A DNA stretch of 64,000 nucleotides, from NCBI GenBank assembly GCA_977017575.1, contig CDRNVI010000003.1, positions 186,001 through 250,000 on the forward strand. The letters run 5' to 3'. The notes beneath the pieces were generated by a model. The model did no database searches. It saw nothing but the letters and a program-made list of their open reading frames with translations, and was not told where the DNA came from. Position numbers and translations under genes: made by a program. Below are positions 1 to 64,000 of the stretch, piece after piece. The DNA comes from Paramoeba atlantica (lineage: Eukaryota > Protista > Discosea). Each line of letters begins with the position of its first letter. The stretch's first letter is position 1.

Positions 1-441
1 CGTAAGAAAACTCTCCGGGCTCTGGGAGTGGTACGTCCCTCCGTGGCCGACTGCTCCACAGGGGGCACGCACGGTAAGCCCCCCACAATCAAACATCCCC
101 CCACTACGGTAGCGGTACTTTGCCGCCTCATTCGCGAGTTGATCCAACCCGGGGTAGAGGTAATCCGCGAACTGAATCTCCGCAATCGCCTCCCACCCGT
201 TGGAGGCAAGACCGATGGCAAACCCCATGATGCCTTGCTCCGTGTCGGGGGTGTTGAACACACGACCCTTGCCGTATTTGGACTGTAGCCCGAGGGAACA
301 GCGAAACACCCCGCCAAAGGCAACGTCCTCCCCGAAGAAAAAGGTTTTCGGAGACGACCCGAGTGCGCAGTCCAGCGCGCTGTTGATGGCTTGTGCCATG
401 TTCATCTCGATTTTTTGGCGCCACGGGGGAAGGAGACGCAT
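1..441 (-). CDS. BCKDHB: 2-oxoisovalerate (branched-chain 2-oxoacid) dehydrogenase E1 beta subunit, 3' end runs off the window
   Basis: Hand translation from ATG at 441: [121 protein letters not shown]. The frame is open further upstream, so the true start may be earlier. Confidence 0.93.
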
Positions 442-1216
442 GGTAGAGACTCCGCAGTGTGCTGCTCGTGTTAGCGGATACGTGGTAGGCCGTGGGGGGT
501 TTAGTGAGGAGGTTAAAACATCAATTTGAATGGGTACATGGCAAATTTTTGTGGATACTTCGTAACGGAATAGTAAAAGAAGGTTTCACTGGAGAGATGG
601 ACAGCATTGCGAATTTCTCATAGGGGGTAACAAGGATAGAGAAAAGTGAGTCTAATATGTTTGTTTCTCAAAAAAAGGTTAATCATTGCTTCTGTCAATT
701 TGTGCATTTTATTTTTTCCCCACCGAGAGTTCATTTCTTTTAGTTAGAACTCGGATAGAAAAGCTACTTTTAGACAGATATTCTGTGTATACAAATCTAC
801 AATATGAACACGGCTATTATTTTTACGGAAAATGAAAAAGAAAGTGCTATTCTACTGTGTAAGTGTGATACAAGAGGTAAAATTTATATTATTGTAGCGC
901 TATTAGATTTCTCTCTTGGACCGAACGATAAATGTTCTTTGCTTACGAAGAGAGGAGTTCTAGCAATTTGTTTATATCATATTTCAAAAAATAACTGCGC
1001 CTGCAACTTTTGATCACTATCCAGTTAAAAAACTGGATTACACGACTTACTTTGTACAGTGAGACTAAAATTGAATAACCACAATACCATCATAATATTT
1101 TTCTTTCGTCAGTTTTGTAAATATCACCAGTAAAAGAAACTAGTAAGATTGACGGTAAAGCATTCTTATTTCCTACGTAGACTAATTTTAACAATTCAAC
1201 TAAAAGGAAGCCATTT

Positions 1217-1645
1217 CTAAAGTTTACCATTAAGAAGGTACATCATAAGAGCGGTCCCAGCATAGGTCATCACTGCGTAGTACCCTTGGTTAATCGCAAT
1301 CAGACGCCATGGCCTGTGCTCCCACACACATCCTCCCGCTGACGTCAATGAGAACCCGACATGCATCATTGTCACGGTTATTAAGGCCTGCTGGTTGAGT
1401 CCCCCACGAAGCAGTCTCAGGGAGTTCAGGACATGGTGGACCGTCGCGATTCGAAGTGCATTCAAGAACGTGCCAACCACAAAACTGAATGGAATCGGGT
1501 ACTGGTTTGCCCAACGCTCAAAGCGGCGTGCCTTGTCAGAATTCATCAAGGAAACCCACTGCCGGTTAAAGATAGGGCCATACCAGAGAGCGCCAAGTGC
1601 GGTCATAGCAAATCCGCACAATGCAAAGACGAGGTACAGATGCAT
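1217..1645 (-). CDS. DUF1761-family small membrane protein (copy 1)
   Basis: 142 aa, hydrophobic; LGALWYGPIFNRQW N-terminal motif and WEHRPWRLIAINQGY C-terminal motif. Confidence 0.75.
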   Translation of the reverse strand: MHLYLVFALCGFAMTALGALWYGPIFNRQWVSLMNSDKARRFERWANQYPIPFSFVVGTFLNALRIATVHHVLNSLRLLRGGLNQQALITVTMMHVGFSLTSAGGCVWEHRPWRLIAINQGYYAVMTYAGTALMMYLLNGKL

Positions 1646-2155
1646 GTCGTTTGGTTAAAACTGTGAAGAAAGAATACAAAGACGAAATACTCCGAAAATA
1701 TGATAGGGAAAATATTTGTTTTTGTTGATAAGATACGCTGTCCTTTTCGATGTAATAAAAAAAGAGAATACCATTCATAGGCACGAGCCTTATGGACTAT
1801 TTCGCTTTCATATTAGAGATGTGACACATTTAATTGTTGAATATACTAAATCACACCTCACCTACTATATTGCACTATTTTGTGTCCTAAAACTTGACCA
1901 GCACTACGTTACTATCCTTACGAAGAAATACTGTACATCATTGCTAAAGAAACAATGAGATACCCTTTTGTCACTTTTCTTCAGCCAAATTATTAGTTTT
2001 TCTGACAATACCTATTTAAACTGAATTAGCTTCTTTTATACTATTTTCCGTCACATCTTTAATAACCATAGAAAGTATGCTAAAATCTTACGAAAAAAAT
2101 ACTATTTGAACCCTACTAACTCAACCCTATACTACAAACCCACACACTTTTTCTT

Positions 2156-2584
2156 TTACAACTTTAAATGGACTAGGTACAACAGAGCCGCCGTGCCCGC
2201 ATACGTCATCGCGATCATCCCTGCCTGGGAGATAACCACAAGACGCCACGGGCGGTGTTCCCAGAGCGATTGAGCCGCCAGGGTGAGAGACATCCCGACG
2301 TGCAGAGTAGTCACGGCCAGAAACGCCTCCTGGGTGAGACCCGGGCGAAGAAGCTTCAGCGATCCCAGGAGCTGGTGGATCACCGCAATGCGAACGGCGT
2401 TGGAGAACGTGCTGCACAGAAATCCGGTGCAAAAGGAGTACTGGGTAGCCCAGCGATCGAAGCGCCGTGACTTGTCAACGGCCATTTGGGAGATCCAAGC
2501 GGGACCGAACACAGGGCCGAACCACAACGCCCCGACCAGATTCATCGCCAGGGCGCAAAGACCGTAGATGAAGTAGGTGTGCAT
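2156..2584 (-). CDS. DUF1761-family small membrane protein (copy 2, tandem paralogue)
   Basis: Start at MHTYFIYG (ATG 2584) gives 142 aa, same length as copy 1; VGALWFGPVFGPAW and WEHRPWRLVVISQAG motifs. Confidence 0.75.
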   Translation of the reverse strand: MHTYFIYGLCALAMNLVGALWFGPVFGPAWISQMAVDKSRRFDRWATQYSFCTGFLCSTFSNAVRIAVIHQLLGSLKLLRPGLTQEAFLAVTTLHVGMSLTLAAQSLWEHRPWRLVVISQAGMIAMTYAGTAALLYLVHLKL

Positions 2585-2798
2585 AGAAGTGTTAATAGGT
2601 AGTAAAGGATTTAGGTAGGAGAAAAGGAGAAAAAGTCTATGTGAGAAGAAAAATAAACGAATTGCATGGGTCTCTATTAAGAAGATTCGCTTCCACAAGT
2701 AGCTGCAAAACTGTGAAATCAGGAATCTACACATTAATTATTTTCCAAAAATGTACTACACATGTTCAATGTTTCAGCTATTTTTAGATTCCCATACC

Positions 2799-4022
2799 TT
2801 ACACACTGAAGAGCTGGCCAATGTGTGCCGTAGAGAAGCTTGGAGCTACTGCGTTTGAATTGCTTTGTCCCGGTTCTGGAGAATTCCGAACTTGAATAAC
2901 AATTGGCCCTCCTAGGGTACTAGGAAGACTCAACATTGTGTTTGTATTTGTTTGAGAAGTAATGTCATCACTTTTTGTGGGTGTCTGCATAACTTCAGAT
3001 GGATATGTAGAATTTAAAGGCAAGGCTGCATGAGCATGTGTAAGAGAAGAAAAAGATGGCTCATCCAGTTCGATCGCCTTCGCTTGAGTACTTTGTAAAA
3101 AATGATATTGATTTGAAGACGGTCTATCTTCGTCTAATGCCATGTAATGTGTGTTTAAACTGCTTAAAGATTTTTTTTCTTGCTGTTCCTGATTTCTTTT
3201 TGGTACGTTCAATCTTGAATGATGAGAAGCCGGCGTTGCTTTAGATTCACTCGAAGATGTTTTCTGATGTTTGTTGATCATTTTTCGCAGAGAATTTGGT
3301 ACCCGAGTATTTGAATTGTTGAGAGAATGGATAAGCTGATCTACCACTAAATTCACTGCCACAGAACTGTGCGATGCGTTGTCTTTCTTTTTGTTCCCCT
3401 TTTGAGACGTGAATTCTTTGTGTTTACCTTGCTTGTTATGGTGTGTTTCCGAGTGCAATAACGACGAAGAAGGGTTTATCTTTTGCTTCTTCTTTCGCTC
3501 CATGCTTTGTAGGTAGGATGATTGAGGCAAAGGAGGAAGATTCTGTACCTCTTTCGCCTTTGCACGGTGGATCCTTTGTAGCAAAGGGGAGCGCCAACCC
3601 CCGCGATTTTGGTTTAAAAACACACAACTAATATCTCGAGCTCCCTCCAGGCGAGGGGCGATCTCTTCAAACCCCTTCGAGGCTCCAAGAACGGTAAAAG
3701 GTATTTCCATGGGAATGATCTCGTGGACTTGCCCGATGGTCATACTAAGAGCGAGTGCGGTGGCATCCTCTCGTGGAGTCGGGGAGCTATCGATCTCCAC
3801 TGCCTGTGACGCCAGCAGAGTGTAAAATGTTAGACGCCCCAAAGCTTGAAAGAGCGAAGTCCTACCGCAAAAAGCCCACACAAACACTCCTGGGGGGACC
3901 AGGGGATATTTGGCATTGTGAAGGTCGTCACAACACAGAAAGAATTCTGGCACAGCAGTCAGATCAACGAAAAGTAGTTGATCAAATCCTGGTCGAATGA
4001 GAGAAAGATCCCAGGAAGACAT
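2799..4022 (-). CDS. Hypothetical protein with low-complexity Ser/Lys-rich C-terminal half
   Basis: 407-aa ORF on the coding strand; no family recognised. Confidence 0.6.
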   Translation of the reverse strand: MSSWDLSLIRPGFDQLLFVDLTAVPEFFLCCDDLHNAKYPLVPPGVFVWAFCGRTSLFQALGRLTFYTLLASQAVEIDSSPTPREDATALALSMTIGQVHEIIPMEIPFTVLGASKGFEEIAPRLEGARDISCVFLNQNRGGWRSPLLQRIHRAKAKEVQNLPPLPQSSYLQSMERKKKQKINPSSSLLHSETHHNKQGKHKEFTSQKGNKKKDNASHSSVAVNLVVDQLIHSLNNSNTRVPNSLRKMINKHQKTSSSESKATPASHHSRLNVPKRNQEQQEKKSLSSLNTHYMALDEDRPSSNQYHFLQSTQAKAIELDEPSFSSLTHAHAALPLNSTYPSEVMQTPTKSDDITSQTNTNTMLSLPSTLGGPIVIQVRNSPEPGQSNSNAVAPSFSTAHIGQLFSV

Positions 4023-5382
4023 TTATTAAAAAAAAGTATGTTTGGTTGTCACAGGAGCTATCTCAAGTCACATTATTTGCAATATGCGTGCAAAATTCCA
4101 GTGCTTGTAATAAAGTATGTAACTCAGTAACTTTCAGTTTTTTAGAAATCTAGTATTTCTAGGAAATTTCTAGGCTCTTTCCACGCTTCTTACCCTGTTT
4201 ACGCTACTTACGCACTTAGAAGAGGAAGCGGAATGATTGGATCAAAAAAAAATAGCCTTCCTTCAAAATCATAACAAAATACAAGACGTTTCAGTGCGGT
4301 CTGTGTAAGCGTTTAAAACCTATTGCCAATGAAATCCCGCTTTTCTTTGCAGACAAGTCTACAAATCCGTTGCCTTCGTGATTACCTGTGTAGTCCAATT
4401 GAGCCGAAAGAGTCTTATGACGTCGACCGCTAGCGATGAATTTTCTCGTATTCTGTCAAAGCAAAATCTACCAAGGTGTTGAGCGACAAAGAATTTGTGT
4501 TCTTCAGCTATACAGGTTGTTCTTCAGCCATTCAATCACCATTTTAAGCAAAAGTCAGTGCATAATGCGAAGGTGTGCCAAGGCTAAGGTATCCGAGACA
4601 AAAGTACATATGTTACTAAAAATACGTATGTTACTCAGCATTACCGTAGAGGAGAGTTATCAGTCTCAGCTCAAAAACAATGTTGGGAGTCGTAAAGACC
4701 ACAGTACATCGTTAGCCACGTTTCCGATCGTAAACCACTAAGGCAATGCCATACCGTCATCGTGGTGCTCATAAAAAAGAGGACATCACGAAGCATGATT
4801 AGGCTTTGAATGAATGACTTCGGATGCATTCTCTGTGTTACAGTTATTCGACGCATAAGCGATTCTTGCTTGAATCACACGCTTCGCTACCGTGCGCGTA
4901 ATTTCGTTCTCCGAAAGACCTATCAGAAATAAACAGTCGGAAACATATTCTTCAGCCATTTCGGAATGTATGAAGTGTAAGATTAGTAAGAGAAAAACTA
5001 ATCATTTTTACCATACTTCACATGACTTGTATGTGTAGAATTATACAAAAAGACGAGGTCGACACACATTCATTTAAAAAGAATACAACCAAAAGGTACG
5101 CACAAAACGAGTTCCTTGTTAAGCGATTCAGCGAGCAAAAAAGCACATGTTTTCTGTAGTAACAAAAAACAATAAAACAATGTGTTAAAATGTTATTCAA
5201 GAACAGGGAACGAAAATAGAGCAAATACAGCAATTAGGAATTTTTGGGCACCAAGCAAACAAGGAATTAAGAAATTTTGAACAAGAGATTGTTAACTATA
5301 ACACTCTACAGTTGCAGATACCCCAGCCTCGATGTTTTACAAATTCCGGAAATCACAAGCGTGTAAACATTGAGGAATCAAA

Positions 5383-6003
5383 TCAGAGTTCATCGTGCTC
5401 TGGGGATTTCATCCATTCGTACATAGGATTCGTGTTTTCTATGCCGACATTCGTCATCCAGGGAGTAAATATCTTTTCGTACCTTGTCCGCATTTCATTC
5501 AATTTCACCTCCTCGCCTTTGTTTCTTACGAAATTAACCAGAGCAAGCAGATGCTTGCGACCGATAGTATAGTAAGGTGACTTGAGAGAAGTTTTTAGAA
5601 TATCTTTGGCTGTCTTTTTGAGCTTCGTAGCGGTTGACCTTCCGTGTTGCATAAAACAATCGCTCACGACATCCTTTATCTTCGCAATACTACTTTCATC
5701 AAGATTCATTTCCTGCGCCGTTTCAGAGGCAAACTGAGACCATACGTCCCACAAAGGCTCGGTGGGCAGTGATCCGGTGTAGCCCATTTGTGCAGCTTTG
5801 GAGGCACTAATTTTCTTATCCTTCACACGAATGGCAGCCTCAATCCAATCCGATTTTTCTGCACAACCATTGCAATTCTCATCGCGATCACTCAGAAATG
5901 ATTTAAGCTCTTTCATTTTCATTTTCCGTATTTGCTCCTCGGGGACAGCGCATACGAGTGCAGCTGGGAGCAAAACGCAAATGAGAAATGTACAAAAACG
6001 CAT
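5383..6003 (-). CDS. Signal-peptide protein with ARMET/MANF C-terminal (SAP-like) motif
   Basis: MRFCTFLICVLLPAALVCA signal-like leader, then KMKMKELKSFLSDRDENCNGCAEKSDWI (CxxC-x-EK motif). Confidence 0.7.
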   Translation of the reverse strand: MRFCTFLICVLLPAALVCAVPEEQIRKMKMKELKSFLSDRDENCNGCAEKSDWIEAAIRVKDKKISASKAAQMGYTGSLPTEPLWDVWSQFASETAQEMNLDESSIAKIKDVVSDCFMQHGRSTATKLKKTAKDILKTSLKSPYYTIGRKHLLALVNFVRNKGEEVKLNEMRTRYEKIFTPWMTNVGIENTNPMYEWMKSPEHDEL

Positions 6004-6451
6004 GAGATTAAGTAGGAACGTTTGTACGCACCTGAAGCCTAGTAATCTAACAATGTAAAATAAAGGAGCGAAATTATTGAACTGCAAAAATCATGTGCGT
6101 ACACTGGCAATTTAAGAACTTACTGAAATTATTCTATTGTAACAAATTTTAGTAGAACGCCATTACTCACCTTTTTGATTCGAATGTTCTGCAGTGATGC
6201 TAATTGAATAAAACAAAGACAAGCATAGCCCAGTCTAAAAAGCAAAAAAAACATGCGGCGGTTATTTATGAGCTAAATCAGCCAAACTCGAAGCTTGTGA
6301 AGAAAAGGCGTGTGAAAAACATATAAACTTACAAAGAACGAGAAATAGGATTGATCTTTGGAGTGATAGTACTAGTTACTGACATTGGCGTCCTACACGG
6401 AAGCCGCCGTAAACCAGAATGTGTGAAATAACTCGAAGAATGGGCTCTTAC

Positions 6452-7285
6452 TCATTCGTCACATAGGTCATCCCTGTTTTTCTTTGTCATGTTGAGGCTC
6501 TCCGCACGACCTTTCCGCTGTCTCCTATCCAAGTTCATATCGCACCCTTGCTTTAGTATTTCCAAATCTTTCTTAGCTTCGTATCGCATCCGTGCGCGCT
6601 TGGACAGATCGTTTGGATCAAGACCATGTTTTTTAAACACGGCTAAGAGTTGCCTACGAAACTCTGTGTCGTCCTCTGTGTACGGAGGACATTGCATGTG
6701 TAGTGACTTAAGAAATTTCTTAAGTTCCACAGTTGAAACACAAGTAGTGTCCTGCATCTTCTTTTGCTTCTTTTGCTGTCGCTCTGCAGGAGGACGCAGA
6801 AGGTCTTCGTTCGAAGTGGTGCTAGGATAATCCGACAAATCACTTTCTGTCTCAGAGGAGGCACTATTGCTTCCATTGTTGGAGGAATCATCGCTATCAC
6901 TATTTGAGGAGGCTTCCGAGGTGCTGTGTGAGCCCTCGGATTCCACAGAAGAACTATCCAAGTCACTTTCAGATTCACTGGACGACGCTACATTCCTGTT
7001 TTTTAGATCTGAGTGTTTTGATGTCCCACGTGACGAGTGCAGTGCTTTGACCCGAATTGGCTGTTCGTTTTTTTGACTCGAAACCTGAGTTGCGCCCCCG
7101 ACGTTGTCTAGCGAGTTCAAAAGTTCCTGGGCTTGTGCAGAAACCGATGCCCAATCAGTAGTGTGAGGGAATCGATCACCGTGTTTTTTTCGAATTGCCT
7201 CAATGCAAGCTGCCCCGCTGATTTTGCGATTCGGGGGTTTGCGAGAATGCATCAGTCGAAGCAGACGATCTATTTCGGAATCCAT
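6452..7285 (-). CDS. Acidic Ser-rich nuclear protein, possibly HIRIP3/CHZ-like histone chaperone
   Basis: Likely start MDSEIDRLL; central S/E/D tract; C-terminal QLLAVFKKHGLDPNDLSKRARMRYEAKKDLEILK..RRQRKGR resembles the HIRIP3 C-terminus. Confidence 0.5.
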   Translation of the reverse strand: MDSEIDRLLRLMHSRKPPNRKISGAACIEAIRKKHGDRFPHTTDWASVSAQAQELLNSLDNVGGATQVSSQKNEQPIRVKALHSSRGTSKHSDLKNRNVASSSESESDLDSSSVESEGSHSTSEASSNSDSDDSSNNGSNSASSETESDLSDYPSTTSNEDLLRPPAERQQKKQKKMQDTTCVSTVELKKFLKSLHMQCPPYTEDDTEFRRQLLAVFKKHGLDPNDLSKRARMRYEAKKDLEILKQGCDMNLDRRQRKGRAESLNMTKKNRDDLCDE

Positions 7286-7410
7286 GAAAAAAGAAAGAAA
7301 AAAGTAACGAATGGCTTGTTTCTTTCCTGTTTTGTCATACTTTCCTTCCGTACCCGTGATGAATAAGCGACAAATTATACGATGTAAAGACGCCAAAGAA
7401 AGTAAACTAA

Positions 7411-9456
7411 TTATTCTGTACCCACAATCACTTTAAATATTAAATTGTAGCCAAGTGCAACAACCGTGCCAGTGAGTAACACAACCAATTGAGCAATTCC
7501 GAAATCAGGAGTTGGACAGGACATTGACAAAGGAACTCCTACCTGTACAATCTGCGGTGTCTCATACCTTTCAGAGAATAATCTTTCCGTGTCCTTGCGT
7601 GTGAGATTCGTATCCACAACACTAATTTGTTTCTGTAATAGTAGTATGGGTGAAGGAATGAGATGGATACGTTCGGCGTCAGGTGGGTACTCGCTTGAGG
7701 AAAGAAAAACAGATGAAGCCTGAAAGTTCACATAAAAACCGTAGGGTGCAGAACCATTAGTACTAATATTTTTCACCCAAAAATTTTGATCATGCAAGGA
7801 ATCATTCTTCATTCGGGTACGCGACGCTTTACGGAAAGCAGTTTCAAAATTTACTGATCCCAATGTTCCAGACGAGAACTTCAAGATGCAGGAATACTCA
7901 TTTTCAGTAGCGTCCTCAGATTTATCGGTGTGCTCTGAGATATCTTCTACTTCGCAGGACACAGATCGCTGTTGGGACGCTATGATACCACATTGTGCTG
8001 TGTGCGTGAATGAGCGCAAAAGAGCATCTGGAACAAGCAAAAGAAGTCGCAACATGTCGCAAATGTCATCCTCTAATTTCTCTCTGAACCACTGTGGAAA
8101 CTGAACTCGAACTTGAATTTGGTAGCCTTCTAAAGCATTGCCAAGGACACAACTGACTATTTCCCATTCACTATTTAAGTTGGTACTCATATCGTAAATT
8201 TCTGAAAGATTTTCTGCTTTTATTGGCAGAGACAAGTTGACTCGGTGATCAACGATAAAATTGATAGGAGAGTTGATGATCTGTGCAGACGAACTGGAGC
8301 CATCATCCATGTGAGATTCATAATGCCCAATATCGGGATAATCGCGTAGAACTAAGGACTTATCGCAGATTGGGCAAGGAGTTAGCCTAAGCGAATCGTA
8401 AGGAGCAAACGAACGTGGAAAATCTAATGCTTTGTTTCCGGAATGTTGTCTATCTACATTTAATTTGCGTATTACATCTGCATTTGTAGTCATAAATTCG
8501 AATTCCCATTTAACAGCTAGTGTGTGATCCGTTAGCAAGGAGAAACGAAGTCCGAAAGCGTGATACGAAGAAGAAATAAGTGCGTTTTTCGCAAGCCCCG
8601 GAGATGCTACGCCCAATTCACCACGACAAGGCAACGTTTCGGCCCATCGGAGAAGACTCTCAAGGCAGACATCTTCGTAAGGAAGTGTACCAAACCTTGA
8701 TCTGAAAAGACCTTTTTTGTCATTGATGGAGCCAAAAAACTGGTTTTCTGAGTCTACTGTGGCACCAAAAAATGATTCGCGTGTTGCCAACTCATTTTCG
8801 GGTGCTAAGTGAAACAAATTCGTAGAGAAGAGATTGCCGATATAGCGGGTAGTTTCGTCCCAAAAATGTTCAAAATTATACGGCTTGTGAGAGTCATCAA
8901 GATCCTCCACTGGTACCAGTTGGCATAAAAATAAAGAGACGCCACTTGGATAGCGCAATTGTCTTGCAAATCGTTTGGTGCAATTTCCTATAGAACGCAA
9001 GAGATTCCATTTAGAAAGCCATCGACCTCTCGACCACATTACATGTCCGCTGCAAATAGACTCTGTATGAGAATTGGAGATAGAAATTCCATTACACGGC
9101 CCGTCCTGAGATTGTAAAAATCGTATCCATTGCCGTAACTTGTATGGGAGCAGAAGGTGCTCATGGGAAGGTGAAGTTGATGGGCGTGCTCCATGAATAG
9201 AACTCGTGTTGAGAGTGATCGACACTGACCCGGAAATATGAGAATCACCTAATATGCTATGTCGCACATGTATTGTTTCGCATGCAAAGCAGTTCCTTGG
9301 AGTAGGATAACTAAAGTTCGAAAGATCATTATGATTCTTATGTAGAGGGTCAGTTACACTATCACACAAAGTCAAAAAGCCAAAATAGAGCAGCCTGACA
9401 TACATTGGAAACCTTTTTCGGATACACTTCCTCGGATATTCGTCTTTGACGTTCAA
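7411..9456 (-). CDS. GPI16: GPI transamidase subunit GPI16/PIG-T
   Basis: FGTLPYEDVCLESLLRWAETLPCRGELG, EYPPDAER, and PTPDF followed by a C-terminal TM segment; probable start MYVRLL at 9405. Confidence 0.85.
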   Translation of the reverse strand: MNVKDEYPRKCIRKRFPMYVRLLYFGFLTLCDSVTDPLHKNHNDLSNFSYPTPRNCFACETIHVRHSILGDSHISGSVSITLNTSSIHGARPSTSPSHEHLLLPYKLRQWIRFLQSQDGPCNGISISNSHTESICSGHVMWSRGRWLSKWNLLRSIGNCTKRFARQLRYPSGVSLFLCQLVPVEDLDDSHKPYNFEHFWDETTRYIGNLFSTNLFHLAPENELATRESFFGATVDSENQFFGSINDKKGLFRSRFGTLPYEDVCLESLLRWAETLPCRGELGVASPGLAKNALISSSYHAFGLRFSLLTDHTLAVKWEFEFMTTNADVIRKLNVDRQHSGNKALDFPRSFAPYDSLRLTPCPICDKSLVLRDYPDIGHYESHMDDGSSSSAQIINSPINFIVDHRVNLSLPIKAENLSEIYDMSTNLNSEWEIVSCVLGNALEGYQIQVRVQFPQWFREKLEDDICDMLRLLLLVPDALLRSFTHTAQCGIIASQQRSVSCEVEDISEHTDKSEDATENEYSCILKFSSGTLGSVNFETAFRKASRTRMKNDSLHDQNFWVKNISTNGSAPYGFYVNFQASSVFLSSSEYPPDAERIHLIPSPILLLQKQISVVDTNLTRKDTERLFSERYETPQIVQVGVPLSMSCPTPDFGIAQLVVLLTGTVVALGYNLIFKVIVGTE

Positions 9457-9715
9457 TAATCATGGAATCCTTTCTTTTGCAAAAACCAGGTCATCAATCT
9501 CTAGAAATCTTAATTTGCAAAAAGAAGGCTCGATAATAAAGTTCCTCCTTCGGAGAGAAGTAAAAAAACAGGAAACGAAGCGCTGTCTCTGAAAAAAATC
9601 CCTTAGTTTCATATCTGAATTAAGATCATTTCCCTTGGAACAAAAGGAAACGTGGGGGGTGACAGAAAGTAAATGGGTATCATATGGAAGGAGACAGTAA
9701 AAAATAGACCCCCAG

Positions 9716-10447
9716 TTATAAAAAATCTGGCAAATCCAGTTCCTCCAAACCGGGTAGCACGTCTGGAAGAGGTTCATTGAGTGTTGCATTATAAAGTTGT
9801 TCGATCATTTCCACATCAGTATATTCCTCAACGAACAGAACGGTTGCCGGAATATTTTCCCATGAATTTGGCGTAAGATTGTTTCCATACAAGTGAATCA
9901 CAGCAGTACTTTGTTGCATTTCCTCGAGGCTTAATACACCTTCAAAATTATTGTAAGACAAGTCCAAGGAAACCAGTGTCGAAGGAAGAAAAGATGATTT
10001 TAGTACACCATAAAAGTGGTTATAGGACGCAAAGAAACCTTCTAAAAGCGGGGGAAGTAGAGAAAGTGCAAGAGCGCCTCCCATCTCATTACGCCGCACG
10101 TCCAAATACCGAAGATTTCGTGGCAAGGAGACCACTTCTAAAGAGCCTTGTATGATATTTACATTTCTCTGGGCAATATTTCCAAGGTTAATGCTGAGTA
10201 AAGTGTGGGGCAAGTGTTTCCAGCCGGGAGTGCCACGGAGAGAGAGGTTAGACCAGCCCAGGGAGGTGACTTCTCCGTTGGAGTCACAAGTTACACCGTG
10301 CCAATCCGAAATGCTAACTCGATCACTCCACGAAGGTTCCTGGTGAGTGATATTTTCCAAAAAGAGGGCAAGAGCATATACTGGAGGAAGGATGGTATGG
10401 TGCAACTTGTGCGGAACAACAGAGTCTGAAGTAGCGAAACAAGTCAT
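9716..10447 (-). CDS. Leucine-rich repeat protein
   Basis: WHGVTCDSNGEVTSLGW cap, then LPxxLxxLxLxxN repeats. Confidence 0.85.
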   Translation of the reverse strand: MTCFATSDSVVPHKLHHTILPPVYALALFLENITHQEPSWSDRVSISDWHGVTCDSNGEVTSLGWSNLSLRGTPGWKHLPHTLLSINLGNIAQRNVNIIQGSLEVVSLPRNLRYLDVRRNEMGGALALSLLPPLLEGFFASYNHFYGVLKSSFLPSTLVSLDLSYNNFEGVLSLEEMQQSTAVIHLYGNNLTPNSWENIPATVLFVEEYTDVEMIEQLYNATLNEPLPDVLPGLEELDLPDFL

Positions 10448-10582
10448 TTACAAAAAGGTTAAGAAGTGAAATTAAGGACGGTCTTGGAGGTCGTGCACAT
10501 TTGTATGAACAAAAGGTATGCGCAAGAAAAACTAATTTACGTGTCAAGCGCAGTTTCTACGAAAGCAAGTATTGACAACTTC

Positions 10583-11707
10583 CTAACATTCCACATCTTT
10601 TTTTAATGTGGGAACATAGATATCCCACGCATTCTCTAATGAATATGACGAAAATAGGACAAAAAAATACCTAAATAGATAAAATTGAGAGCCGTGCATT
10701 TTCATTGGCAAAAGGAAATTTCGAGGGTTACAAAGCAGTTCAACAGGATTTCGACATATGAAACACACTGTAGGCAATTTAGGTCCGTCCCTTGAAGCCT
10801 CCAGGTTTCTAGAAGTACTGCGTTGAACCCTGCGACTACCCCAAAGCTTGTAAAGAACGTGAAGTAGACTAGTTCCACTGGTGTGGAATATGCTTCGAAA
10901 ATGATTACTGCAACGTAAAATTAGATGCGTCCAAAGCCATCCACTGTATTTTGGAAGGACTGAATTCGTGCGCAATAAAAATATAGACGTTGGCTGAACC
11001 GACGATTGACTTAACTGAACACTCGAGCCATATTGCCTCCACCAGTGAACTACCCCTTTGTGAGTATCAATATGGTTTCGGTGACCCGAAACGCCAAAAT
11101 CATCGAATGTAAACATTGCATGAAGCTTTTGCGCAATCTTTAGCTTACTTCTTCTTTTCTTGGAGAAAAATGGAGAAAAACGTCCCCATTTTGTAAATAT
11201 TGAAGTGGCCCTGTTATCGAGAAATCCCCATTTAATCAAAGCCTCATTGATATGAAAAGCCACAATCGATGGTGGCCATGTGGTTGTCATGCCATCAGGT
11301 AAGCGGTCGTCATCGACTAGGTATACTCGACTCTTTGGAACATCAAACTGGACCGCTGAAGCGAAAAGCTCGTTCCTTCGAACATTACCGAGTCCCCCAC
11401 AGTTACCTTTAGAGAGACATATCCAATAAATTTCTGCGTTCTTTTGGCGCAAATCATAGAGTGTAGGTGTCATGAACATGGCCTCGTCATCGGGATGAGA
11501 GAAAATAAAGAGAACGCGTAGCGGGGGATGGGGAAACACCGCCTTCCCGCCATGGTCTTCTAGAATCGAGTCATTTACGTGATAAGCTGTTCTAGTTGCA
11601 TAGTACCAGCGCAAAAGAAATGAACACAAGAAAAGCAAGGCAATAGTGTAAGGAACAAGGGTTCGAAAGAATAGGGACCAGTTAAAAAACGAAGTAAAGC
11701 GAAGCAT
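10583..11707 (-). CDS. PIGL: GlcNAc-PI de-N-acetylase (PIG-L/GPI12)
   Basis: N-terminal TM; HPDDEAMF and TFDDFGVSGHRNH metal-binding motifs. Confidence 0.92.
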   Translation of the reverse strand: MLRFTSFFNWSLFFRTLVPYTIALLFLCSFLLRWYYATRTAYHVNDSILEDHGGKAVFPHPPLRVLFIFSHPDDEAMFMTPTLYDLRQKNAEIYWICLSKGNCGGLGNVRRNELFASAVQFDVPKSRVYLVDDDRLPDGMTTTWPPSIVAFHINEALIKWGFLDNRATSIFTKWGRFSPFFSKKRRSKLKIAQKLHAMFTFDDFGVSGHRNHIDTHKGVVHWWRQYGSSVQLSQSSVQPTSIFLLRTNSVLPKYSGWLWTHLILRCSNHFRSIFHTSGTSLLHVLYKLWGSRRVQRSTSRNLEASRDGPKLPTVCFICRNPVELLCNPRNFLLPMKMHGSQFYLFRYFFVLFSSYSLENAWDIYVPTLKKDVEC

Positions 11708-11939
11708 TTCTAGACAACGTTGAATTTCGGACGTTCATTCTTTTTAAAATAGAATAACTCTAGGAAAGCAAATTATGAAAGCAAATTGATGCAACAGTAA
11801 GATGCCGAATAACTACGCAATGATCAAGTGATACGTATTTACAGCATTCGGGTGAAAACCATCAATACCTAAAACTTGAAAACCGACCCGAACCCCTATC
11901 ACCTATCTACACTTCTTTCCCTTCATCCGACTCTTTTTC

Positions 11940-12890
11940 TCACAACTTCCCCAACTGATACCTCTCGTGATGTTTCTTCCGCTCCTTCCACTCCTGTGAG
12001 AGCCGTAGCCACACCAAATTCCCCCGTGTACTCTCCTTCGAACGCGGCGTATACACTGCACGACCAAACTGCCAGTCATGTAAAAACAACTTTTCCCATT
12101 CCTGTTCCAGTTTCCCCCGGGTCGGCTGCGGGAGTGCAAACTGAAACCCAAACTTGGGCTGTACGGGATAGTTAGCAATAAACTCTTCCACCGCCTGGGG
12201 AACCATCAGATTCTCCGGTTCACGAAACACCTCCAGCACACTCTCCACATGCTTAATCAGTGTCGCGGTGGAACGAATCGCCTTCCGATCCACCGAGGAC
12301 ACCGGCAGCCGGAGATCCTCCTCTAACACACGCCGCAGCACCCTATCCCGCAACGTGGGCTCCTGTAACACAAAACTCTCCACCACGGCCATCTCAGGGA
12401 GCTCCGTCAGGGGTTTACCCTCGTAATCCACCTCCCGCATGTCGTACCCATCCTTTACAATCTCCTCATGGAGAATACGCTGCAGTTGGCGTAACAAGTA
12501 GGGCCGAATCTCTCCCCGCGGGATTTGCAGGACCCGTCGCGCGTGGGTCTCCTCCCAGGCGCGCGGCCACGCGGCCCGGCCCCGGGGCGTCGCGGGGGCC
12601 CACCCCTCGGGGGGGAGGTCGGGGAGCAGCAGACGCTGGTGGTGCCACCACTTCATCCCCTCCCCGGTCTGGGCCTTGGTGTGCAACACGCTCTCGGGGT
12701 TGAACCGCACGGTCTGGGGCGCGGGACGGGCGCTGGGCTTTTGTTCGTATTTGGAGTACCCCGCGGCGTCGCGGACGAAACGCTCGAGGCTGCGGTACTT
12801 GGCGTGGGTGGGGCGCCACCACATGCCGCGGGAGGCGGTGGCTTTGTGGTGGCAGGGGTGGGCGCGGGGGAGGGGGGAGGGGTGGAGCAT
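11940..12890 (-). CDS. Probable mitochondrial protein (possibly mitoribosome-associated)
   Basis: 316 aa, Arg/Trp-rich N-terminus, coding-strand ORF; function not pinned down. Confidence 0.55.
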   Translation of the reverse strand: MLHPSPLPRAHPCHHKATASRGMWWRPTHAKYRSLERFVRDAAGYSKYEQKPSARPAPQTVRFNPESVLHTKAQTGEGMKWWHHQRLLLPDLPPEGWAPATPRGRAAWPRAWEETHARRVLQIPRGEIRPYLLRQLQRILHEEIVKDGYDMREVDYEGKPLTELPEMAVVESFVLQEPTLRDRVLRRVLEEDLRLPVSSVDRKAIRSTATLIKHVESVLEVFREPENLMVPQAVEEFIANYPVQPKFGFQFALPQPTRGKLEQEWEKLFLHDWQFGRAVYTPRSKESTRGNLVWLRLSQEWKERKKHHERYQLGKL

Positions 12891-14046
12891 GGGAGGGGGA
12901 GAGGAGGGGAAAAGGAATGGTTTTGGGGGATGTAGTGTAGGTTGTTTCGTGGTAAAGTTTTAAGTTCGTTTTAGAAAACATGTTGAGTGTGTGAATGTGT
13001 TGAATTGTTGAGGGAAAATGATATACAAGACCTACCGTAGACCCCATAGTAAGAGAATAGGTTTTGGACCAAAATGGTTGAATTTCTCTTCCTGAGGGGG
13101 AGTGCTTCTCACTGGGGATGGAAAACCTGGAACATTGATCCCGGCGTGGACTTTTGTCCAGACTATGCAATTGTAAGCAACTTTTCGAAAACGAACTGTA
13201 AGTTTTTGAAAATGCGCCACATGATTTGTTTCCATGTTTTATGTGGTTTCTCTTTTCTATACCCAACGGTCTCAGGGATCCGGGCACCCAAGGGTGTCCG
13301 GACGACCACAAGGCCTGCAGAACTCGGTTTGTCACCCTGTTTATGACATCTTTTGCGCATGAGTGCATTGATTTTCTGCCTAGCCGATCCATTTCAAGCT
13401 CAGCTATCCCCGCCCGACAAACCACCCACACCCCTCCCGGCCATCCTCACCCATCCAACCACCCCTGTTCTCTCAGCCTGCCCAGCCAGCCAGCCTCCTG
13501 AGTCAAATCTCTCATACTGGGGGTCAGCCGAAAAAGAGACTAATCACTGTTACTGGGGGGTAAAGCATTTTTTTTGAATTGAGTGTGATGTGCTGTATAA
13601 GGCACTCGATCGGCTATCTGACAAGCCTGAGCAATGGTAGATTCACCACGGTAACTATGGTGTATCCCATGCGCGCACGAATACCTGATGACTCTTTCTG
13701 AACCAAACGCATCACTTGAACTAACCCGTCCTTGACACTCAGATATCAGATAAATCTTCACATATTTTATGAGATTAATGTCTTGTCTGGATTTCCCCTG
13801 AGTGGATTATCGCTCCACCTGACCACAATGTTCTGATATCTGCCGATCGAGAATTTATTTCAAAGTGGAGGTAGTTTAGCACAGCTGCATTCCTTCGACT
13901 TCGAGTCGTATATAGCAGGAACGAATGATGAAGATTGACAGCATACGATAGGCCGAGAACTTTTCTCATATCGATATGTATGAAACTGCGAAGTATCGAT
14001 ATTTTGTATCTAGAAAAGTTATATAGTCGTTTTCCCTTGCGTGAAG

Positions 14047-15300
14047 TTATACACAACGTGAGTGTACTAGAGAGGGACCGTGCTCCGCGTACTCTGCGGG
14101 TGTGATGTAGAGACTGGGAATCGCGTGTGAACTCACAATAGAGAGTCCCACAAAAGGAAGCAGCTGATTTTCAACAGGTATCCGGCACAAATGGCTCGGG
14201 AAGGAAACGGACACATTACGTAGCATACACTCTTGAAGGACACGCTCGTACATGTGAGGGATACTTGCACACCCTCCCGTGAGCACAAGGTCGCTGTATC
14301 CATCGCAATCGAGAGAGCGAACTACATTGTGGATCACATCGGTTAAACGTTGCCCCGCACTGTAGTTTCTTCCTGGTACCCGATTTAGGTCAAAATACAG
14401 CTCGGGAAGTGCTTTTTTCCATTTTTCGTCTACGCTTGAAAACGTATCTGACAAGCCAACTTCTGAGACAGAGGTCTCTTTGACAGGGATATTTATCTCA
14501 GCACCATCGGGTAGGACGCTTGTAAGGGACAGCGCTTGCTTCGGTATTTTTATTTGGCAAACCGAGTGATCCAGTGGGGTTATTCGCAACTTGGTCTTCA
14601 TGTAGTGGTAATTCTCACGAAATTCGTGATAAGGGTCTGCTTGGAGTCCTTTCTTGGACAACATGTCAGCTTTTTCATTATCCATCCCTTGTTTGTTCAA
14701 CTTGCCTTGTTTTGTGCCGTTAAATTCACAGAGAGCCTCTGAAAGCTCTAGTCCAGTCACGGGACAAGACCCCCATGTCTTTGTCGATGGTACGCCCTGG
14801 CGAACGGCACATACTGTACTTTGCGTGTGTCCCAGATCCACTACAATACCCGACTCAAGTCCTACGGCAAAAAGAGACATTGTTGCTGCGTTACACAAAA
14901 GAACTCCGGGGGGTGAGGCCTCGTTGGAGGAACGTAATACAGCATCAAGAAACGGGACATACCCCTCCATAAGCTCTTCTAAGATATTTTCTCTGCGTAC
15001 CGAGAGGGACAGCGTGCTCTTTTCTGTAGGGTAAAATGACTCACAGAGTGCCACACGAGCGGGGACTTGAGGGACATTGTCTTGATGAGACTTGCTGGAT
15101 GAGTTATTGACACGTGAAACCTCCCCCGCTGCGAGGACACTGCTTTGTAGGTGAGGGGCCTCCTCACGGAGCACGGACAAAAAGGGTTCGTCTAAGGGTC
15201 TGCCGGGACGAATGTCGAAAATGCGGGGAGTGAGATCACCGGACAAGCCCAAGGCCGTGTGTGTACGTCCAAGGGAAGCAATAGCGGACGAGACGCTCAT
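14047..15300 (-). CDS. Divergent actin-like / actin-related protein
   Basis: SLFAVGLESGIVVDLGHTQSTVCAV, DLVLTGGCASIPHMYERV, and YITPAEYAEHGPSLVHSRC at the C-terminus. Confidence 0.85.
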   Translation of the reverse strand: MSVSSAIASLGRTHTALGLSGDLTPRIFDIRPGRPLDEPFLSVLREEAPHLQSSVLAAGEVSRVNNSSSKSHQDNVPQVPARVALCESFYPTEKSTLSLSVRRENILEELMEGYVPFLDAVLRSSNEASPPGVLLCNAATMSLFAVGLESGIVVDLGHTQSTVCAVRQGVPSTKTWGSCPVTGLELSEALCEFNGTKQGKLNKQGMDNEKADMLSKKGLQADPYHEFRENYHYMKTKLRITPLDHSVCQIKIPKQALSLTSVLPDGAEINIPVKETSVSEVGLSDTFSSVDEKWKKALPELYFDLNRVPGRNYSAGQRLTDVIHNVVRSLDCDGYSDLVLTGGCASIPHMYERVLQECMLRNVSVSFPSHLCRIPVENQLLPFVGLSIVSSHAIPSLYITPAEYAEHGPSLVHSRCV

Positions 15301-15608
15301 TTTGACCTTGAAAGACCAAGAGTATCACCTACTTGGTGAAAACTACTTTTCTCATGGAATCTATCAAGACTAGTGCAATATCTTTAGTTTGAAAAAATTC
15401 GCATCCTAAAATATCATGCTCCAATACTGCTGCCCCCTCCCACACTGAAGATGACGCTACTAGAATTACGTTGAACGTGATGTTTTCAGTTAGAATACGT
15501 ATTTGTATACTTGATAGAATGCAACAACATTCTCATAATGCATCCCCTTTGTCTCTGATGTAAATACTCTTTCACGTCCCAAAAATCTGTTGTCCTCGAA
15601 ACGCATAT

Positions 15609-17834
15609 TTAAGATGCAAGTCCTATCGTTTTCCCCAAAGAATTATATGTTAAGTGAAAGGGATGAGACCGTACAAATCGTATAAAATGTTTATAGCGCG
15701 CGTCAATCGCTGCCGCGGTGTCCAGAGAAAGCCTGGCGCGGACGTACGTGAAATGAAGCTCATGCCCTCGTGTGTGAATCAGGTTAATAATAAATTCCAC
15801 AACCGCTGCTTCTTGCTCCGGGGTTAGCAGAGCCACCTCAGGGGGAGGTGCAGCTTGTGGCACAGAAGGGGGATCCGCAGGGGCCTGTGGACTCGACATT
15901 GCCATAGTTTCTATGTGATTGTTATTATTGTTAGTTGCTACCGACGTCATCGCCTTGGTTGCCGTCTCCGTGGAGGCATGAACGGAGGGTTCCGGGTGAA
16001 TCGACGGGTCTACGCCTTGGTGAGAGGGGGGATAGGGTGGTACCGCTTCAGAGGGTTTTACGCGTCGTATGACAACTTTTTCTCCCATTCCACTGAAATC
16101 TGTAGTCTTGCACGAAAACAGCTCGGGATATGACGCAAAGAACCGATCGAACGTGGGGTGCTTTCCTTTGGCGTTGAAAAAAAAGGTGTTTGCCGTTGAC
16201 GCATCAAAGCGTCGCTCTAGATCAGCCATAAACTCATCCGTGGTGAGACCCTCTGCGGAGTTCTCTGGTAACACTTGCAACGCGAGGTGACATAATTCCT
16301 CCGGAGTTCGTCGTTCGAGGTGGGCCCGGGCGCTCTTGCAGTAGTACGGGACCCGCTCGCTGAGGATGAGTAGGGGGTCTAGGTGCGGACGTCCCATGAT
16401 GGCAAAGAGCTCTTTTTTGGTTTGTTCCTGGGACGCATCGTTGAGAATTTCTTCAAAGGCCTTCTCGGCCTCCTGCGTGTTCGTCGCTTGTAGGGGTTGC
16501 AGTAAGGGATATCGCTCTCGGAGACGGCTGCGAAATAGTACGTGGCCTCGCTCATAGTCGTAACTGGTAGCAAACACAGTGGGATAAATGGTCGCAAGCT
16601 CACGGAGATCAAGATGGGTCTCGCGGTGCCGCGATTTTCGTTGCAATAAAGGCGATAATGATGGAAACACGTGATCAACATACACACGTTCGGGAAGAAG
16701 CGTGGAAGGAAGAGAAAAAGCAAGCTTCAGTACCGATTGAATATCGAAAGGACACACTTCCTCACCATATTCCACAACGCACGGTGCTGGATACACCCTT
16801 CCCGGGTACCGGCGTACATAGATTTGTGAAAGGTCATCTTTACGTCTGCCAAATTGTATCTCATCAAATAGTGCATCGTGAGCTCTACAATGACCCACAG
16901 CTTCCACGAAAGCATGAAGTTCACGTTGAATCTTTTGGGATGATGAGCTTTTGCTTGCTTTCCACATGGCATTCCAGGAAATCCAATACTCTGGACAAAT
17001 GAAATAAAATTTTCTCCGCAATTCCACCCCAGCTAGGACATTTTGATATGATCCAATATGGAGACCGTATTGAATAGAGAACTCTGCAAAAGCTTTATTT
17101 GCAACGTAATAGGTACAGCGTTCTACTTGTAGCGCACATGAAGTCGACTTTTTGTCGTCAACATTCTCCACATCCTTATTCTCCATACCATCGAACTCTT
17201 CTTCAACATCAACATTGAATTTCCCATCTTCTTCTTCAACATTTTCGGCATTGGAATCCTCGATCCGTGCAGCTTTAGATTTCTTCAATTCCTCTTTGTG
17301 ACTCTGGAACGCTTGCTCGATGGAAATACCGTCAAGAGAAGTCCATGGTTTGGTCGTTCCTGGTATCGTAGTACCAACAACAAATTCTTGAATCAATTCT
17401 TCACTGGTCAATAAGATATCTCGCAGCTGATGCACATCGATAGAACAGGACATGAGTAAGACCAATTGTTTTAGACTCACCCAACCTGCTCCGTTCAAAT
17501 ATTTGTAAAGCCTCTCTTTAAACGCGGCAAATTGATTCGCTTCCTTCAGGTTAAAACGTGTACCGGTCACGACCTGCGCCCGATTGCTCTCCAATTTAAA
17601 ACATTCCGGATATAACGCCATAAGCGATGCTAGGGAAGCATGGTTGGTCTTAACAAACTCCATAATTTTCTCTGGAAGAAGAATTTCAATGGCGGTAGTA
17701 AGTTGAGGATGTGGCGGTTTTCGTAAAACACCGGCCACTTTTGCTACGGCAATAGTTCGATTCATGGTCTCATAGTTGATTTCCGTCCACAATGACCGCC
17801 GCACGCAAAACAAATACTTACATGACCGAAACAT
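15609..17834 (-). CDS. Hypothetical, probably mitochondrial, with repeated winged-helix-like motifs
   Basis: Presequence-like MFRSCKYLFCVRRSL; four motifs LASLMALYPECF, LRELATIYPTVF, FDRFFASYPELF, FIRFVRSHPFHL. Confidence 0.6.
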   Translation of the reverse strand: MFRSCKYLFCVRRSLWTEINYETMNRTIAVAKVAGVLRKPPHPQLTTAIEILLPEKIMEFVKTNHASLASLMALYPECFKLESNRAQVVTGTRFNLKEANQFAAFKERLYKYLNGAGWVSLKQLVLLMSCSIDVHQLRDILLTSEELIQEFVVGTTIPGTTKPWTSLDGISIEQAFQSHKEELKKSKAARIEDSNAENVEEEDGKFNVDVEEEFDGMENKDVENVDDKKSTSCALQVERCTYYVANKAFAEFSIQYGLHIGSYQNVLAGVELRRKFYFICPEYWISWNAMWKASKSSSSQKIQRELHAFVEAVGHCRAHDALFDEIQFGRRKDDLSQIYVRRYPGRVYPAPCVVEYGEEVCPFDIQSVLKLAFSLPSTLLPERVYVDHVFPSLSPLLQRKSRHRETHLDLRELATIYPTVFATSYDYERGHVLFRSRLRERYPLLQPLQATNTQEAEKAFEEILNDASQEQTKKELFAIMGRPHLDPLLILSERVPYYCKSARAHLERRTPEELCHLALQVLPENSAEGLTTDEFMADLERRFDASTANTFFFNAKGKHPTFDRFFASYPELFSCKTTDFSGMGEKVVIRRVKPSEAVPPYPPSHQGVDPSIHPEPSVHASTETATKAMTSVATNNNNNHIETMAMSSPQAPADPPSVPQAAPPPEVALLTPEQEAAVVEFIINLIHTRGHELHFTYVRARLSLDTAAAIDARYKHFIRFVRSHPFHLTYNSLGKTIGLAS

Positions 17835-18151
17835 TCCTTCTTAAGAATATTGATAAAAAGCGCGCATCACGTACATTTAGCATAACGTTTCCATTGTGAA
17901 CACTGGACCAGTCCTTCGATCCAGCGATATAGTACATGTACTTACAGGTAAAAATATTTGTTTTGGGAACATTCTTGGAAACACTTTAACAAATCTGGTT
18001 CCATCGTCGTTTGGGCAAACACCTAAAGGATTTTCAACGAATGCATACCTTAAGTTCAAGGTACATGCGATCGAATCAAAAATATAAAAAAGAAAGAACT
18101 TTTATGTGCCATCTAAACAAGGCTTATTTTGAAATGGTGACCTTATCAAGT

Positions 18152-19339
18152 TCATTTGATGCAATATTTTTGTTTTTGATCGATATGCGCATTCATCAAA
18201 CTTGGTGAATATAGATTGTCAAAAAAACCTTTCTGTGCCACAGGAACAGTGCCTATTTCGAAATGACGACTCCGCCATGCTCGTTCAATGCTACTCACGT
18301 ATTCTTGTGCTGATACGTGGAAGACATACATTGGCATCACTTCCACAATATGCCGAGCAAGAGAATGATAAAACAGAGTCAATTTCGGGAACGTATTGCA
18401 TGTGAGGGTTTGGCTCTCAAGTGGACTCACACGATAACGCTGCGAGCTAGAAACCGAGGCGGGCGTGCAAGAAAACAAGTTATTGTAATTGTATAAAAGG
18501 TAAATATCACCATAAATGCAGCGAATCACCGCTGCACGGTTTTGCGCAAGTTGATTTCGCGCTCGAGTGAGTGTTGCTGAGGATTGGGTTGAGTCGTATT
18601 CTGGATTCTGGGCATTGGATCTGGGATGAATTCTTTTAGGAGTTGAACTACTTATTCCGTACATCATTTTGGCCTCTGTGGATAAGCTTTGATTCTCGAG
18701 AATGCTGCGATAAGCAGCTTCGACATTGATTTTGCTTAACTCCTTGAACATGTTATCAAAAGAGAGGTTTTCGTAAACCTCGTCAAGTTTAACGGCGTGT
18801 ATTGCACGCGTGTGAAGCGCGCTTAAGTAACCCGAATCTGTATGAGAGAATGCTTTGTACATTTCTCTCGCCACACGATACCGTAGCTGGATGGAACCAA
18901 TGTTGTAATTCAGTTCATGCATGTTTCCCACTACAAACCCTCGACTTCGCATGTGGGTCATAAAACGACGTAGAAACGTGCAAAGTCGACATACCCACTC
19001 CTCATCTAATTTTTGATAAGCAGCGTGTAAAGGGACCACGGAGGAGACAGGCACTGAACGCAGCGTATTCCAAGACCGAATTCCGCTTTGACGCATCACG
19101 TTGTCGTAGACGGCTTCCAAACATGAGTGGATGCGCTCACCCTTGTCGTGGGATTGCTGTGTGCCACAAGGCTCATAACACAGAGAACACCAGTTGGGTT
19201 GTGCATACCATATATCACGTAAAATACCCTTTTTAGAGGAGAGCCGAGGGGGAAGGGAGAGTTTGGGAGGAATCGGGGTTGTAAAGCTTTGCGAGACCAT
19301 AAAGCCTTGGTGTAGTACCTTGTGAGACCATGTTTTCAT
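18152..19339 (-). CDS. KREPB-like editosome protein (U1-type Zn finger plus degenerate RNase III domain)
   Basis: WCSLCYEPC..SH..IH Zn finger; ELNYNIGSIQLRYRVAREMYKAFSHTDSGYLS aligns by eye to RNase III ERLEFLGD..FP..EG.LS; AAVIRCIYGDIY aligns to ADxxEALIGAI. Confidence 0.6.
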   Translation of the reverse strand: MKTWSHKVLHQGFMVSQSFTTPIPPKLSLPPRLSSKKGILRDIWYAQPNWCSLCYEPCGTQQSHDKGERIHSCLEAVYDNVMRQSGIRSWNTLRSVPVSSVVPLHAAYQKLDEEWVCRLCTFLRRFMTHMRSRGFVVGNMHELNYNIGSIQLRYRVAREMYKAFSHTDSGYLSALHTRAIHAVKLDEVYENLSFDNMFKELSKINVEAAYRSILENQSLSTEAKMMYGISSSTPKRIHPRSNAQNPEYDSTQSSATLTRARNQLAQNRAAVIRCIYGDIYLLYNYNNLFSCTPASVSSSQRYRVSPLESQTLTCNTFPKLTLFYHSLARHIVEVMPMYVFHVSAQEYVSSIERAWRSRHFEIGTVPVAQKGFFDNLYSPSLMNAHIDQKQKYCIK

Positions 19340-19664
19340 GGGGTTGGAAATGTCAAAGTGAGTAGTGTGATTGGCTGCATTTAAAAGTACAGGAGAGGCG
19401 ATTCATACAGACATGTGGCAAATAGTGAACTTCTAGGACGAAAAAGTATTGAAAAATAAGTGGTGTCGTATAAGACATGTACATAACACAAGCATATACA
19501 GAAACTAGGGTATGGCGTACACACTCGATGTTCATAACCCCTCTGTTATACAGGGGGGGGGGCACGAAAACTGTTACACCTGCCATATAAGGAGTGTCAT
19601 ACATGTATGTATGGCTCTAAACTGCTGTAGATGCAAACAAACTAGAAATATAGTGGTTAATGGG

Positions 19665-20558
19665 CTAATAGAATTCAACTGTCCTCATGTCTGCTCCAGG
19701 AATAAAACTATCAAAGAGATTGCAGCCTAGCGACAGTCTTCCACAATTTACAACAGGGCACGTGATAGGTGAAAGATCGATGCATCCGCAAAACATGTTG
19801 TTGTTTAAATACAAGTAATTTAATTTCGGATTTAACCGACTCAAATCCGGAGTCCCAACAAAATGGTTGAAACTAACATCCAACCAATGTAGAGAATTCG
19901 GAAGATGAAGGAAGTCAAGTTCTCCACATAACTGATTGTGAGAGACTGCAAGTGTGCACATCTTTTCGGGAAGAAGCGCTAGATCAATCTTTTGGGTGAA
20001 CTCATTTGACTGAAGCCAAAACTCCTGCAGAGAACAAGGGAGTGTCGTGACATCTAGTGATCCGGAAAATTTGTTTGTTCGCAGCGAGAGCTTTCGTAAT
20101 TCACCGGGAAGGGAATGAAGAGCAACACTACCGTAAAACCCATTTGCGTTCAGATAGATCTCTTCTAGCCTGGGAGGGAGCGCATCAAATGGGACGGTGC
20201 CGTAAAAATAATTGCGAGAAAGTTGGAGCATAGTAAGTTGTCCAGGAATGTAGGACCATGTAAGGTTACCTCCTAAGTTCAAACCAGCAAAGAGTAATTG
20301 GGTAATATCCAACGAAGAGCTACATCGTACTCCATACCAAGAACACACAGGCATACTAGAATCCCAAAGATTATGTGGTTTGTGTACCTTTGATAAAAAG
20401 TTTTCGAACTGCATCTCCGGGGACGCGAGCAAAGGACTTACTTTGGAAAGACGAGGACGTCTCTGCTTGACCTCTGACGGTGCGTCGTCGTGAAAATGAG
20501 CCACGTAGATTCGTTGCATCGCGGAATGGTCAATTCCAAACATATTCTTGTATTCCAA
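19665..20558 (-). CDS. Leucine-rich repeat protein
   Basis: CSWYGVRC cap and about 9 LRRs; start possibly at 20519. Confidence 0.88.
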   Translation of the reverse strand: MEYKNMFGIDHSAMQRIYVAHFHDDAPSEVKQRRPRLSKVSPLLASPEMQFENFLSKVHKPHNLWDSSMPVCSWYGVRCSSSLDITQLLFAGLNLGGNLTWSYIPGQLTMLQLSRNYFYGTVPFDALPPRLEEIYLNANGFYGSVALHSLPGELRKLSLRTNKFSGSLDVTTLPCSLQEFWLQSNEFTQKIDLALLPEKMCTLAVSHNQLCGELDFLHLPNSLHWLDVSFNHFVGTPDLSRLNPKLNYLYLNNNMFCGCIDLSPITCPVVNCGRLSLGCNLFDSFIPGADMRTVEFY

Positions 20559-21109
20559 AAATAGAAATCAAAATAAGATACAATGAATGGTATAGTGTAG
20601 TAGTCTGTACTATAGTGCCACAGCAACAGATAACCATGAAAAAATCTAAAACTCTTTAACTAAAATTCATATTCCCATTTTTATGGGGCCATATTTCCCA
20701 TTTTTATCGGGTATCTCTGGATACATACTGTATTTAATCCCTGTATATTTCACTAAATTTGCATTTGCAAAACAAATCTCTATAAGAGCGTGTTCCTCTT
20801 TACTGCACTCTGGATGTGGACAAAGGTCTATCAAAAATCATTTCTAGATTTGTGTATGAAGGGTCTGCATAAATAGGAAGAAAAATATCCTCTAAAACCA
20901 TGAAGTAGTATACACCAGCAGTAGTAAATGGCAAATCTAAAAACCACGTAAGGTACCTAAACCATGCAAATAAAGAAAACAAAATTCGCTATTTTCGACG
21001 TATCATTCGACTTACGTGTTCTCTATGCCTAATTGGAAAGACACTTCAAACAACCTAGAATACTAAGCTTAAAAATTCCCCATATTACTTATTGCGCACA
21101 AGCCTTAAA

Positions 21110-22390
21110 TTATACTACTTTTAGCCACATAATTACCGGACAATGGTCGCTACCTAGGACTTGTCGTAAAGGGTACACATCAACCACCTGCGGCAAGTAG
21201 CGATTCTTGACAGCGAAGCCGTCCAGACGTAGTCCTCGATTTCCGTATTTCCCTTTTTCGTAGTGTGACCAGAACGTATAACTATGCGCTGCATTTGGAT
21301 AAAGGTGGCGAAAGGCGTCCTTCATCCCACTGGTTTTTAAGGTTAGGTCAAACGACTTTCTCTCCTCGAACGCAAACCCGGGTGTTTGCAGCATGGTTCC
21401 GTAGTCCCCTTTCCAATAATGATCCAGGTCTTTCATAACGTTGAAATCTCCGGTCCATATTATGGCATCTCCACCGGGAATCGGAAGTGGGGGACTCGCA
21501 GATCCATGTTTTAAATTGACAAGATGGCCTCGAAGCTTCTCGTCCCACAATAACCTCTGCGGAAGCTTTGGAAACTTACCCGTTTCGCGGTCTAAACCTG
21601 ACGTCGGGACGTACGTGTTCACTACTTTTATAGCAGACATTTCTTTGGAAACATTAGGAAATCGCTCCGAGGGGAGGGCTATGGAGGACGTTACGAGGCG
21701 ACCATGAGGACAGGTATCCACAGCAAAGCCGTCGCGTACAAGAAAGCCTTCAAAGTGCGTTGCATCAAATCCATCCTTTACGTACGTGCGCGTTCCACTG
21801 TACCCTTGTCTCTCCGTACTCAGTGAATCGAAAAAGGTGTAACCTGGGAGTTGACCAATTACAGAAGGGTTAGTTTTCGAAGAAAGCTTTGTTTCTTGCA
21901 AACAAATAATATCTGCCTTTTCTCCCTGAGTCAGATAGTTAAGCATGTAAGGTCGGCCCTCCACTAAGGACCGAAGAGATGCCACGTTCCAGGTTGCTAT
22001 TTTTATCATTTCGTCTTCCTTGAAATGCCACGGTTTTGTGCGGCGCTCAAATTTTTTTGTTTCCTTGAAGTAGTCGAACTGACTTCCCGGAATAAACTCA
22101 CCGGGATATTTCGCAACTAGCGCCTTGTAATTTTCTGCGAGAGCTAGTTTCTTCTTCTTTGAAACAGGAGCACAATTCTTCTTCCACTTTTTATAGTACG
22201 AACTTGAGTTCGGCGCAGCCTTTGAACCCTCTGATGCATCAGATGAAAATTTACGGAAACTTGTTATTGTTAAAACTCCCTGGAAGGTAGAACACGACGC
22301 CTTATTCCCGTGGATCGGCACGGCAAGCCTGGGCGCTATGCCCTCAACATTGCGTGAAAATTGAAACGCAGTTCGCGCAATCATACACAA
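21110..22390 (-). CDS. APE1: AP endonuclease / exodeoxyribonuclease III family
   Basis: TWNVASLR, ICLQETK, GYSG, NTYVP, WTGDFN, YTFWS, RLDGF, SDHCP motifs. Confidence 0.95.
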   Translation of the reverse strand: MCMIARTAFQFSRNVEGIAPRLAVPIHGNKASCSTFQGVLTITSFRKFSSDASEGSKAAPNSSSYYKKWKKNCAPVSKKKKLALAENYKALVAKYPGEFIPGSQFDYFKETKKFERRTKPWHFKEDEMIKIATWNVASLRSLVEGRPYMLNYLTQGEKADIICLQETKLSSKTNPSVIGQLPGYTFFDSLSTERQGYSGTRTYVKDGFDATHFEGFLVRDGFAVDTCPHGRLVTSSIALPSERFPNVSKEMSAIKVVNTYVPTSGLDRETGKFPKLPQRLLWDEKLRGHLVNLKHGSASPPLPIPGGDAIIWTGDFNVMKDLDHYWKGDYGTMLQTPGFAFEERKSFDLTLKTSGMKDAFRHLYPNAAHSYTFWSHYEKGKYGNRGLRLDGFAVKNRYLPQVVDVYPLRQVLGSDHCPVIMWLKVV

Positions 22391-22631
22391 GGATACCTGT
22401 CTCTACCAATCTATCTAAATTATAAATTATAAAAAATATGATGTAACTCGTAACCCTGACGACCCCTAAAAAATACACATAAAAACGATTTTCACCCAAA
22501 CCACGCACACACAAACACCATATCTACACAACTCTACCCACCCCATCTTAATATCACCTACACACAAAAGAAATTATATACACTCTATCTACCCCCCCCC
22601 CTTTTTTTTTTCTTCTTCTTCCCCCCCTCCC

Positions 22632-23237
22632 TCACCCCCCCTCCCCCCTCTCCGCCCCCTCCACCAGCGCCCTCTCCCTCACACACCGCACCCCCCCCTT
22701 CCCCATCCCCCCCATCCCCGCCCGCACCACCTTCCCGTACCGGTTCTGGTACACCGCCAGCACCCCGCGGCGGATCCGGTCCCCCGCCTCGCGGTGGCTC
22801 ACCCCGCCCGCCACCCCCATCCCCACGTCGTAGTAGTACGGCGGGAGGCCCGGGCCCGCGACCACCGCGGGGAGCCCCGACCCGCAGCGCACCGTCGCGG
22901 GGAGCACCAGCGCCCGGGTCGCCGCGGTGTCGTACAGCGGGGGGATCTCGAGGTAGGCGCCCCGGGGGGTGGAGGTGGAGAGGGTGGAGGCCACGTAGAG
23001 GGGGGCGGAGAGACGGGTGCCGGCGAGCGCGTGGAGGGTGGGGTCGGGGGTGTTGTTGTTGTTGTTGTGCGTAGGGGGGTAAGGGGACGTGGAGGTGGTG
23101 GTGGTGGAAGAGGGGAGTTCAAGAAAGTGACAGGTACGACGAAGGAGGTTACCTTGGTAAATATGGGTGGTTAGGCGGAGAGGGAGTTTCTCGCGGGTGT
23201 AGAGGATGTCGTGGGCGTCAAAGTAGTTGCCGGGCAT
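22632..23237 (-). CDS. PSF3: GINS complex subunit Psf3
   Basis: MPGNYFDAHDILYTREKLP, GTRLSAPLYVA and PYYYDVG match the Psf3 pattern. Confidence 0.7.
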   Translation of the reverse strand: MPGNYFDAHDILYTREKLPLRLTTHIYQGNLLRRTCHFLELPSSTTTTSTSPYPPTHNNNNNTPDPTLHALAGTRLSAPLYVASTLSTSTPRGAYLEIPPLYDTAATRALVLPATVRCGSGLPAVVAGPGLPPYYYDVGMGVAGGVSHREAGDRIRRGVLAVYQNRYGKVVRAGMGGMGKGGVRCVRERALVEGAERGEGG

Positions 23238-23755
23238 GAGGGGTGGGTGGGGAGAGAGGGATAGATGGGTTGTTTTTTTGTGTGGATAAGTAGTGGAGTG
23301 AGGCAATTTGTTTTTTATCATCACTAAAATTACAGAAGCCGGTACGGAAACAACTTTACATGGGGCCTCTTAATTGCGATTTTAGGGCAATGTTAGTTTA
23401 TATTGTACCAAAAAAATAGTTTTTCTATTTTGGGGTGTATTGATTTTTCGTGCTTTGAATACTTGTTTTTTCTGACATGTGCACTTGTTTTGACCCTCGC
23501 TGCGTCCTCAGATGAAATCAGGATGGGGATCATCCGCAAGCTTTCGCGTCCTTCTTCAAAAATCATGGAATAGTTCTGGATGAACTTTGCCGCAATAATA
23601 AGACACCAGGTGCACCACACAAAAGAAAAAATTGCTCCAAGTATGTTGGTGCAGGAATAGTGCCAAAGCAAAGTTACGAAAGTGACTAAGCTACGCAACG
23701 AAATTCAACAAAAGATGACCACGCAAGAAATGACCAAGATCAAATTCATGTTCTG

Positions 23756-23835
23756 GATACAGTTTCTGTACCTTGTTGATTTTTTTTATTTCCTACGTTT
23801 ATTCTCCCCATGGCAGAACTTGCCATCAAGGGACT
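23756..23835 (+). repeat. SL-core-headed repeat, diverged and truncated copy A
   Basis: GATACAGTTTCTGTACCTTGTTG at 23756-23778, then a T-rich tract and a short hairpin loosely similar to copies B-D. Confidence 0.7.
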
Positions 23836-24159
23836 CTACTGTGTAGTACTATACAGGGGGGGGGGGAAACTGACAAGGTCCGTATTTTGGCGTCCTGAGG
23901 CCGTTTGAGCTGATTTTTGTTGCAAAAGAGAGATTTCGTTCTGAATATCGTGTCTACGCTATTTGGACAATAAAATTGACAAAACATTATTTAACACGAT
24001 TAAAAGTAACACGATTAAAAACTCAACCCTGGGTTACCAAAAGTCAGTCGAATTAAAGGCATATAATCAATCCTCCCTGTACTCTTTATCATATTAAAGT
24101 CTTCACATTGCACTTCTTCGCCTACATAATGTAACGTTGGTCAATATTTCCAAGCAGCA

Positions 24160-24873
24160 CTAGATTTTGCTGAAAGTTGGAGCACCTACAAGGTCCCCCT
24201 TATCAAAGCTGTTTCCAGAAAGATCAAGCTTTTTTAATCCTTTCGGAAGAAACTGGAAGTCTATTTCGCCTTGAAAGTGATTTCCCTGCAAGCGAAGCGA
24301 TACCATCGAGTCCGGAAGGCTCGTAAAGTCCAGCGAACCCGTGAGATTGTTGCCATGGAGATCAATCGTACGTAAACCTGAAGGAAGTGATAGCAGATTA
24401 ATCTTTCCATAGAACTGATTGTTGTAAGCCCACAATCCATCCAATGTGGCAGGCAAATTCGAAATATCAAGCGTCCCTGTAAGTTGATTTCCTGAGACGT
24501 CAAACTTTTTTATTGCATTTGGAAGATTTTCGAGATCAAGGTTGTTACCCTGTAGTTGGTTTCGTCGCACTTCATGAGCTTCCTTCTGTTCCCCAAAGTA
24601 ACCGTATTGCAAGGTTCTAGGAAGATATGCCCAAGCAAAGGTACCATGAAGATTCATTCCCCACCAAAAAATAGATACAACGTTGTCCAATTTATCACAG
24701 AGAACCCCTTTCCAAGAACATGCGGACACGTCGGATTGCCACGTAATGTCAGCGCGGCTTACATTGTTTAGAAGGCGAGAAAGCTCTGACTCTGGCGGAA
24801 GAATCGCACCCCTCACTTTAGCGCCGCAGCGTCTTCCGTAGTCCTGTCCTACAAAAACAGGTAAGATGTTCAT
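24160..24873 (-). CDS. Leucine-rich repeat protein
   Basis: AKVRGAILPPE..CSWKGVLC cap and LRRs; probable start MNILP. Confidence 0.88.
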   Translation of the reverse strand: MNILPVFVGQDYGRRCGAKVRGAILPPESELSRLLNNVSRADITWQSDVSACSWKGVLCDKLDNVVSIFWWGMNLHGTFAWAYLPRTLQYGYFGEQKEAHEVRRNQLQGNNLDLENLPNAIKKFDVSGNQLTGTLDISNLPATLDGLWAYNNQFYGKINLLSLPSGLRTIDLHGNNLTGSLDFTSLPDSMVSLRLQGNHFQGEIDFQFLPKGLKKLDLSGNSFDKGDLVGAPTFSKI

Positions 24874-25019
24874 ACAGCTAAAATATTTAAATTTTAAACT
24901 TAAATATGAAGTTGTTGAGACTAAAAAAATATTTGCCAAAATTCGAAATATTCATAGTCAGTGCTCCCCTCTCATTAATTTTTATGCAACAAAATAACAG
25001 AATTCAATTTTCAAAATAA

Positions 25020-25460
25020 CGGAACGATTGTTTGCCGCTTGTTGAAAACAACTTTCACGAACGCTCCAAAGAAATTTTTGTTATGCAAGATCAAGGTGTT
25101 GTGCGTTCTCTTAAAGAAAACCAGTGTACGCCTCATAGGAGAGTACGTAGAAAATTACTGGAGTTAACAGGATGTAAATTCTCGGTTAAAGTAAAGGAAA
25201 ATTCGCCTTTTTTGAAAAAGAAATTGCTTTACACCCTAGTTTACACCCTATCTAGAAACCTACCCTCGCATTTCTTAGTACAGTGCCACACACTATCCTC
25301 TAATTCCATTTCTTTTGGTGATGAGTGTGTCCTTTTTCCACAGAAAATGCTTCTCGTGACAAGCCCGTGGCTTCGAAGCCACTGCTCGCACTGTGCTTCC
25401 CTCCGGCGTGATATACGGCTGAGGGTGAACTTTCTTCGACAAGCGAACCCCCGACACCCC
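25020..25460 (-). pseudogene. Merlin (IS1016/IS1595-like) transposase N-terminal remnant
   Basis: CEQWLRSHGLVTRSIFC..WHCTKKC, then in another frame SFSKKANFPL..IYILL..FLWSVRESC; stops and frameshifts. Confidence 0.5.
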
Positions 25461-25653
25461 TGGTATACCATAGAAAATAACGGAAAATGGGTATACAATA
25501 GTCATATACAATATTATGTACGTAGATAATGTCCTTTTGTCGAAAATAAAAAGGTCAAGCTAAAAAGTCATAAGAAAAGCGAATTTTCCTTTACTTTCAC
25601 CAAATTCTCAGACTCTAAACGGCCCACTCGCGGATTCTTCCTACCCAAAAATG

Positions 25654-28599
25654 TTATACATTGTGTATAAAATCCAAGATGCTCCGTATTTGAGATATGA
25701 GACCGTGCCTAGAACCTATTTCCACGTGCGTACCACCTTTGGCAAACCGTGAATTATTTGCGCTCGAACCAGATAAACGCACGAGCTCCTCATAATAAGA
25801 ACGTAAAGATTGCAATTCTGCTAAATTTCGGCTGGAAAACTTCTTAGAAAGAAAATCATCTAGACTCATAGCTATTTCCAACAGCTCGTTGTTACTTTTT
25901 TCGTAGTATTCGTACCTTGGTAGTCGAAGGTAATCTTTAATTTTCTCTGGGACAGCTAGCGGAGGTGTGTCAACTAAAAGATTCTCCTTTGAGTTTGTTG
26001 TCGGCGAACCTTCATTTAATTTTTTAGCGTCTTTGGATAATCCTTGGTTCTCATTTTCAATTGTGTTTGAGGGCTGTGCCTTAACGTTGTAATATTCACG
26101 AACTAGACTCTGCCAAAGTGGGGTAAGGACTTCATTCTTCCCATCGCTAAATATACCCATCCGAATAATATCCAGAGGACTACGACCTTCGGATTCAGTA
26201 TATTGACGAACTAATTCCAGTAATTTCTCAGGGTAGGTAGCCTGTGAAAGCTGACTGAACAATGAATTACTAGCCCCGTCGGTCTCAAAAAGAGAGTTGA
26301 GGAATTTGAAAATCCTACATCGTGTCAGCGAAAGCTCTGTACGACAATAAGGGGTAAGAACCTCTGGCCAACTTGAAGAGATCACGGTAACAGGATCAGG
26401 CAGAATTTCAATTTCAAGAACTTCACAATCCCAACGCTCCATCTCTGAGGGACACCGTTGCTCACTGCTATACCTACCAAGAGAAGTAGACAGGACGACG
26501 AAATCCGAAAGATAATGTCCAAATTTCACTCCAATGTCTATTCCAGACGGTTCACTAATGTCAAGCTCACGAAGGATGCGCCACTGACGTAAATGTGGCA
26601 TCCACACGATAAGAAAATTTTTGTCACCGCCAAGAGAACGATAAAAGACAGGAGACTTTCGATGTAGTGAATCATGTGGAAGGGGCATGTTGTAAAGTGC
26701 CTCCAATACAACATGCTTCTGACGTGAGTTCCCTCCAGGAGGAGACTCTATACGTGCAGAAGAGTGAGGAAAAACGGACTCGGGAAGAAAATCGATAGCA
26801 GAAGTGTGAATCCCACGTACGCGAAGACGCCTGTAGTGCGTTCTAACGCAGGGCTGGTCGTATTGAGTAAGCAACTGAATCAGTTTTTGATTTCGCTCCA
26901 TCAGATACTCCATGTTTTCAGTCCCTACTTTCTTCAATGAATAGACATTGGAATCTTGCACGGCTCTATCGTGGGCTACTAACCGTGGATCAAAAAGCAA
27001 GCTCACAAATGTATTCCAGTCCGACTTGTTCAATTCCAATTTATGGAGTAAATTAATGGGAGTGAAGTTTACGAAGGAGCGTTCCACATGGGGTGTGCAG
27101 TTCTGATGAAGAAAGAGAGCCCTCGTACGCAATTCGAAATCTCCAATGTATGCTTGAGGAAGTGTCCCGCTGCGCTTCCAAATGAATACCAGGCGATGAA
27201 CCGTAGTTCCAAGTCTCCACGCCAGGATGTATAAAGCGAAATTTATATATAATTCAGGGAAAATATGTGGAACTTCAGGCTCAGTAGCGCGCATTGAGTA
27301 TTTCTCGCAATTTTCGGTCGCGTTGAACATGTTTGTACGAATGGCAGCCATGTGTGCCTCGATCCAGCGACCTATCGCGCCATAGAATATGAATGTTTCT
27401 CGAAATGGCGTGAATTCCGAAACTGAAACTCTGACGTGCAACAACACGGTTAACAATGTGCATGCTGCGAAATCATCTGGGGCGATTTCTAGATTGGACG
27501 CTGGGTTCTGAAGAAAGACTTTCGCGTTGGAGGAGCAAATCAGTGCAATTTCAGGAGTGTCTATGTTTAGGATACATGGAGAAAGCGCTACTTGTGTAGC
27601 AAGCTGCTTGAGCAACGGAAATGCATCTTTCTCTGAAAACGGTTCAAAAGTATGGGTAGGGAGCGCAATGATAGGGTAAAGTTCGGCACCTGGTGTAGAT
27701 TCATTGTGTACAATACTAGGCAATGGGCTCGTCGCATCCATAGAGGAAAACGGGACATCCCAGCTCTGCATACCGATAGAGCTATCATGTGGCGCACTAT
27801 CATCTATTGTACACATTTTTCGTTGCAACTCAATGTGCTGTACAACTCTTCTCAAGGCGGCGTAGCTCATAATTCCGAAAGGGTGTATAATGTGAAAGAA
27901 GCATAATAGGGGCGCGCAAGATCCCCCAGAAACTGTGGCAAGTGGACTAACGCCACGCTGGGAGGCGTATGAGCAGAATGCTCTAAGAAGATCCGGATAT
28001 TGAGTCCATGAGCAAGGGACTTGCCCGGCAAGAAATCCTTGGCGTAAAGCAAAGACTGGAAGTGCTGTACTTTCGAACTCCTGTTTGTAGCCCGTAGGTA
28101 GTCGAAGGTCGCTCGTGCAATGTCCTGGAGTACTGACATGATCAAGCTTTACAACCTCTGAACCCTTATGCTCTACATGCCACTCCAAAACGCCGAGTCG
28201 AAAGTTATCAAGAGCTTCGAAAAGCTCTGCGTGATCGATTGATTGTACATTCTCCGTGTCAGCAAACTCACTGGCTCCATAGTAGTCCGAGTGGGCGGGC
28301 GCCGAATCGTTGTTTTCGTCGAAATCCGTCTCAGTTCCGTATTGCTGGGGTGCGTGTACATCGGAGAAGCAGCAAGGACAGGAATATAAAACATCATCCG
28401 TTCCGGGCACCCATTTCTCATTTTGTTGGCACGAGGCGCAGTGAGTAGGGCAAAATGCCCACCATCGAAGGTACAGGAGAGGGGAGAGCTGATAGTTTTG
28501 TAATGTGTTTCGCTCAAGGAACATTCCTTCCTGGGCTTGTGGTATGTGAAAAAGTGTACGGAAGAGCGTCTGGTGCTCCTCACGTGTCAGTCGATTCAT
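25654..28599 (-). CDS. Large hypothetical protein with N-terminal Cys cluster
   Basis: 981-aa ORF; CPTHCASC..CPCC; no family recognised. Confidence 0.7.
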   Translation of the reverse strand: MNRLTREEHQTLFRTLFHIPQAQEGMFLERNTLQNYQLSPLLYLRWWAFCPTHCASCQQNEKWVPGTDDVLYSCPCCFSDVHAPQQYGTETDFDENNDSAPAHSDYYGASEFADTENVQSIDHAELFEALDNFRLGVLEWHVEHKGSEVVKLDHVSTPGHCTSDLRLPTGYKQEFESTALPVFALRQGFLAGQVPCSWTQYPDLLRAFCSYASQRGVSPLATVSGGSCAPLLCFFHIIHPFGIMSYAALRRVVQHIELQRKMCTIDDSAPHDSSIGMQSWDVPFSSMDATSPLPSIVHNESTPGAELYPIIALPTHTFEPFSEKDAFPLLKQLATQVALSPCILNIDTPEIALICSSNAKVFLQNPASNLEIAPDDFAACTLLTVLLHVRVSVSEFTPFRETFIFYGAIGRWIEAHMAAIRTNMFNATENCEKYSMRATEPEVPHIFPELYINFALYILAWRLGTTVHRLVFIWKRSGTLPQAYIGDFELRTRALFLHQNCTPHVERSFVNFTPINLLHKLELNKSDWNTFVSLLFDPRLVAHDRAVQDSNVYSLKKVGTENMEYLMERNQKLIQLLTQYDQPCVRTHYRRLRVRGIHTSAIDFLPESVFPHSSARIESPPGGNSRQKHVVLEALYNMPLPHDSLHRKSPVFYRSLGGDKNFLIVWMPHLRQWRILRELDISEPSGIDIGVKFGHYLSDFVVLSTSLGRYSSEQRCPSEMERWDCEVLEIEILPDPVTVISSSWPEVLTPYCRTELSLTRCRIFKFLNSLFETDGASNSLFSQLSQATYPEKLLELVRQYTESEGRSPLDIIRMGIFSDGKNEVLTPLWQSLVREYYNVKAQPSNTIENENQGLSKDAKKLNEGSPTTNSKENLLVDTPPLAVPEKIKDYLRLPRYEYYEKSNNELLEIAMSLDDFLSKKFSSRNLAELQSLRSYYEELVRLSGSSANNSRFAKGGTHVEIGSRHGLISQIRSILDFIHNV

Positions 28600-28831
28600 A
28601 ATTTACTGACCTTGGTATCGAAATTGCGCTGGTTTTCCCACTGCGGAACCTAAGAAGTTCATGAAAAAGGAATATGAAAAACCTGCCTTGCTATCAAACG
28701 ACAAAAAGTTTCTACCCTAGTTCTGTAGTTTTCGAAAACAAGAACACAAAAATATGTATAAGAACACAATATAAGAACATGACCAAAACGAAATAGGAAA
28801 TAACTCATCGAAATTCCTACTACAGACCGGG

Positions 28832-30142
28832 CTACGACTCTGGATTAGACCCTGCTTGAAGACGTAGAAGCGCTAACTTTGACTTAACGACCTGACGAAG
28901 TCGTCTGTACCGCTCCCTCCTCGCTCTTCGTCGTTGTAGCCTCGCCTCGTCTACCTTCTTTTTCGGTTTCTCTTCTCGCTCAATCCCCGCAGACACCTCT
29001 CCGCTTTCCTCCCCTCTTGACAAGTCCGTTGTCTCCCCAAGCGGCAGCACCCCCGCAACCTCACCCCTTTCCCCCCGTCTCTCCCCCCTACGCACGGGAA
29101 CCAACACCTCCTCCTCCCCCTCCTCCCCATACTTCCGACTCCACCCCTCCAACCCCAACCTCCCCATCTCCTCCTGCACCACCCTCCTCACCACCGGAAT
29201 CGGCACCTCCAAATTCATCGCCGCCACCGGCACCGCACTCCCCACCGCATACCCCGCCCTCACCAACGTCGCCACATGTCGCTGCACCTCCAGCGCCGCG
29301 AACCCCCCGTGCCCCCTCTCCCCCCCCGCCCCCACCCCCCCCTCCACACACACCACACACTCCCCCTTCTGCTGCGCCACCGCGGTCTCCGCGCGGTGGT
29401 AGAACTGCGCCACCTCGGGCGCCCCCCCGACGTGCACCCCCTCATACACCTTCGTCACCTCATGCACCACCGCGACCCGTGCCCCCGGGACCACCCCCGC
29501 CACCGCCCGCAGACACCCCGCGAGCCGCTCCACCGCCTCGAAGAACACCCCCACCCCCGGGACCCCGACCAGCGCCCCCCGCAGCGCCCGCGCCCGGGCC
29601 CCCTCCCGGGCCGGCAGGTACCCGTGGAAGTGGTACCCGTGGGTGGCGTAGTCCAGCCCGGAGAGCGTGAGGGCCGCGGTTACGCTGCAGGCCCCGGGGA
29701 CGACACTGACCCGGAGCCTGGCACGGTGGGCGGCGGCGATCAGCGGGGCGGTGGGGTCCCCGAAGGTGGGGGTGCCGCTGTTGGGGACGAGCGCCAGGGT
29801 GCGGCCCTCACGGAGGAGCCGGAGGAGACGGGAGAGCGCGGGGGGGTGGGCGGGCTGGAGCTGGAGTAGACGGCCGTCGTAGGGGATCTCGATCAGGTCG
29901 AGCATCACGCGGGTGTGGCTCTTGTTGTGGCAGACAATGTAGTCGACGTTTTTGAGGACGTCGAGGGCGCGGAGGGTGAAGTCTTTCAGGTTGCCAATGG
30001 GGACGGAGACGACTTGGAGGACGCCGGGGTCGAGGGGGGAGGGTTTGCTGAGGGGGTTGACCTCCCCGGGGATGTACATGCGGAGGATGTGGCGTTTGGG
30101 GCGGCGGCTGGGGGTGGAGTGGGCGAGGGAACGGAAGAGCAT
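28832..30142 (-). CDS. rsmI: RsmI-like tetrapyrrole-methylase-family rRNA 2'-O-methyltransferase, presequence-like N-terminus
   Basis: VVSVPIGNLKDFTLRALDVL, SGTPTFGDP, VPGACSVTAAL, FHGYLP, FFEAVERL, HEVTKVYE. Confidence 0.9.
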   Translation of the reverse strand: MLFRSLAHSTPSRRPKRHILRMYIPGEVNPLSKPSPLDPGVLQVVSVPIGNLKDFTLRALDVLKNVDYIVCHNKSHTRVMLDLIEIPYDGRLLQLQPAHPPALSRLLRLLREGRTLALVPNSGTPTFGDPTAPLIAAAHRARLRVSVVPGACSVTAALTLSGLDYATHGYHFHGYLPAREGARARALRGALVGVPGVGVFFEAVERLAGCLRAVAGVVPGARVAVVHEVTKVYEGVHVGGAPEVAQFYHRAETAVAQQKGECVVCVEGGVGAGGERGHGGFAALEVQRHVATLVRAGYAVGSAVPVAAMNLEVPIPVVRRVVQEEMGRLGLEGWSRKYGEEGEEEVLVPVRRGERRGERGEVAGVLPLGETTDLSRGEESGEVSAGIEREEKPKKKVDEARLQRRRARRERYRRLRQVVKSKLALLRLQAGSNPES

Positions 30143-30374
30143 GGGGAGAGGGCTGGGGGCTGGGGAGAGGAGTGGTGGAGGTCAGGATGGGGGTGAGGTG
30201 TGCGTAGATGTAGGCATGAAAGAAAGAGAGAGAGGTGAGACAAGAAAAATGTGCTACGTGCGCATAGAGAATAGAGGAAGTGAAACATCGAGTTGTAGCA
30301 AAAGAAAAAGAAGAATTAAAAGATGCCCCGAAAGCAAGTCAATGGATAGTCAAAGCACCAGAAGTGAAAAAGGT

Positions 30375-33050
30375 CTACTGGTTTTGTAGGTCTTCTTTCA
30401 GAGATTCGTCAGATTTGACATTTCGCGCCTCGCCCACTACGTTTTGAGGAATAAGGGAGAAGAATGTATCGTTCAGAGCGGCTCCGGTCACAAGGTAATT
30501 ACCCAGCACTATCCAACCATGTTGCTGCAACCAACAGCACCAGCGGCTACAGGACCAAGTTCCCGGTGAAGAAGTCTCTGTGACCCTGGTGATAATGGGC
30601 ATCAACCGATGAACTGCGGCCTCGTATGCTTCCCTTGTACGAGTTTCTAAAAGAAAGTGCTTTGGATCATCCCCAACAAAACTGTCGAAAATCAGCGGTT
30701 TATTAAGTCCCACGAGGAAATGAAACAGAGTGTGTAGAGAAGCTAGCGGCAAAAAAGCTGCAGTTCGTATTGCAACAATGAAATCAACAGAACTCAAGCG
30801 GTGAAAAGTCTCGGAAGACCCGGTACTCTCTTGGTGGTTGCACATTTCAAGTAAATCCGAAATTCCTACTTCTATGACTTCGGTGCAAGGAGTTGATTCC
30901 CAATGCGTACTATTGTGTGCTTCAACTTGTTTCTGGTATGCTAGAAGCAATCGTTCTACCTCACTTCGGACCGGGTAGGACATTTCTGAACCTTCCGCCA
31001 TTTTAGTGTACACGTCTTGCCCCACAGCAGTAAAATTATAGTTAGGTTCACTACCACGTATTAACAAAATTCGAGCTTTCGTGGCAGTAGCAGGTACTGA
31101 GGTTTCTTGCATCGCCGTCTCTTTCTTTATCTTACTTTGAATGGGATTGCACGCAGATGCCAAAACTTGTGTAGTAGACTTACAACCATTCAACAAATCT
31201 GTTCTGGGAGCTGTTCTAAAGCACAGAGACCGCTCCCGAAAAAAGTTTTGTGGAGATGGGTTTTTCTCATCATATGAAACTTCAGAATCCTCGGTTTGGT
31301 AGTCATACCCATCCTTTAATAACCAATTGTCGTTTTTTACTCGACTTAATTTACTGGCTTGTTCGATTCGCATTTGCCGCACGCGGCGACGTACCTGCTC
31401 CTCAGGTGGCATATCCTTGAAGTACCTTGTTCCACCAAATTCATAGTCCTTAATCTTCACGTTGAGCTTTCGGAGCGACATAGCTGTTTTCGGCATGTTA
31501 AGCTCCACTGCGCACGCACGAAACAGATGAACGGCAAGTGCCCCAAAGAAAGACGTCCGTTGCGCCTTTGTTACTTCGTCTTCAACAAGAATCGCTTTCA
31601 TCATACCGACCGCCACATCGCACAGGTCAAAGAATGCTTTGTTTGTCTCGCCTTTATTATCCCACGTGAAATCAAGTCGATCGGGGTTACGTAAACACAT
31701 TCTTTTCCAGTCCGACGCCACGCTAGTTAAGAATCCATCACGTGAATCCGTCCATAAAGCCATAAGCTCGTCAGGGAGCTTAAACTGCTCAATGTTGGCT
31801 AGAACATCGGGACTCTCTTCAGTAAAAGATGTCTCAGAGAATCCGCTCGTGACATCCTTGCGCGACCCCTCTAACAATTCTTTTTGGCTTTGCACGTCTT
31901 CTGAGGGACGTGGAGCAAGGTGAGGCGTGTTTCTACACCACGCCGGACGATTAACATTCAAAAACTCGTCGAAAAGTGCGTACAAAGCTAAAGACTCCGG
32001 AGAAACATGTATCCTCGCCCAACCAAGCAAAAGAGTTCCAGGCGTCAATGGATCCGCCACCACCTCCTCCGACTTGTTTAAATTTGTTCCATTCTCCGTG
32101 GGCGTTAGCTCCACGTGGACCTTGCCCTTGTGCGCCTCCAATCTTCTTGCGTAGTTCTCCAGGCACGTGGGACCGCCCAAATTCGCACGGTAATAAAACA
32201 CACAAGAGAGACGATGCCAGGAGGACACCAAGGACGGCGGCACCTCGAGCTCCGTATTGCAATGAAAAAAATGAGTGTTAAAAAGCATCATGTCTCGCGG
32301 TCTCAAATCCACGCAAACTTTAAAGTCCGGGAACCCAAGGTAGAGTCCGCCGTACTCCCCGCGCACCACCGAAATCATACCGAGCCCTGCATCAAAGTCC
32401 CCCGCGTCGGTGTGCCGAGCAGTGCGAAACCGCTCATTAATAGTTAATGTGCTAAACACTGTGCCGCGAATCCGCACGAGATCCGGTATGGCTCGATTTT
32501 GTGCCTCCCAGTGTGTCGGACACGCCTGCTGATAAATTCGGTTCGCATACTCCACCAACGGAAACACGGTGGGCCAATCCTTGACATTTTCATCCGTAAA
32601 GGCCGTTTTGCGACATTTGTACTCAATAGGGCTACCGAAGTAGTCATAGTAACCCGCAATTCCGCTAAGGGGGGATTCTCCGCCATACATCCCGGCACGC
32701 AGGGAGGAGCGGGAAGCGGCGGGGGAGAGAATGCGATCTGCAGCGAGAGCGACATATTCGGGATATGCGTCTCGTATCACAACACACACGACCTTGCCAT
32801 TACCATCAAGCAGAGCACAATCGTGCCGGATAATGACAGAGTAGTGGTCTCGATCCACGAAAGGACAGCGTGCGACTGCCTCCTCATAGGTGTATTTCGT
32901 ACAACAGCTTTGTGCTCTACCCCCTTCACCGTCTTTTTCTTCAGACACATTTGATGTTTTTTTACCACGTGTCTTCTTGCTTGGAGGACAGAACAGATGC
33001 GAAACAGAATCCTTGCCTAGCAATCTTGGTTTTTCAAAGGCCGTATTCAT
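30375..33050 (-). CDS. JBP1: J-binding protein 1 (thymine dioxygenase plus J-DNA-binding domain)
   Basis: TET/JBP motifs SGIAGYYD, FSTLTINERFRTARHTDAGD, FHCNTE, RLSCVFYYR; J-binding region LRKLNVKIKDYEFGGTRYFKDMP. Confidence 0.95.
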   Translation of the reverse strand: MNTAFEKPRLLGKDSVSHLFCPPSKKTRGKKTSNVSEEKDGEGGRAQSCCTKYTYEEAVARCPFVDRDHYSVIIRHDCALLDGNGKVVCVVIRDAYPEYVALAADRILSPAASRSSLRAGMYGGESPLSGIAGYYDYFGSPIEYKCRKTAFTDENVKDWPTVFPLVEYANRIYQQACPTHWEAQNRAIPDLVRIRGTVFSTLTINERFRTARHTDAGDFDAGLGMISVVRGEYGGLYLGFPDFKVCVDLRPRDMMLFNTHFFHCNTELEVPPSLVSSWHRLSCVFYYRANLGGPTCLENYARRLEAHKGKVHVELTPTENGTNLNKSEEVVADPLTPGTLLLGWARIHVSPESLALYALFDEFLNVNRPAWCRNTPHLAPRPSEDVQSQKELLEGSRKDVTSGFSETSFTEESPDVLANIEQFKLPDELMALWTDSRDGFLTSVASDWKRMCLRNPDRLDFTWDNKGETNKAFFDLCDVAVGMMKAILVEDEVTKAQRTSFFGALAVHLFRACAVELNMPKTAMSLRKLNVKIKDYEFGGTRYFKDMPPEEQVRRRVRQMRIEQASKLSRVKNDNWLLKDGYDYQTEDSEVSYDEKNPSPQNFFRERSLCFRTAPRTDLLNGCKSTTQVLASACNPIQSKIKKETAMQETSVPATATKARILLIRGSEPNYNFTAVGQDVYTKMAEGSEMSYPVRSEVERLLLAYQKQVEAHNSTHWESTPCTEVIEVGISDLLEMCNHQESTGSSETFHRLSSVDFIVAIRTAAFLPLASLHTLFHFLVGLNKPLIFDSFVGDDPKHFLLETRTREAYEAAVHRLMPIITRVTETSSPGTWSCSRWCCWLQQHGWIVLGNYLVTGAALNDTFFSLIPQNVVGEARNVKSDESLKEDLQNQ

Positions 33051-33407
33051 ATTGGATTAATCGCATTGATCACGCTACTCGCAGTTTTAAAACAATTTAG
33101 TAAAATCAAAAAGAAACTGAGCGCATGTAAAGTGAAAGTGAAAACGCCTTGCTGAGCAAACAATGGGCTACATACGTCGAGGAAGAAACGTAGGACACAA
33201 GGAAGTTTGTGTCCTTTAGCAACATTAAAAAATCAGGTCCCCCAAGAACGACCCGATCAAAATACCTCAAAATACCGAACCGAGCTTATTACAGAGTAAG
33301 TACAGAAATCAATGTGCTAAGATAATACAAGTCATTTTTTGAGTTTCTTTTGGGCCGAAAATAGACTGCATTGAAATTGCTGATTTGCTTCACTCACAAG
33401 TTTGGAA

Positions 33408-34412
33408 TTACGTATCAAAAGTATGCCAAAGATCGGCGTCCAAGGGCGTCCACCACTGCTCCTTAGAAAAGCGTTTTGATTCATTAGATTTCATTTCTCT
33501 GCACAACTCTTCAGGAGGTGAACCCTCGTATGCGTACCATACATTGGAGGCCGTATCCCACCTTGTAATCCTTCCTGGGAGGTCCTTTACCTGTAAAAAT
33601 TGCATAGGCGGATCGTATACACAAATCCTTTTCAACGTTTCTGAAACTTGCGGTTTGTCGACATATACCATAAGTTGGTTCTCAAAAAGCGAAAGAAAAT
33701 AAATCTTCGACAGGTGCGAAATGTCAACATCTCCTTGAAACTGATTCCTTGCAAGGGCTAACTGTCGCATATTCTTAGGCAAGTGCGAGAAATTTAGCAC
33801 CCCTGTAAAAGAGTTGTTGTGCAAAGACAAAGTTTCTAACTCTTGCGGAAGGAATCCCAAGTCAAGCTCCCCATTTAGTCTGTTGTGGTCCAAAAAAAGC
33901 TGCGATAGAGTAGGGGGAAGTGATCCAAAAAAGATAGTACCTGAAAAATCGTTTCCATCTAGCAACAAATCTTTCATCATAGGAGGCAGCGTAGTCAAGT
34001 CAAGCTTTCCGGCGCACTGATTGAATCTGACCCAAAAATGCTTCATTGCACGTGGAAGCTCGCCTAAGATAATTTCCCCACTTAATAGATTGTAATCTAG
34101 ATAAGCTCGCTCGAGTTTTTCAGCGGCAAGTCCGATACTTATGGGCCCGGTCAGGAAATTATGTTCTAACCGGATCTTTTGCACCGTGTTAGGAAGAAAC
34201 TCAAAAAACATTTGTCCCTTTATACCCCGATGCCTCCAATTGAGTTCAAAAACGTTACTGTTATGGTCCAGGCGAACACCCATCCAATGTGCAGCAGAAT
34301 TTTCTATTTTCCAAGAAATATCTGGGTTGGAGACATTCACAATAAGACGAGCAAGGTGATATTCCGGAGCAAGAATCGATTTATGTACTTTGGATGCTCG
34401 AACAGTAGACAT
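33408..34412 (-). CDS. Leucine-rich repeat protein
   Basis: HWMGVRL cap and about 9 LPxxLxxLxLxxNxFxG repeats. Confidence 0.88.
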   Translation of the reverse strand: MSTVRASKVHKSILAPEYHLARLIVNVSNPDISWKIENSAAHWMGVRLDHNSNVFELNWRHRGIKGQMFFEFLPNTVQKIRLEHNFLTGPISIGLAAEKLERAYLDYNLLSGEIILGELPRAMKHFWVRFNQCAGKLDLTTLPPMMKDLLLDGNDFSGTIFFGSLPPTLSQLFLDHNRLNGELDLGFLPQELETLSLHNNSFTGVLNFSHLPKNMRQLALARNQFQGDVDISHLSKIYFLSLFENQLMVYVDKPQVSETLKRICVYDPPMQFLQVKDLPGRITRWDTASNVWYAYEGSPPEELCREMKSNESKRFSKEQWWTPLDADLWHTFDT

Positions 34413-35174
34413 TTAACTGGTTAATAGTGAAAAAAAGGTACTTTAAATTCTTTGCATGATAGTGAAAAAAACCGATCGGTGCTTTAACATACAGTGAGAA
34501 CAAGTGTACGGCGATGTTCAGCGACATGTACCCACTACAGGTCTTGTATTTTGCTCTATTTCGGAATGTACATTTGTGTAAATGTAAATCTATTTTGCAT
34601 GCTACCGTTGTTCGGCCTAATCATTCCGAATCCGCCGTCCTTTTCACTCAAAAATCTGTATCAATGGTACAACGTGATACATTCAGGTGTTTAGAGTGTA
34701 TAAAACATTAGAACATTCTGACATAGCTACAATAAAAATTTTTGTAATAATAATTATTAATATTGTTAATAATTCAATATGCATTTACACGAGGGGCTGC
34801 GAGTGACACATGAGGAGCCCCTCGCACGTAGACATATGGTCGGCGTCATTTGCAGCAGTATGATGGCAGCACCAGGGAAGACCGCGAGATCCAGAAAGCT
34901 CATTTTCGTTGCGACACATCATACAAATACAGAGTTTGGTATTTCCCGGCCCTCGATATCAGCACTCCACAAGGAGTTGTTGTTGGTACAGCACATTTAC
35001 CTGCGTCAGGCGCAGGCTCCTACTTTCCGCGTAGGTTGAGGTGCATATAGTGATGCTCGAAGCATTAGCATCGACTCCATAAGGAGATCCCCATCAATGC
35101 TCCTTTTCGGCATGAAAATATTGTTTGATACAAAATTAAGGGCGAGAAATCTGAGTGTAAAAGCCCAATAATTT

Positions 35175-35285
35175 CTTTTTTAGGCTCTTCGTTAAACGCG
35201 GTGGTTGCTTTCAACTTAGAAGTCACTCATGCTGCGCGCTTCGCGTTGAAAACTACCGCCGCGTTTAACGAAGAGCCTAAAAAAG
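35175..35285. repeat. Foldback / MITE-like element with 27-bp perfect inverted repeat
   Basis: CTTTTTTAGGCTCTTCGTTAAACGCGG at 35175-35201 and its reverse complement at 35259-35285. Confidence 0.8.
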
Positions 35286-35629
35286 AAAATTTAACCTGGA
35301 AAACGGAAAGATTATAGCCAAAAATAGCCGAATTTCGGGTACAAATGGGGTCATTTTCGCATATTTTTGCTCTCAGAGCACTAAATCCGACATTTGCGTG
35401 TGGGAAATCACTCGCAGGCATGAATGAAAGCCTACCGAACGTATTCGGTAAAGAATACGACTCCAACCATACCATTCTTTCGACACAAAAATGCCCCTTT
35501 AGGTCCGAAAAATACTTTTTCACCTTTTTTAGTCAAAAATGTGTCATTTTGAGGGGCGCACCACGGTTCGAAGAAGTGATACCTTGCGAAAACAACTGCG
35601 TAGAAAGCTAGTGTAGGTCCCAAACTATC

Positions 35630-36075
35630 AAAATACAATAGGGGAAACGATTTTGGAAAAATATTTTTTTTGTCATTTTTTTCGCCAAGTTGAATTTTTT
35701 TTCAAAAAACATTTTCCGAAAAAATCCGAACTTGGCGGACCCGTCATGCGGATACGCGGGGGGGTCACCCCCGGGTAGGGGGGTGGAAAATACGCGCCAA
35801 GACCCCGGCTACCCTTTCTGCGGTTTTTTTTCGAAAACTAATTTTTTCGAAAAAATTTGCTCGACCATGCCCCCCCCCCTGGACCCCCCCCCTGGACCCC
35901 CCCCATGGACCCCCCATTTTTTTCAAATTTTTTTTTCAGTTTTGGTCCACCGGAGCCCCCTTTTAAATTTTTTTCTTCTATTATATTACTGTGTTCCTCT
36001 TTATATTTTCACTGTTTTTGTTCACTTTTTTTTCAATAATCGAGTGTAGAGCGGTAGTTTTACAACCACCGCAAT
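35630..36075. mobile_element. Non-coding transposon-end-like segment
   Basis: Homopolymer-rich, GGACCCCCC repeated about 4 times; 35980-36075 recurs inverted at about 54564-54670. Confidence 0.45.
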
Positions 36076-36166
36076 AATTTATTAATAATCTATTAATAAT
36101 AATTATTATTACCGAACTGAATTATTAATAATCCTGCAGCTATGCATTCTGATCCTTACGAAATGA

Positions 36167-37000
36167 CTAGAGTTTCACATTCTCTGGAACATTCCCTTCT
36201 ACACGTAGCTCCGCGTTCCTCGAGATATCCAAATGCATTAAGTGTGGGAGATTCAATGGAAACACTACACAGCCTACGAAACAATTTTCACCCAGAATCA
36301 GTGTTCGCAGAGAAGGAGGCAAGCCACTAAAATCCAAGTTCCCCGAAAAACGGTTTTTACTAAGAGAGAGCTCTTGCAGTTCAATGGGTAGATGATTCAA
36401 CTGTATCGGACCGGTGAAAGCATTATTATCCAAGTAAACCCACTGCGCGAATGGTGGAAGTGTTGAAAGCAACAGTTCATCGGAGAACTCATTCTGTGAT
36501 GCCTGTATCTCTCTCAAATACCGCGGAAGTCCATTCAGTATCAGTGGCCCGTTTAATCTATTGGCGCGTACACTCAATCTTTTCAACCATGGAGGAAGCC
36601 CGGCGACGTGCAAGGGTCCCGTAAACAAATTCTCATCCAAGAGAAGACTCTGTAGCATCCGTGGGAGACATTCCGTGACAACGGGCCCTTGTAATTTATT
36701 TCCGCGTACAGTTTCTGTGCCCAGACTGAGCAACGTGAGTGTCTCAGGCAGGAACCTCCACTCAGGGACACCGCGAAGACTTCGGCCCTGCCACTGGATT
36801 TTGTTTACCTCTTCCTGCTCGTCCAGGGAACAGCTTACCCCGTCCCACGAACAGGCATGGGTGTGGATCTGCCACGTGGCATGTCGCGGGGTGATATGCT
36901 CTAGAAACCGATCCAACTGGTATTGAGGGGGGAGAGTGGCGGTTCGTATTCGGGCTCGTCGGGTGGGATCCGACGCGAGGGCCGTGTAGGCATGCGGCAT
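36167..37000 (-). CDS. Leucine-rich repeat protein
   Basis: RARIRTATLPPQ..CSWDGVSC cap and LRRs. Confidence 0.88.
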   Translation of the reverse strand: MPHAYTALASDPTRRARIRTATLPPQYQLDRFLEHITPRHATWQIHTHACSWDGVSCSLDEQEEVNKIQWQGRSLRGVPEWRFLPETLTLLSLGTETVRGNKLQGPVVTECLPRMLQSLLLDENLFTGPLHVAGLPPWLKRLSVRANRLNGPLILNGLPRYLREIQASQNEFSDELLLSTLPPFAQWVYLDNNAFTGPIQLNHLPIELQELSLSKNRFSGNLDFSGLPPSLRTLILGENCFVGCVVFPLNLPHLMHLDISRNAELRVEGNVPENVKL

Positions 37001-37170
37001 AATAAGTAAGAAAAACAGTTAAATCTTGCACCATAATTGCTTCGGTTCTACGGAACACGAATAAATGCATCGGTTGCATGTTACATTAAATCATTACATA
37101 ATGTAAAGATTTTTTATTATTCCATAGTTCGTACAGTATCTTTAACTGGATAGGTATTCATTAAAATCGA

Positions 37171-37275
37171 TACTTCCCCCCCCGTTTAAGGGCACCTGAT
37201 GCTTCGCAAAAAGCAAACTTAAGTGGGGAGAGCTTCCCGGGGGCGCTTAAAATTTAGTACGCGCGGGACAAAGTA
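37171..37275. mobile_element. MITE-like relic of the CCCCGTTTAAGNGCACC family
   Basis: TACTTCCCCCCCCGTTTAAGGGCACC resembles 58830 TACTGTCCCGCCCCGTTTAAGCGCACC. Confidence 0.45.
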
Positions 37276-37353
37276 CTCCCCGTCTAATGTAAAAGGGGAA
37301 CGCAAAATCAATAAACACATTCATGCAGCATATCTAGGTTCAACTCAGAAGTC

Positions 37354-38166
37354 TCATGGAAGTTGCGCGCCCCAATGAATTCCATGAGGCACAGCTCCAG
37401 GAGGGGTATATCCCGAAAAATTATTCATTCCAAGGTGAACTCTTAGAAAACGTGGGTCCAATCGTTTTCCACCCTTACGTTTTACACGGGGCGGTGATGG
37501 ACCGTACTCGCTAAGATCCCCTGAGTTCCTTACATGCATCCAACTGAAATCCACTGTACCATGAAAAAAATTGCGCTGTAGGTCGAGTCGACGCAACTTT
37601 TTCGGGAGTCTTTCCGTCAATTCGATATTACCAGTCAAAAAATTAGAAGACAAGTTGACAAAAACCATATTTGTCGGCAAAGTATTTAGGTCAATGGCTC
37701 CGCCAAATTGATTATTAGACAAGTCTATGTAGTTCATATGAGGGGGAAGCGAGTTTAACGCAATTGGCCCATTGTGTTGGTTGTTTCTGATATCTAAATT
37801 TTGCAATTCTGAGGGGAGAAATGTAAGATCAATACCACCTCCAAGCTCTTGATCAGGAACAGAGATAAGTTGTACGGTTTGGGGGAGATAAGTCCAGGAA
37901 AGATTACCCTGCATGGTATAATGCGGAAAATAACCCCATTCCAGAGAGCGCACTACTTGATTCTCATCACATGTTGTTCCTTTCCACGTACAGGGTGAAA
38001 CGTTCAGAGTGCGGAAGAAGCTACGTTTTGTCAACCTCCATGTTGGGTGACGACCCTTCAAGTTTTCCGTGAATTGCCATAGCGCAGCCTCTTGCGGAAG
38101 TAGAGACGCATCGACACGTCCGCGACGTACATCAGAGCCATCGTCAAGACTTCTCACAAACAACAT
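37354..38166 (-). CDS. Leucine-rich repeat protein (intact paralogue of the fragmented copy at 40.8-45.3 kb)
   Basis: RRGRVDASLLPQE..CTWKGTTC cap and LRRs. Confidence 0.88.
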   Translation of the reverse strand: MLFVRSLDDGSDVRRGRVDASLLPQEAALWQFTENLKGRHPTWRLTKRSFFRTLNVSPCTWKGTTCDENQVVRSLEWGYFPHYTMQGNLSWTYLPQTVQLISVPDQELGGGIDLTFLPSELQNLDIRNNQHNGPIALNSLPPHMNYIDLSNNQFGGAIDLNTLPTNMVFVNLSSNFLTGNIELTERLPKKLRRLDLQRNFFHGTVDFSWMHVRNSGDLSEYGPSPPRVKRKGGKRLDPRFLRVHLGMNNFSGYTPPGAVPHGIHWGAQLP

Positions 38167-38333
38167 AGAAACGTTATTTCACGAAGGAAAGATGTCAATG
38201 TTGGCTAAGAGTGAAGTGTTCATTGAAAAAAATGGAAATTTTGCCTTAATTTAATTAAAGCAAAATGAATTTACTCTTGTTCTGTTTCTTGGTTGAAGCA
38301 ATACAGTTTCTGTATTGCTCTGTGGTTTGAAGC

Positions 38334-38876
38334 AAGATACAGTTTCTGCACCTTGTTGGTACTTTTTCCTTAGTTAATCCTTTCTTTCCCCGGCAACGGG
38401 CATACTCTTACTGTATTTTTATGCCCGTTGACGGCCGGCACTAAGGTCGGAACTGTCCCTCTTGTCGCTGAAGCAGGGGACGCGCCTTCACCCCTCCCCG
38501 ACTCACTCCCCTGGAGTGAGTGTGCTTCCCCTTCTCGGCTTTCTTCGACTTTTTTCCTCTCCGAGAGGGCTATGCGTCACGGTGGCCTCCCTTGAGGACC
38601 ACTAGACGTGTCCTCCGCCGACGAGACTCTCGGCTCTCTGCACCTGGCGGTCACCCAGCTCTCCGCACCTCGGCTCTGTCGCAGCTCTCTGCACCCGGAT
38701 TGCCCCCGAAACTGTAATGTGGGGATTACGCATCCGGCTCTCTGCACCTGGGACGCCAGCTCTCCGCACCCGTACACCTCCGGCGAGGACGAAACCTCAC
38801 ATGATCCACCCGTCGTATGCGGGATAAGGAAACAAACAACACAATAAAACAAACAACATAAAACAAACAACACAAT
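38334..38876 (+). mobile_element. SL-exon-headed structured repeat, copy B, with A/C-rich tail
   Basis: Starts AAGATACAGTTTCTGCACCTTGTTG|GTAC; near-identical inverted copy at 44076-44610; five internal CTCTC(T/C)GCACC motifs; AAACAAACAAC-type tail at 38831-38876. Confidence 0.85.
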
Positions 38877-39007
38877 ATCTTATGAATATAAAATTTCCTA
38901 ATCCGAACCTAAGAGAATGGTATCGTTTTAGAAACTAACCCACTCACTACATTGGGCACTAGGAAAGAATATTCAAATTTCTAGTTGTGCACGACTTGCT
39001 ATTCAAT

Positions 39008-39844
39008 TCAATACGTCTCTTGCAGTATGAGCTTCAGAAATGCAAGTAGATCCTCCTCCTCAGCGGGACACGTGCTGTGATCCAAACCTTGATAGCTCTG
39101 AAACTTTACGGCTTTTAGACCATACGTCTGACGCAGCTCCGTGACAGAGGCCGTACTCCAGGCAAGAGGAATCACACCATCACAAGTACCGTGCGCAATC
39201 CATACGGGCGTGTCACAAACAGATGAGGGCATCGGGAGAACCCGACCCATTTCCTTCGCGAACGGAGCAACTGCCGCACGCCCCGCAAGGTACCCACTAA
39301 GTGCCACAACCCCAGCAAGCGGAGGAGAGGACGTTAATAGGGTAAACAAACTCAACGCGGCGCCCTGACTAAACCCCCCAAGCACGATCTTCGGCGGGCC
39401 CTCTCCAGATTTCGCCCGTACGGCGGCCTCGCGTTCGACCAAATCGGTTAGGTATAACGAGGAGAGGGTGAGGGATTCAACATCCTCACGAGCGCTCACG
39501 TCCAGCCCATGGATGTCGTACCATGCAGGCATGATGGCACCCCCGTTGAGTGTGACCGCCCGCGAGGGGGCCGTGGGGCAAACGAACCGCACATGGGGGA
39601 GGGAGAGACTGAGTTGTCGCATGAAGGGCGTCCACCCCGCGCCCGTGTCGCCGAGACCATGGGCAAAGATAAACGTAGCGCGGTGGGAGTCGGTGGGCTC
39701 CACAACGTGTGGGGTACCAAAGTGGGTTGTGAAGCCTTCGCGCACCCGGGAGCGGAGTTCGCTTTTTTCTACACACCCAGCGGAGGTTAGATTCATCGCG
39801 TGCAGCAGGGCTTGTAAACGAGCCGTGCTTAAAGTCTGAAGCAT
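39008..39844 (-). CDS. Acyl-protein thioesterase / lysophospholipase (alpha/beta hydrolase)
   Basis: HGLGDTGAGW, MPAWYDI, GGFSQGA nucleophile elbow, HGTCDGVIP, LDHST. Confidence 0.92.
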   Translation of the reverse strand: MLQTLSTARLQALLHAMNLTSAGCVEKSELRSRVREGFTTHFGTPHVVEPTDSHRATFIFAHGLGDTGAGWTPFMRQLSLSLPHVRFVCPTAPSRAVTLNGGAIMPAWYDIHGLDVSAREDVESLTLSSLYLTDLVEREAAVRAKSGEGPPKIVLGGFSQGAALSLFTLLTSSPPLAGVVALSGYLAGRAAVAPFAKEMGRVLPMPSSVCDTPVWIAHGTCDGVIPLAWSTASVTELRQTYGLKAVKFQSYQGLDHSTCPAEEEDLLAFLKLILQETY

Positions 39845-40138
39845 GGAAGAAAGAAAGCGGGGAAATGGCTATGAAGTACGCGGAAACACGTTTCCAAAGA
39901 AATCGAATAAAAATCGACCTAGGCTTGACTAAAAGAGTTGTACCGCACCCTATTATAAAACAAACAATGCGTTTATCAAAGAGATAGGATATATTTGGGT
40001 AAACATGTCATGTTTCGGTGCAGCTGTAAATTGTAAAAATGGCCTAGCAGCTTTAAACTGATTGTATGATAGACAAGTATTATAGACAACTCATTCTACT
40101 CAACAGTAAGATAACAAATACTTGGTGCAAGTTTGATG

Positions 40139-40576
40139 TCATTTACTCATTGTGCTCAAAAGTGCTATTTCCCAAATCGAAGCCGTTCTACTAAGATTGA
40201 GACGAGATTGGGTAAGAGTTCTAATTTTACTTGTCAAAAGTAGAGCATCTCTGTCATCTTCGATTTTCTTGCAGACATTTAAAGCGCCAATCATGAGACG
40301 ATATACGTCGGTATCGTTTCGCAAAAAAATCGCGATGAGAAAATGCACCAGCGAACGTCGAAAAAATCCCAGTGATAAAAACAACTCTGCGGAGTATCCG
40401 TGATAGTGCGCATTGTAGGGCTGATGTAAGTTCAACAATTCCATATCAGCAATAGGCTTCATGCGTTTTAGTGACAAATCGGACAACAACAGCTGAATAT
40501 CGTGCGCTGTGCTCATCTCAATCATATTTTCAGCGAGTTCCAAATGTTGAGATCGCGTTATCTTTTCTGCAAGCAT
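40139..40576 (-). CDS. Small hypothetical helical (TPR-like?) protein
   Basis: 145-aa coding-strand ORF; weak support only. Confidence 0.4.
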   Translation of the reverse strand: MLAEKITRSQHLELAENMIEMSTAHDIQLLLSDLSLKRMKPIADMELLNLHQPYNAHYHGYSAELFLSLGFFRRSLVHFLIAIFLRNDTDVYRLMIGALNVCKKIEDDRDALLLTSKIRTLTQSRLNLSRTASIWEIALLSTMSK

Positions 40577-40846
40577 TTTTTTTGTACGCAGTAACCGTAG
40601 TCACAGTGTTGAAGACTAAATTAAAAACATCAGCATTTGTTTTGTTTTGTTTTGTGAATATGAGGTCCGGAGACAAGAAGGGCTATGTAGCACCTTCGAT
40701 GAATATTCATCAAAAGTGCGGCACCTTCAATGAACGCTCATCGAAGGTACTACGTACCCACAAGAAAAAATGACGTAAATGGACGCGTTATTTTAAAGGC
40801 AAAAATTATGTGGAATTTACTGTTTCCACATTCAAATCAGAAGTTA

Positions 40847-41110
40847 CTAAAAATCTGAACAATAAAAAATCCTGGGAAAAATCCCAGGAGGTGCGTATCC
40901 CGTAAAATTATTCCTTCCAAGATAAGCATTTAGAAGACGTGGGTCCAATCCATTTCCACACTTACGCTTTTCAGGGGGCGGCGATGGACCGTACTCGCTA
41001 AGATTCTCTCCATTCCTTTCATGTATCCAACTCAGATTCACGATTCCACAAAAATCATTGCGCTGTAGGTCGAGTCGACGCAGCGGCTTTGGGAGGTTAC
41101 CGGCGAATTT
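40847..41110 (-). pseudogene. LRR pseudogene, C-terminal fragment
   Basis: LRRLDLQRNDFCGIVNLSWIH..LSEYGPSPP..LDPRLL..GRNNFTGYAPPG closely matches the C-terminus of 37354..38166. Confidence 0.85.
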
Positions 41111-41334
41111 CGTTGAGTTTCCTCTTCTTCTTCTTCTTCGTTGAGTACTCAACGAACGGGATTCCGATTTCTGAAGTCATAAGAACTGCGGAGTGCGCGC
41201 ACTGAACCTATGTCTGCCACTTCCGCAGGATCGTGTATTATATTTTTTGACTATAAAATATCTCCATTTTTCCTTACGATAAAATGACATTTCTTTTGGT
41301 ATCTCTCTGCTTTTCTTCTTTTGCTATGGAACTC

Positions 41335-41915
41335 CCGCCAGAAGATCAAAACGAACAAGACCGGCACTCTCCTGAAATTAATGAGGCCGAGCGACTCATG
41401 ACGGTATTCAATGACGCCTTTGATCGTATTGCAGAACGTTTTCCACATGAGCGGCGTTCCACAGAGTTTGGCGAAATTTGCGTGCCAGACGACTTTGTAC
41501 CGGATTTGTTTGCGTTCGGGGGTGGCGAAGCATTGGCTGCATTCAACAAAGGGAGGATGCGGTAACCTGGATGAGATCACATGGCCTGTTTGAAGATGCC
41601 GTGTATTACTTCCATGAGACGGATTATCTCCGAGATATGCCAGGAAAGCCTGACATGATGGTTTGCCACCACCGTCTTCCGAATGAAAGAAACCCACTCG
41701 AACATTCTTGACACCTGCCATGCTCCTTCTTCTTTGGGCAGACGCCGCGAACCATTTATATACTAGACAGATTTGCCAGAACCGTGGAGTGCAACGGAAG
41801 GTGATGCAGAAAATTATTCGAGCGCTTGGCAACGCAGCCTTGCATCAGGAGGAGTCTTCGACCTACAAATTTGCCCAGGATGCAGGTGGACAAGACATTT
41901 ATTGGGAAATGGAAG
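41335..41915 (+). pseudogene. Degenerate Merlin-like transposase 5' part, cut by the Tc1 insertion
   Basis: AVTWMRSHGLF resembles the 25.4 and 55.4 kb remnants; LLLLWA..RQIC..GV..K; GGQDIYWEME just before the TA at 41916. Confidence 0.35.
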
Positions 41916-41981
41916 TACAACCGTGGGAACGTTCTATTGCTTCACCCTTAATGGACCAAAATGGTTCAAACTTAATACTTA

Positions 41982-43282
41982 GAGGGGTGAAACCTGCTCG
42001 GTTCTAGCGTGTTCGCCCGTGTTCGGTCGAGTTAAAAGTTCGGACACTTAAGTTGTGGAGAATATGCAGTTTCTTTCTAATCTTTTATTTTGTATTTTGT
42101 AATTGTATAGTGTAATTTGACTACCAAAAAAATACATATTTTAATAGCAGTTTTTTGTTTCGCACTTAGTTTTTCGGGCTCACTTTGAATGGAACACGAT
42201 TGGCCCCCGATCAAAACGTTTACATCGAAGACGTCTACGGAAATCCTTCCTCGGACACTTATGAACGCCTTCGTAAGTGGGTGCTCCACCAGATGAAAGA
42301 AACCTTCTTGATACCACTAACGCGTAAGGAAATAGTGGATATCAAGTTTGCGGGACTGAGCGCGGCCGAAAAAAATAGCATAAAATATGCTGAGAAGCGT
42401 ATGCCACCTGCGGATCTCCTAGATCGTATAGAAGAGAACATCTTGGAAACCTGTGCAGAATGGCTGGTAGCGCGACGGAATCTTGTTCAAGACATGGCGC
42501 ATACTGGTGTGACGCGTTCTTTGTGTGGAGTGCCCATCGACGAGCGTATATTATTGGAAGCTCTGGTCTTGTTGACTCAATCTCGTGATACGGGATTATT
42601 GTTCTTCAATGATGCTGAGCGCTCAATGCTCAACGGGGTAAAGGAAGAAGAAATGCCAGCTTATTGGCAGTGGAAAAGCTCGTGCGGGAAATGGGGATTA
42701 AACATGAAAGATGAATGATTGACACTCCTTGATGTCGATCACCCTATGTACAAGAATGGGCATCTCGCGAGGATTGTTTCTGCAAGTTTCATAAGGGGGG
42801 TGCGAATGACTCTCTCTCTATTAAGAACTACAGAACTCAGGTAACACAAGAGCTTCAAATCAAAGGAATTGAAACTGTTGGAAAGTGTTCATCAAAGTAT
42901 TAAAGAAGCCCCTAAGACGTATGTAAAATTAAGTAAAAAGCAATTGAAAGAGAAAAATAAAAGTTTGAAGGAAGGCGAAAGCAGGATTTGAAAATGAAAA
43001 AGCAAGAACGAAGAAAGAAGCATTCTGCTCTGGTAAAAGAGTTTCGATTAGACCAAAGCACTCCAAATTAGTAAAGCTAAATTATACGTGTACTGTATGT
43101 CGTGGTTTTGACAGTTTTTGCCCCATTTTAAAATCATGTACTTTACGTAATTTTTTGGGAGGTCATGGAATTTGCAATACAAATCTCAAATTTGACTAAG
43201 TATTTTTTCCCACTGAAATGGCTTAGGAGTAGCGTGTTCGCCCGTGTTCGCCCAACTGACGTTTCTGCAGGTTTCACCCCTC
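41982..43282 (+). mobile_element. 1301-bp TIR element with TTA target duplication (PIF/Harbinger- or Zator-like geometry)
   Basis: Perfect 16-bp TIR GAGGGGTGAAACCTGC (41982-41997 and 43267-43282); TTA at 41979-41981 and 43283-43285; removing it restores the Tc1 stop. Confidence 0.9.
42185..42718 (+). CDS. Cargo ORF of the 1.3-kb TIR element, unknown function, probably frameshifted
   Basis: 177 aa; an apparent continuation LTLLDVDHPMYKNGHLARIVSASFIRG.. follows in another frame; no DDE motif seen. Confidence 0.5.
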   Translation: MNGTRLAPDQNVYIEDVYGNPSSDTYERLRKWVLHQMKETFLIPLTRKEIVDIKFAGLSAAEKNSIKYAEKRMPPADLLDRIEENILETCAEWLVARRNLVQDMAHTGVTRSLCGVPIDERILLEALVLLTQSRDTGLLFFNDAERSMLNGVKEEEMPAYWQWKSSCGKWGLNMKDE

Positions 43283-43806
43283 TTAGTAAGTCCCCCATCG
43301 CTCTGATGACTGCTCTCAAACGACGGGACATGCTTTGGACAAGAGGGAGGCATGCACTTGGAGGAACTTTCGCCCATGCTTTTTGGGCGCGTTCCTGCGG
43401 GGGGGTCGGGGTGATCTGCCATTGCCTTTTTCAGTTCAATCCATAGGTTTTTTATGGGGTTTAAGTCGGGAGACTGAGGGGGCCAGTCAAGCACACACAG
43501 CTCCTGCGAATTAATAAAATCGCGAGCCTTCTTACTCGTGTGCTTCGGAGCGTTATCCTGTTGGAAGACGATCCGATCCTTCGCGACACCCAGCTTTTGT
43601 ACGGAAGGGGCAAATTTTGCTGCAGTATTTGAGCGTACTGCTCTGCGTTCATATTCCCGTGAACCAGCTCAGTGGTTCCCACACCGTGCTCCATCATGCA
43701 ACTCCATATCATGATGGAGCCGCCACCATACTTGAGCATACCTTGTGTGTTTCGCTCCGATATCTCCTCCCCAAAGTCTACCCAAACCCACCAGCTACCA
43801 TCAATA

Positions 43807-43927
43807 ACTCGGTGTACTGCGCAACAAAGATCTATAATAGGATCTACAATCTATAATAGGATCTATAATAGGAGAATAAAACCAAGTTGCTCTATTTACT
43901 ACATTACTTATGCGCAGTACACCGAGT
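43807..43927. mobile_element. 121-bp MITE with TA duplication
   Basis: 17-bp perfect TIR ACTCGGTGTACTGCGCA; TA at 43805-43806 and 43928-43929; internal GATCTATAATAG repeats. Confidence 0.85.
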
Positions 43928-44075
43928 TATTTACGAAAGATTGCCATTGAAACACTTGAAAACGGATCTTCACTTCGAATATTTACGAAGTGAGCTCAAC
44001 ACAATGGGCCCATCTAGATGGTTCCTTCGGAATTGTTTTATCATGCACTTATAGTGCAGAGATTTACTCACCATG

Positions 44076-44612
44076 TCCTTATCCCGCATACGACGGGTGG
44101 ATCATGTGAGGTTTCGTCCTCGCCGGAGGTGTGCGGGTGCGGAGAGCTGGCGTCCCAGGTGCAGAGAGCTCGGTTGTCATGTGCAGGTGCAGAGAGCCGG
44201 ATGCGTAATCCCCATATTACAGTTTCGGGGGCAATCCGGGTGCAGAGAGCTGCGACAGAGCCGAGGTGCGGAGAGCTGGGCGACCGCCAGGTGCAGAGAA
44301 CCGAGTCTCGTCGGCGGAGGACACGCCTAGTGGTCCTCAAGGGAGGCCACCGTGACGCATGGCCCTCTCGGAGAGGAAAAAAACAAGTCGAAAAAAGCCG
44401 AGAGGGGGAAGCACACTCACTCCAGGGGAGTGAGTCGGGGAGGGGTGAAGGGGTGAAAGCGCGTCCCCTGCTTCAGCGACAAGAGGGACAGTTCCGACCT
44501 TAGTGCCGGCCGGCAACGGGCATAAAAATACAGTAAGAGTATGCCCGTTGCCGGGGAAAGAAAGGATTAACTAAGGAAAAAGTACAAACAAGGTACAGAA
44601 ACTGTATCTTTT
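44076..44612 (-). mobile_element. SL-exon-headed structured repeat, copy C
   Basis: Minus strand begins AAAAGATACAGTTTCTGTACCTTGTTTGTAC; near-identical to copy B; abuts LRR coding sequence. Confidence 0.85.
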
Positions 44613-44613
44613 T

Positions 44614-44810
44614 CAAATTTTGCAACTCCGAGGGGAGAAACGTAAGATCAGTACCACCTCCGAGCTTTTGACCAGCAACATTTAAACCTTGTACGGTTTG
44701 AGGAAGATGAACCCAGGAAAGAGTACCTTCCTTTGGTATAGTGAGATAGAAAACCCCAGTCTAGCATGCGTCAAATAACATGCTGTTCGATTCGAATCAC
44801 ACCAGGGTCC
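44614..44810 (-). pseudogene. LRR pseudogene, middle fragment
   Basis: Nucleotide similarity to about 37797-37995 of the intact LRR gene. Confidence 0.75.
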
Positions 44811-44888
44811 AGGCAACTCGCCCTCTCTTTACGCAGCCGGAGGGGCGCACTGCAACCGACCGCCGCCTCGCGATAATGCGAGGCAGAG

Positions 44889-45173
44889 TCACGCCCAGTG
44901 GTGCTCAAGGGAGGCCACCATAGCGCATAGCTCCCGGGAAAAGACAGGCACGAGAAGAAGAGAGCCGGGGAGGGAAGAAGACTCACTCAAGGAGTGAGCC
45001 GGGGAGGGGTGAAAAGTCAGAAGTACGTCCCCTACTTCCACGACAAAGAGGGACAGTCCCTGATACCCGTCAGCCGGAAACGGGTAATTAAAGGGAAAAT
45101 GTATGCCCGTTTCCGGGAAAAGAAAGGAAGGGCTAGCAAAATGTACCAACAAGGTACAGAAACTGTACCTTTA
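44889..45173 (-). mobile_element. SL-exon-headed structured repeat, copy D (diverged subfamily, partial)
   Basis: Minus strand begins TAAAGGTACAGTTTCTGTACCTTGTTG|GTAC; the same three hairpins as B and C with diverged loops. Confidence 0.8.
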
Positions 45174-45262
45174 TGCCGTAGCGCAACTTCTTGAGGAAGG
45201 AGAGATGCATCGACACGTCCGCGGCGTAGATCAGAGCCATCGTCCAAACTTCTTACAAACAT
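45174..45262 (-). pseudogene. LRR pseudogene, N-terminal fragment
   Basis: MFVRSLDDGSDLRRGRVDASLLPQEVAL is almost identical to the N-terminus of 37354..38166. Confidence 0.88.
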
Positions 45263-45739
45263 AAAAGGAGAAATGAGGAAAACCAAGAGGTGATATCGTC
45301 ATAATGGAATTCTCTATTTTTTTAAAAGAACAGAAAAGAGAAGAGCTTGCAAAAAATTATAAAATAACGTTCAAGTTACTTCATTGAAAAAAGCTTTCAC
45401 GCTCCCTGAGATATTATTGATGTCTATGATAATGTAAATTTTGTCAAAATATATAGAAAGTATAATAATAATATAATATTTTATAATGTTAATGTAAAAT
45501 GTATTCAAAAATATTTTTAATTTTTTTTTAAAAATAAGTTTTCTTCCTGAAGAAAGAAATGCGAATGAAAGTTTCATTATGAAACTGTCATTAGTTTTTT
45601 GTTTTTATGTAACATATTTTGCTGAGTAACAGGAAGCCCAGTTTTTTAAAGATTTGTAACGTTTGAATATCCGCACACATGCATAAATGATATGAAAGAA
45701 TTTTAATTCACAAAATTACCTAAAAAACGTAAAGATAAA

Positions 45740-46471
45740 TCAATCGATGCGTACCGAACCAGGTAATGGCTTTGGTAGATAATCGAATATTCTATTTTTC
45801 GTGAGATCAATATGCTTTATGGACTTCGGAAGATAACGAAAATCGCAAAATCCAGAAAATTGATTGGCTTGAAGAAAGAGGTACTGGACCTCGTTTGGGA
45901 GTTTAGTCAAGTCTAGGCTTCCCGAAAAGAAGTTGTTGCTCACAGACACGCAAAGCAGAGCACTCGGAAGCGTAGTCAGGTTCAATGAACCTTCTAGCTC
46001 ATTTGTGTGCACGGAAAAATCCTCCATGGAGGGAGAAAGGCGATCCAAGTCTATAATCCCGGAGAATTTATTTCTGGACAGCCACAGAACTGCCAAAGAA
46101 GGCGGAAGATTCGTAAGGCCCAACGAACCGTGTAGCTTATTAGTGTTAAAGCGAAGTGTGTGTAACTCTGGAGGCAACTCGTCGAGATTAATGGATCCGG
46201 TCAGACTATTATCTCCAAGAATAAGTTGCTTGACGGACAGCGGAGCTCGCTCCAGATCTAGACTGCCACGTAAGTTTTTGCTTTCCCAGAGAATGAACCG
46301 GACTTCTTTTCCTGAATCATCATCGCAATGCACACCCTCCCAGTCACAAGCCGGAGTGTGAGTGTTCCACGTTGCCCTTGGGTTTTCTATCGACTCAATG
46401 AAAACCCCTAATTGGAATTCTGGAGGGAGCTGGGATCCCCGAACTCTACCCTTTCGTATATTTACGTCCAT
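45740..46471 (-). CDS. Leucine-rich repeat protein
   Basis: RKGRVRGSQLPPE..CDWEGVHC cap and LRRs. Confidence 0.88.
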   Translation of the reverse strand: MDVNIRKGRVRGSQLPPEFQLGVFIESIENPRATWNTHTPACDWEGVHCDDDSGKEVRFILWESKNLRGSLDLERAPLSVKQLILGDNSLTGSINLDELPPELHTLRFNTNKLHGSLGLTNLPPSLAVLWLSRNKFSGIIDLDRLSPSMEDFSVHTNELEGSLNLTTLPSALLCVSVSNNFFSGSLDLTKLPNEVQYLFLQANQFSGFCDFRYLPKSIKHIDLTKNRIFDYLPKPLPGSVRID

Positions 46472-46760
46472 CGACTAGAGCGTTGCTTTGATCCGAATCT
46501 TCAGGGGTAAGAAGCTAATGAAGTAAATAAGAGGTCTAAATAAAAGGTCTGTATATTACTATATCAAATTTATGAAGGAATGCGTAAACAATGAAGTTGC
46601 GAGATCGCAAGTTGAAGTACTTTTCAAAAATTACTGGTGTACTTATTTTTATTCTAAGAGGTTGCTGTAATTTTACGTGTAAGATCTAGTGTATTCCGTA
46701 TGGAGAAAAGTGACAGCCTAACGTTCACCAAATGGTACTGTCGCTCTTGTGCTCATTTGT

Positions 46761-48068
46761 TTACTTACACTGAATAGAGCATGATATTCCAGAGGCAGCG
46801 CGAAATATGCGGTCGGAAACTGCAGCTACTATATTATCAAGACAATCTTCTTTTTGATGTACGATCGGAAGAAGAATTGCCTTGGCGCAGGGGACATTTT
46901 CTGCCATTCGCATAAATGCATATAAGGATCTCGCTGCATCTTCTTCGTTCTCATTCACAGCCAGTTCAAAGTATTGTTTGGCGTGAGCGCGAAGTGAAAT
47001 GAAATGTGCCCCGTAGTCAATGAGAACACAATCTTCAATAGACAATGCCAAAAAAGAATCGCTCTTCAGATCGGGGACCACACGTATTTGAAAACCTGGT
47101 TTCTCAAGACCCTTTTGCTGCTCGCATCTCACTTTATTTAGTTCATTTAAAGAAAGAAGATAAGCGGGTATGCGCGGGGCATAGTGTGTAAGGAGCTGAC
47201 CTGGTGCATCCAGGGTCATGGTTCGGCTACTTTCATAGTGTGCTTCCCGAACGGAAATAGCAATATCTGCAAGACTGTGATCATCAAGACATCGGCGTAA
47301 ATTGCTAAATGTCACTTTTCCTCTTCGTAAAATTTCAATGTACTTACAGTTGTGTGTGAGATTCGTCGTATCCGGAGTGTCTTCTGGATGCACGCGTACA
47401 ACAGTGGATTCAATTCCAACAGAGGGATTTGCTTGCGCACCCCCGTTTATAATTAACAGCGATTCATGTCCGGAAAACAGGCTCAAGTCTTTCTCATAAT
47501 CCTCGAAATCTGAAGCCACATGTGCCGCAGTGGTGGGAGACACATGACCGAACCTATTTGCACTTGGGGCCGCGATGGGAAGTTTACTCTGCTGAAGCAA
47601 TCGTAGCGCAGCCATGTTGGATGGCACACGAACTCCCACCGTTCTGATCTGAGAACGAGACATTTGAGTCGATTGGCTAGATGCCCGGTTAGGAGATGGA
47701 ATGCCGCATACTACATTGGGGACGTGTGCAGCTGCAGGATGGACTATAGTAAGGGGGCCCGGCCAAAACGTTTTGGCCAAGGCATTGATGACATTAACAC
47801 AAGACGACGGCAAACGAGGGAACACGTTTGAGGAAGGTAAATCCCACAGCGGTAGGGCAAGAGATAAATCGGAGACGTGGACTATTAGTGGATCAGTTGG
47901 CGGTCGACCCTTGAGAGCAAAAATCTTTTTACAAGCTGATGCATCTAATGCGTTGGCACCTAATCCGTACACCGTTTCTGTAGGAAAGGCAACAAGTTTA
48001 CCCTCCTGCAAAGCTTGAGAACAACGCGTCACGTTTCCCTCAGTGTAATCCAAGCACTCAATGATCAT
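46761..48068 (-). CDS. SUA5: Threonylcarbamoyl-AMP synthase (Sua5/YrdC)
   Basis: VAFPTETVYGLGA, KGRPPTDPLIVH, FWPGPLT, GVRVP, APSANRFG, GIESTV, APGQLLTHYAP. Confidence 0.95.
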   Translation of the reverse strand: MIIECLDYTEGNVTRCSQALQEGKLVAFPTETVYGLGANALDASACKKIFALKGRPPTDPLIVHVSDLSLALPLWDLPSSNVFPRLPSSCVNVINALAKTFWPGPLTIVHPAAAHVPNVVCGIPSPNRASSQSTQMSRSQIRTVGVRVPSNMAALRLLQQSKLPIAAPSANRFGHVSPTTAAHVASDFEDYEKDLSLFSGHESLLIINGGAQANPSVGIESTVVRVHPEDTPDTTNLTHNCKYIEILRRGKVTFSNLRRCLDDHSLADIAISVREAHYESSRTMTLDAPGQLLTHYAPRIPAYLLSLNELNKVRCEQQKGLEKPGFQIRVVPDLKSDSFLALSIEDCVLIDYGAHFISLRAHAKQYFELAVNENEEDAARSLYAFMRMAENVPCAKAILLPIVHQKEDCLDNIVAAVSDRIFRAASGISCSIQCK

Positions 48069-48337
48069 GAGAGTTCAATAATTCGATGATATCAATTCTA
48101 GACCATAAAAGCGATATTGTGTGCGTAGAAGAGAATAAACTCCTTTTTATTGAAAAAAGTTTCCTGTATGTATTATTCTTTGGACTAAGGATCCCATGAA
48201 TTAAATTATTCCCATGCACTGAATAACTTAATGCTGTAAAACCCGAGAACCGTTTTTAATAACCATAGCAGAGGCCATGGCATCAACACTGAAAGTGCGA
48301 TGGGTTTGACACCAGATATTTAAGACCTGGCGTAATG

Positions 48338-49213
48338 TTAGGACCTGGTATCATATGAGTTTTTTGTGCCTCTGCGGGAGAGTAACCCCGGCCACGTATC
48401 CAACCCAAATCGCTCCATCGTACCACAGGATTGAATCAACGCGTGACGTCCTTGCGCTTTCCTTGGTTGTGGCGCCAAAGTACCGTCGACTTCGGACCTC
48501 TCGTGTGTTCGAACAGGTCCATTTCGATGGTACATTGCAACAAGATAACACTCCGCAGAACACTGCCTACACGCCTCCGGGCTTGTTGTACGTGAGATCT
48601 CAAAACACTCACGCGCACGACGTACCAGTGGCAACGTGTAGCTCTCCCCGCCCAACAGCTTACACACGAAATGCCCCCCACGAGAGAGGTTAGCTACCGC
48701 AAAATTCAGCGCCTCCAAATTCAGTGCCACACTCGAGGTGAAATCCCGAACCGCTACCCCGGAACGTTGGTGACTGCACATATCACTCAACACCACATCC
48801 AACCCGGAGCGTTGCACAAAGTACCGGCGAAGCTTTTCCTGTGCGAGTTCTGTTGTGAAATCCCCTTGCAACAGCAGCACCGGCGGGAGGGTCTCGTTTT
48901 CTCCCTCCTTCCTTACGTCTGGACGAACCGGAAGAGGCTCCGTGGGGCGCAAATCCATCCCGACGACGGTGCATGGGCTTCCCACACGCTGGCGCACGAC
49001 CTGCAGCCATGATCCCGGGGCACACCCCAGGTCGAGCACCCCGTGCGTGTGAACCTTCGATAGAAGATGAAACCGGTCATCGAGCTGACAAAGCTTAAGC
49101 GCACTACGGCAGCGGTACCCGAGACGCGCGGACTCCCGGACGTGGGGGTCGTGGTGCTGGCGGATGGCCCAAGACCGGGGACGGAGGCGGTGGGAGGCGG
49201 TGGGGGAGAGCAT
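48338..49213 (-). CDS. MRM2: FtsJ/RrmJ-family rRNA 2'-O-methyltransferase (probably mitochondrial MRM2-like)
   Basis: YRCRSALKLCQLD, LDLGCAPGSW, VLSDM, GGHFVCKL; K-D-K-E tetrad pattern. Confidence 0.85.
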   Translation of the reverse strand: MLSPTASHRLRPRSWAIRQHHDPHVRESARLGYRCRSALKLCQLDDRFHLLSKVHTHGVLDLGCAPGSWLQVVRQRVGSPCTVVGMDLRPTEPLPVRPDVRKEGENETLPPVLLLQGDFTTELAQEKLRRYFVQRSGLDVVLSDMCSHQRSGVAVRDFTSSVALNLEALNFAVANLSRGGHFVCKLLGGESYTLPLVRRARECFEISRTTSPEACRQCSAECYLVAMYHRNGPVRTHERSEVDGTLAPQPRKAQGRHALIQSCGTMERFGLDTWPGLLSRRGTKNSYDTRS

Positions 49214-49575
49214 GGAGGGGAGGGGGGAGGGTCATGAAGAGTAGGGTTTACTAAATTAAAGCGGGAGAGAAGAGATCGAGGAAAAAAGAAAGAATGAGGT
49301 AAAGCTTGGGTAACGGAGGTGAGAGGTGCGAAATAGGAAAAGGAGGTAGAGCGAAAAGGATCACCTTTTTAATATGCATGCAATAGAATGGACAAAGCAA
49401 ATAAAAATCTATGGTTTCTGTTGCGGTGACATGTAGCGTCCAGGACAAGAACCTAAACACGAAGTCATGTGGTGCCCACCACACAACAAGCGCCCATCTA
49501 TTGTACAACCCGGCAACACTCTGCGTCCACTCTTTCAAAATACTCCCTACTTGAGCCAACCCTCCACCTCTTTTC

Positions 49576-50331
49576 TCACAACATCTCATACAACCCCAGC
49601 GCCCCTAGCGCCGCAATAATCCCCGCCAGGTACGGTTCCAGCGACCCTTTCTCACTATCCCGCACCCTCCCCCGCGCCGGGGCCTGATCCGGCCACACCA
49701 GCACCTTATTCCGGCGCAGGTCCAGCAACCGCAGCCGCGGCGACAGCCGCTGGATATCCACCACCCCCGAGAGCTCGTTATCCTGCAGCAGGATATGCTC
49801 CAGCCTCGGGGGCAGCGCCCCGACCTCGATCCCCCCCGTGAAGTGGTTCGAGCACAGCGCGAGCATCTGCAGCGGGGCGGGGAGCGCGGTGAGGTCCACG
49901 GCCCCCGTGAAGGCGTTGTAGGAGAGCCGCAGGGAGCGCAGCCCGGGGGGGAGGGCGCCCCAGTCCACGTCCCCCGTCAGGCGGTTCCACCCCACGTGGA
50001 ACCACAGCACCGAGGGGGGGAGGTGGGCCCAGGAGAGGTTGCCGAGGAGCCCGGCGCGCTCGAGGTTGACCTTCTCGAGGCCCCGGTGCGGGTCCTCGAA
50101 GGCCCCCGCGGTGAGGAGGGTCTGCACGACCGGGTCGTACTGCGCCCGGATGATGTGTTGGAAGAAGCGCTGGAGCTGCTGCTGGGGGGTGGGGAGGAGG
50201 GCGCGGGAGGGTTTCCCGAGGCGGGGGGAGGGGGAGGGGGGAGGGGGGGCGTCGGAGGGGGTGGTGAGGAGGGGGTGAGGGGAGGGGGAGAGAAGGAGGA
50301 GGGCGAGGGGGAGGAGAGGGGTGAGCAGCAT
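49576..50331 (-). CDS. Leucine-rich repeat protein with signal-like N-terminus and hydrophobic C-terminus
   Basis: MLLTPLLPLALLLLS leader, LRRs, and YLAGIIAALGALGLY tail. Confidence 0.8.
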   Translation of the reverse strand: MLLTPLLPLALLLLSPSPHPLLTTPSDAPPPPSPSPRLGKPSRALLPTPQQQLQRFFQHIIRAQYDPVVQTLLTAGAFEDPHRGLEKVNLERAGLLGNLSWAHLPPSVLWFHVGWNRLTGDVDWGALPPGLRSLRLSYNAFTGAVDLTALPAPLQMLALCSNHFTGGIEVGALPPRLEHILLQDNELSGVVDIQRLSPRLRLLDLRRNKVLVWPDQAPARGRVRDSEKGSLEPYLAGIIAALGALGLYEML

Positions 50332-50591
50332 GGATAGGGGGGTTAAGGAAAGGGGGGTAAGGAAGAGGGGAAGGAAAAGGTGGTCTTTGGTTTTTGATGG
50401 AAAGGGTGGATGGAGGATACAGAAAGGGTTTTGGGATGAGGAAAAGTGAGGATATAAAGAAAAGGGTTTTTTGAGGTTATACAATAAAGGTTATACAATA
50501 AAGGTTATACAATAAAGGAGGATTATGAAATTTTTGAGGTTTGTAAGATGAAGTAGGGTTATGACAATATGCGCAATGTAGGTGTGTCGGA

Positions 50592-52319
50592 TTATAACCA
50601 CCTACGTAGGAAATTCTGCGCAGCAACGCGGAGTGAAGGAAGTTGCAGTCCAGGCTTCGTCGCTGGGGAAGCGCGAAACAACGCCTGTTGGGGTGCAACG
50701 TTGACATTGTTCACGGATCTTGCCGTGGGCAACGTGGGCTTCAGAGGTTTGTTGTCAAAGAGTGGAGCGAATGGAGTAGTGTTGTCGTTAATCGAATCAG
50801 GCAAAACCTCTGTGCATTTAATACGTAGTCGGTGTTTCTGATAGTGCGCGAGGACATCGCTCACACTGTGGCTTGGATCCACATAGGCTACAGCAGATTG
50901 GCTCTGTGCCCACTCGATCTTTCCTTTAAGCGGCAACAGAGAGGCAGCAGCTTCAATATCAGATACCTCCTCCGCGTACTCCAAGCGAAACACATGAGTG
51001 GAAGGCATCCATTGATATCCTTTTGCAAGGTGAATGTAATAGAGTGACCGAAACAATACCATACTATTTTGATACTTTGATAGCATTGAGACCGTGACAC
51101 GCTTTCGGAACTGTTCGAAAACGTATCCTGTACAGAGAGCGTCAAATGCCGCCTCGTGGGCAAGTGCCGGTTGGGCGCGCCGCTCGGAACGTTTCTTTAG
51201 AGCTTCGGCATAGCGTTCGAAACCTAGTGGAAACTCAATCCCCGGAACTGGAGATAATTGAATGTGATGAGGGGATTCTAGGACTTGAGGAAAGGGAGGA
51301 TCGGATTCCTTTGTTCTAGCAAGCTTTTGGGCTTTCTCTTCTTCAGCCAGAAAATAAGTAAATAAATTTTGTAGAGCGGTTGACTCAAAAAGCGGAAGCA
51401 ATCCGCACGAAGAAGCAAGTATTTTAGTGTCCCAAATGGCGGGAAAATTTTCTTTCGCGTAGCGCTGCAGTGATTCAATGTCCTCCGGAACAATGCCGTC
51501 CATATGAGCGATCAGAAACAACAGATCCATGAGAAGGTTGTGCCCAACTATTGGTTTCTTCGACTCCACAAGAGTTTTGTAAATCTTACGAAAACCAACA
51601 AAAGAAAGGTGCTTCTCAATTGCTTTCTGAATTTGAGAACTCCGGTCTTGCCTACTTGCAATCCAAAACTTGTTCCGCTGAAAAAATCTAACATCAAGCT
51701 GCAACGCCTGAATATGTCGCTCAACAAGCTTCTGAAGCGATCTATCCTGAACTTCTGGGAGCGGCAATTCAGCACTTTCAGAGTCTCGCAACCAGGATTC
51801 TATTCTCTCCCGTACAGGTTGGACTTCTGGATTTTCACAATCAATAGAGCTTCCCGGTTTAGGACTCAGGGAATCACATAGCGCCTGAAAGTGCCGTGCC
51901 TCTTCTGAGGCCGTGCAATAACCCACACCCTCATAAATCCACTTTTGAAAATCCATGTTGTGGTGCCTATTAAAATGAATCGCCTCGGGTTCCAACACTA
52001 GACTGCGGGTGGCTCGCCGTTCGATATCGCCGCTTGGGAATACGAAGAAGTTGAATGGACGGGCCAAAATAACGTCTGTATCGTTGTTTGCTAATGTCCG
52101 TCTCTCAAACAAACATAGACCAATTTGTATGAGACCGTAGGTCTCTGCAACTTTTCTTTTCGTAGAATAACTCTTAGAAGGGCTATCGAAACATGATTCC
52201 TTCAAGTCAGGTAACGTAATTCCAGTCATTTCGGCATCCAAGGCCACAAATTCGCTTCGCTCTAGAAGCTCACCAAATTCGCGTTCTACGGCTAAGAAGT
52301 TTGATTTCGTAACGTCCAT
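50592..52319 (-). CDS. PARN: Poly(A)-specific ribonuclease PARN (CAF1/DEDD family)
   Basis: FVALDAEMTGI, FNFFVFP, MDFQKWIYEGV, GHNLLMDL, WDTK, HEAAFDALCTG; likely start MDVTKSNF. Confidence 0.9.
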   Translation of the reverse strand: MDVTKSNFLAVEREFGELLERSEFVALDAEMTGITLPDLKESCFDSPSKSYSTKRKVAETYGLIQIGLCLFERRTLANNDTDVILARPFNFFVFPSGDIERRATRSLVLEPEAIHFNRHHNMDFQKWIYEGVGYCTASEEARHFQALCDSLSPKPGSSIDCENPEVQPVRERIESWLRDSESAELPLPEVQDRSLQKLVERHIQALQLDVRFFQRNKFWIASRQDRSSQIQKAIEKHLSFVGFRKIYKTLVESKKPIVGHNLLMDLLFLIAHMDGIVPEDIESLQRYAKENFPAIWDTKILASSCGLLPLFESTALQNLFTYFLAEEEKAQKLARTKESDPPFPQVLESPHHIQLSPVPGIEFPLGFERYAEALKKRSERRAQPALAHEAAFDALCTGYVFEQFRKRVTVSMLSKYQNSMVLFRSLYYIHLAKGYQWMPSTHVFRLEYAEEVSDIEAAASLLPLKGKIEWAQSQSAVAYVDPSHSVSDVLAHYQKHRLRIKCTEVLPDSINDNTTPFAPLFDNKPLKPTLPTARSVNNVNVAPQQALFRASPATKPGLQLPSLRVAAQNFLRRWL

Positions 52320-52689
52320 TATTTCATTGAAGAAGATCCTCGTGACAAGACACTGCAAAAAATAACAACAAAGTGCTAAAGGACATCATGCATTATACAA
52401 CTAGACGTAGAAAATATGATGCCAATACCATTATACAGCACAATACACACAGCGACACACAGAGTAAAAGTACGGGTGTAAAATATACAGATACCTAGAT
52501 AATATTTAATATATACCTAGATACCTACAATTCCAAAGGCAAGACTAAATAATTGCCCATCTCACTATATTTACAGCAACATTTGCCCATATGACGACTT
52601 TGCAAGGCTGAATCCGGATTATCAAAAGTCCCAAGTACGAGCAAATGCAGAATCCCCTCCCCACCTCTTGTCCCCACCTCTTGTCCTTA

Positions 52690-54273
52690 CTATCCGTCCT
52701 TAAACTGGACTGGACAAGTGAGATAGTACTTCAAATCCCGGTACATTCCATGATACAACCGCTGATCTACCGTGACGTGGTTTTGCGAGAACCCATCCTT
52801 CTCTTCATCATAATACAAATCAATCCCTGGCAACGGAACCTCATCCCGCTGCCGCGTCCTCGACCACCCCTTCACATAATACCCATGCGCCCGACGCACC
52901 TGACGCTGCCACACCTCCGGAATCTCCACCGCACACAACGTCAACCTACTCGGATCCACCTTCCCATACGCCGCCTCAATCTCCCACGGTCGCGACCACC
53001 ACGCGGACCACCCCCCTCCCCCCCCTCCCCCACACAACCCACTGCACAGACACGCCATGCACCCCCGGGGCCGCACCCTCTCCCGCATCCCCTCCCTCTC
53101 CTCCTCTCGTGGGAGTACCGTACACGGGCTCTCCCACAGCCCCCTCGGTAACTCCAGGTCATAGAACACGTGTTCCAGTCTCAGGTAGTACCACTCCCCA
53201 CGCACGGGGTAGATCGCCATCGGGAGGGCTCTGCCGCTCAGCGTGGCGGAGGCCGCCATGGCGAGTTCCGGGTGCGTACGAACCGCCTCGAGGGTCGCGG
53301 GGGACCCGAGATAGGCCAGTCGACCGGCAGCGTACCCCTCGGAGAGGTAGCGGGGGGCGTAGAGCGTGAGGGTACAGTGGGGGTAGTCCAGGGTGTAGGG
53401 GCGTCCAGGAGAGGAAGCAGAAGAAGAAGAGGGGGGAACGGTGTGAAGAGCGTTAAGCCGCTCGGGGGGGATGTGCCGGGTCCGGGTGTAGCCTTGGCGC
53501 TCGGGGTGTTGGGGGACGGGTGGGGCTCCCCACCAGTAGGTGTTGAGTTGTGCCCAGAAACGGAAGGGGTCGAGGAGAAGGTTGCGGAGGTAGGGGGTGG
53601 AGGTAGGGGGTGGGGGATGGGTAGGGGGGGAGGTGGGGGAGGGACGACGGTGAGGGGGGGAGCGTTGTTTGGTTTCACGTTTGGGAAGTCGTGAGCGGGG
53701 GTGGGTGGGGAGGTGACCGGGGAGAGGAGGAGATGGTCTTTCAGAGATCATATGGGTGGGGAAGTCGGAAGCAAGGTGAGATTGCTGCGTGTGGTTTCGC
53801 CCATCGAATAAAGGAGAGGAGGCGAAAACAACGTCTTTAGCTGTTGGGAGAGTTGCGCCCTCCTCGCTTGATAATTCGTCTGGCGCTGTGGGACTGTGGG
53901 GATGATATGACAGTGAGGTGGAATTTATGAAGTGTTTATCGCTGACCATTCGTAAGGACGAGTCGTCGCCCTCTTCCGAGGACTGTGTCCCCACAAAATC
54001 AAAAGTTTCTGTTTCGCGCTTCTGCGTATTCATACCAGATGCCGTTGAACTTTCTCTCGACATTTGTAAGACATTCTTAGAGGAGGCTTTCATTTTACCG
54101 GGTAGCGAAGGTCTGGTGTTAGAGTCAATTTTCGCACAGTCCACTAAATTAGTAACCTCGATCCCAAATAGGAGGATGACTACGGGAAGGACAGTAAAAG
54201 TAATAGAGTAGGAAACGCGACGCGCTTGACATTTTTCCTCCGCAAAGGAATCAATTGGAAATGTCACGTGCAT
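52690..54273 (-). CDS. Hypothetical protein (low-complexity N-half, globular C-half)
   Basis: 527-aa coding-strand ORF; no family recognised. Confidence 0.65.
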   Translation of the reverse strand: MHVTFPIDSFAEEKCQARRVSYSITFTVLPVVILLFGIEVTNLVDCAKIDSNTRPSLPGKMKASSKNVLQMSRESSTASGMNTQKRETETFDFVGTQSSEEGDDSSLRMVSDKHFINSTSLSYHPHSPTAPDELSSEEGATLPTAKDVVFASSPLFDGRNHTQQSHLASDFPTHMISERPSPPLPGHLPTHPRSRLPKRETKQRSPPHRRPSPTSPPTHPPPPTSTPYLRNLLLDPFRFWAQLNTYWWGAPPVPQHPERQGYTRTRHIPPERLNALHTVPPSSSSASSPGRPYTLDYPHCTLTLYAPRYLSEGYAAGRLAYLGSPATLEAVRTHPELAMAASATLSGRALPMAIYPVRGEWYYLRLEHVFYDLELPRGLWESPCTVLPREEEREGMRERVRPRGCMACLCSGLCGGGGGGGWSAWWSRPWEIEAAYGKVDPSRLTLCAVEIPEVWQRQVRRAHGYYVKGWSRTRQRDEVPLPGIDLYYDEEKDGFSQNHVTVDQRLYHGMYRDLKYYLTCPVQFKDG

Positions 54274-54469
54274 TATTGGTGCGAATACGAACCAAAAGAG
54301 ACTTAATTTATATTGAAAGCACTGCAGATACTATGCCCCCCGCAAATTGCCGCGGTTTTTGACCGAAACGTACTATACTATACTATAAGTGGGGAGTGAA
54401 GTTTAAAATTCCCGTTTTCAGGGAAGCTCTTGAGAAGCATTTATAAATCTTGAGAACGGAGTAATTTAT

Positions 54470-54670
54470 CTTTTTTAGACTCTTCGTTAAACGAGGTGGT
54501 TGTTTTCAACTTAGAAGTCACTCATGCTGCGCGCTTCGCGTTGAAAACTACCCCCGCGTTTATTACCGCTCTACCCTCGATTATTGAAAAAAAAGTGAAC
54601 AAAAACAGTGAAAATATAAGGAGGAAATACAAAGAGGAAAAGAATACATTGCGGGGGTTGTTTACAACCT
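54470..54670. repeat. Composite copy of the 35.2 kb and (inverted) 36.0 kb repeats
   Basis: 54470-54560 matches 35175-35265; 54564-54670 matches the reverse complement of about 35980-36075. Confidence 0.8.
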
Positions 54671-55384
54671 CTTGCTCTCCCTTCTTTATGGTGTCCGGGG
54701 TAGGGTGGATCGAGGAGGGTGTGAAAAGGGGGTCCAGTCCCCCTTATCCTCGATTCGGGCGCAAATCGCTGTGCCTAAAAACGTAAGTCTCGGGATTCGA
54801 ACCCAGTTAGTCCATTTGGTATGACATCCAACGTCCTGTAAGGGGAATCTCTCCGAAAGGATCCGAAGGAGGAATCATCGCGGTCACTTACGGATATTCA
54901 GTCCGCATTCCAGGATGTCATCGGCACTCGTAGCGATCCTACGTGCGGGGTTCATCTACACGAATGCCTCCTGCAAGCTAGCCTCAGTACCGAGCCATGG
55001 ATGACTTCGTTCTTAAAAACTAAAGTTCGCAGCGCAGTTGGGGACAAGCCAAATGCTATGTACTGCGCAAAGCAGATGGTGAGTGTCCCTCCAGGGTCCC
55101 GTATTCCGCATTTGGAAAATGAAGATGCCCGACTGTCCGTCTGGGCGTTACTATGCAAGCTCGGTGCCCTATTATTGTCTCATCGGTGAGGAAGGCCCCA
55201 TAGGTGAAACTGAAGCAAAATTCGGGGTTTTTCAGTTTTTGTCCATCAAATTCTCTGATTGTAGAAAATACTTCTCCAGAGATCTTATTCGTGTTTTCTT
55301 GAGTTTTTCGCTATTCTTTTCGTCATTTTCAGTTACTTGGTCTATCTTTCCATGCCTTTCACGGCATGTGTTGGGCTTGCTTGT

Positions 55385-55570
55385 CGGCGAAAGCTAACAA
55401 TAAGTAAGATTGGAACTTGGACCGAAAAGCAGTGCGTGGAGTGGCTACAAAATCATAAGTTGGTGACACAAAAGGTCATATGTTGCAGACGAAATCATAC
55501 GACTGACCACACTATGGAAATCAATGGTGAAAAATGGAAGTGCACGAAGTCTTGCAAAGGTATAGAAGGG
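55385..55570 (+). pseudogene. Merlin-like transposase N-terminal Zn-ribbon remnant
   Basis: TISKIGTWTEKQCVEWLQNHKLVTQKVICC..WKCTKSC is homologous to the 25.4 kb remnant. Confidence 0.5.
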
Positions 55571-55883
55571 ATGTATGAGAAGGCGGGTCCACTATTGCCG
55601 GGAAGGGCGCAGCGAAGCTCTAAACAAACACTGAAGTACATACAGTCCAGCTCTTGGCTTCCCCAGGCTCCAGAGCGCAAAGAGAATTGCGCTTGCGTAT
55701 ACATACATGTATAGCATGTATAGCATTGCGCTTGCGTATGTATAGTGTCCACATTTTAGGCCTAAGTTTATTGATGACGCTTACATAAGGTGACCCCTTC
55801 CTTATGGTATCTCCACTTGGAGCGAGCTCTGGAGAGAGGTAAAGCGACGTGGCTTCACATGTTCAATAACATGCCTAAGGAAC

Positions 55884-56589
55884 ATGTTGAAAAACTCAAA
55901 AGAAAAAATTGTACTCAGAACAGCTTTAAAGACCCCTTTCTTATCTAATAATCATAAGGAGCGCACAGTGCAATTTGCCACTGAAATGCTACAGTGGAGC
56001 GACGCTGCGCTGGAAAATATTATTTTCTGCGATGTAAAATTTTTTACGTGCAAAAGATCCACCCGACCCACGTACCTTTACCGAAAATCTGACCCCCCCA
56101 AAGAACAAACAGGGGAATTGGAACCCTATCATGGTGGAGAAGGTATTACGGTTTGGATGGGGGTGAGCTTAAAGCATGGGTTTGATTTACACGTTTTTCC
56201 TACCCATGATTCTCAAGGAAACAAAGTAACGGTAAAGGGACAATTTTTTTACCAAGCCATGAAAAAGAGGGGGGGGGTCTGTTCCAATATTTAAGGAGAC
56301 AATAGTGATGGACAATTGCCCGGCACATAATAAGGATCGTGCCGCTGCCCAAGAAAAGGGTTATTCTTGGCTCCAGCACAATCCCCCGATCTAAACCCCA
56401 TAGAGAATCTTTGGTCAATAATGGACGGGATAAAGGACCAAATTCAACCCAAAAATCAACAACAATTACTCTCCGCAATTCATGTTTCCTATGGTAAACT
56501 TAAGACAGAACAAAGATCTAAATTTGAGAATACGCTAAAACGCTTCAGAAAGCGTTGTAGAAAAGCACGGTGCACAGTGCGGATACTAA
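55884..56589 (+). pseudogene. IS630/Tc1-family transposase pseudogene
   Basis: IIFCDVKFF, GEGITVWMGVS, IVMDNCPAHN, PAQSPDLNPIENLWS, VVEKHGAQCGY* spread over several frames. Confidence 0.85.
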
Positions 56590-57978
56590 AAGGGGTTACT
56601 AACAATCTTCTTGGGGAAAAACGTTATTTTTTAACTTTTTTGCATCATTATTATGTGACAATTCGTGTTTTTGACCTATCCGGCATTTGTACTTCCACTT
56701 TGATACGTCATCCAGTTTTCCCGTCTTTCCTCCTATATCACCTTCCATTTCTAGAAGGGAAGATGCTAGATTCTAGAACGTTCCTGCTTTTTTCTAAATT
56801 TTTTAGAAAAAAATACGAAAAGTTTTAAAAAAATCGCCCCCCTTCGGGGGGGGGGCACACAAAAAACGAAGTATAAAGGGGGGGGCTGACCAGCGAAGTA
56901 TAAAGGGGGGTCACAGTATGTTAAAAGCTACCAACACGAAGACGCACAACTCTATGAGAGCTCTCGAGTGCGCTATTATTTTCCAAAATTGAAAAGTTTT
57001 TACAAATTTTAGACCCCCCCTAGATGGAAGTTTTCACCCCTTCCGCACTTTAAACCTAAGTTGTCAGTTTAAATTTTTCAACATTGTTTGAGCAATTTTT
57101 GAACAGATCTATGAAAAAAGCGAAAAAATCGAATTTTGCTTCAGTTTAGCCGCCCCATACTATGGGGCCATAGTAACGCCAGAAGAGCTGGAAAAGATAA
57201 TGCTGAACGACACTGAAGAGCAACCCAACGAAAAAATTGTCAATTGTTTGGCCGCTCACGCACTTTTTTCAAGTGAATCGGGCAAACCAGGCAGCATCAT
57301 TTGCAATGGATCCTCGGTCAGCACAAAGGCGTCTTCGACGAAGTTTCCCACAGGGCGGAATCTTCAAAGCAGTCCCCGACAACTCGACGTGAAGATTATG
57401 ATGTTCATTCCTTCTGAAGTGCTTAGAAAGAGACAAAGTGTCATAAAAAGATCAAGACACAATGGGATTAAAAGAATGTGTAGTTCGCTTTGACAACCCA
57501 GAAGAGCTGCGTGTTAGATCAGTTAGAAACGTAGCGTGCAGTTTATTTGTGGGCTTCTTTTCGCGTCGCATAGGCAGATAAATTATGCAGATTTATTATG
57601 CCAATCGTCGGTATCAGACTGCGCTACGAATGTACAACTTTTTGCTTCTGAAATTCCTCAAGTTTCTTCCTGGATTGGTTACGCTAAAGAGTTATGAACT
57701 ACAGTATGTAGTTAGTTGGAAACTACATTTGATACCTAGTTATTTTAGAGCACATTCAATCATCAGTGCAATGGCCTATTCCACACTTATACGTGATGGG
57801 TTACTCTTTGACATACAGTGTATTCCTAGAAGCTGTATGGCATAGTGTATAATACACATCCAGAACAAATGGGTTCATTGTCGCAGTGGTCATCTGATAA
57901 AGTCACATCTATGCATTACTTTACAAACCAGTCTCAAGAAAAGCAAGCTGTTTCCTATTGTAATTCACTCAACTATAA

Positions 57979-58037
57979 ACCCTTTATATCAAAGGAAATC
58001 CTTTATATCAAAGGAAATCCTTTATATGAAAGGAAAT
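57979..58037. repeat. 19-bp tandem repeat, about 3 copies
   Basis: CCTTTATATCAAAGGAAAT units, each a small hairpin. Confidence 0.7.
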
Positions 58038-58831
58038 GCCCACCCGGAGGCCTGTATCAGAAACCGTAATCAAACGCTATCGTGAGAACATGCGGAACAG
58101 AGTTCGTCGTGGACTCTCGCAATATGCAGTAGCGCCAACGGCTGAAAAAAGAACGTACTTCATTCGGCTAGAGCAATTACTCGAGGTACACGGCATTGCT
58201 AATATCACCGAAGAACCCTTCTTGGCCCTCTGCGTGAGCCTCTCCAGGTTCTATCGCCCAGGAACCTTGGGATCATTCCGTACTGCACTCGTATGGCGAC
58301 AGCTAGAAGACATGCCCGAGTCTAGTTGCTGGACGTTAGGGGCCTATTGTCTACACTTACCTCGGAAGGAGGCAACATGCCCCTCTCCCCTATGTTGGAG
58401 AAAAGACTAGCCCATAGGTTGATAGAACAGTCGGAAAAACACTTTAATTGGAATCCTCTTGTGTAAGCGTAGGTCCAACGGAGACACCAAAAGTTCACGA
58501 TGGGCCCCACTAGACATACCTTGACCGGGTACGGCGGGTACGTACCCGCCTGTACCCACCATATCGGGTACCGTACGAGCTATAAAAAAGAGCGGGGTTT
58601 ACAGCGTAGCACGAGAGGTAGCCACCTAATTTCTTCCGCATATTTGTTTCCTCTTTCAAGATATGTCAAGTACTACAGAATACACATACAGAATTGTATG
58701 TAAGTCAAGTAGACACAAAAGGTACTGACTCCGTGATACATCTTTATGTCTTTACGTTTCCTGTGAATGAACATTTTTTTGTTTAATTGCTGTGGATCAA
58801 TTATTTCATAAGCATTTCATATTTAAAATTA

Positions 58832-59040
58832 CTGTCCCGCCCCGTTTAAGCGCACCTCATTTTCCGCGAAAAGTGCGCTTAAACGAGGGGTCTGAATCAC
58901 TACGTAGAAGAAGAAGAAGAAGAATCACTACGTAAAAAAAGAATTGGCGCCGCTTCGCGGCGCCGGGCTCTTTCCTTCAACTCTTTGTGCGCTTAAACGG
59001 GGGAGTCTGACCGGGTGCGCTTAAGGGGAGGGGGGGACTT
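58832..59040. mobile_element. MITE-like element with GTGCGCTTAA subterminal repeats and a GC hairpin
   Basis: Left end TA|CTGTCCCGCCCCGTTTAAGCGCACC; imperfect inverse at 59014-59040; GGCGCCGCTTCGCGGCGCC at 58946-58964. Confidence 0.55.
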
Positions 59041-60656
59041 TATATTATACAGGGGGGATCAGCTAATGCTGGGGGGTCTAAAAATTGCAAAGCTTGGCCA
59101 ATTTTGGAAAATAATAGCGCATTCGAGAGCTCTCACACAGCCTTCTGTGGAGGATATGTCGTTGTGCATAAAATCAACAGTTTTATAAAATGGTGTACCT
59201 GGTTGGGTACCATAATGCATGTATCGGCTCTCCACGTGAATAAAAAGTGTATAATGAAGTGAATAAGAAGCAATTCTGATTAAAACGAGCTAGAAATCTT
59301 GTTACTGCTTCCTTTTTTCAGTACGCAACGCCGCCGGATTGCAAAGCGGGTTCGAGCCTCCATGCCAAACGATTCCTCGCAACACGTCGATGCCGGGAGT
59401 AACCTGCCTCTCGAACGGGGCAGAAGAGCTAAGAGAAATTCAGAAGAGGAAGCACCCTACGATTTATGAAGCTGCAAAGCATAATACAGACCCATGTACA
59501 TGTACATAGTTTTCATTGATATATTTATTTATTTCCCAATGAAATAGTAGTAGGTGAAGGATGTACGTTCGAGTCTCGCTGCAAAACAAAAAATCATTAT
59601 CTTGAGCACAGAAGGAAGTGCATTATGAAAGGTGAAAATTAGGAAAACGTTAGAGGGGACCTTTGTCAAGTAGAACGGTTTACGAAAAAGGTACTTCCTT
59701 GTCTACAAAGCCTTACGAACCTTTCTAGAACTCGATTCCTTTGGCTCATTAAAAAAATGGAGCAATTGCGACCAGCTGTTGACTCTCAGATGCTCGAGAA
59801 ACATCTCCCAAAAAGTTTGTCAACGATGACAGCCGAGCCATCGTTGACGAAATATGGGCAAAGCTATGCATTGAAATTGACTCGTGCGCATTTTTTGGCA
59901 TCGCGGTGGATGCAGGCATTGAATCCTCTAGTCTAGAGGATTTTCTAGGGGCCCTACCCGAGAGACAGGAGGCCGTATTGTCACCCAACGTCCAAGAGGA
60001 CCAGTAACCCGCTGTTCATTCGAGGTAGTTCCCGTGTCCGATGAATGGGGCTCTGAGGGAAGGTTACTATTTCCAGGAAGGGGAGAGATGAAGGGACATC
60101 ACCGGGAGCATTAACGTTTTCCGGAAGAGAGAAAGATGAATGGAAGTCAACTGAGGGGTTACCATTTTCCGGTAGGAAAAGAAATGAAAGGGATTGGCTG
60201 GACGGGTTAGTCATCATACCAGCCCGCAATCGGCTCCTACCTCGGAGAACCATCAGTTCAAAAGAGTAAAAAATGAGTCAAATACTGTGTAACAAGATGA
60301 AATAAGGTACTCGTGGGCCGTATATCACATTACACTAGAAAAAAAAAAGCGGCGCCGCTTCGCGGCGCCTCGTGCCCAAGGCTCTGTCAAAAAGGACAAT
60401 TAAATAGGGGGGGTAGAGGGGTGACAATTAAGTAGGGGGGGGACACTACCTGCAATCTTGGCAGTCACTGGAGGTCAGAGGAGTCCACATCCGACTTTCA
60501 GAAAAGCTGTTTTACCGACTCTCGGTTTCAAAAGGGGCAGAGAGCGTTTTTATTCTCCGAAAACAAAGGAAGAAACTATCTAAATTACAGCTTTACGAAT
60601 TTTCTCTGTACATTTTCTCTTTATGTGAAATAGTTACTCATATAGCATACGATGCA

Positions 60657-61859
60657 CTAATTCGGAGTGTGCCTTGCTGGCGCACCCCACCGTGAGCCTG
60701 CGGCACAGGTACGGGGGTCATTATCCTTGGAGGCCCACATAGTGCTCTTGTCTTGAGTCGCCGAATTCCCCATTCGACCCTTGGCCCGGGGGAACATTTC
60801 CGTTACCCCATCCGTCATATTGAGCGCTGCAGCGCGACGATACCGACGGTTGGAGACGAACGGCGGAGTCGCTACCTCGGTGTTATCAACAGACCAGTCA
60901 AACTGCACTGTGTGCTGAGAGCGCTCTTCCGGAGTCTCCCCGAACCACTGATAGTCAACTCGGATGTAGTGGTTTTGGTTCGGGCGCTCATTGTACACAC
61001 GCCAGGCTTCCGTCACGTCGCGTATCCCGTTTCCGAGAAAATGTGTCGCTGCAATGACTTCACGCAACAAATCCCTTTTGGTGTACGGACCAGTGTGCTG
61101 ATATTGATGCAAAGGAAATTTCCCTTCGGGATGCCCCTTCGCGGCATTCGTGCTGATTAGATGCAAATTTTCGTTTTCTAAGCCGCCGTAGGAAAATTCG
61201 CTCGGCACTTGGGATTCTGATTTTATACCAGACTCTGGAGGATTATTCCCTTGTCCATTTTTTCCTTGTGTATCGTGATCCTCCTTATATCCAGAACCTT
61301 CCGAAGAAGCTTTTTCATGGAACTCATGTGGTCGCGATTCTCCATAGATCGGGAATATGAACTGACGCTCGTCAAGACAATTAATGACCAAGTAGGGAAG
61401 ATCACCGTATTCAAGCAGCATTTCAGTTTCCACGTAGCACTGAGCATTATGAAATGTGATAGGAATCATGCATTCTCGTGCAAACTGCCTAGCTAACTCA
61501 ATTCTCCGCTTACCACGTGGCGTCAGAGAATGTTGAAAATAATAACAATAAATCGACTTCGTAAATGGATGTACGTGGCACTCGTTTTCCAATAACACGG
61601 CATACGGCCATACGATTTCTGTCGCTTCATTACCGAAAAGCTTTTTGGCTTTCGGAAGGTGCTTCCATGTATCAAGATCTTTCCATTCGGCAATACTTTG
61701 AAGTTGAGTTTTTTTCATAAATTTCCATTGTTCGATTTCTTTTTCACTTATTTGACGACGACCAGGCCCGCGATGCAGTCCCCGAGGTTTCCGTGGAGTA
61801 GAAACGGGTGAGTTTTCGGTTAGCTGCTCTAGATTGCGAAATATTGAAGCACGACGCAT
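60657..61859 (-). CDS. Probable mitochondrial protein (kinetoplastid-type, possibly mitoribosomal)
   Basis: 400 aa, presequence-like MRRASIFRNL; function is inference only. Confidence 0.6.
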   Translation of the reverse strand: MRRASIFRNLEQLTENSPVSTPRKPRGLHRGPGRRQISEKEIEQWKFMKKTQLQSIAEWKDLDTWKHLPKAKKLFGNEATEIVWPYAVLLENECHVHPFTKSIYCYYFQHSLTPRGKRRIELARQFARECMIPITFHNAQCYVETEMLLEYGDLPYLVINCLDERQFIFPIYGESRPHEFHEKASSEGSGYKEDHDTQGKNGQGNNPPESGIKSESQVPSEFSYGGLENENLHLISTNAAKGHPEGKFPLHQYQHTGPYTKRDLLREVIAATHFLGNGIRDVTEAWRVYNERPNQNHYIRVDYQWFGETPEERSQHTVQFDWSVDNTEVATPPFVSNRRYRRAAALNMTDGVTEMFPRAKGRMGNSATQDKSTMWASKDNDPRTCAAGSRWGAPARHTPN

Positions 61860-62538
61860 TTATCTAAAAAATTAAAAAAACGATTTATCTTTTTAATAAC
61901 TTAAGGAACCTTATTTCTAACTCAATAAATGTATTTCGTGATGTAGATGTGTACATTACAATTTTGATTGTAGAAGAACCACAAATAACCAACACCAAAA
62001 GTTAAAACAAAACGTAATTTAATTTTCATGGTTCTCGCGAACATCAAAACCAAACCCCTTTTAAAAAACCGGTCAAAGGGAACCGGTTTTGCGTCAAAAA
62101 ACTATATAAAAAATTGCCAAGAAGTTTTACTTTTTCTTCTTTTCTCATCACTAATGGAATGTTCTATTTTATTCATGGCTCAAAGCTTTTAGCACACTCT
62201 ACACTTTGGTATACAAGCTTGTGGTCCAATAGCCATTGAATAATGTCCCTTTCGCTTATCGCTGCTAAAACTGTGTATGACCAGTTGTCGGTACAAGAAA
62301 AATCAGTGCAATGCCGACAATTTATGTCCAAAGTAGCCAAAAAGGTGGAAAAGTATCAGAAAAACTGATGTATTATCTTCAAAATTGTTCTTTAGAATAA
62401 TTATGACTCTTTTTCGAAAGTTTTTATCTTTTGGCGCAAAACCGATTCCCTTACACCAAAAAACCGTATTAATAAAGCTTTTTTCTGTTGACCCCTGAAC
62501 CCCACGACCGCTAAAGTTTTGGATAAATAATATTTGTA

Positions 62539-64000
62539 CTGTACCCCCCCGTTTATAATAGCCTCGCTTTTGCCCAAATGAACCTATAAAGGGGGGAGGG
62601 CGATTAAAAGTCGGCACAGAAATCGCCCTACATTTGGGAGCGAGGAACCAGGAATTATTTAATCGCTAAGTGGGCCCCTGCGCTCTGCCAAAGTAAAATG
62701 TCCAGCACGAACCCGCGCCACACCTCGAAGAACCATGTGAAAATAAATATCAAAATATTTAAGATGGTGGAAGAAAATTAAAAAAATCTTCCGCGGGGAG
62801 AGGTCGAGGCTATTAAACCCCTCCGCATCAAAAAGGCACCCACCCTTATTTTTCGCATGAGGGGGGCTAGGGGGGTTATCGCACCAGTTTATCGTGCAAA
62901 ATTTTGAGATCTGTACGTTCCCGTTGTCTTTAGGTCATTTCGAAAAATAAAAAAAAGTTGAATTTGTTTCTATTTTTTTTTCACTTTTCATGCCAAAAAA
63001 TATGTATCGACTCCCCAGGGGTGGTCTTACAGAAAGTGGAAAAGTGTTATTACGCATGAGGCTTGGCCAAGGGGTTGCGATAAGGCAACTAGCCTGCGAG
63101 TTTAATGTCAATGTGAAGCATATTCGAAAATATTTGAAAAAAATATCGCCGGAAAATATTTATTCTCTGAGCCCTGAAATAAAAAAAAGAGTCAAAAAAC
63201 GGAGAAGCCTCGTTAAAGATACTATTGAACCTTTAGACCGAGCGGGGGTTCCCATAAATGGGTCTGCTCGCAAGATTCGCGGTAAATTGAAGAGAAAGGG
63301 TATAAATGAATCTTCAGACACCGTTAATAGAGATATACTTTCCCTTGGCTACACATATGAGTCACGGCCTTTATCTCAAGGACTGACAGAGGTGCAGAAA
63401 AACAAAAGGGTGTTGTTTGCTAAAAATTGGGAAAAGTTAAAGTGGGACACCTCTCTTTTAGTTTTCACTGATGAGAAAATATTTGATACGAATGATCATC
63501 GATCAAAAATGTGGGTAGCTCCCGGCCAAAAGCCTGTGAAGCGGCAAAGAGTGCATTGGGCACCCAAATGTCATGTGTGGGGAGTCGTGGGAGTAGGCTA
63601 TAGACACCTTGTTATTCTCCCCACCAACTCAATTACATGTGTTTCGTACATTAAAACATTAAAAAAAGTATCATTCCCCTCAAAATGTATTTTTCAGCAA
63701 GATGGGGCAACACCTCACACTGCGAAGGAAACAAAAGCGTACCTTGAGAACAGCAAAATGAAATTATTGAAAAATTGGCCGCCCAACTAACCCGATCCCC
63801 CACCAATAGAAAACGTGTGGAGCATGGTACAAAATCTTGTAGATGAATACAATCCTGCAAATAAAGAAGATCTCATAAAAAGCGTACGTAAAGCTTGGCG
63901 TAAATTTCCTCAAGATTATATTGATGATTCGGTTTTGAGCATCGATGCTCGCCTCAAAGCTTGTGTGGCGAGTAACGGAGAAAAGGTGACAAAATGGTAA
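62539..64000 (+). mobile_element. IS630/Tc1-mariner element; left end seen, right end outside the window
   Basis: Putative end TA|CTGTACCCCCCCGTTTATAATAG upstream of the transposase. Confidence 0.6.
62990..64000 (+). pseudogene. Near-intact DD35E transposase with one in-frame TAA
   Basis: VFTDEKIF, HVWGVVG, FQQDGATPHT, WPPN*PDPPPIENVWS..GEKVTKW*; ORFs 62990..63790 and 63815..64000 are in one frame; 35 residues between D and E. Confidence 0.92.

What the first reader, a model, noticed from the sequence alone, without database searches (positions are those of the whole stretch)
38334..45173. SL-RNA-headed dispersed element: candidate new SINE-like family or mobile SL orphon
Copies B (+, 38334-38830), C (-, 44076-44612) and D (-, 44889-45173) begin with (A/T)AAG(A/G)TACAGTTTCTG(T/C)ACCTTGTT(G)|GTAC. 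The consensus ACAGTTTCTGTACCTTGTTG matches 17 of the last 20 nt of the T. brucei SL exon (ACAGTTTCTGTACTATATTG) and is followed by GTA, as at the SL donor. None has the AAC(T/C)AA cap end: each keeps only about 25-28 nt of exon, near where SLACS/CZAR/CRE retrotransposons cut SL genes (around nt 11-12). The body has hairpins, a CTCTC(T/C)GCACC tandem region and, in B, an A/C-rich tail. B and C are near-identical (recent) and D is a diverged subfamily. I know of no described SL-derived short mobile element in kinetoplastids. It could be a non-autonomous passenger of an SL-targeting retrotransposon.
Basis: partly seen in the sequence, partly recalled or inferred. Interest (0 to 1): 0.9.

Follow-up and report, generated by a model that had tools for sequence, protein, structure and literature searches.

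The report
Spliced-leader-headed retroposons riding R2-like LINEs
Three copies of a 0.6-kb non-coding jumping element, each starting with the last 25-28 letters of this protist's own spliced leader, are real and one is a recent insertion, but they are passengers of R2-like retrotransposons and are not copies of the spliced-leader gene.

Summary
B (38334-38830, +), C (really 44032-44613, -) and D (really 44806-45174, -) each start with the last 25-28 nt of the genome's true 38-nt spliced leader (SL). I found that SL in about 35 tandem SL genes.

The elements belong to a dispersed family of roughly 450-480 copies. They are 0.56-0.61 kb long, non-coding and strongly folded. There are at least four subfamilies.

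They are not SL-gene copies. Beyond the exon only GTA matches the intron, and the SL genes sit in separate arrays. None of 35 SL genes is interrupted.

An R2-like LINE (reverse transcriptase plus restriction-like endonuclease) has the same SL head, starting at SL nt 11. It also shares the 3'-terminal hairpin motif with the B/C subfamily.

Copy C is 99.3% identical to another copy. It is absent from a contig of another sample, where it replaced 4 bp of a leucine-rich-repeat gene without a target duplication.

A few SINE copies carry a full-length SL. Tandem "relict" SLs begin right after the SL's own AG. Copy D carries a rare SL-gene variant. Together these point to capture of the mature SL by trans-splicing. 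How the head is renewed, and why most heads start at nt 11, is unsolved.

The scan had already reported this family from other parts of this genome.

The parts
38334..38830 (+). Copy B, B/C subfamily. Head is SL nt 14-38 (38334-38358, one mismatch), then GTAC and the body. It lacks the terminal 3' hairpin.
   Evidence: 90% identity to L011 over 537 aligned nt, element positions 8-542.
38831..38878 (+). A/C-rich microsatellite-like tail of copy B (AAACAAAC-type).
   Evidence: Similar ACAA-type tails sit on L011 and L026.
38301..38314 (+). Orphan partial SL head (SL nt 17-30), 20 nt upstream of copy B. The 9-nt flank TTGAAGCAA is repeated with it. This looks like a stuttered 5' junction.
   Evidence: Similar stacked partial heads occur upstream of L012 and L028.
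44032..44613 (-). Copy C, a full-length B/C-subfamily element of 579-582 nt. Head is SL nt 11/13-38 (44586-44613). The 3' hairpin is ATCTCTGCAC-TATAA-GTGCATGA, followed by an AAAACAA tail.
   Evidence: (99.3% to L011), and 31 (a contig in run X2 skips this interval).
44806..45174 (-). Copy D, another subfamily. Head is SL nt 11-38 (45147-45174) with the A17G variant. It is 3'-truncated at element position ~373, together with about 110 bp of the host gene.
   Evidence: (95% to L003).
23756..23778 (+). Site A: a 23-nt SL relic (nt 16-38) joined to an unrelated body, not to GTAC. It is not a member of this family.
   Evidence: The body has one other genomic copy, and part of it is a ~120-bp terminal repeat of a DNA transposon family.
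44611..45265 (-). Remains of the leucine-rich-repeat host gene broken by D and C. Protein matches to the paralogue lie at 45179-45265, 44735-44788 and 44611-44730.
   Evidence: tblastn with the paralogue; the empty allele restores the frame ...LQNL-DI-RRNHLDG.
37354..38166 (-). Intact paralogue of the broken LRR gene. Copy B lies 168 nt upstream of its start codon, in the opposite orientation.

Best explanation
B, C and D are copies of a non-autonomous, non-coding retroposon. It is SINE-like in role but not a classical Pol III SINE. R2-type LINEs of the same genome, which encode a reverse transcriptase and a restriction-like endonuclease, copy it into new sites.

Shown:
- The family has several hundred dispersed copies with a sharp common 5' end inside the SL.
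- It shares a conserved 3' hairpin (ATCTCTGC-stem-loop-stem-ATGAYAA) and a short A-rich or microsatellite tail with R2-like LINEs.
- The LINE carries the same SL head.
- Insertion replaces a few target bases and makes no duplication.
- Copy C is a recent, polymorphic insertion.

Inferred:
- The head comes from the mature SL, added by trans-splicing to element RNA. It does not come from an SL gene.
- The LINE enzyme recognises the 3' hairpin and reverse-transcribes up to the SL.
- The unpaired first ~10 nt are usually lost, so most heads begin at nt 10-12. That is where the SL starts to pair with complementary sequence in the element.
- Copies may be re-spliced at the AG inside their own SL relic (ACAG|). 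Rare elements with a full SL plus a 16-nt relict would be the uncollapsed products.
For: True SL gene:
- The exon is 38 nt and the intron starts GTATGAGAAGC. The element head equals its last 28 nt.

Family:
- The head+GTAC 24-mer gives 518 hits at up to 3 mismatches. That figure includes ~35 SL genes and a few other SL-headed elements.
- Copies are 560-610 nt. Subfamilies share the first ~290 nt.

Partner LINE:
- L071/L072 have RVT_1. Their best solved relatives are R2 proteins, and the alignment includes the CCHC and PD..E..K tail.
- Their last ~27 nt match the B/C-type end.
- The 5' ends L083 and L084 start at SL nt 11.
- A related LINE in another public assembly has the same head and the same 3' motif.

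Mobility:
- C is 99.3% identical to L011.
- A contig in run X2 skips 44032-44613 and has 4 other bases there. Its flanks are 98-99% identical to the window.
- 28 of 30 copies have no long target duplication.

Head from the mature SL:
- Many different bodies are joined exactly after G38.
- Some SINE copies carry SL nt 1-38 or 3-38.
- Heads vary in start. Of 93, 34 start at nt 11 and 11 reach at least nt 9.
- Of 28 tandem SL-SL junctions, 14 start right after ACAG and 2 right after AAAG.
- D's A17G occurs elsewhere only in 2 SL genes.

Structure:
- Both the SINE and the LINE 5' ends fold with the SL as one arm (z = -5.5 each).
- The SINE alignment shows 2 compensatory pairs.
Against: - There is no RNA evidence. 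The one probable RNA run shows the SL on another mRNA but no SINE body.
- The matching LINE subfamily has only 3 copies in the assembly, against hundreds of SINEs.
- Partners of the other SINE subfamilies were not identified.
- No source locus with an AG acceptor in front of GTAC was found among 122 bodies. Simple trans-splicing at the original site therefore cannot renew the head. The re-splicing-plus-collapse step is conjecture, and only one SINE copy with a relict was seen.
- The nt-11 mode is unexplained. It coincides, counted from the 3' end, with the SLACS/CRE insertion point recalled from the literature.
- D's variant is a single case.
Confidence: 0.65

Rival explanations
1. The head is not added by trans-splicing. 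It is picked up during reverse transcription: the R2-like enzyme jumps from the 5' end of element RNA onto the 3' end of the free SL exon (the first-step splicing intermediate). Alternatively it switches by homology from the element's old head onto any SL-bearing RNA.
For: - R2 enzymes are known for end-to-end template jumps (own knowledge).
- L050/L051 show a stuttered SL 5' end, ACTTTAACGATA twice, directly after a poly(A) of an upstream element. That pattern fits jumping.
- Stacked partial heads lie upstream of B, L012 and L028.
- It would renew heads in register without needing an AG, which fits the lack of unspliced source loci and D's SL-gene variant.
Against: - The SL-body junction is invariant, with no untemplated bases, in nearly all copies.
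- Relict SLs start preferentially right after the two AGs of the SL. Splicing predicts that; jumping does not.
Confidence: 0.15
2. The SL piece was captured once in the ancestor of the family and of its LINEs. Since then it has simply been inherited as part of the element, for example as one arm of a 5' hairpin needed for copying. Variation in head length is ordinary 5' truncation.
For: - All 122 bodies examined in three subfamilies have the same junction GTTG|GTAC.
- Body sequence complementary to the SL is conserved.
- Recurrent head variants such as G16A occur in several copies.
Against: - Pure inheritance with truncation predicts ever shorter heads, not a sharp mode at nt 11 alongside rare full-length heads.
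- It does not explain relict SLs at AG positions in front of at least 8 kinds of body.
- It does not explain D's match to a minor SL-gene variant.
Confidence: 0.12
3. One reading: a SINE built from the SL RNA gene itself (exon, splice donor and intron). It would be cut near nt 11 by an SL-targeting CRE/SLACS-type element and carried along.
For: - GTA follows the exon, as in the SL gene.
- GGUAC can pair with GUACC much as GGUAU can in the true SL RNA.
- The modal head of 28 nt equals the exon part downstream of the SLACS/CRE site in trypanosomes (own knowledge; PMC12278014 for the site specificity).
Against: - There is no similarity to the intron beyond GTA.
- The partner LINE has the same head followed by AATT, not GT.
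- None of 35 SL genes is interrupted.
- The partner is R2-like, not CRE-like.
- In a CRE-type insertion the downstream exon would adjoin the element's 3' end, not its 5' end (inference).
Confidence: 0.05

Closest known systems
R2 and non-site-specific R2-like LINEs, with their short non-autonomous derivatives (SIDEs)
   Same: - The partner encodes a reverse transcriptase, a CCHC knuckle and a restriction-like endonuclease, and its best solved relatives are R2 proteins.
- Insertion makes a small target deletion and no duplication.
- The passenger shares the LINE's 3' end.
- Dispersed R2-like elements are described in PMC7650587.
   Different: - The passenger is not an internally deleted LINE. 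Only the SL head and the last ~27 nt are shared.
- Both the LINE and the passenger begin with spliced-leader sequence.
- There is no rDNA target.
CRE clade (SLACS, CZAR, CRE1, CRE2) of trypanosomatids
   Same: - They are kinetoplastid LINEs with a restriction-like endonuclease and a link to the SL (PMC12278014).
- The modal 28-nt head equals the exon part downstream of their insertion point (own knowledge).
   Different: - Those elements insert into SL genes and end in poly(A) with target duplications.
- Here the copies are dispersed and the SL genes are intact.
- Tails are short A-rich or microsatellite repeats.
- No SLACS/CRE protein was among the named relatives.
Relict spliced leaders of dinoflagellate retrogenes (Slamovits and Keeling 2008; PMC5585692)
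   Same: - DNA copies of trans-spliced RNA carry the SL at their 5' end.
- Tandem relicts are truncated at the AG inside the SL, taken there as a sign of repeated recycling.
- Here 16 of 28 tandem junctions lie right after an AG.
   Different: - There the copies are cellular genes. Here they are retrotransposons and their passengers, which appear to use the SL as a constant structural part.
- Most heads here are single and start at nt 11, not at an AG.
LINE/SINE pairs that share a 3' stem-loop (stringent type, e.g. eel UnaL2/UnaSINE1; own knowledge)
   Same: - A short conserved 3' hairpin plus a simple-repeat tail is shared between a coding LINE and a short non-coding element.
- The stem covaries between subfamilies: GCAC/GUGC, GCGC/GCGC and GCAG/CUGU.
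   Different: - There is no tRNA, 5S or 7SL head.
- The partner is of the R2 type, not an APE-type LINE.
RIME, NARTc and SIDER (ingi/L1Tc-derived non-autonomous retroposons of trypanosomatids)
   Same: They are short non-autonomous retroposons of kinetoplastids that land in and near genes (PMC12278014, PMC2323293).
   Different: - Those elements start with the 77-79-nt Pr77 signature and depend on APE-type ingi/L1Tc.
- This family has an SL head and an R2-type partner.

Membership tests
Classical SINE | Head derived from tRNA, 7SL or 5S RNA with an internal Pol III promoter | tested here: not met
   No tRNA in 36000-47000. No Rfam family in the window. The head is SL exon sequence.
Classical SINE | Short, non-coding, dispersed, many copies | tested here: met
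   Copies are 560-610 nt. About 450-480 heads lie on many contigs with unique flanks. ORFs over the copies are only the short, overlapping ones on both strands that the ORF listing lists mechanically. No protein-family match was sought for them.
Classical SINE | 3' end shared with a partner LINE | tested here: met
   The last ~27 nt of the B/C type match the end of the R2-like LINE L071/L072. The motif is also on L085.
SL RNA gene or orphon | Complete exon including nt 1-10 | tested here: not met
   B, C and D start at nt 14, 11-13 and 11. Only a few copies genome-wide reach nt 1-3.
SL RNA gene or orphon | Intron homologous to that of the true SL RNA | tested here: not met
   Local alignment of the intron against four bodies falls within the shuffle range.
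SL RNA gene or orphon | Conserved upstream region of the SL genes | tested here: not met
   SL genes share ...CCCTTGTT upstream. The elements have unrelated flanks.
CRE/SLACS clade passenger | Insertion into SL genes at a fixed exon position | tested here: not met
   35 of 35 SL genes are continuous through nt 27. The copies lie in genes and spacers.
CRE/SLACS clade passenger | Poly(A) tail and target-site duplication | tested here: not met
   Tails are ACAA, AAAT or TA repeats or a few A. 28 of 30 copies have no long duplication. Copy C replaced 4 bp of target.
R2-superfamily LINE (the partner) | Reverse transcriptase followed by a CCHC motif and a restriction-like endonuclease | tested here: met
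   RVT_1 E = 4e-33. R2 structures are the best hits. A second, weak stretch covers CxxC..H..C and RPD..E.T..K..KY. The endonuclease part rests on that weak alignment and on motif reading.
R2-superfamily LINE (the partner) | Specific target (28S rDNA) in R2 proper | tested here: not met
   Flanks of L071, L072, L082-L085 are unrelated to each other.
Retro-copy of trans-spliced RNA (relict SL type) | SL joined to the body exactly at the last exon base | tested here: met
   All 122 bodies examined are preceded by the 3' end of the SL, in nearly all as the exact junction ...GTTG|GTAC. A few lack one base or carry a substitution in the last SL bases, copy C among them (...GTTT|GTAC).
Retro-copy of trans-spliced RNA (relict SL type) | Tandem relicts truncated at an AG of the SL | tested here: met
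   This holds for the genome as a whole: 14 + 2 of 28 junctions. Only one of them is on this SINE family.
Retro-copy of trans-spliced RNA (relict SL type) | Element RNA that carries the SL | not testable with these tools
   No RNA run held the SINE body.

The most novel reading that the evidence does not exclude
These retrotransposons and their passengers may depend on SL trans-splicing as a step of their life cycle. Each DNA copy would be transcribed by read-through and re-capped by trans-splicing at the AG inside its own SL relic. The SL then pairs with complementary element sequence to form a 5' hairpin that the R2-type machinery uses. The unpaired first ten bases would be trimmed, which would set the nt-11 start. 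That would be the first mobile-element family built around the host's spliced leader.
Probability: 0.3. Interest if true: 0.8.

Novelty: new variant of a known kind. Interest (0 to 1): 0.6.

Why it matters
In the literature I could search, kinetoplastid mobile elements are INGI, CRE, VIPER and TATE, and the only non-autonomous elements described derive from INGI (PMC12278014).

Here a free-living-type relative has dispersed R2-like LINEs with hundreds of unrelated non-coding passengers. All of them begin with the cell's own spliced leader, and at least one insertion is still polymorphic and breaks a gene.

It shows three things:
- Trans-spliced RNA is fed back into the genome outside dinoflagellates.
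- The SL gives a built-in sequence tag for dating and tracing retroposition.
- It raises a testable question: how does an element without a promoter or an acceptor site keep regaining a leader?

The coincidence of the 28-nt head with the SLACS/CRE cut position may bear on how SL-specific LINEs arose.

Tried and rejected
- Rfam over the window found nothing. tRNA scan found nothing.
- A search for long target duplications in 30 copies found only two candidates, both in repetitive flanks. Duplications are therefore not a family feature.
- SL intron against SINE body showed no signal.
- A search for an unspliced source gene (AG before GTAC) in three subfamilies found none among 122 bodies. The pattern's first letter excluded G, so about a quarter of sites went unseen.
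- A search for SL genes occupied at nt 10/11 found none of 35.
- Linking SL-headed loci to reverse-transcriptase loci by BLAST mostly failed, because the loci were too short.
The partners of the D-type and L002-type subfamilies therefore stay unidentified.
I used a leading H instead.
- One paper search failed on a two-letter term.
- The SL core as a text string occurs in no paper of the library.
- RNA evidence: run X5 holds only the SL on another transcript.
- Site A was considered as a fourth copy and rejected. It has a different body.
- The organism's name was not established, because run and organism names are coded.


Full report
**What is in the window.** The 20-nt core ACAGTTTCTGTACCTTGTTG occurs four times in the window, allowing up to 3 mismatches, and never in 100 shuffles. 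Three of these sites (38339 +, 44605 -, 45166 -) are followed by GTAC and a shared body.

BLAST with genomic copies sets the true limits:
- B is 38334-38830.
- C is 44033-44611. The run that lacks it skips 44032-44613.
- D is 44806-45174.

C is 99.3% identical to a copy on another contig (L011). D is 95% identical to L003 and belongs to another subfamily. The CTCTCYGCACC motif is real, with 5 copies each in B and C against 0.02 expected. B ends in an AAAC-type tail and lacks the terminal hairpin that C has.

**The true spliced leader.** Searching the window's own genome found SL genes with a 38-nt exon, AACTTTAACGATAAAGATACAGTTTCTGTACCTTGTTG. It is followed by GTATGAGAAGCTTCG, the canonical start of a kinetoplastid SL intron (that it is canonical is my own knowledge). 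About 35 such genes lie in arrays, mostly of 2.56-kb units. The element head is therefore an exact copy of the last 28 nt of the host's own SL. After the exon the elements share only GTA with the gene. Local alignment of the intron against four element bodies scores no better than shuffled introns. The elements' upstream flanks are all different and lack the SL genes' conserved upstream sequence. The elements are not SL genes, orphons or pieces of the SL repeat.

**The family.** The head plus GTAC gives 518 genomic hits at up to 3 mismatches and none for the reversed control. About 35 of these are SL genes and a few are other SL-headed sequences, which leaves roughly 450-480 copies. In 30 fetched copies, similarity starts 8-13 nt before ACAG and ends 555-607 nt after it. 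At least four subfamilies share the first ~290 nt at 75-85% identity and differ in the 3' half. All of them end in the same kind of motif: ATCTCTGC, a short stem-loop, ATGAYAA, and a short A-rich or simple-repeat tail. The stem differs between subfamilies but stays paired.

**The partner.** Among reverse-transcriptase loci, L071 and L072 end in ATCTCTGCAC-TATAA-GTGTATGACAAA followed by (AAAT)n. This matches the last ~27 nt of the B/C subfamily. Their open frame has RVT_1. Its best solved relatives are R2 proteins, with a second weak stretch over the CCHC knuckle and the PD..E..K endonuclease region. The nearest named relatives in the large protein search are R2-type, and no SLACS or CRE protein appeared.

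The 5' ends of this LINE, found with its first 150 nt, begin with ATAAAGATACAGTTTCTGTACCTTGTTG. That is SL nt 11-38. They then continue with AATTATTTTT... and a start codon, in two copies with unrelated flanks. A third copy is shorter. A 75%-identical LINE in another public assembly (L085) has the same head, a related 5' UTR and the same 3' motif with a (TA)n tail. LINE and passenger therefore share both ends, and the LINE's head is not followed by GT.

**Mobility.** In run X2, a contig of 660 nt lies on 43860-44031 and 44614-44801, with 1 and 4 differences. It skips 44032-44613 and has four other bases (TATC on the + strand) in between. Read on the gene's strand, this restores ...LQNL-DI-RRNHLDG.... 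That matches the intact paralogue at 37354-38166, which reads LQNLDIRNNQHNG. The paralogue itself is only 81% identical at the DNA level, so the contig is an allele and not a paralogue. Copy C is therefore a recent, polymorphic insertion. It replaced 4 bp and made no target duplication, as R2-type insertions do. In 28 of 30 other copies no long duplication was found either. C and D both sit in this broken LRR gene. D and about 110 bp of the gene were lost together. B lies in a spacer, antisense to its neighbours.

**Where the head comes from.** Several lines point to the mature SL.
1. Many unrelated bodies are joined exactly after the last exon base.
2. Head length varies. Of 93 heads listed with their upstream bases, the counts by starting position are as follows.

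| Head starts at SL nt | Copies |
|---|---|
| nt 8 or further 5' | 9 |
| nt 9 | 2 |
| nt 10 | 14 |
| nt 11 | 34 |
| nt 12 | 13 |
| nt 13 | 8 |
| nt 14 | 7 |
| nt 15 or later | 6 |

   A few copies carry nt 1-38 or 3-38. Templates must therefore carry more SL than most copies keep.
3. Another LINE family carries the whole SL directly behind the poly(A) of an upstream element.
4. Tandem SL-SL junctions are concentrated right after the SL's two AG dinucleotides. Of 28 junctions, 14 start at nt 23 and 2 at nt 17. They stand in front of at least eight kinds of body, including one B/C-type SINE and an R2-like LINE. This is the signature described for recycled dinoflagellate retrogenes (PMC5585692).
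5. D's head has A17G. The only other genomic occurrences of that variant are two SL genes. This is a single case, with roughly a 1-2% chance for a random change.

**What does not fit a simple story.** None of 122 bodies in three subfamilies is preceded by anything but the SL. There is therefore no source gene with an AG acceptor, and the copies themselves have TTG, not AG, at the junction. The head must be inherited, renewed in register, or both.

One possibility, which is inference only, runs as follows. Splicing occurs at ACAG inside the relic. The 16-nt direct repeat then collapses during reverse transcription, and the rare relict-bearing copies are the products that did not collapse. Template switching onto SL-bearing RNA is a rival. 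Stuttered heads upstream of B, L012 and L028 and a doubled SL 5' end in L050/L051 show that such switching happens.

The sharp mode at nt 11 is also unexplained. Two observations bear on it. First, in both the SINE and the LINE the SL is one arm of a 5' hairpin formed with complementary element sequence. The z-score is -5.5 in each case. In the SINE alignment, SL nt 19-26 pair with GRRACUGU in 27 of 29 copies, GUACC pairs with GGUAC, and a long hairpin shows two compensatory pairs. In two subfamilies the pairing reaches nt 11, so the lost part may simply be the unpaired tail. Second, 28 nt is also what lies downstream of the SLACS/CRE insertion point in trypanosome SL genes (my own knowledge). 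No SL gene here is interrupted, so the link is only a lead.

**Comparison and novelty.** The pieces are each of a known kind: an R2-type LINE, a passenger sharing its 3' hairpin, and relict leaders from retroposed trans-spliced RNA. The combination is not described in the papers I could search. A 2025 survey lists only INGI, CRE, VIPER and TATE, with INGI-derived non-autonomous elements, for trypanosomatids and Bodo saltans (PMC12278014).

This scan had already reported the same family from other windows of this genome, with the same overall reading. I re-derived each point here. I added the head-start tally, the intact-SL-gene test, the AG-relict tally, the lack of source genes and D's SL-gene variant.

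**Limits.** The organism's name is coded. It is a euglenozoan with kinetoplastid-type SL genes, which is inference. No RNA evidence exists for the elements. Counts from pattern searches are lower bounds.

Noticed in passing
window 23756-24130: A 23-nt SL relic (nt 16-38) is joined to a body that has only one other genomic copy (99%). Positions 59-189 of that body are a ~120-bp repeat found at least 40 times, often as inverted pairs 0.7-1.5 kb apart. It looks like the terminal repeat of a DNA transposon or MITE family.
   Followed up: partly
window 43186-43960: Remains of a Tc1/mariner-type transposase lie here: DDE_3 at E = 8.5e-05, below Pfam's cut-off, with the WPPQSPDLNPIKNLW motif. Inverted copies of GCGCAGTACACCGAGTTATT lie near 43800-43960, next to the broken LRR gene.
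   Followed up: partly
L047 (G000:C11:1-9000) 1244-1545, 4183-4468, 7076-7280: Each SL-gene repeat unit on this contig holds an internally deleted, 5'-truncated D-type element in antisense, about 250 nt downstream of the SL gene. The family therefore invaded the SL array before the array was homogenised.
   Followed up: partly
G000:C97:23404-23450 and 25948-25994: Two of about 35 SL genes carry A17G in the exon. Two others on C11 carry A30C, and these are second SL genes 297 nt behind the first in a unit.
   Followed up: partly
L049 (G000:C1:9000-15500): A 5.1-kb tandem repeat has SL nt 2-38 sitting between two copies of the same ~35-nt sequence (ACTTTTCTTATTTGTATTTCGCACGAATAAAAGT). It looks like a retro-copied mRNA placed next to its own unspliced 5' region.
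   Followed up: no
L050, L051, L032 and 213 hits: A second LINE family carries the complete SL directly after the poly(A) of an upstream element, often in head-to-tail arrays spaced 2.3-4.9 kb apart. In L050/L051 the first 12 SL bases are doubled.
   Followed up: partly
window 36167-46471: A cluster of leucine-rich-repeat genes and fragments lies on the minus strand (36167-37000, 37354-38166, 40847-41152, 44000-45286 broken, 45740-46471). An Abhydrolase_2 gene (39008-39844) and a Sua5/YrdC gene (46761-48068) lie between and beside them.
   Followed up: partly
window 35549-35589: A 41-nt stretch here is identical to the 3' flank of copy L023 on another contig, so a further repeat family borders some copies.
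   Followed up: no
G000:C20:57440, C35:33557, C63:378805: Triple SL stacks occur: the SL 3' end, then nt 23-38, then TACCTTGTTG. The last junction is not behind an AG, so it more likely reflects slippage than splicing.
   Followed up: no
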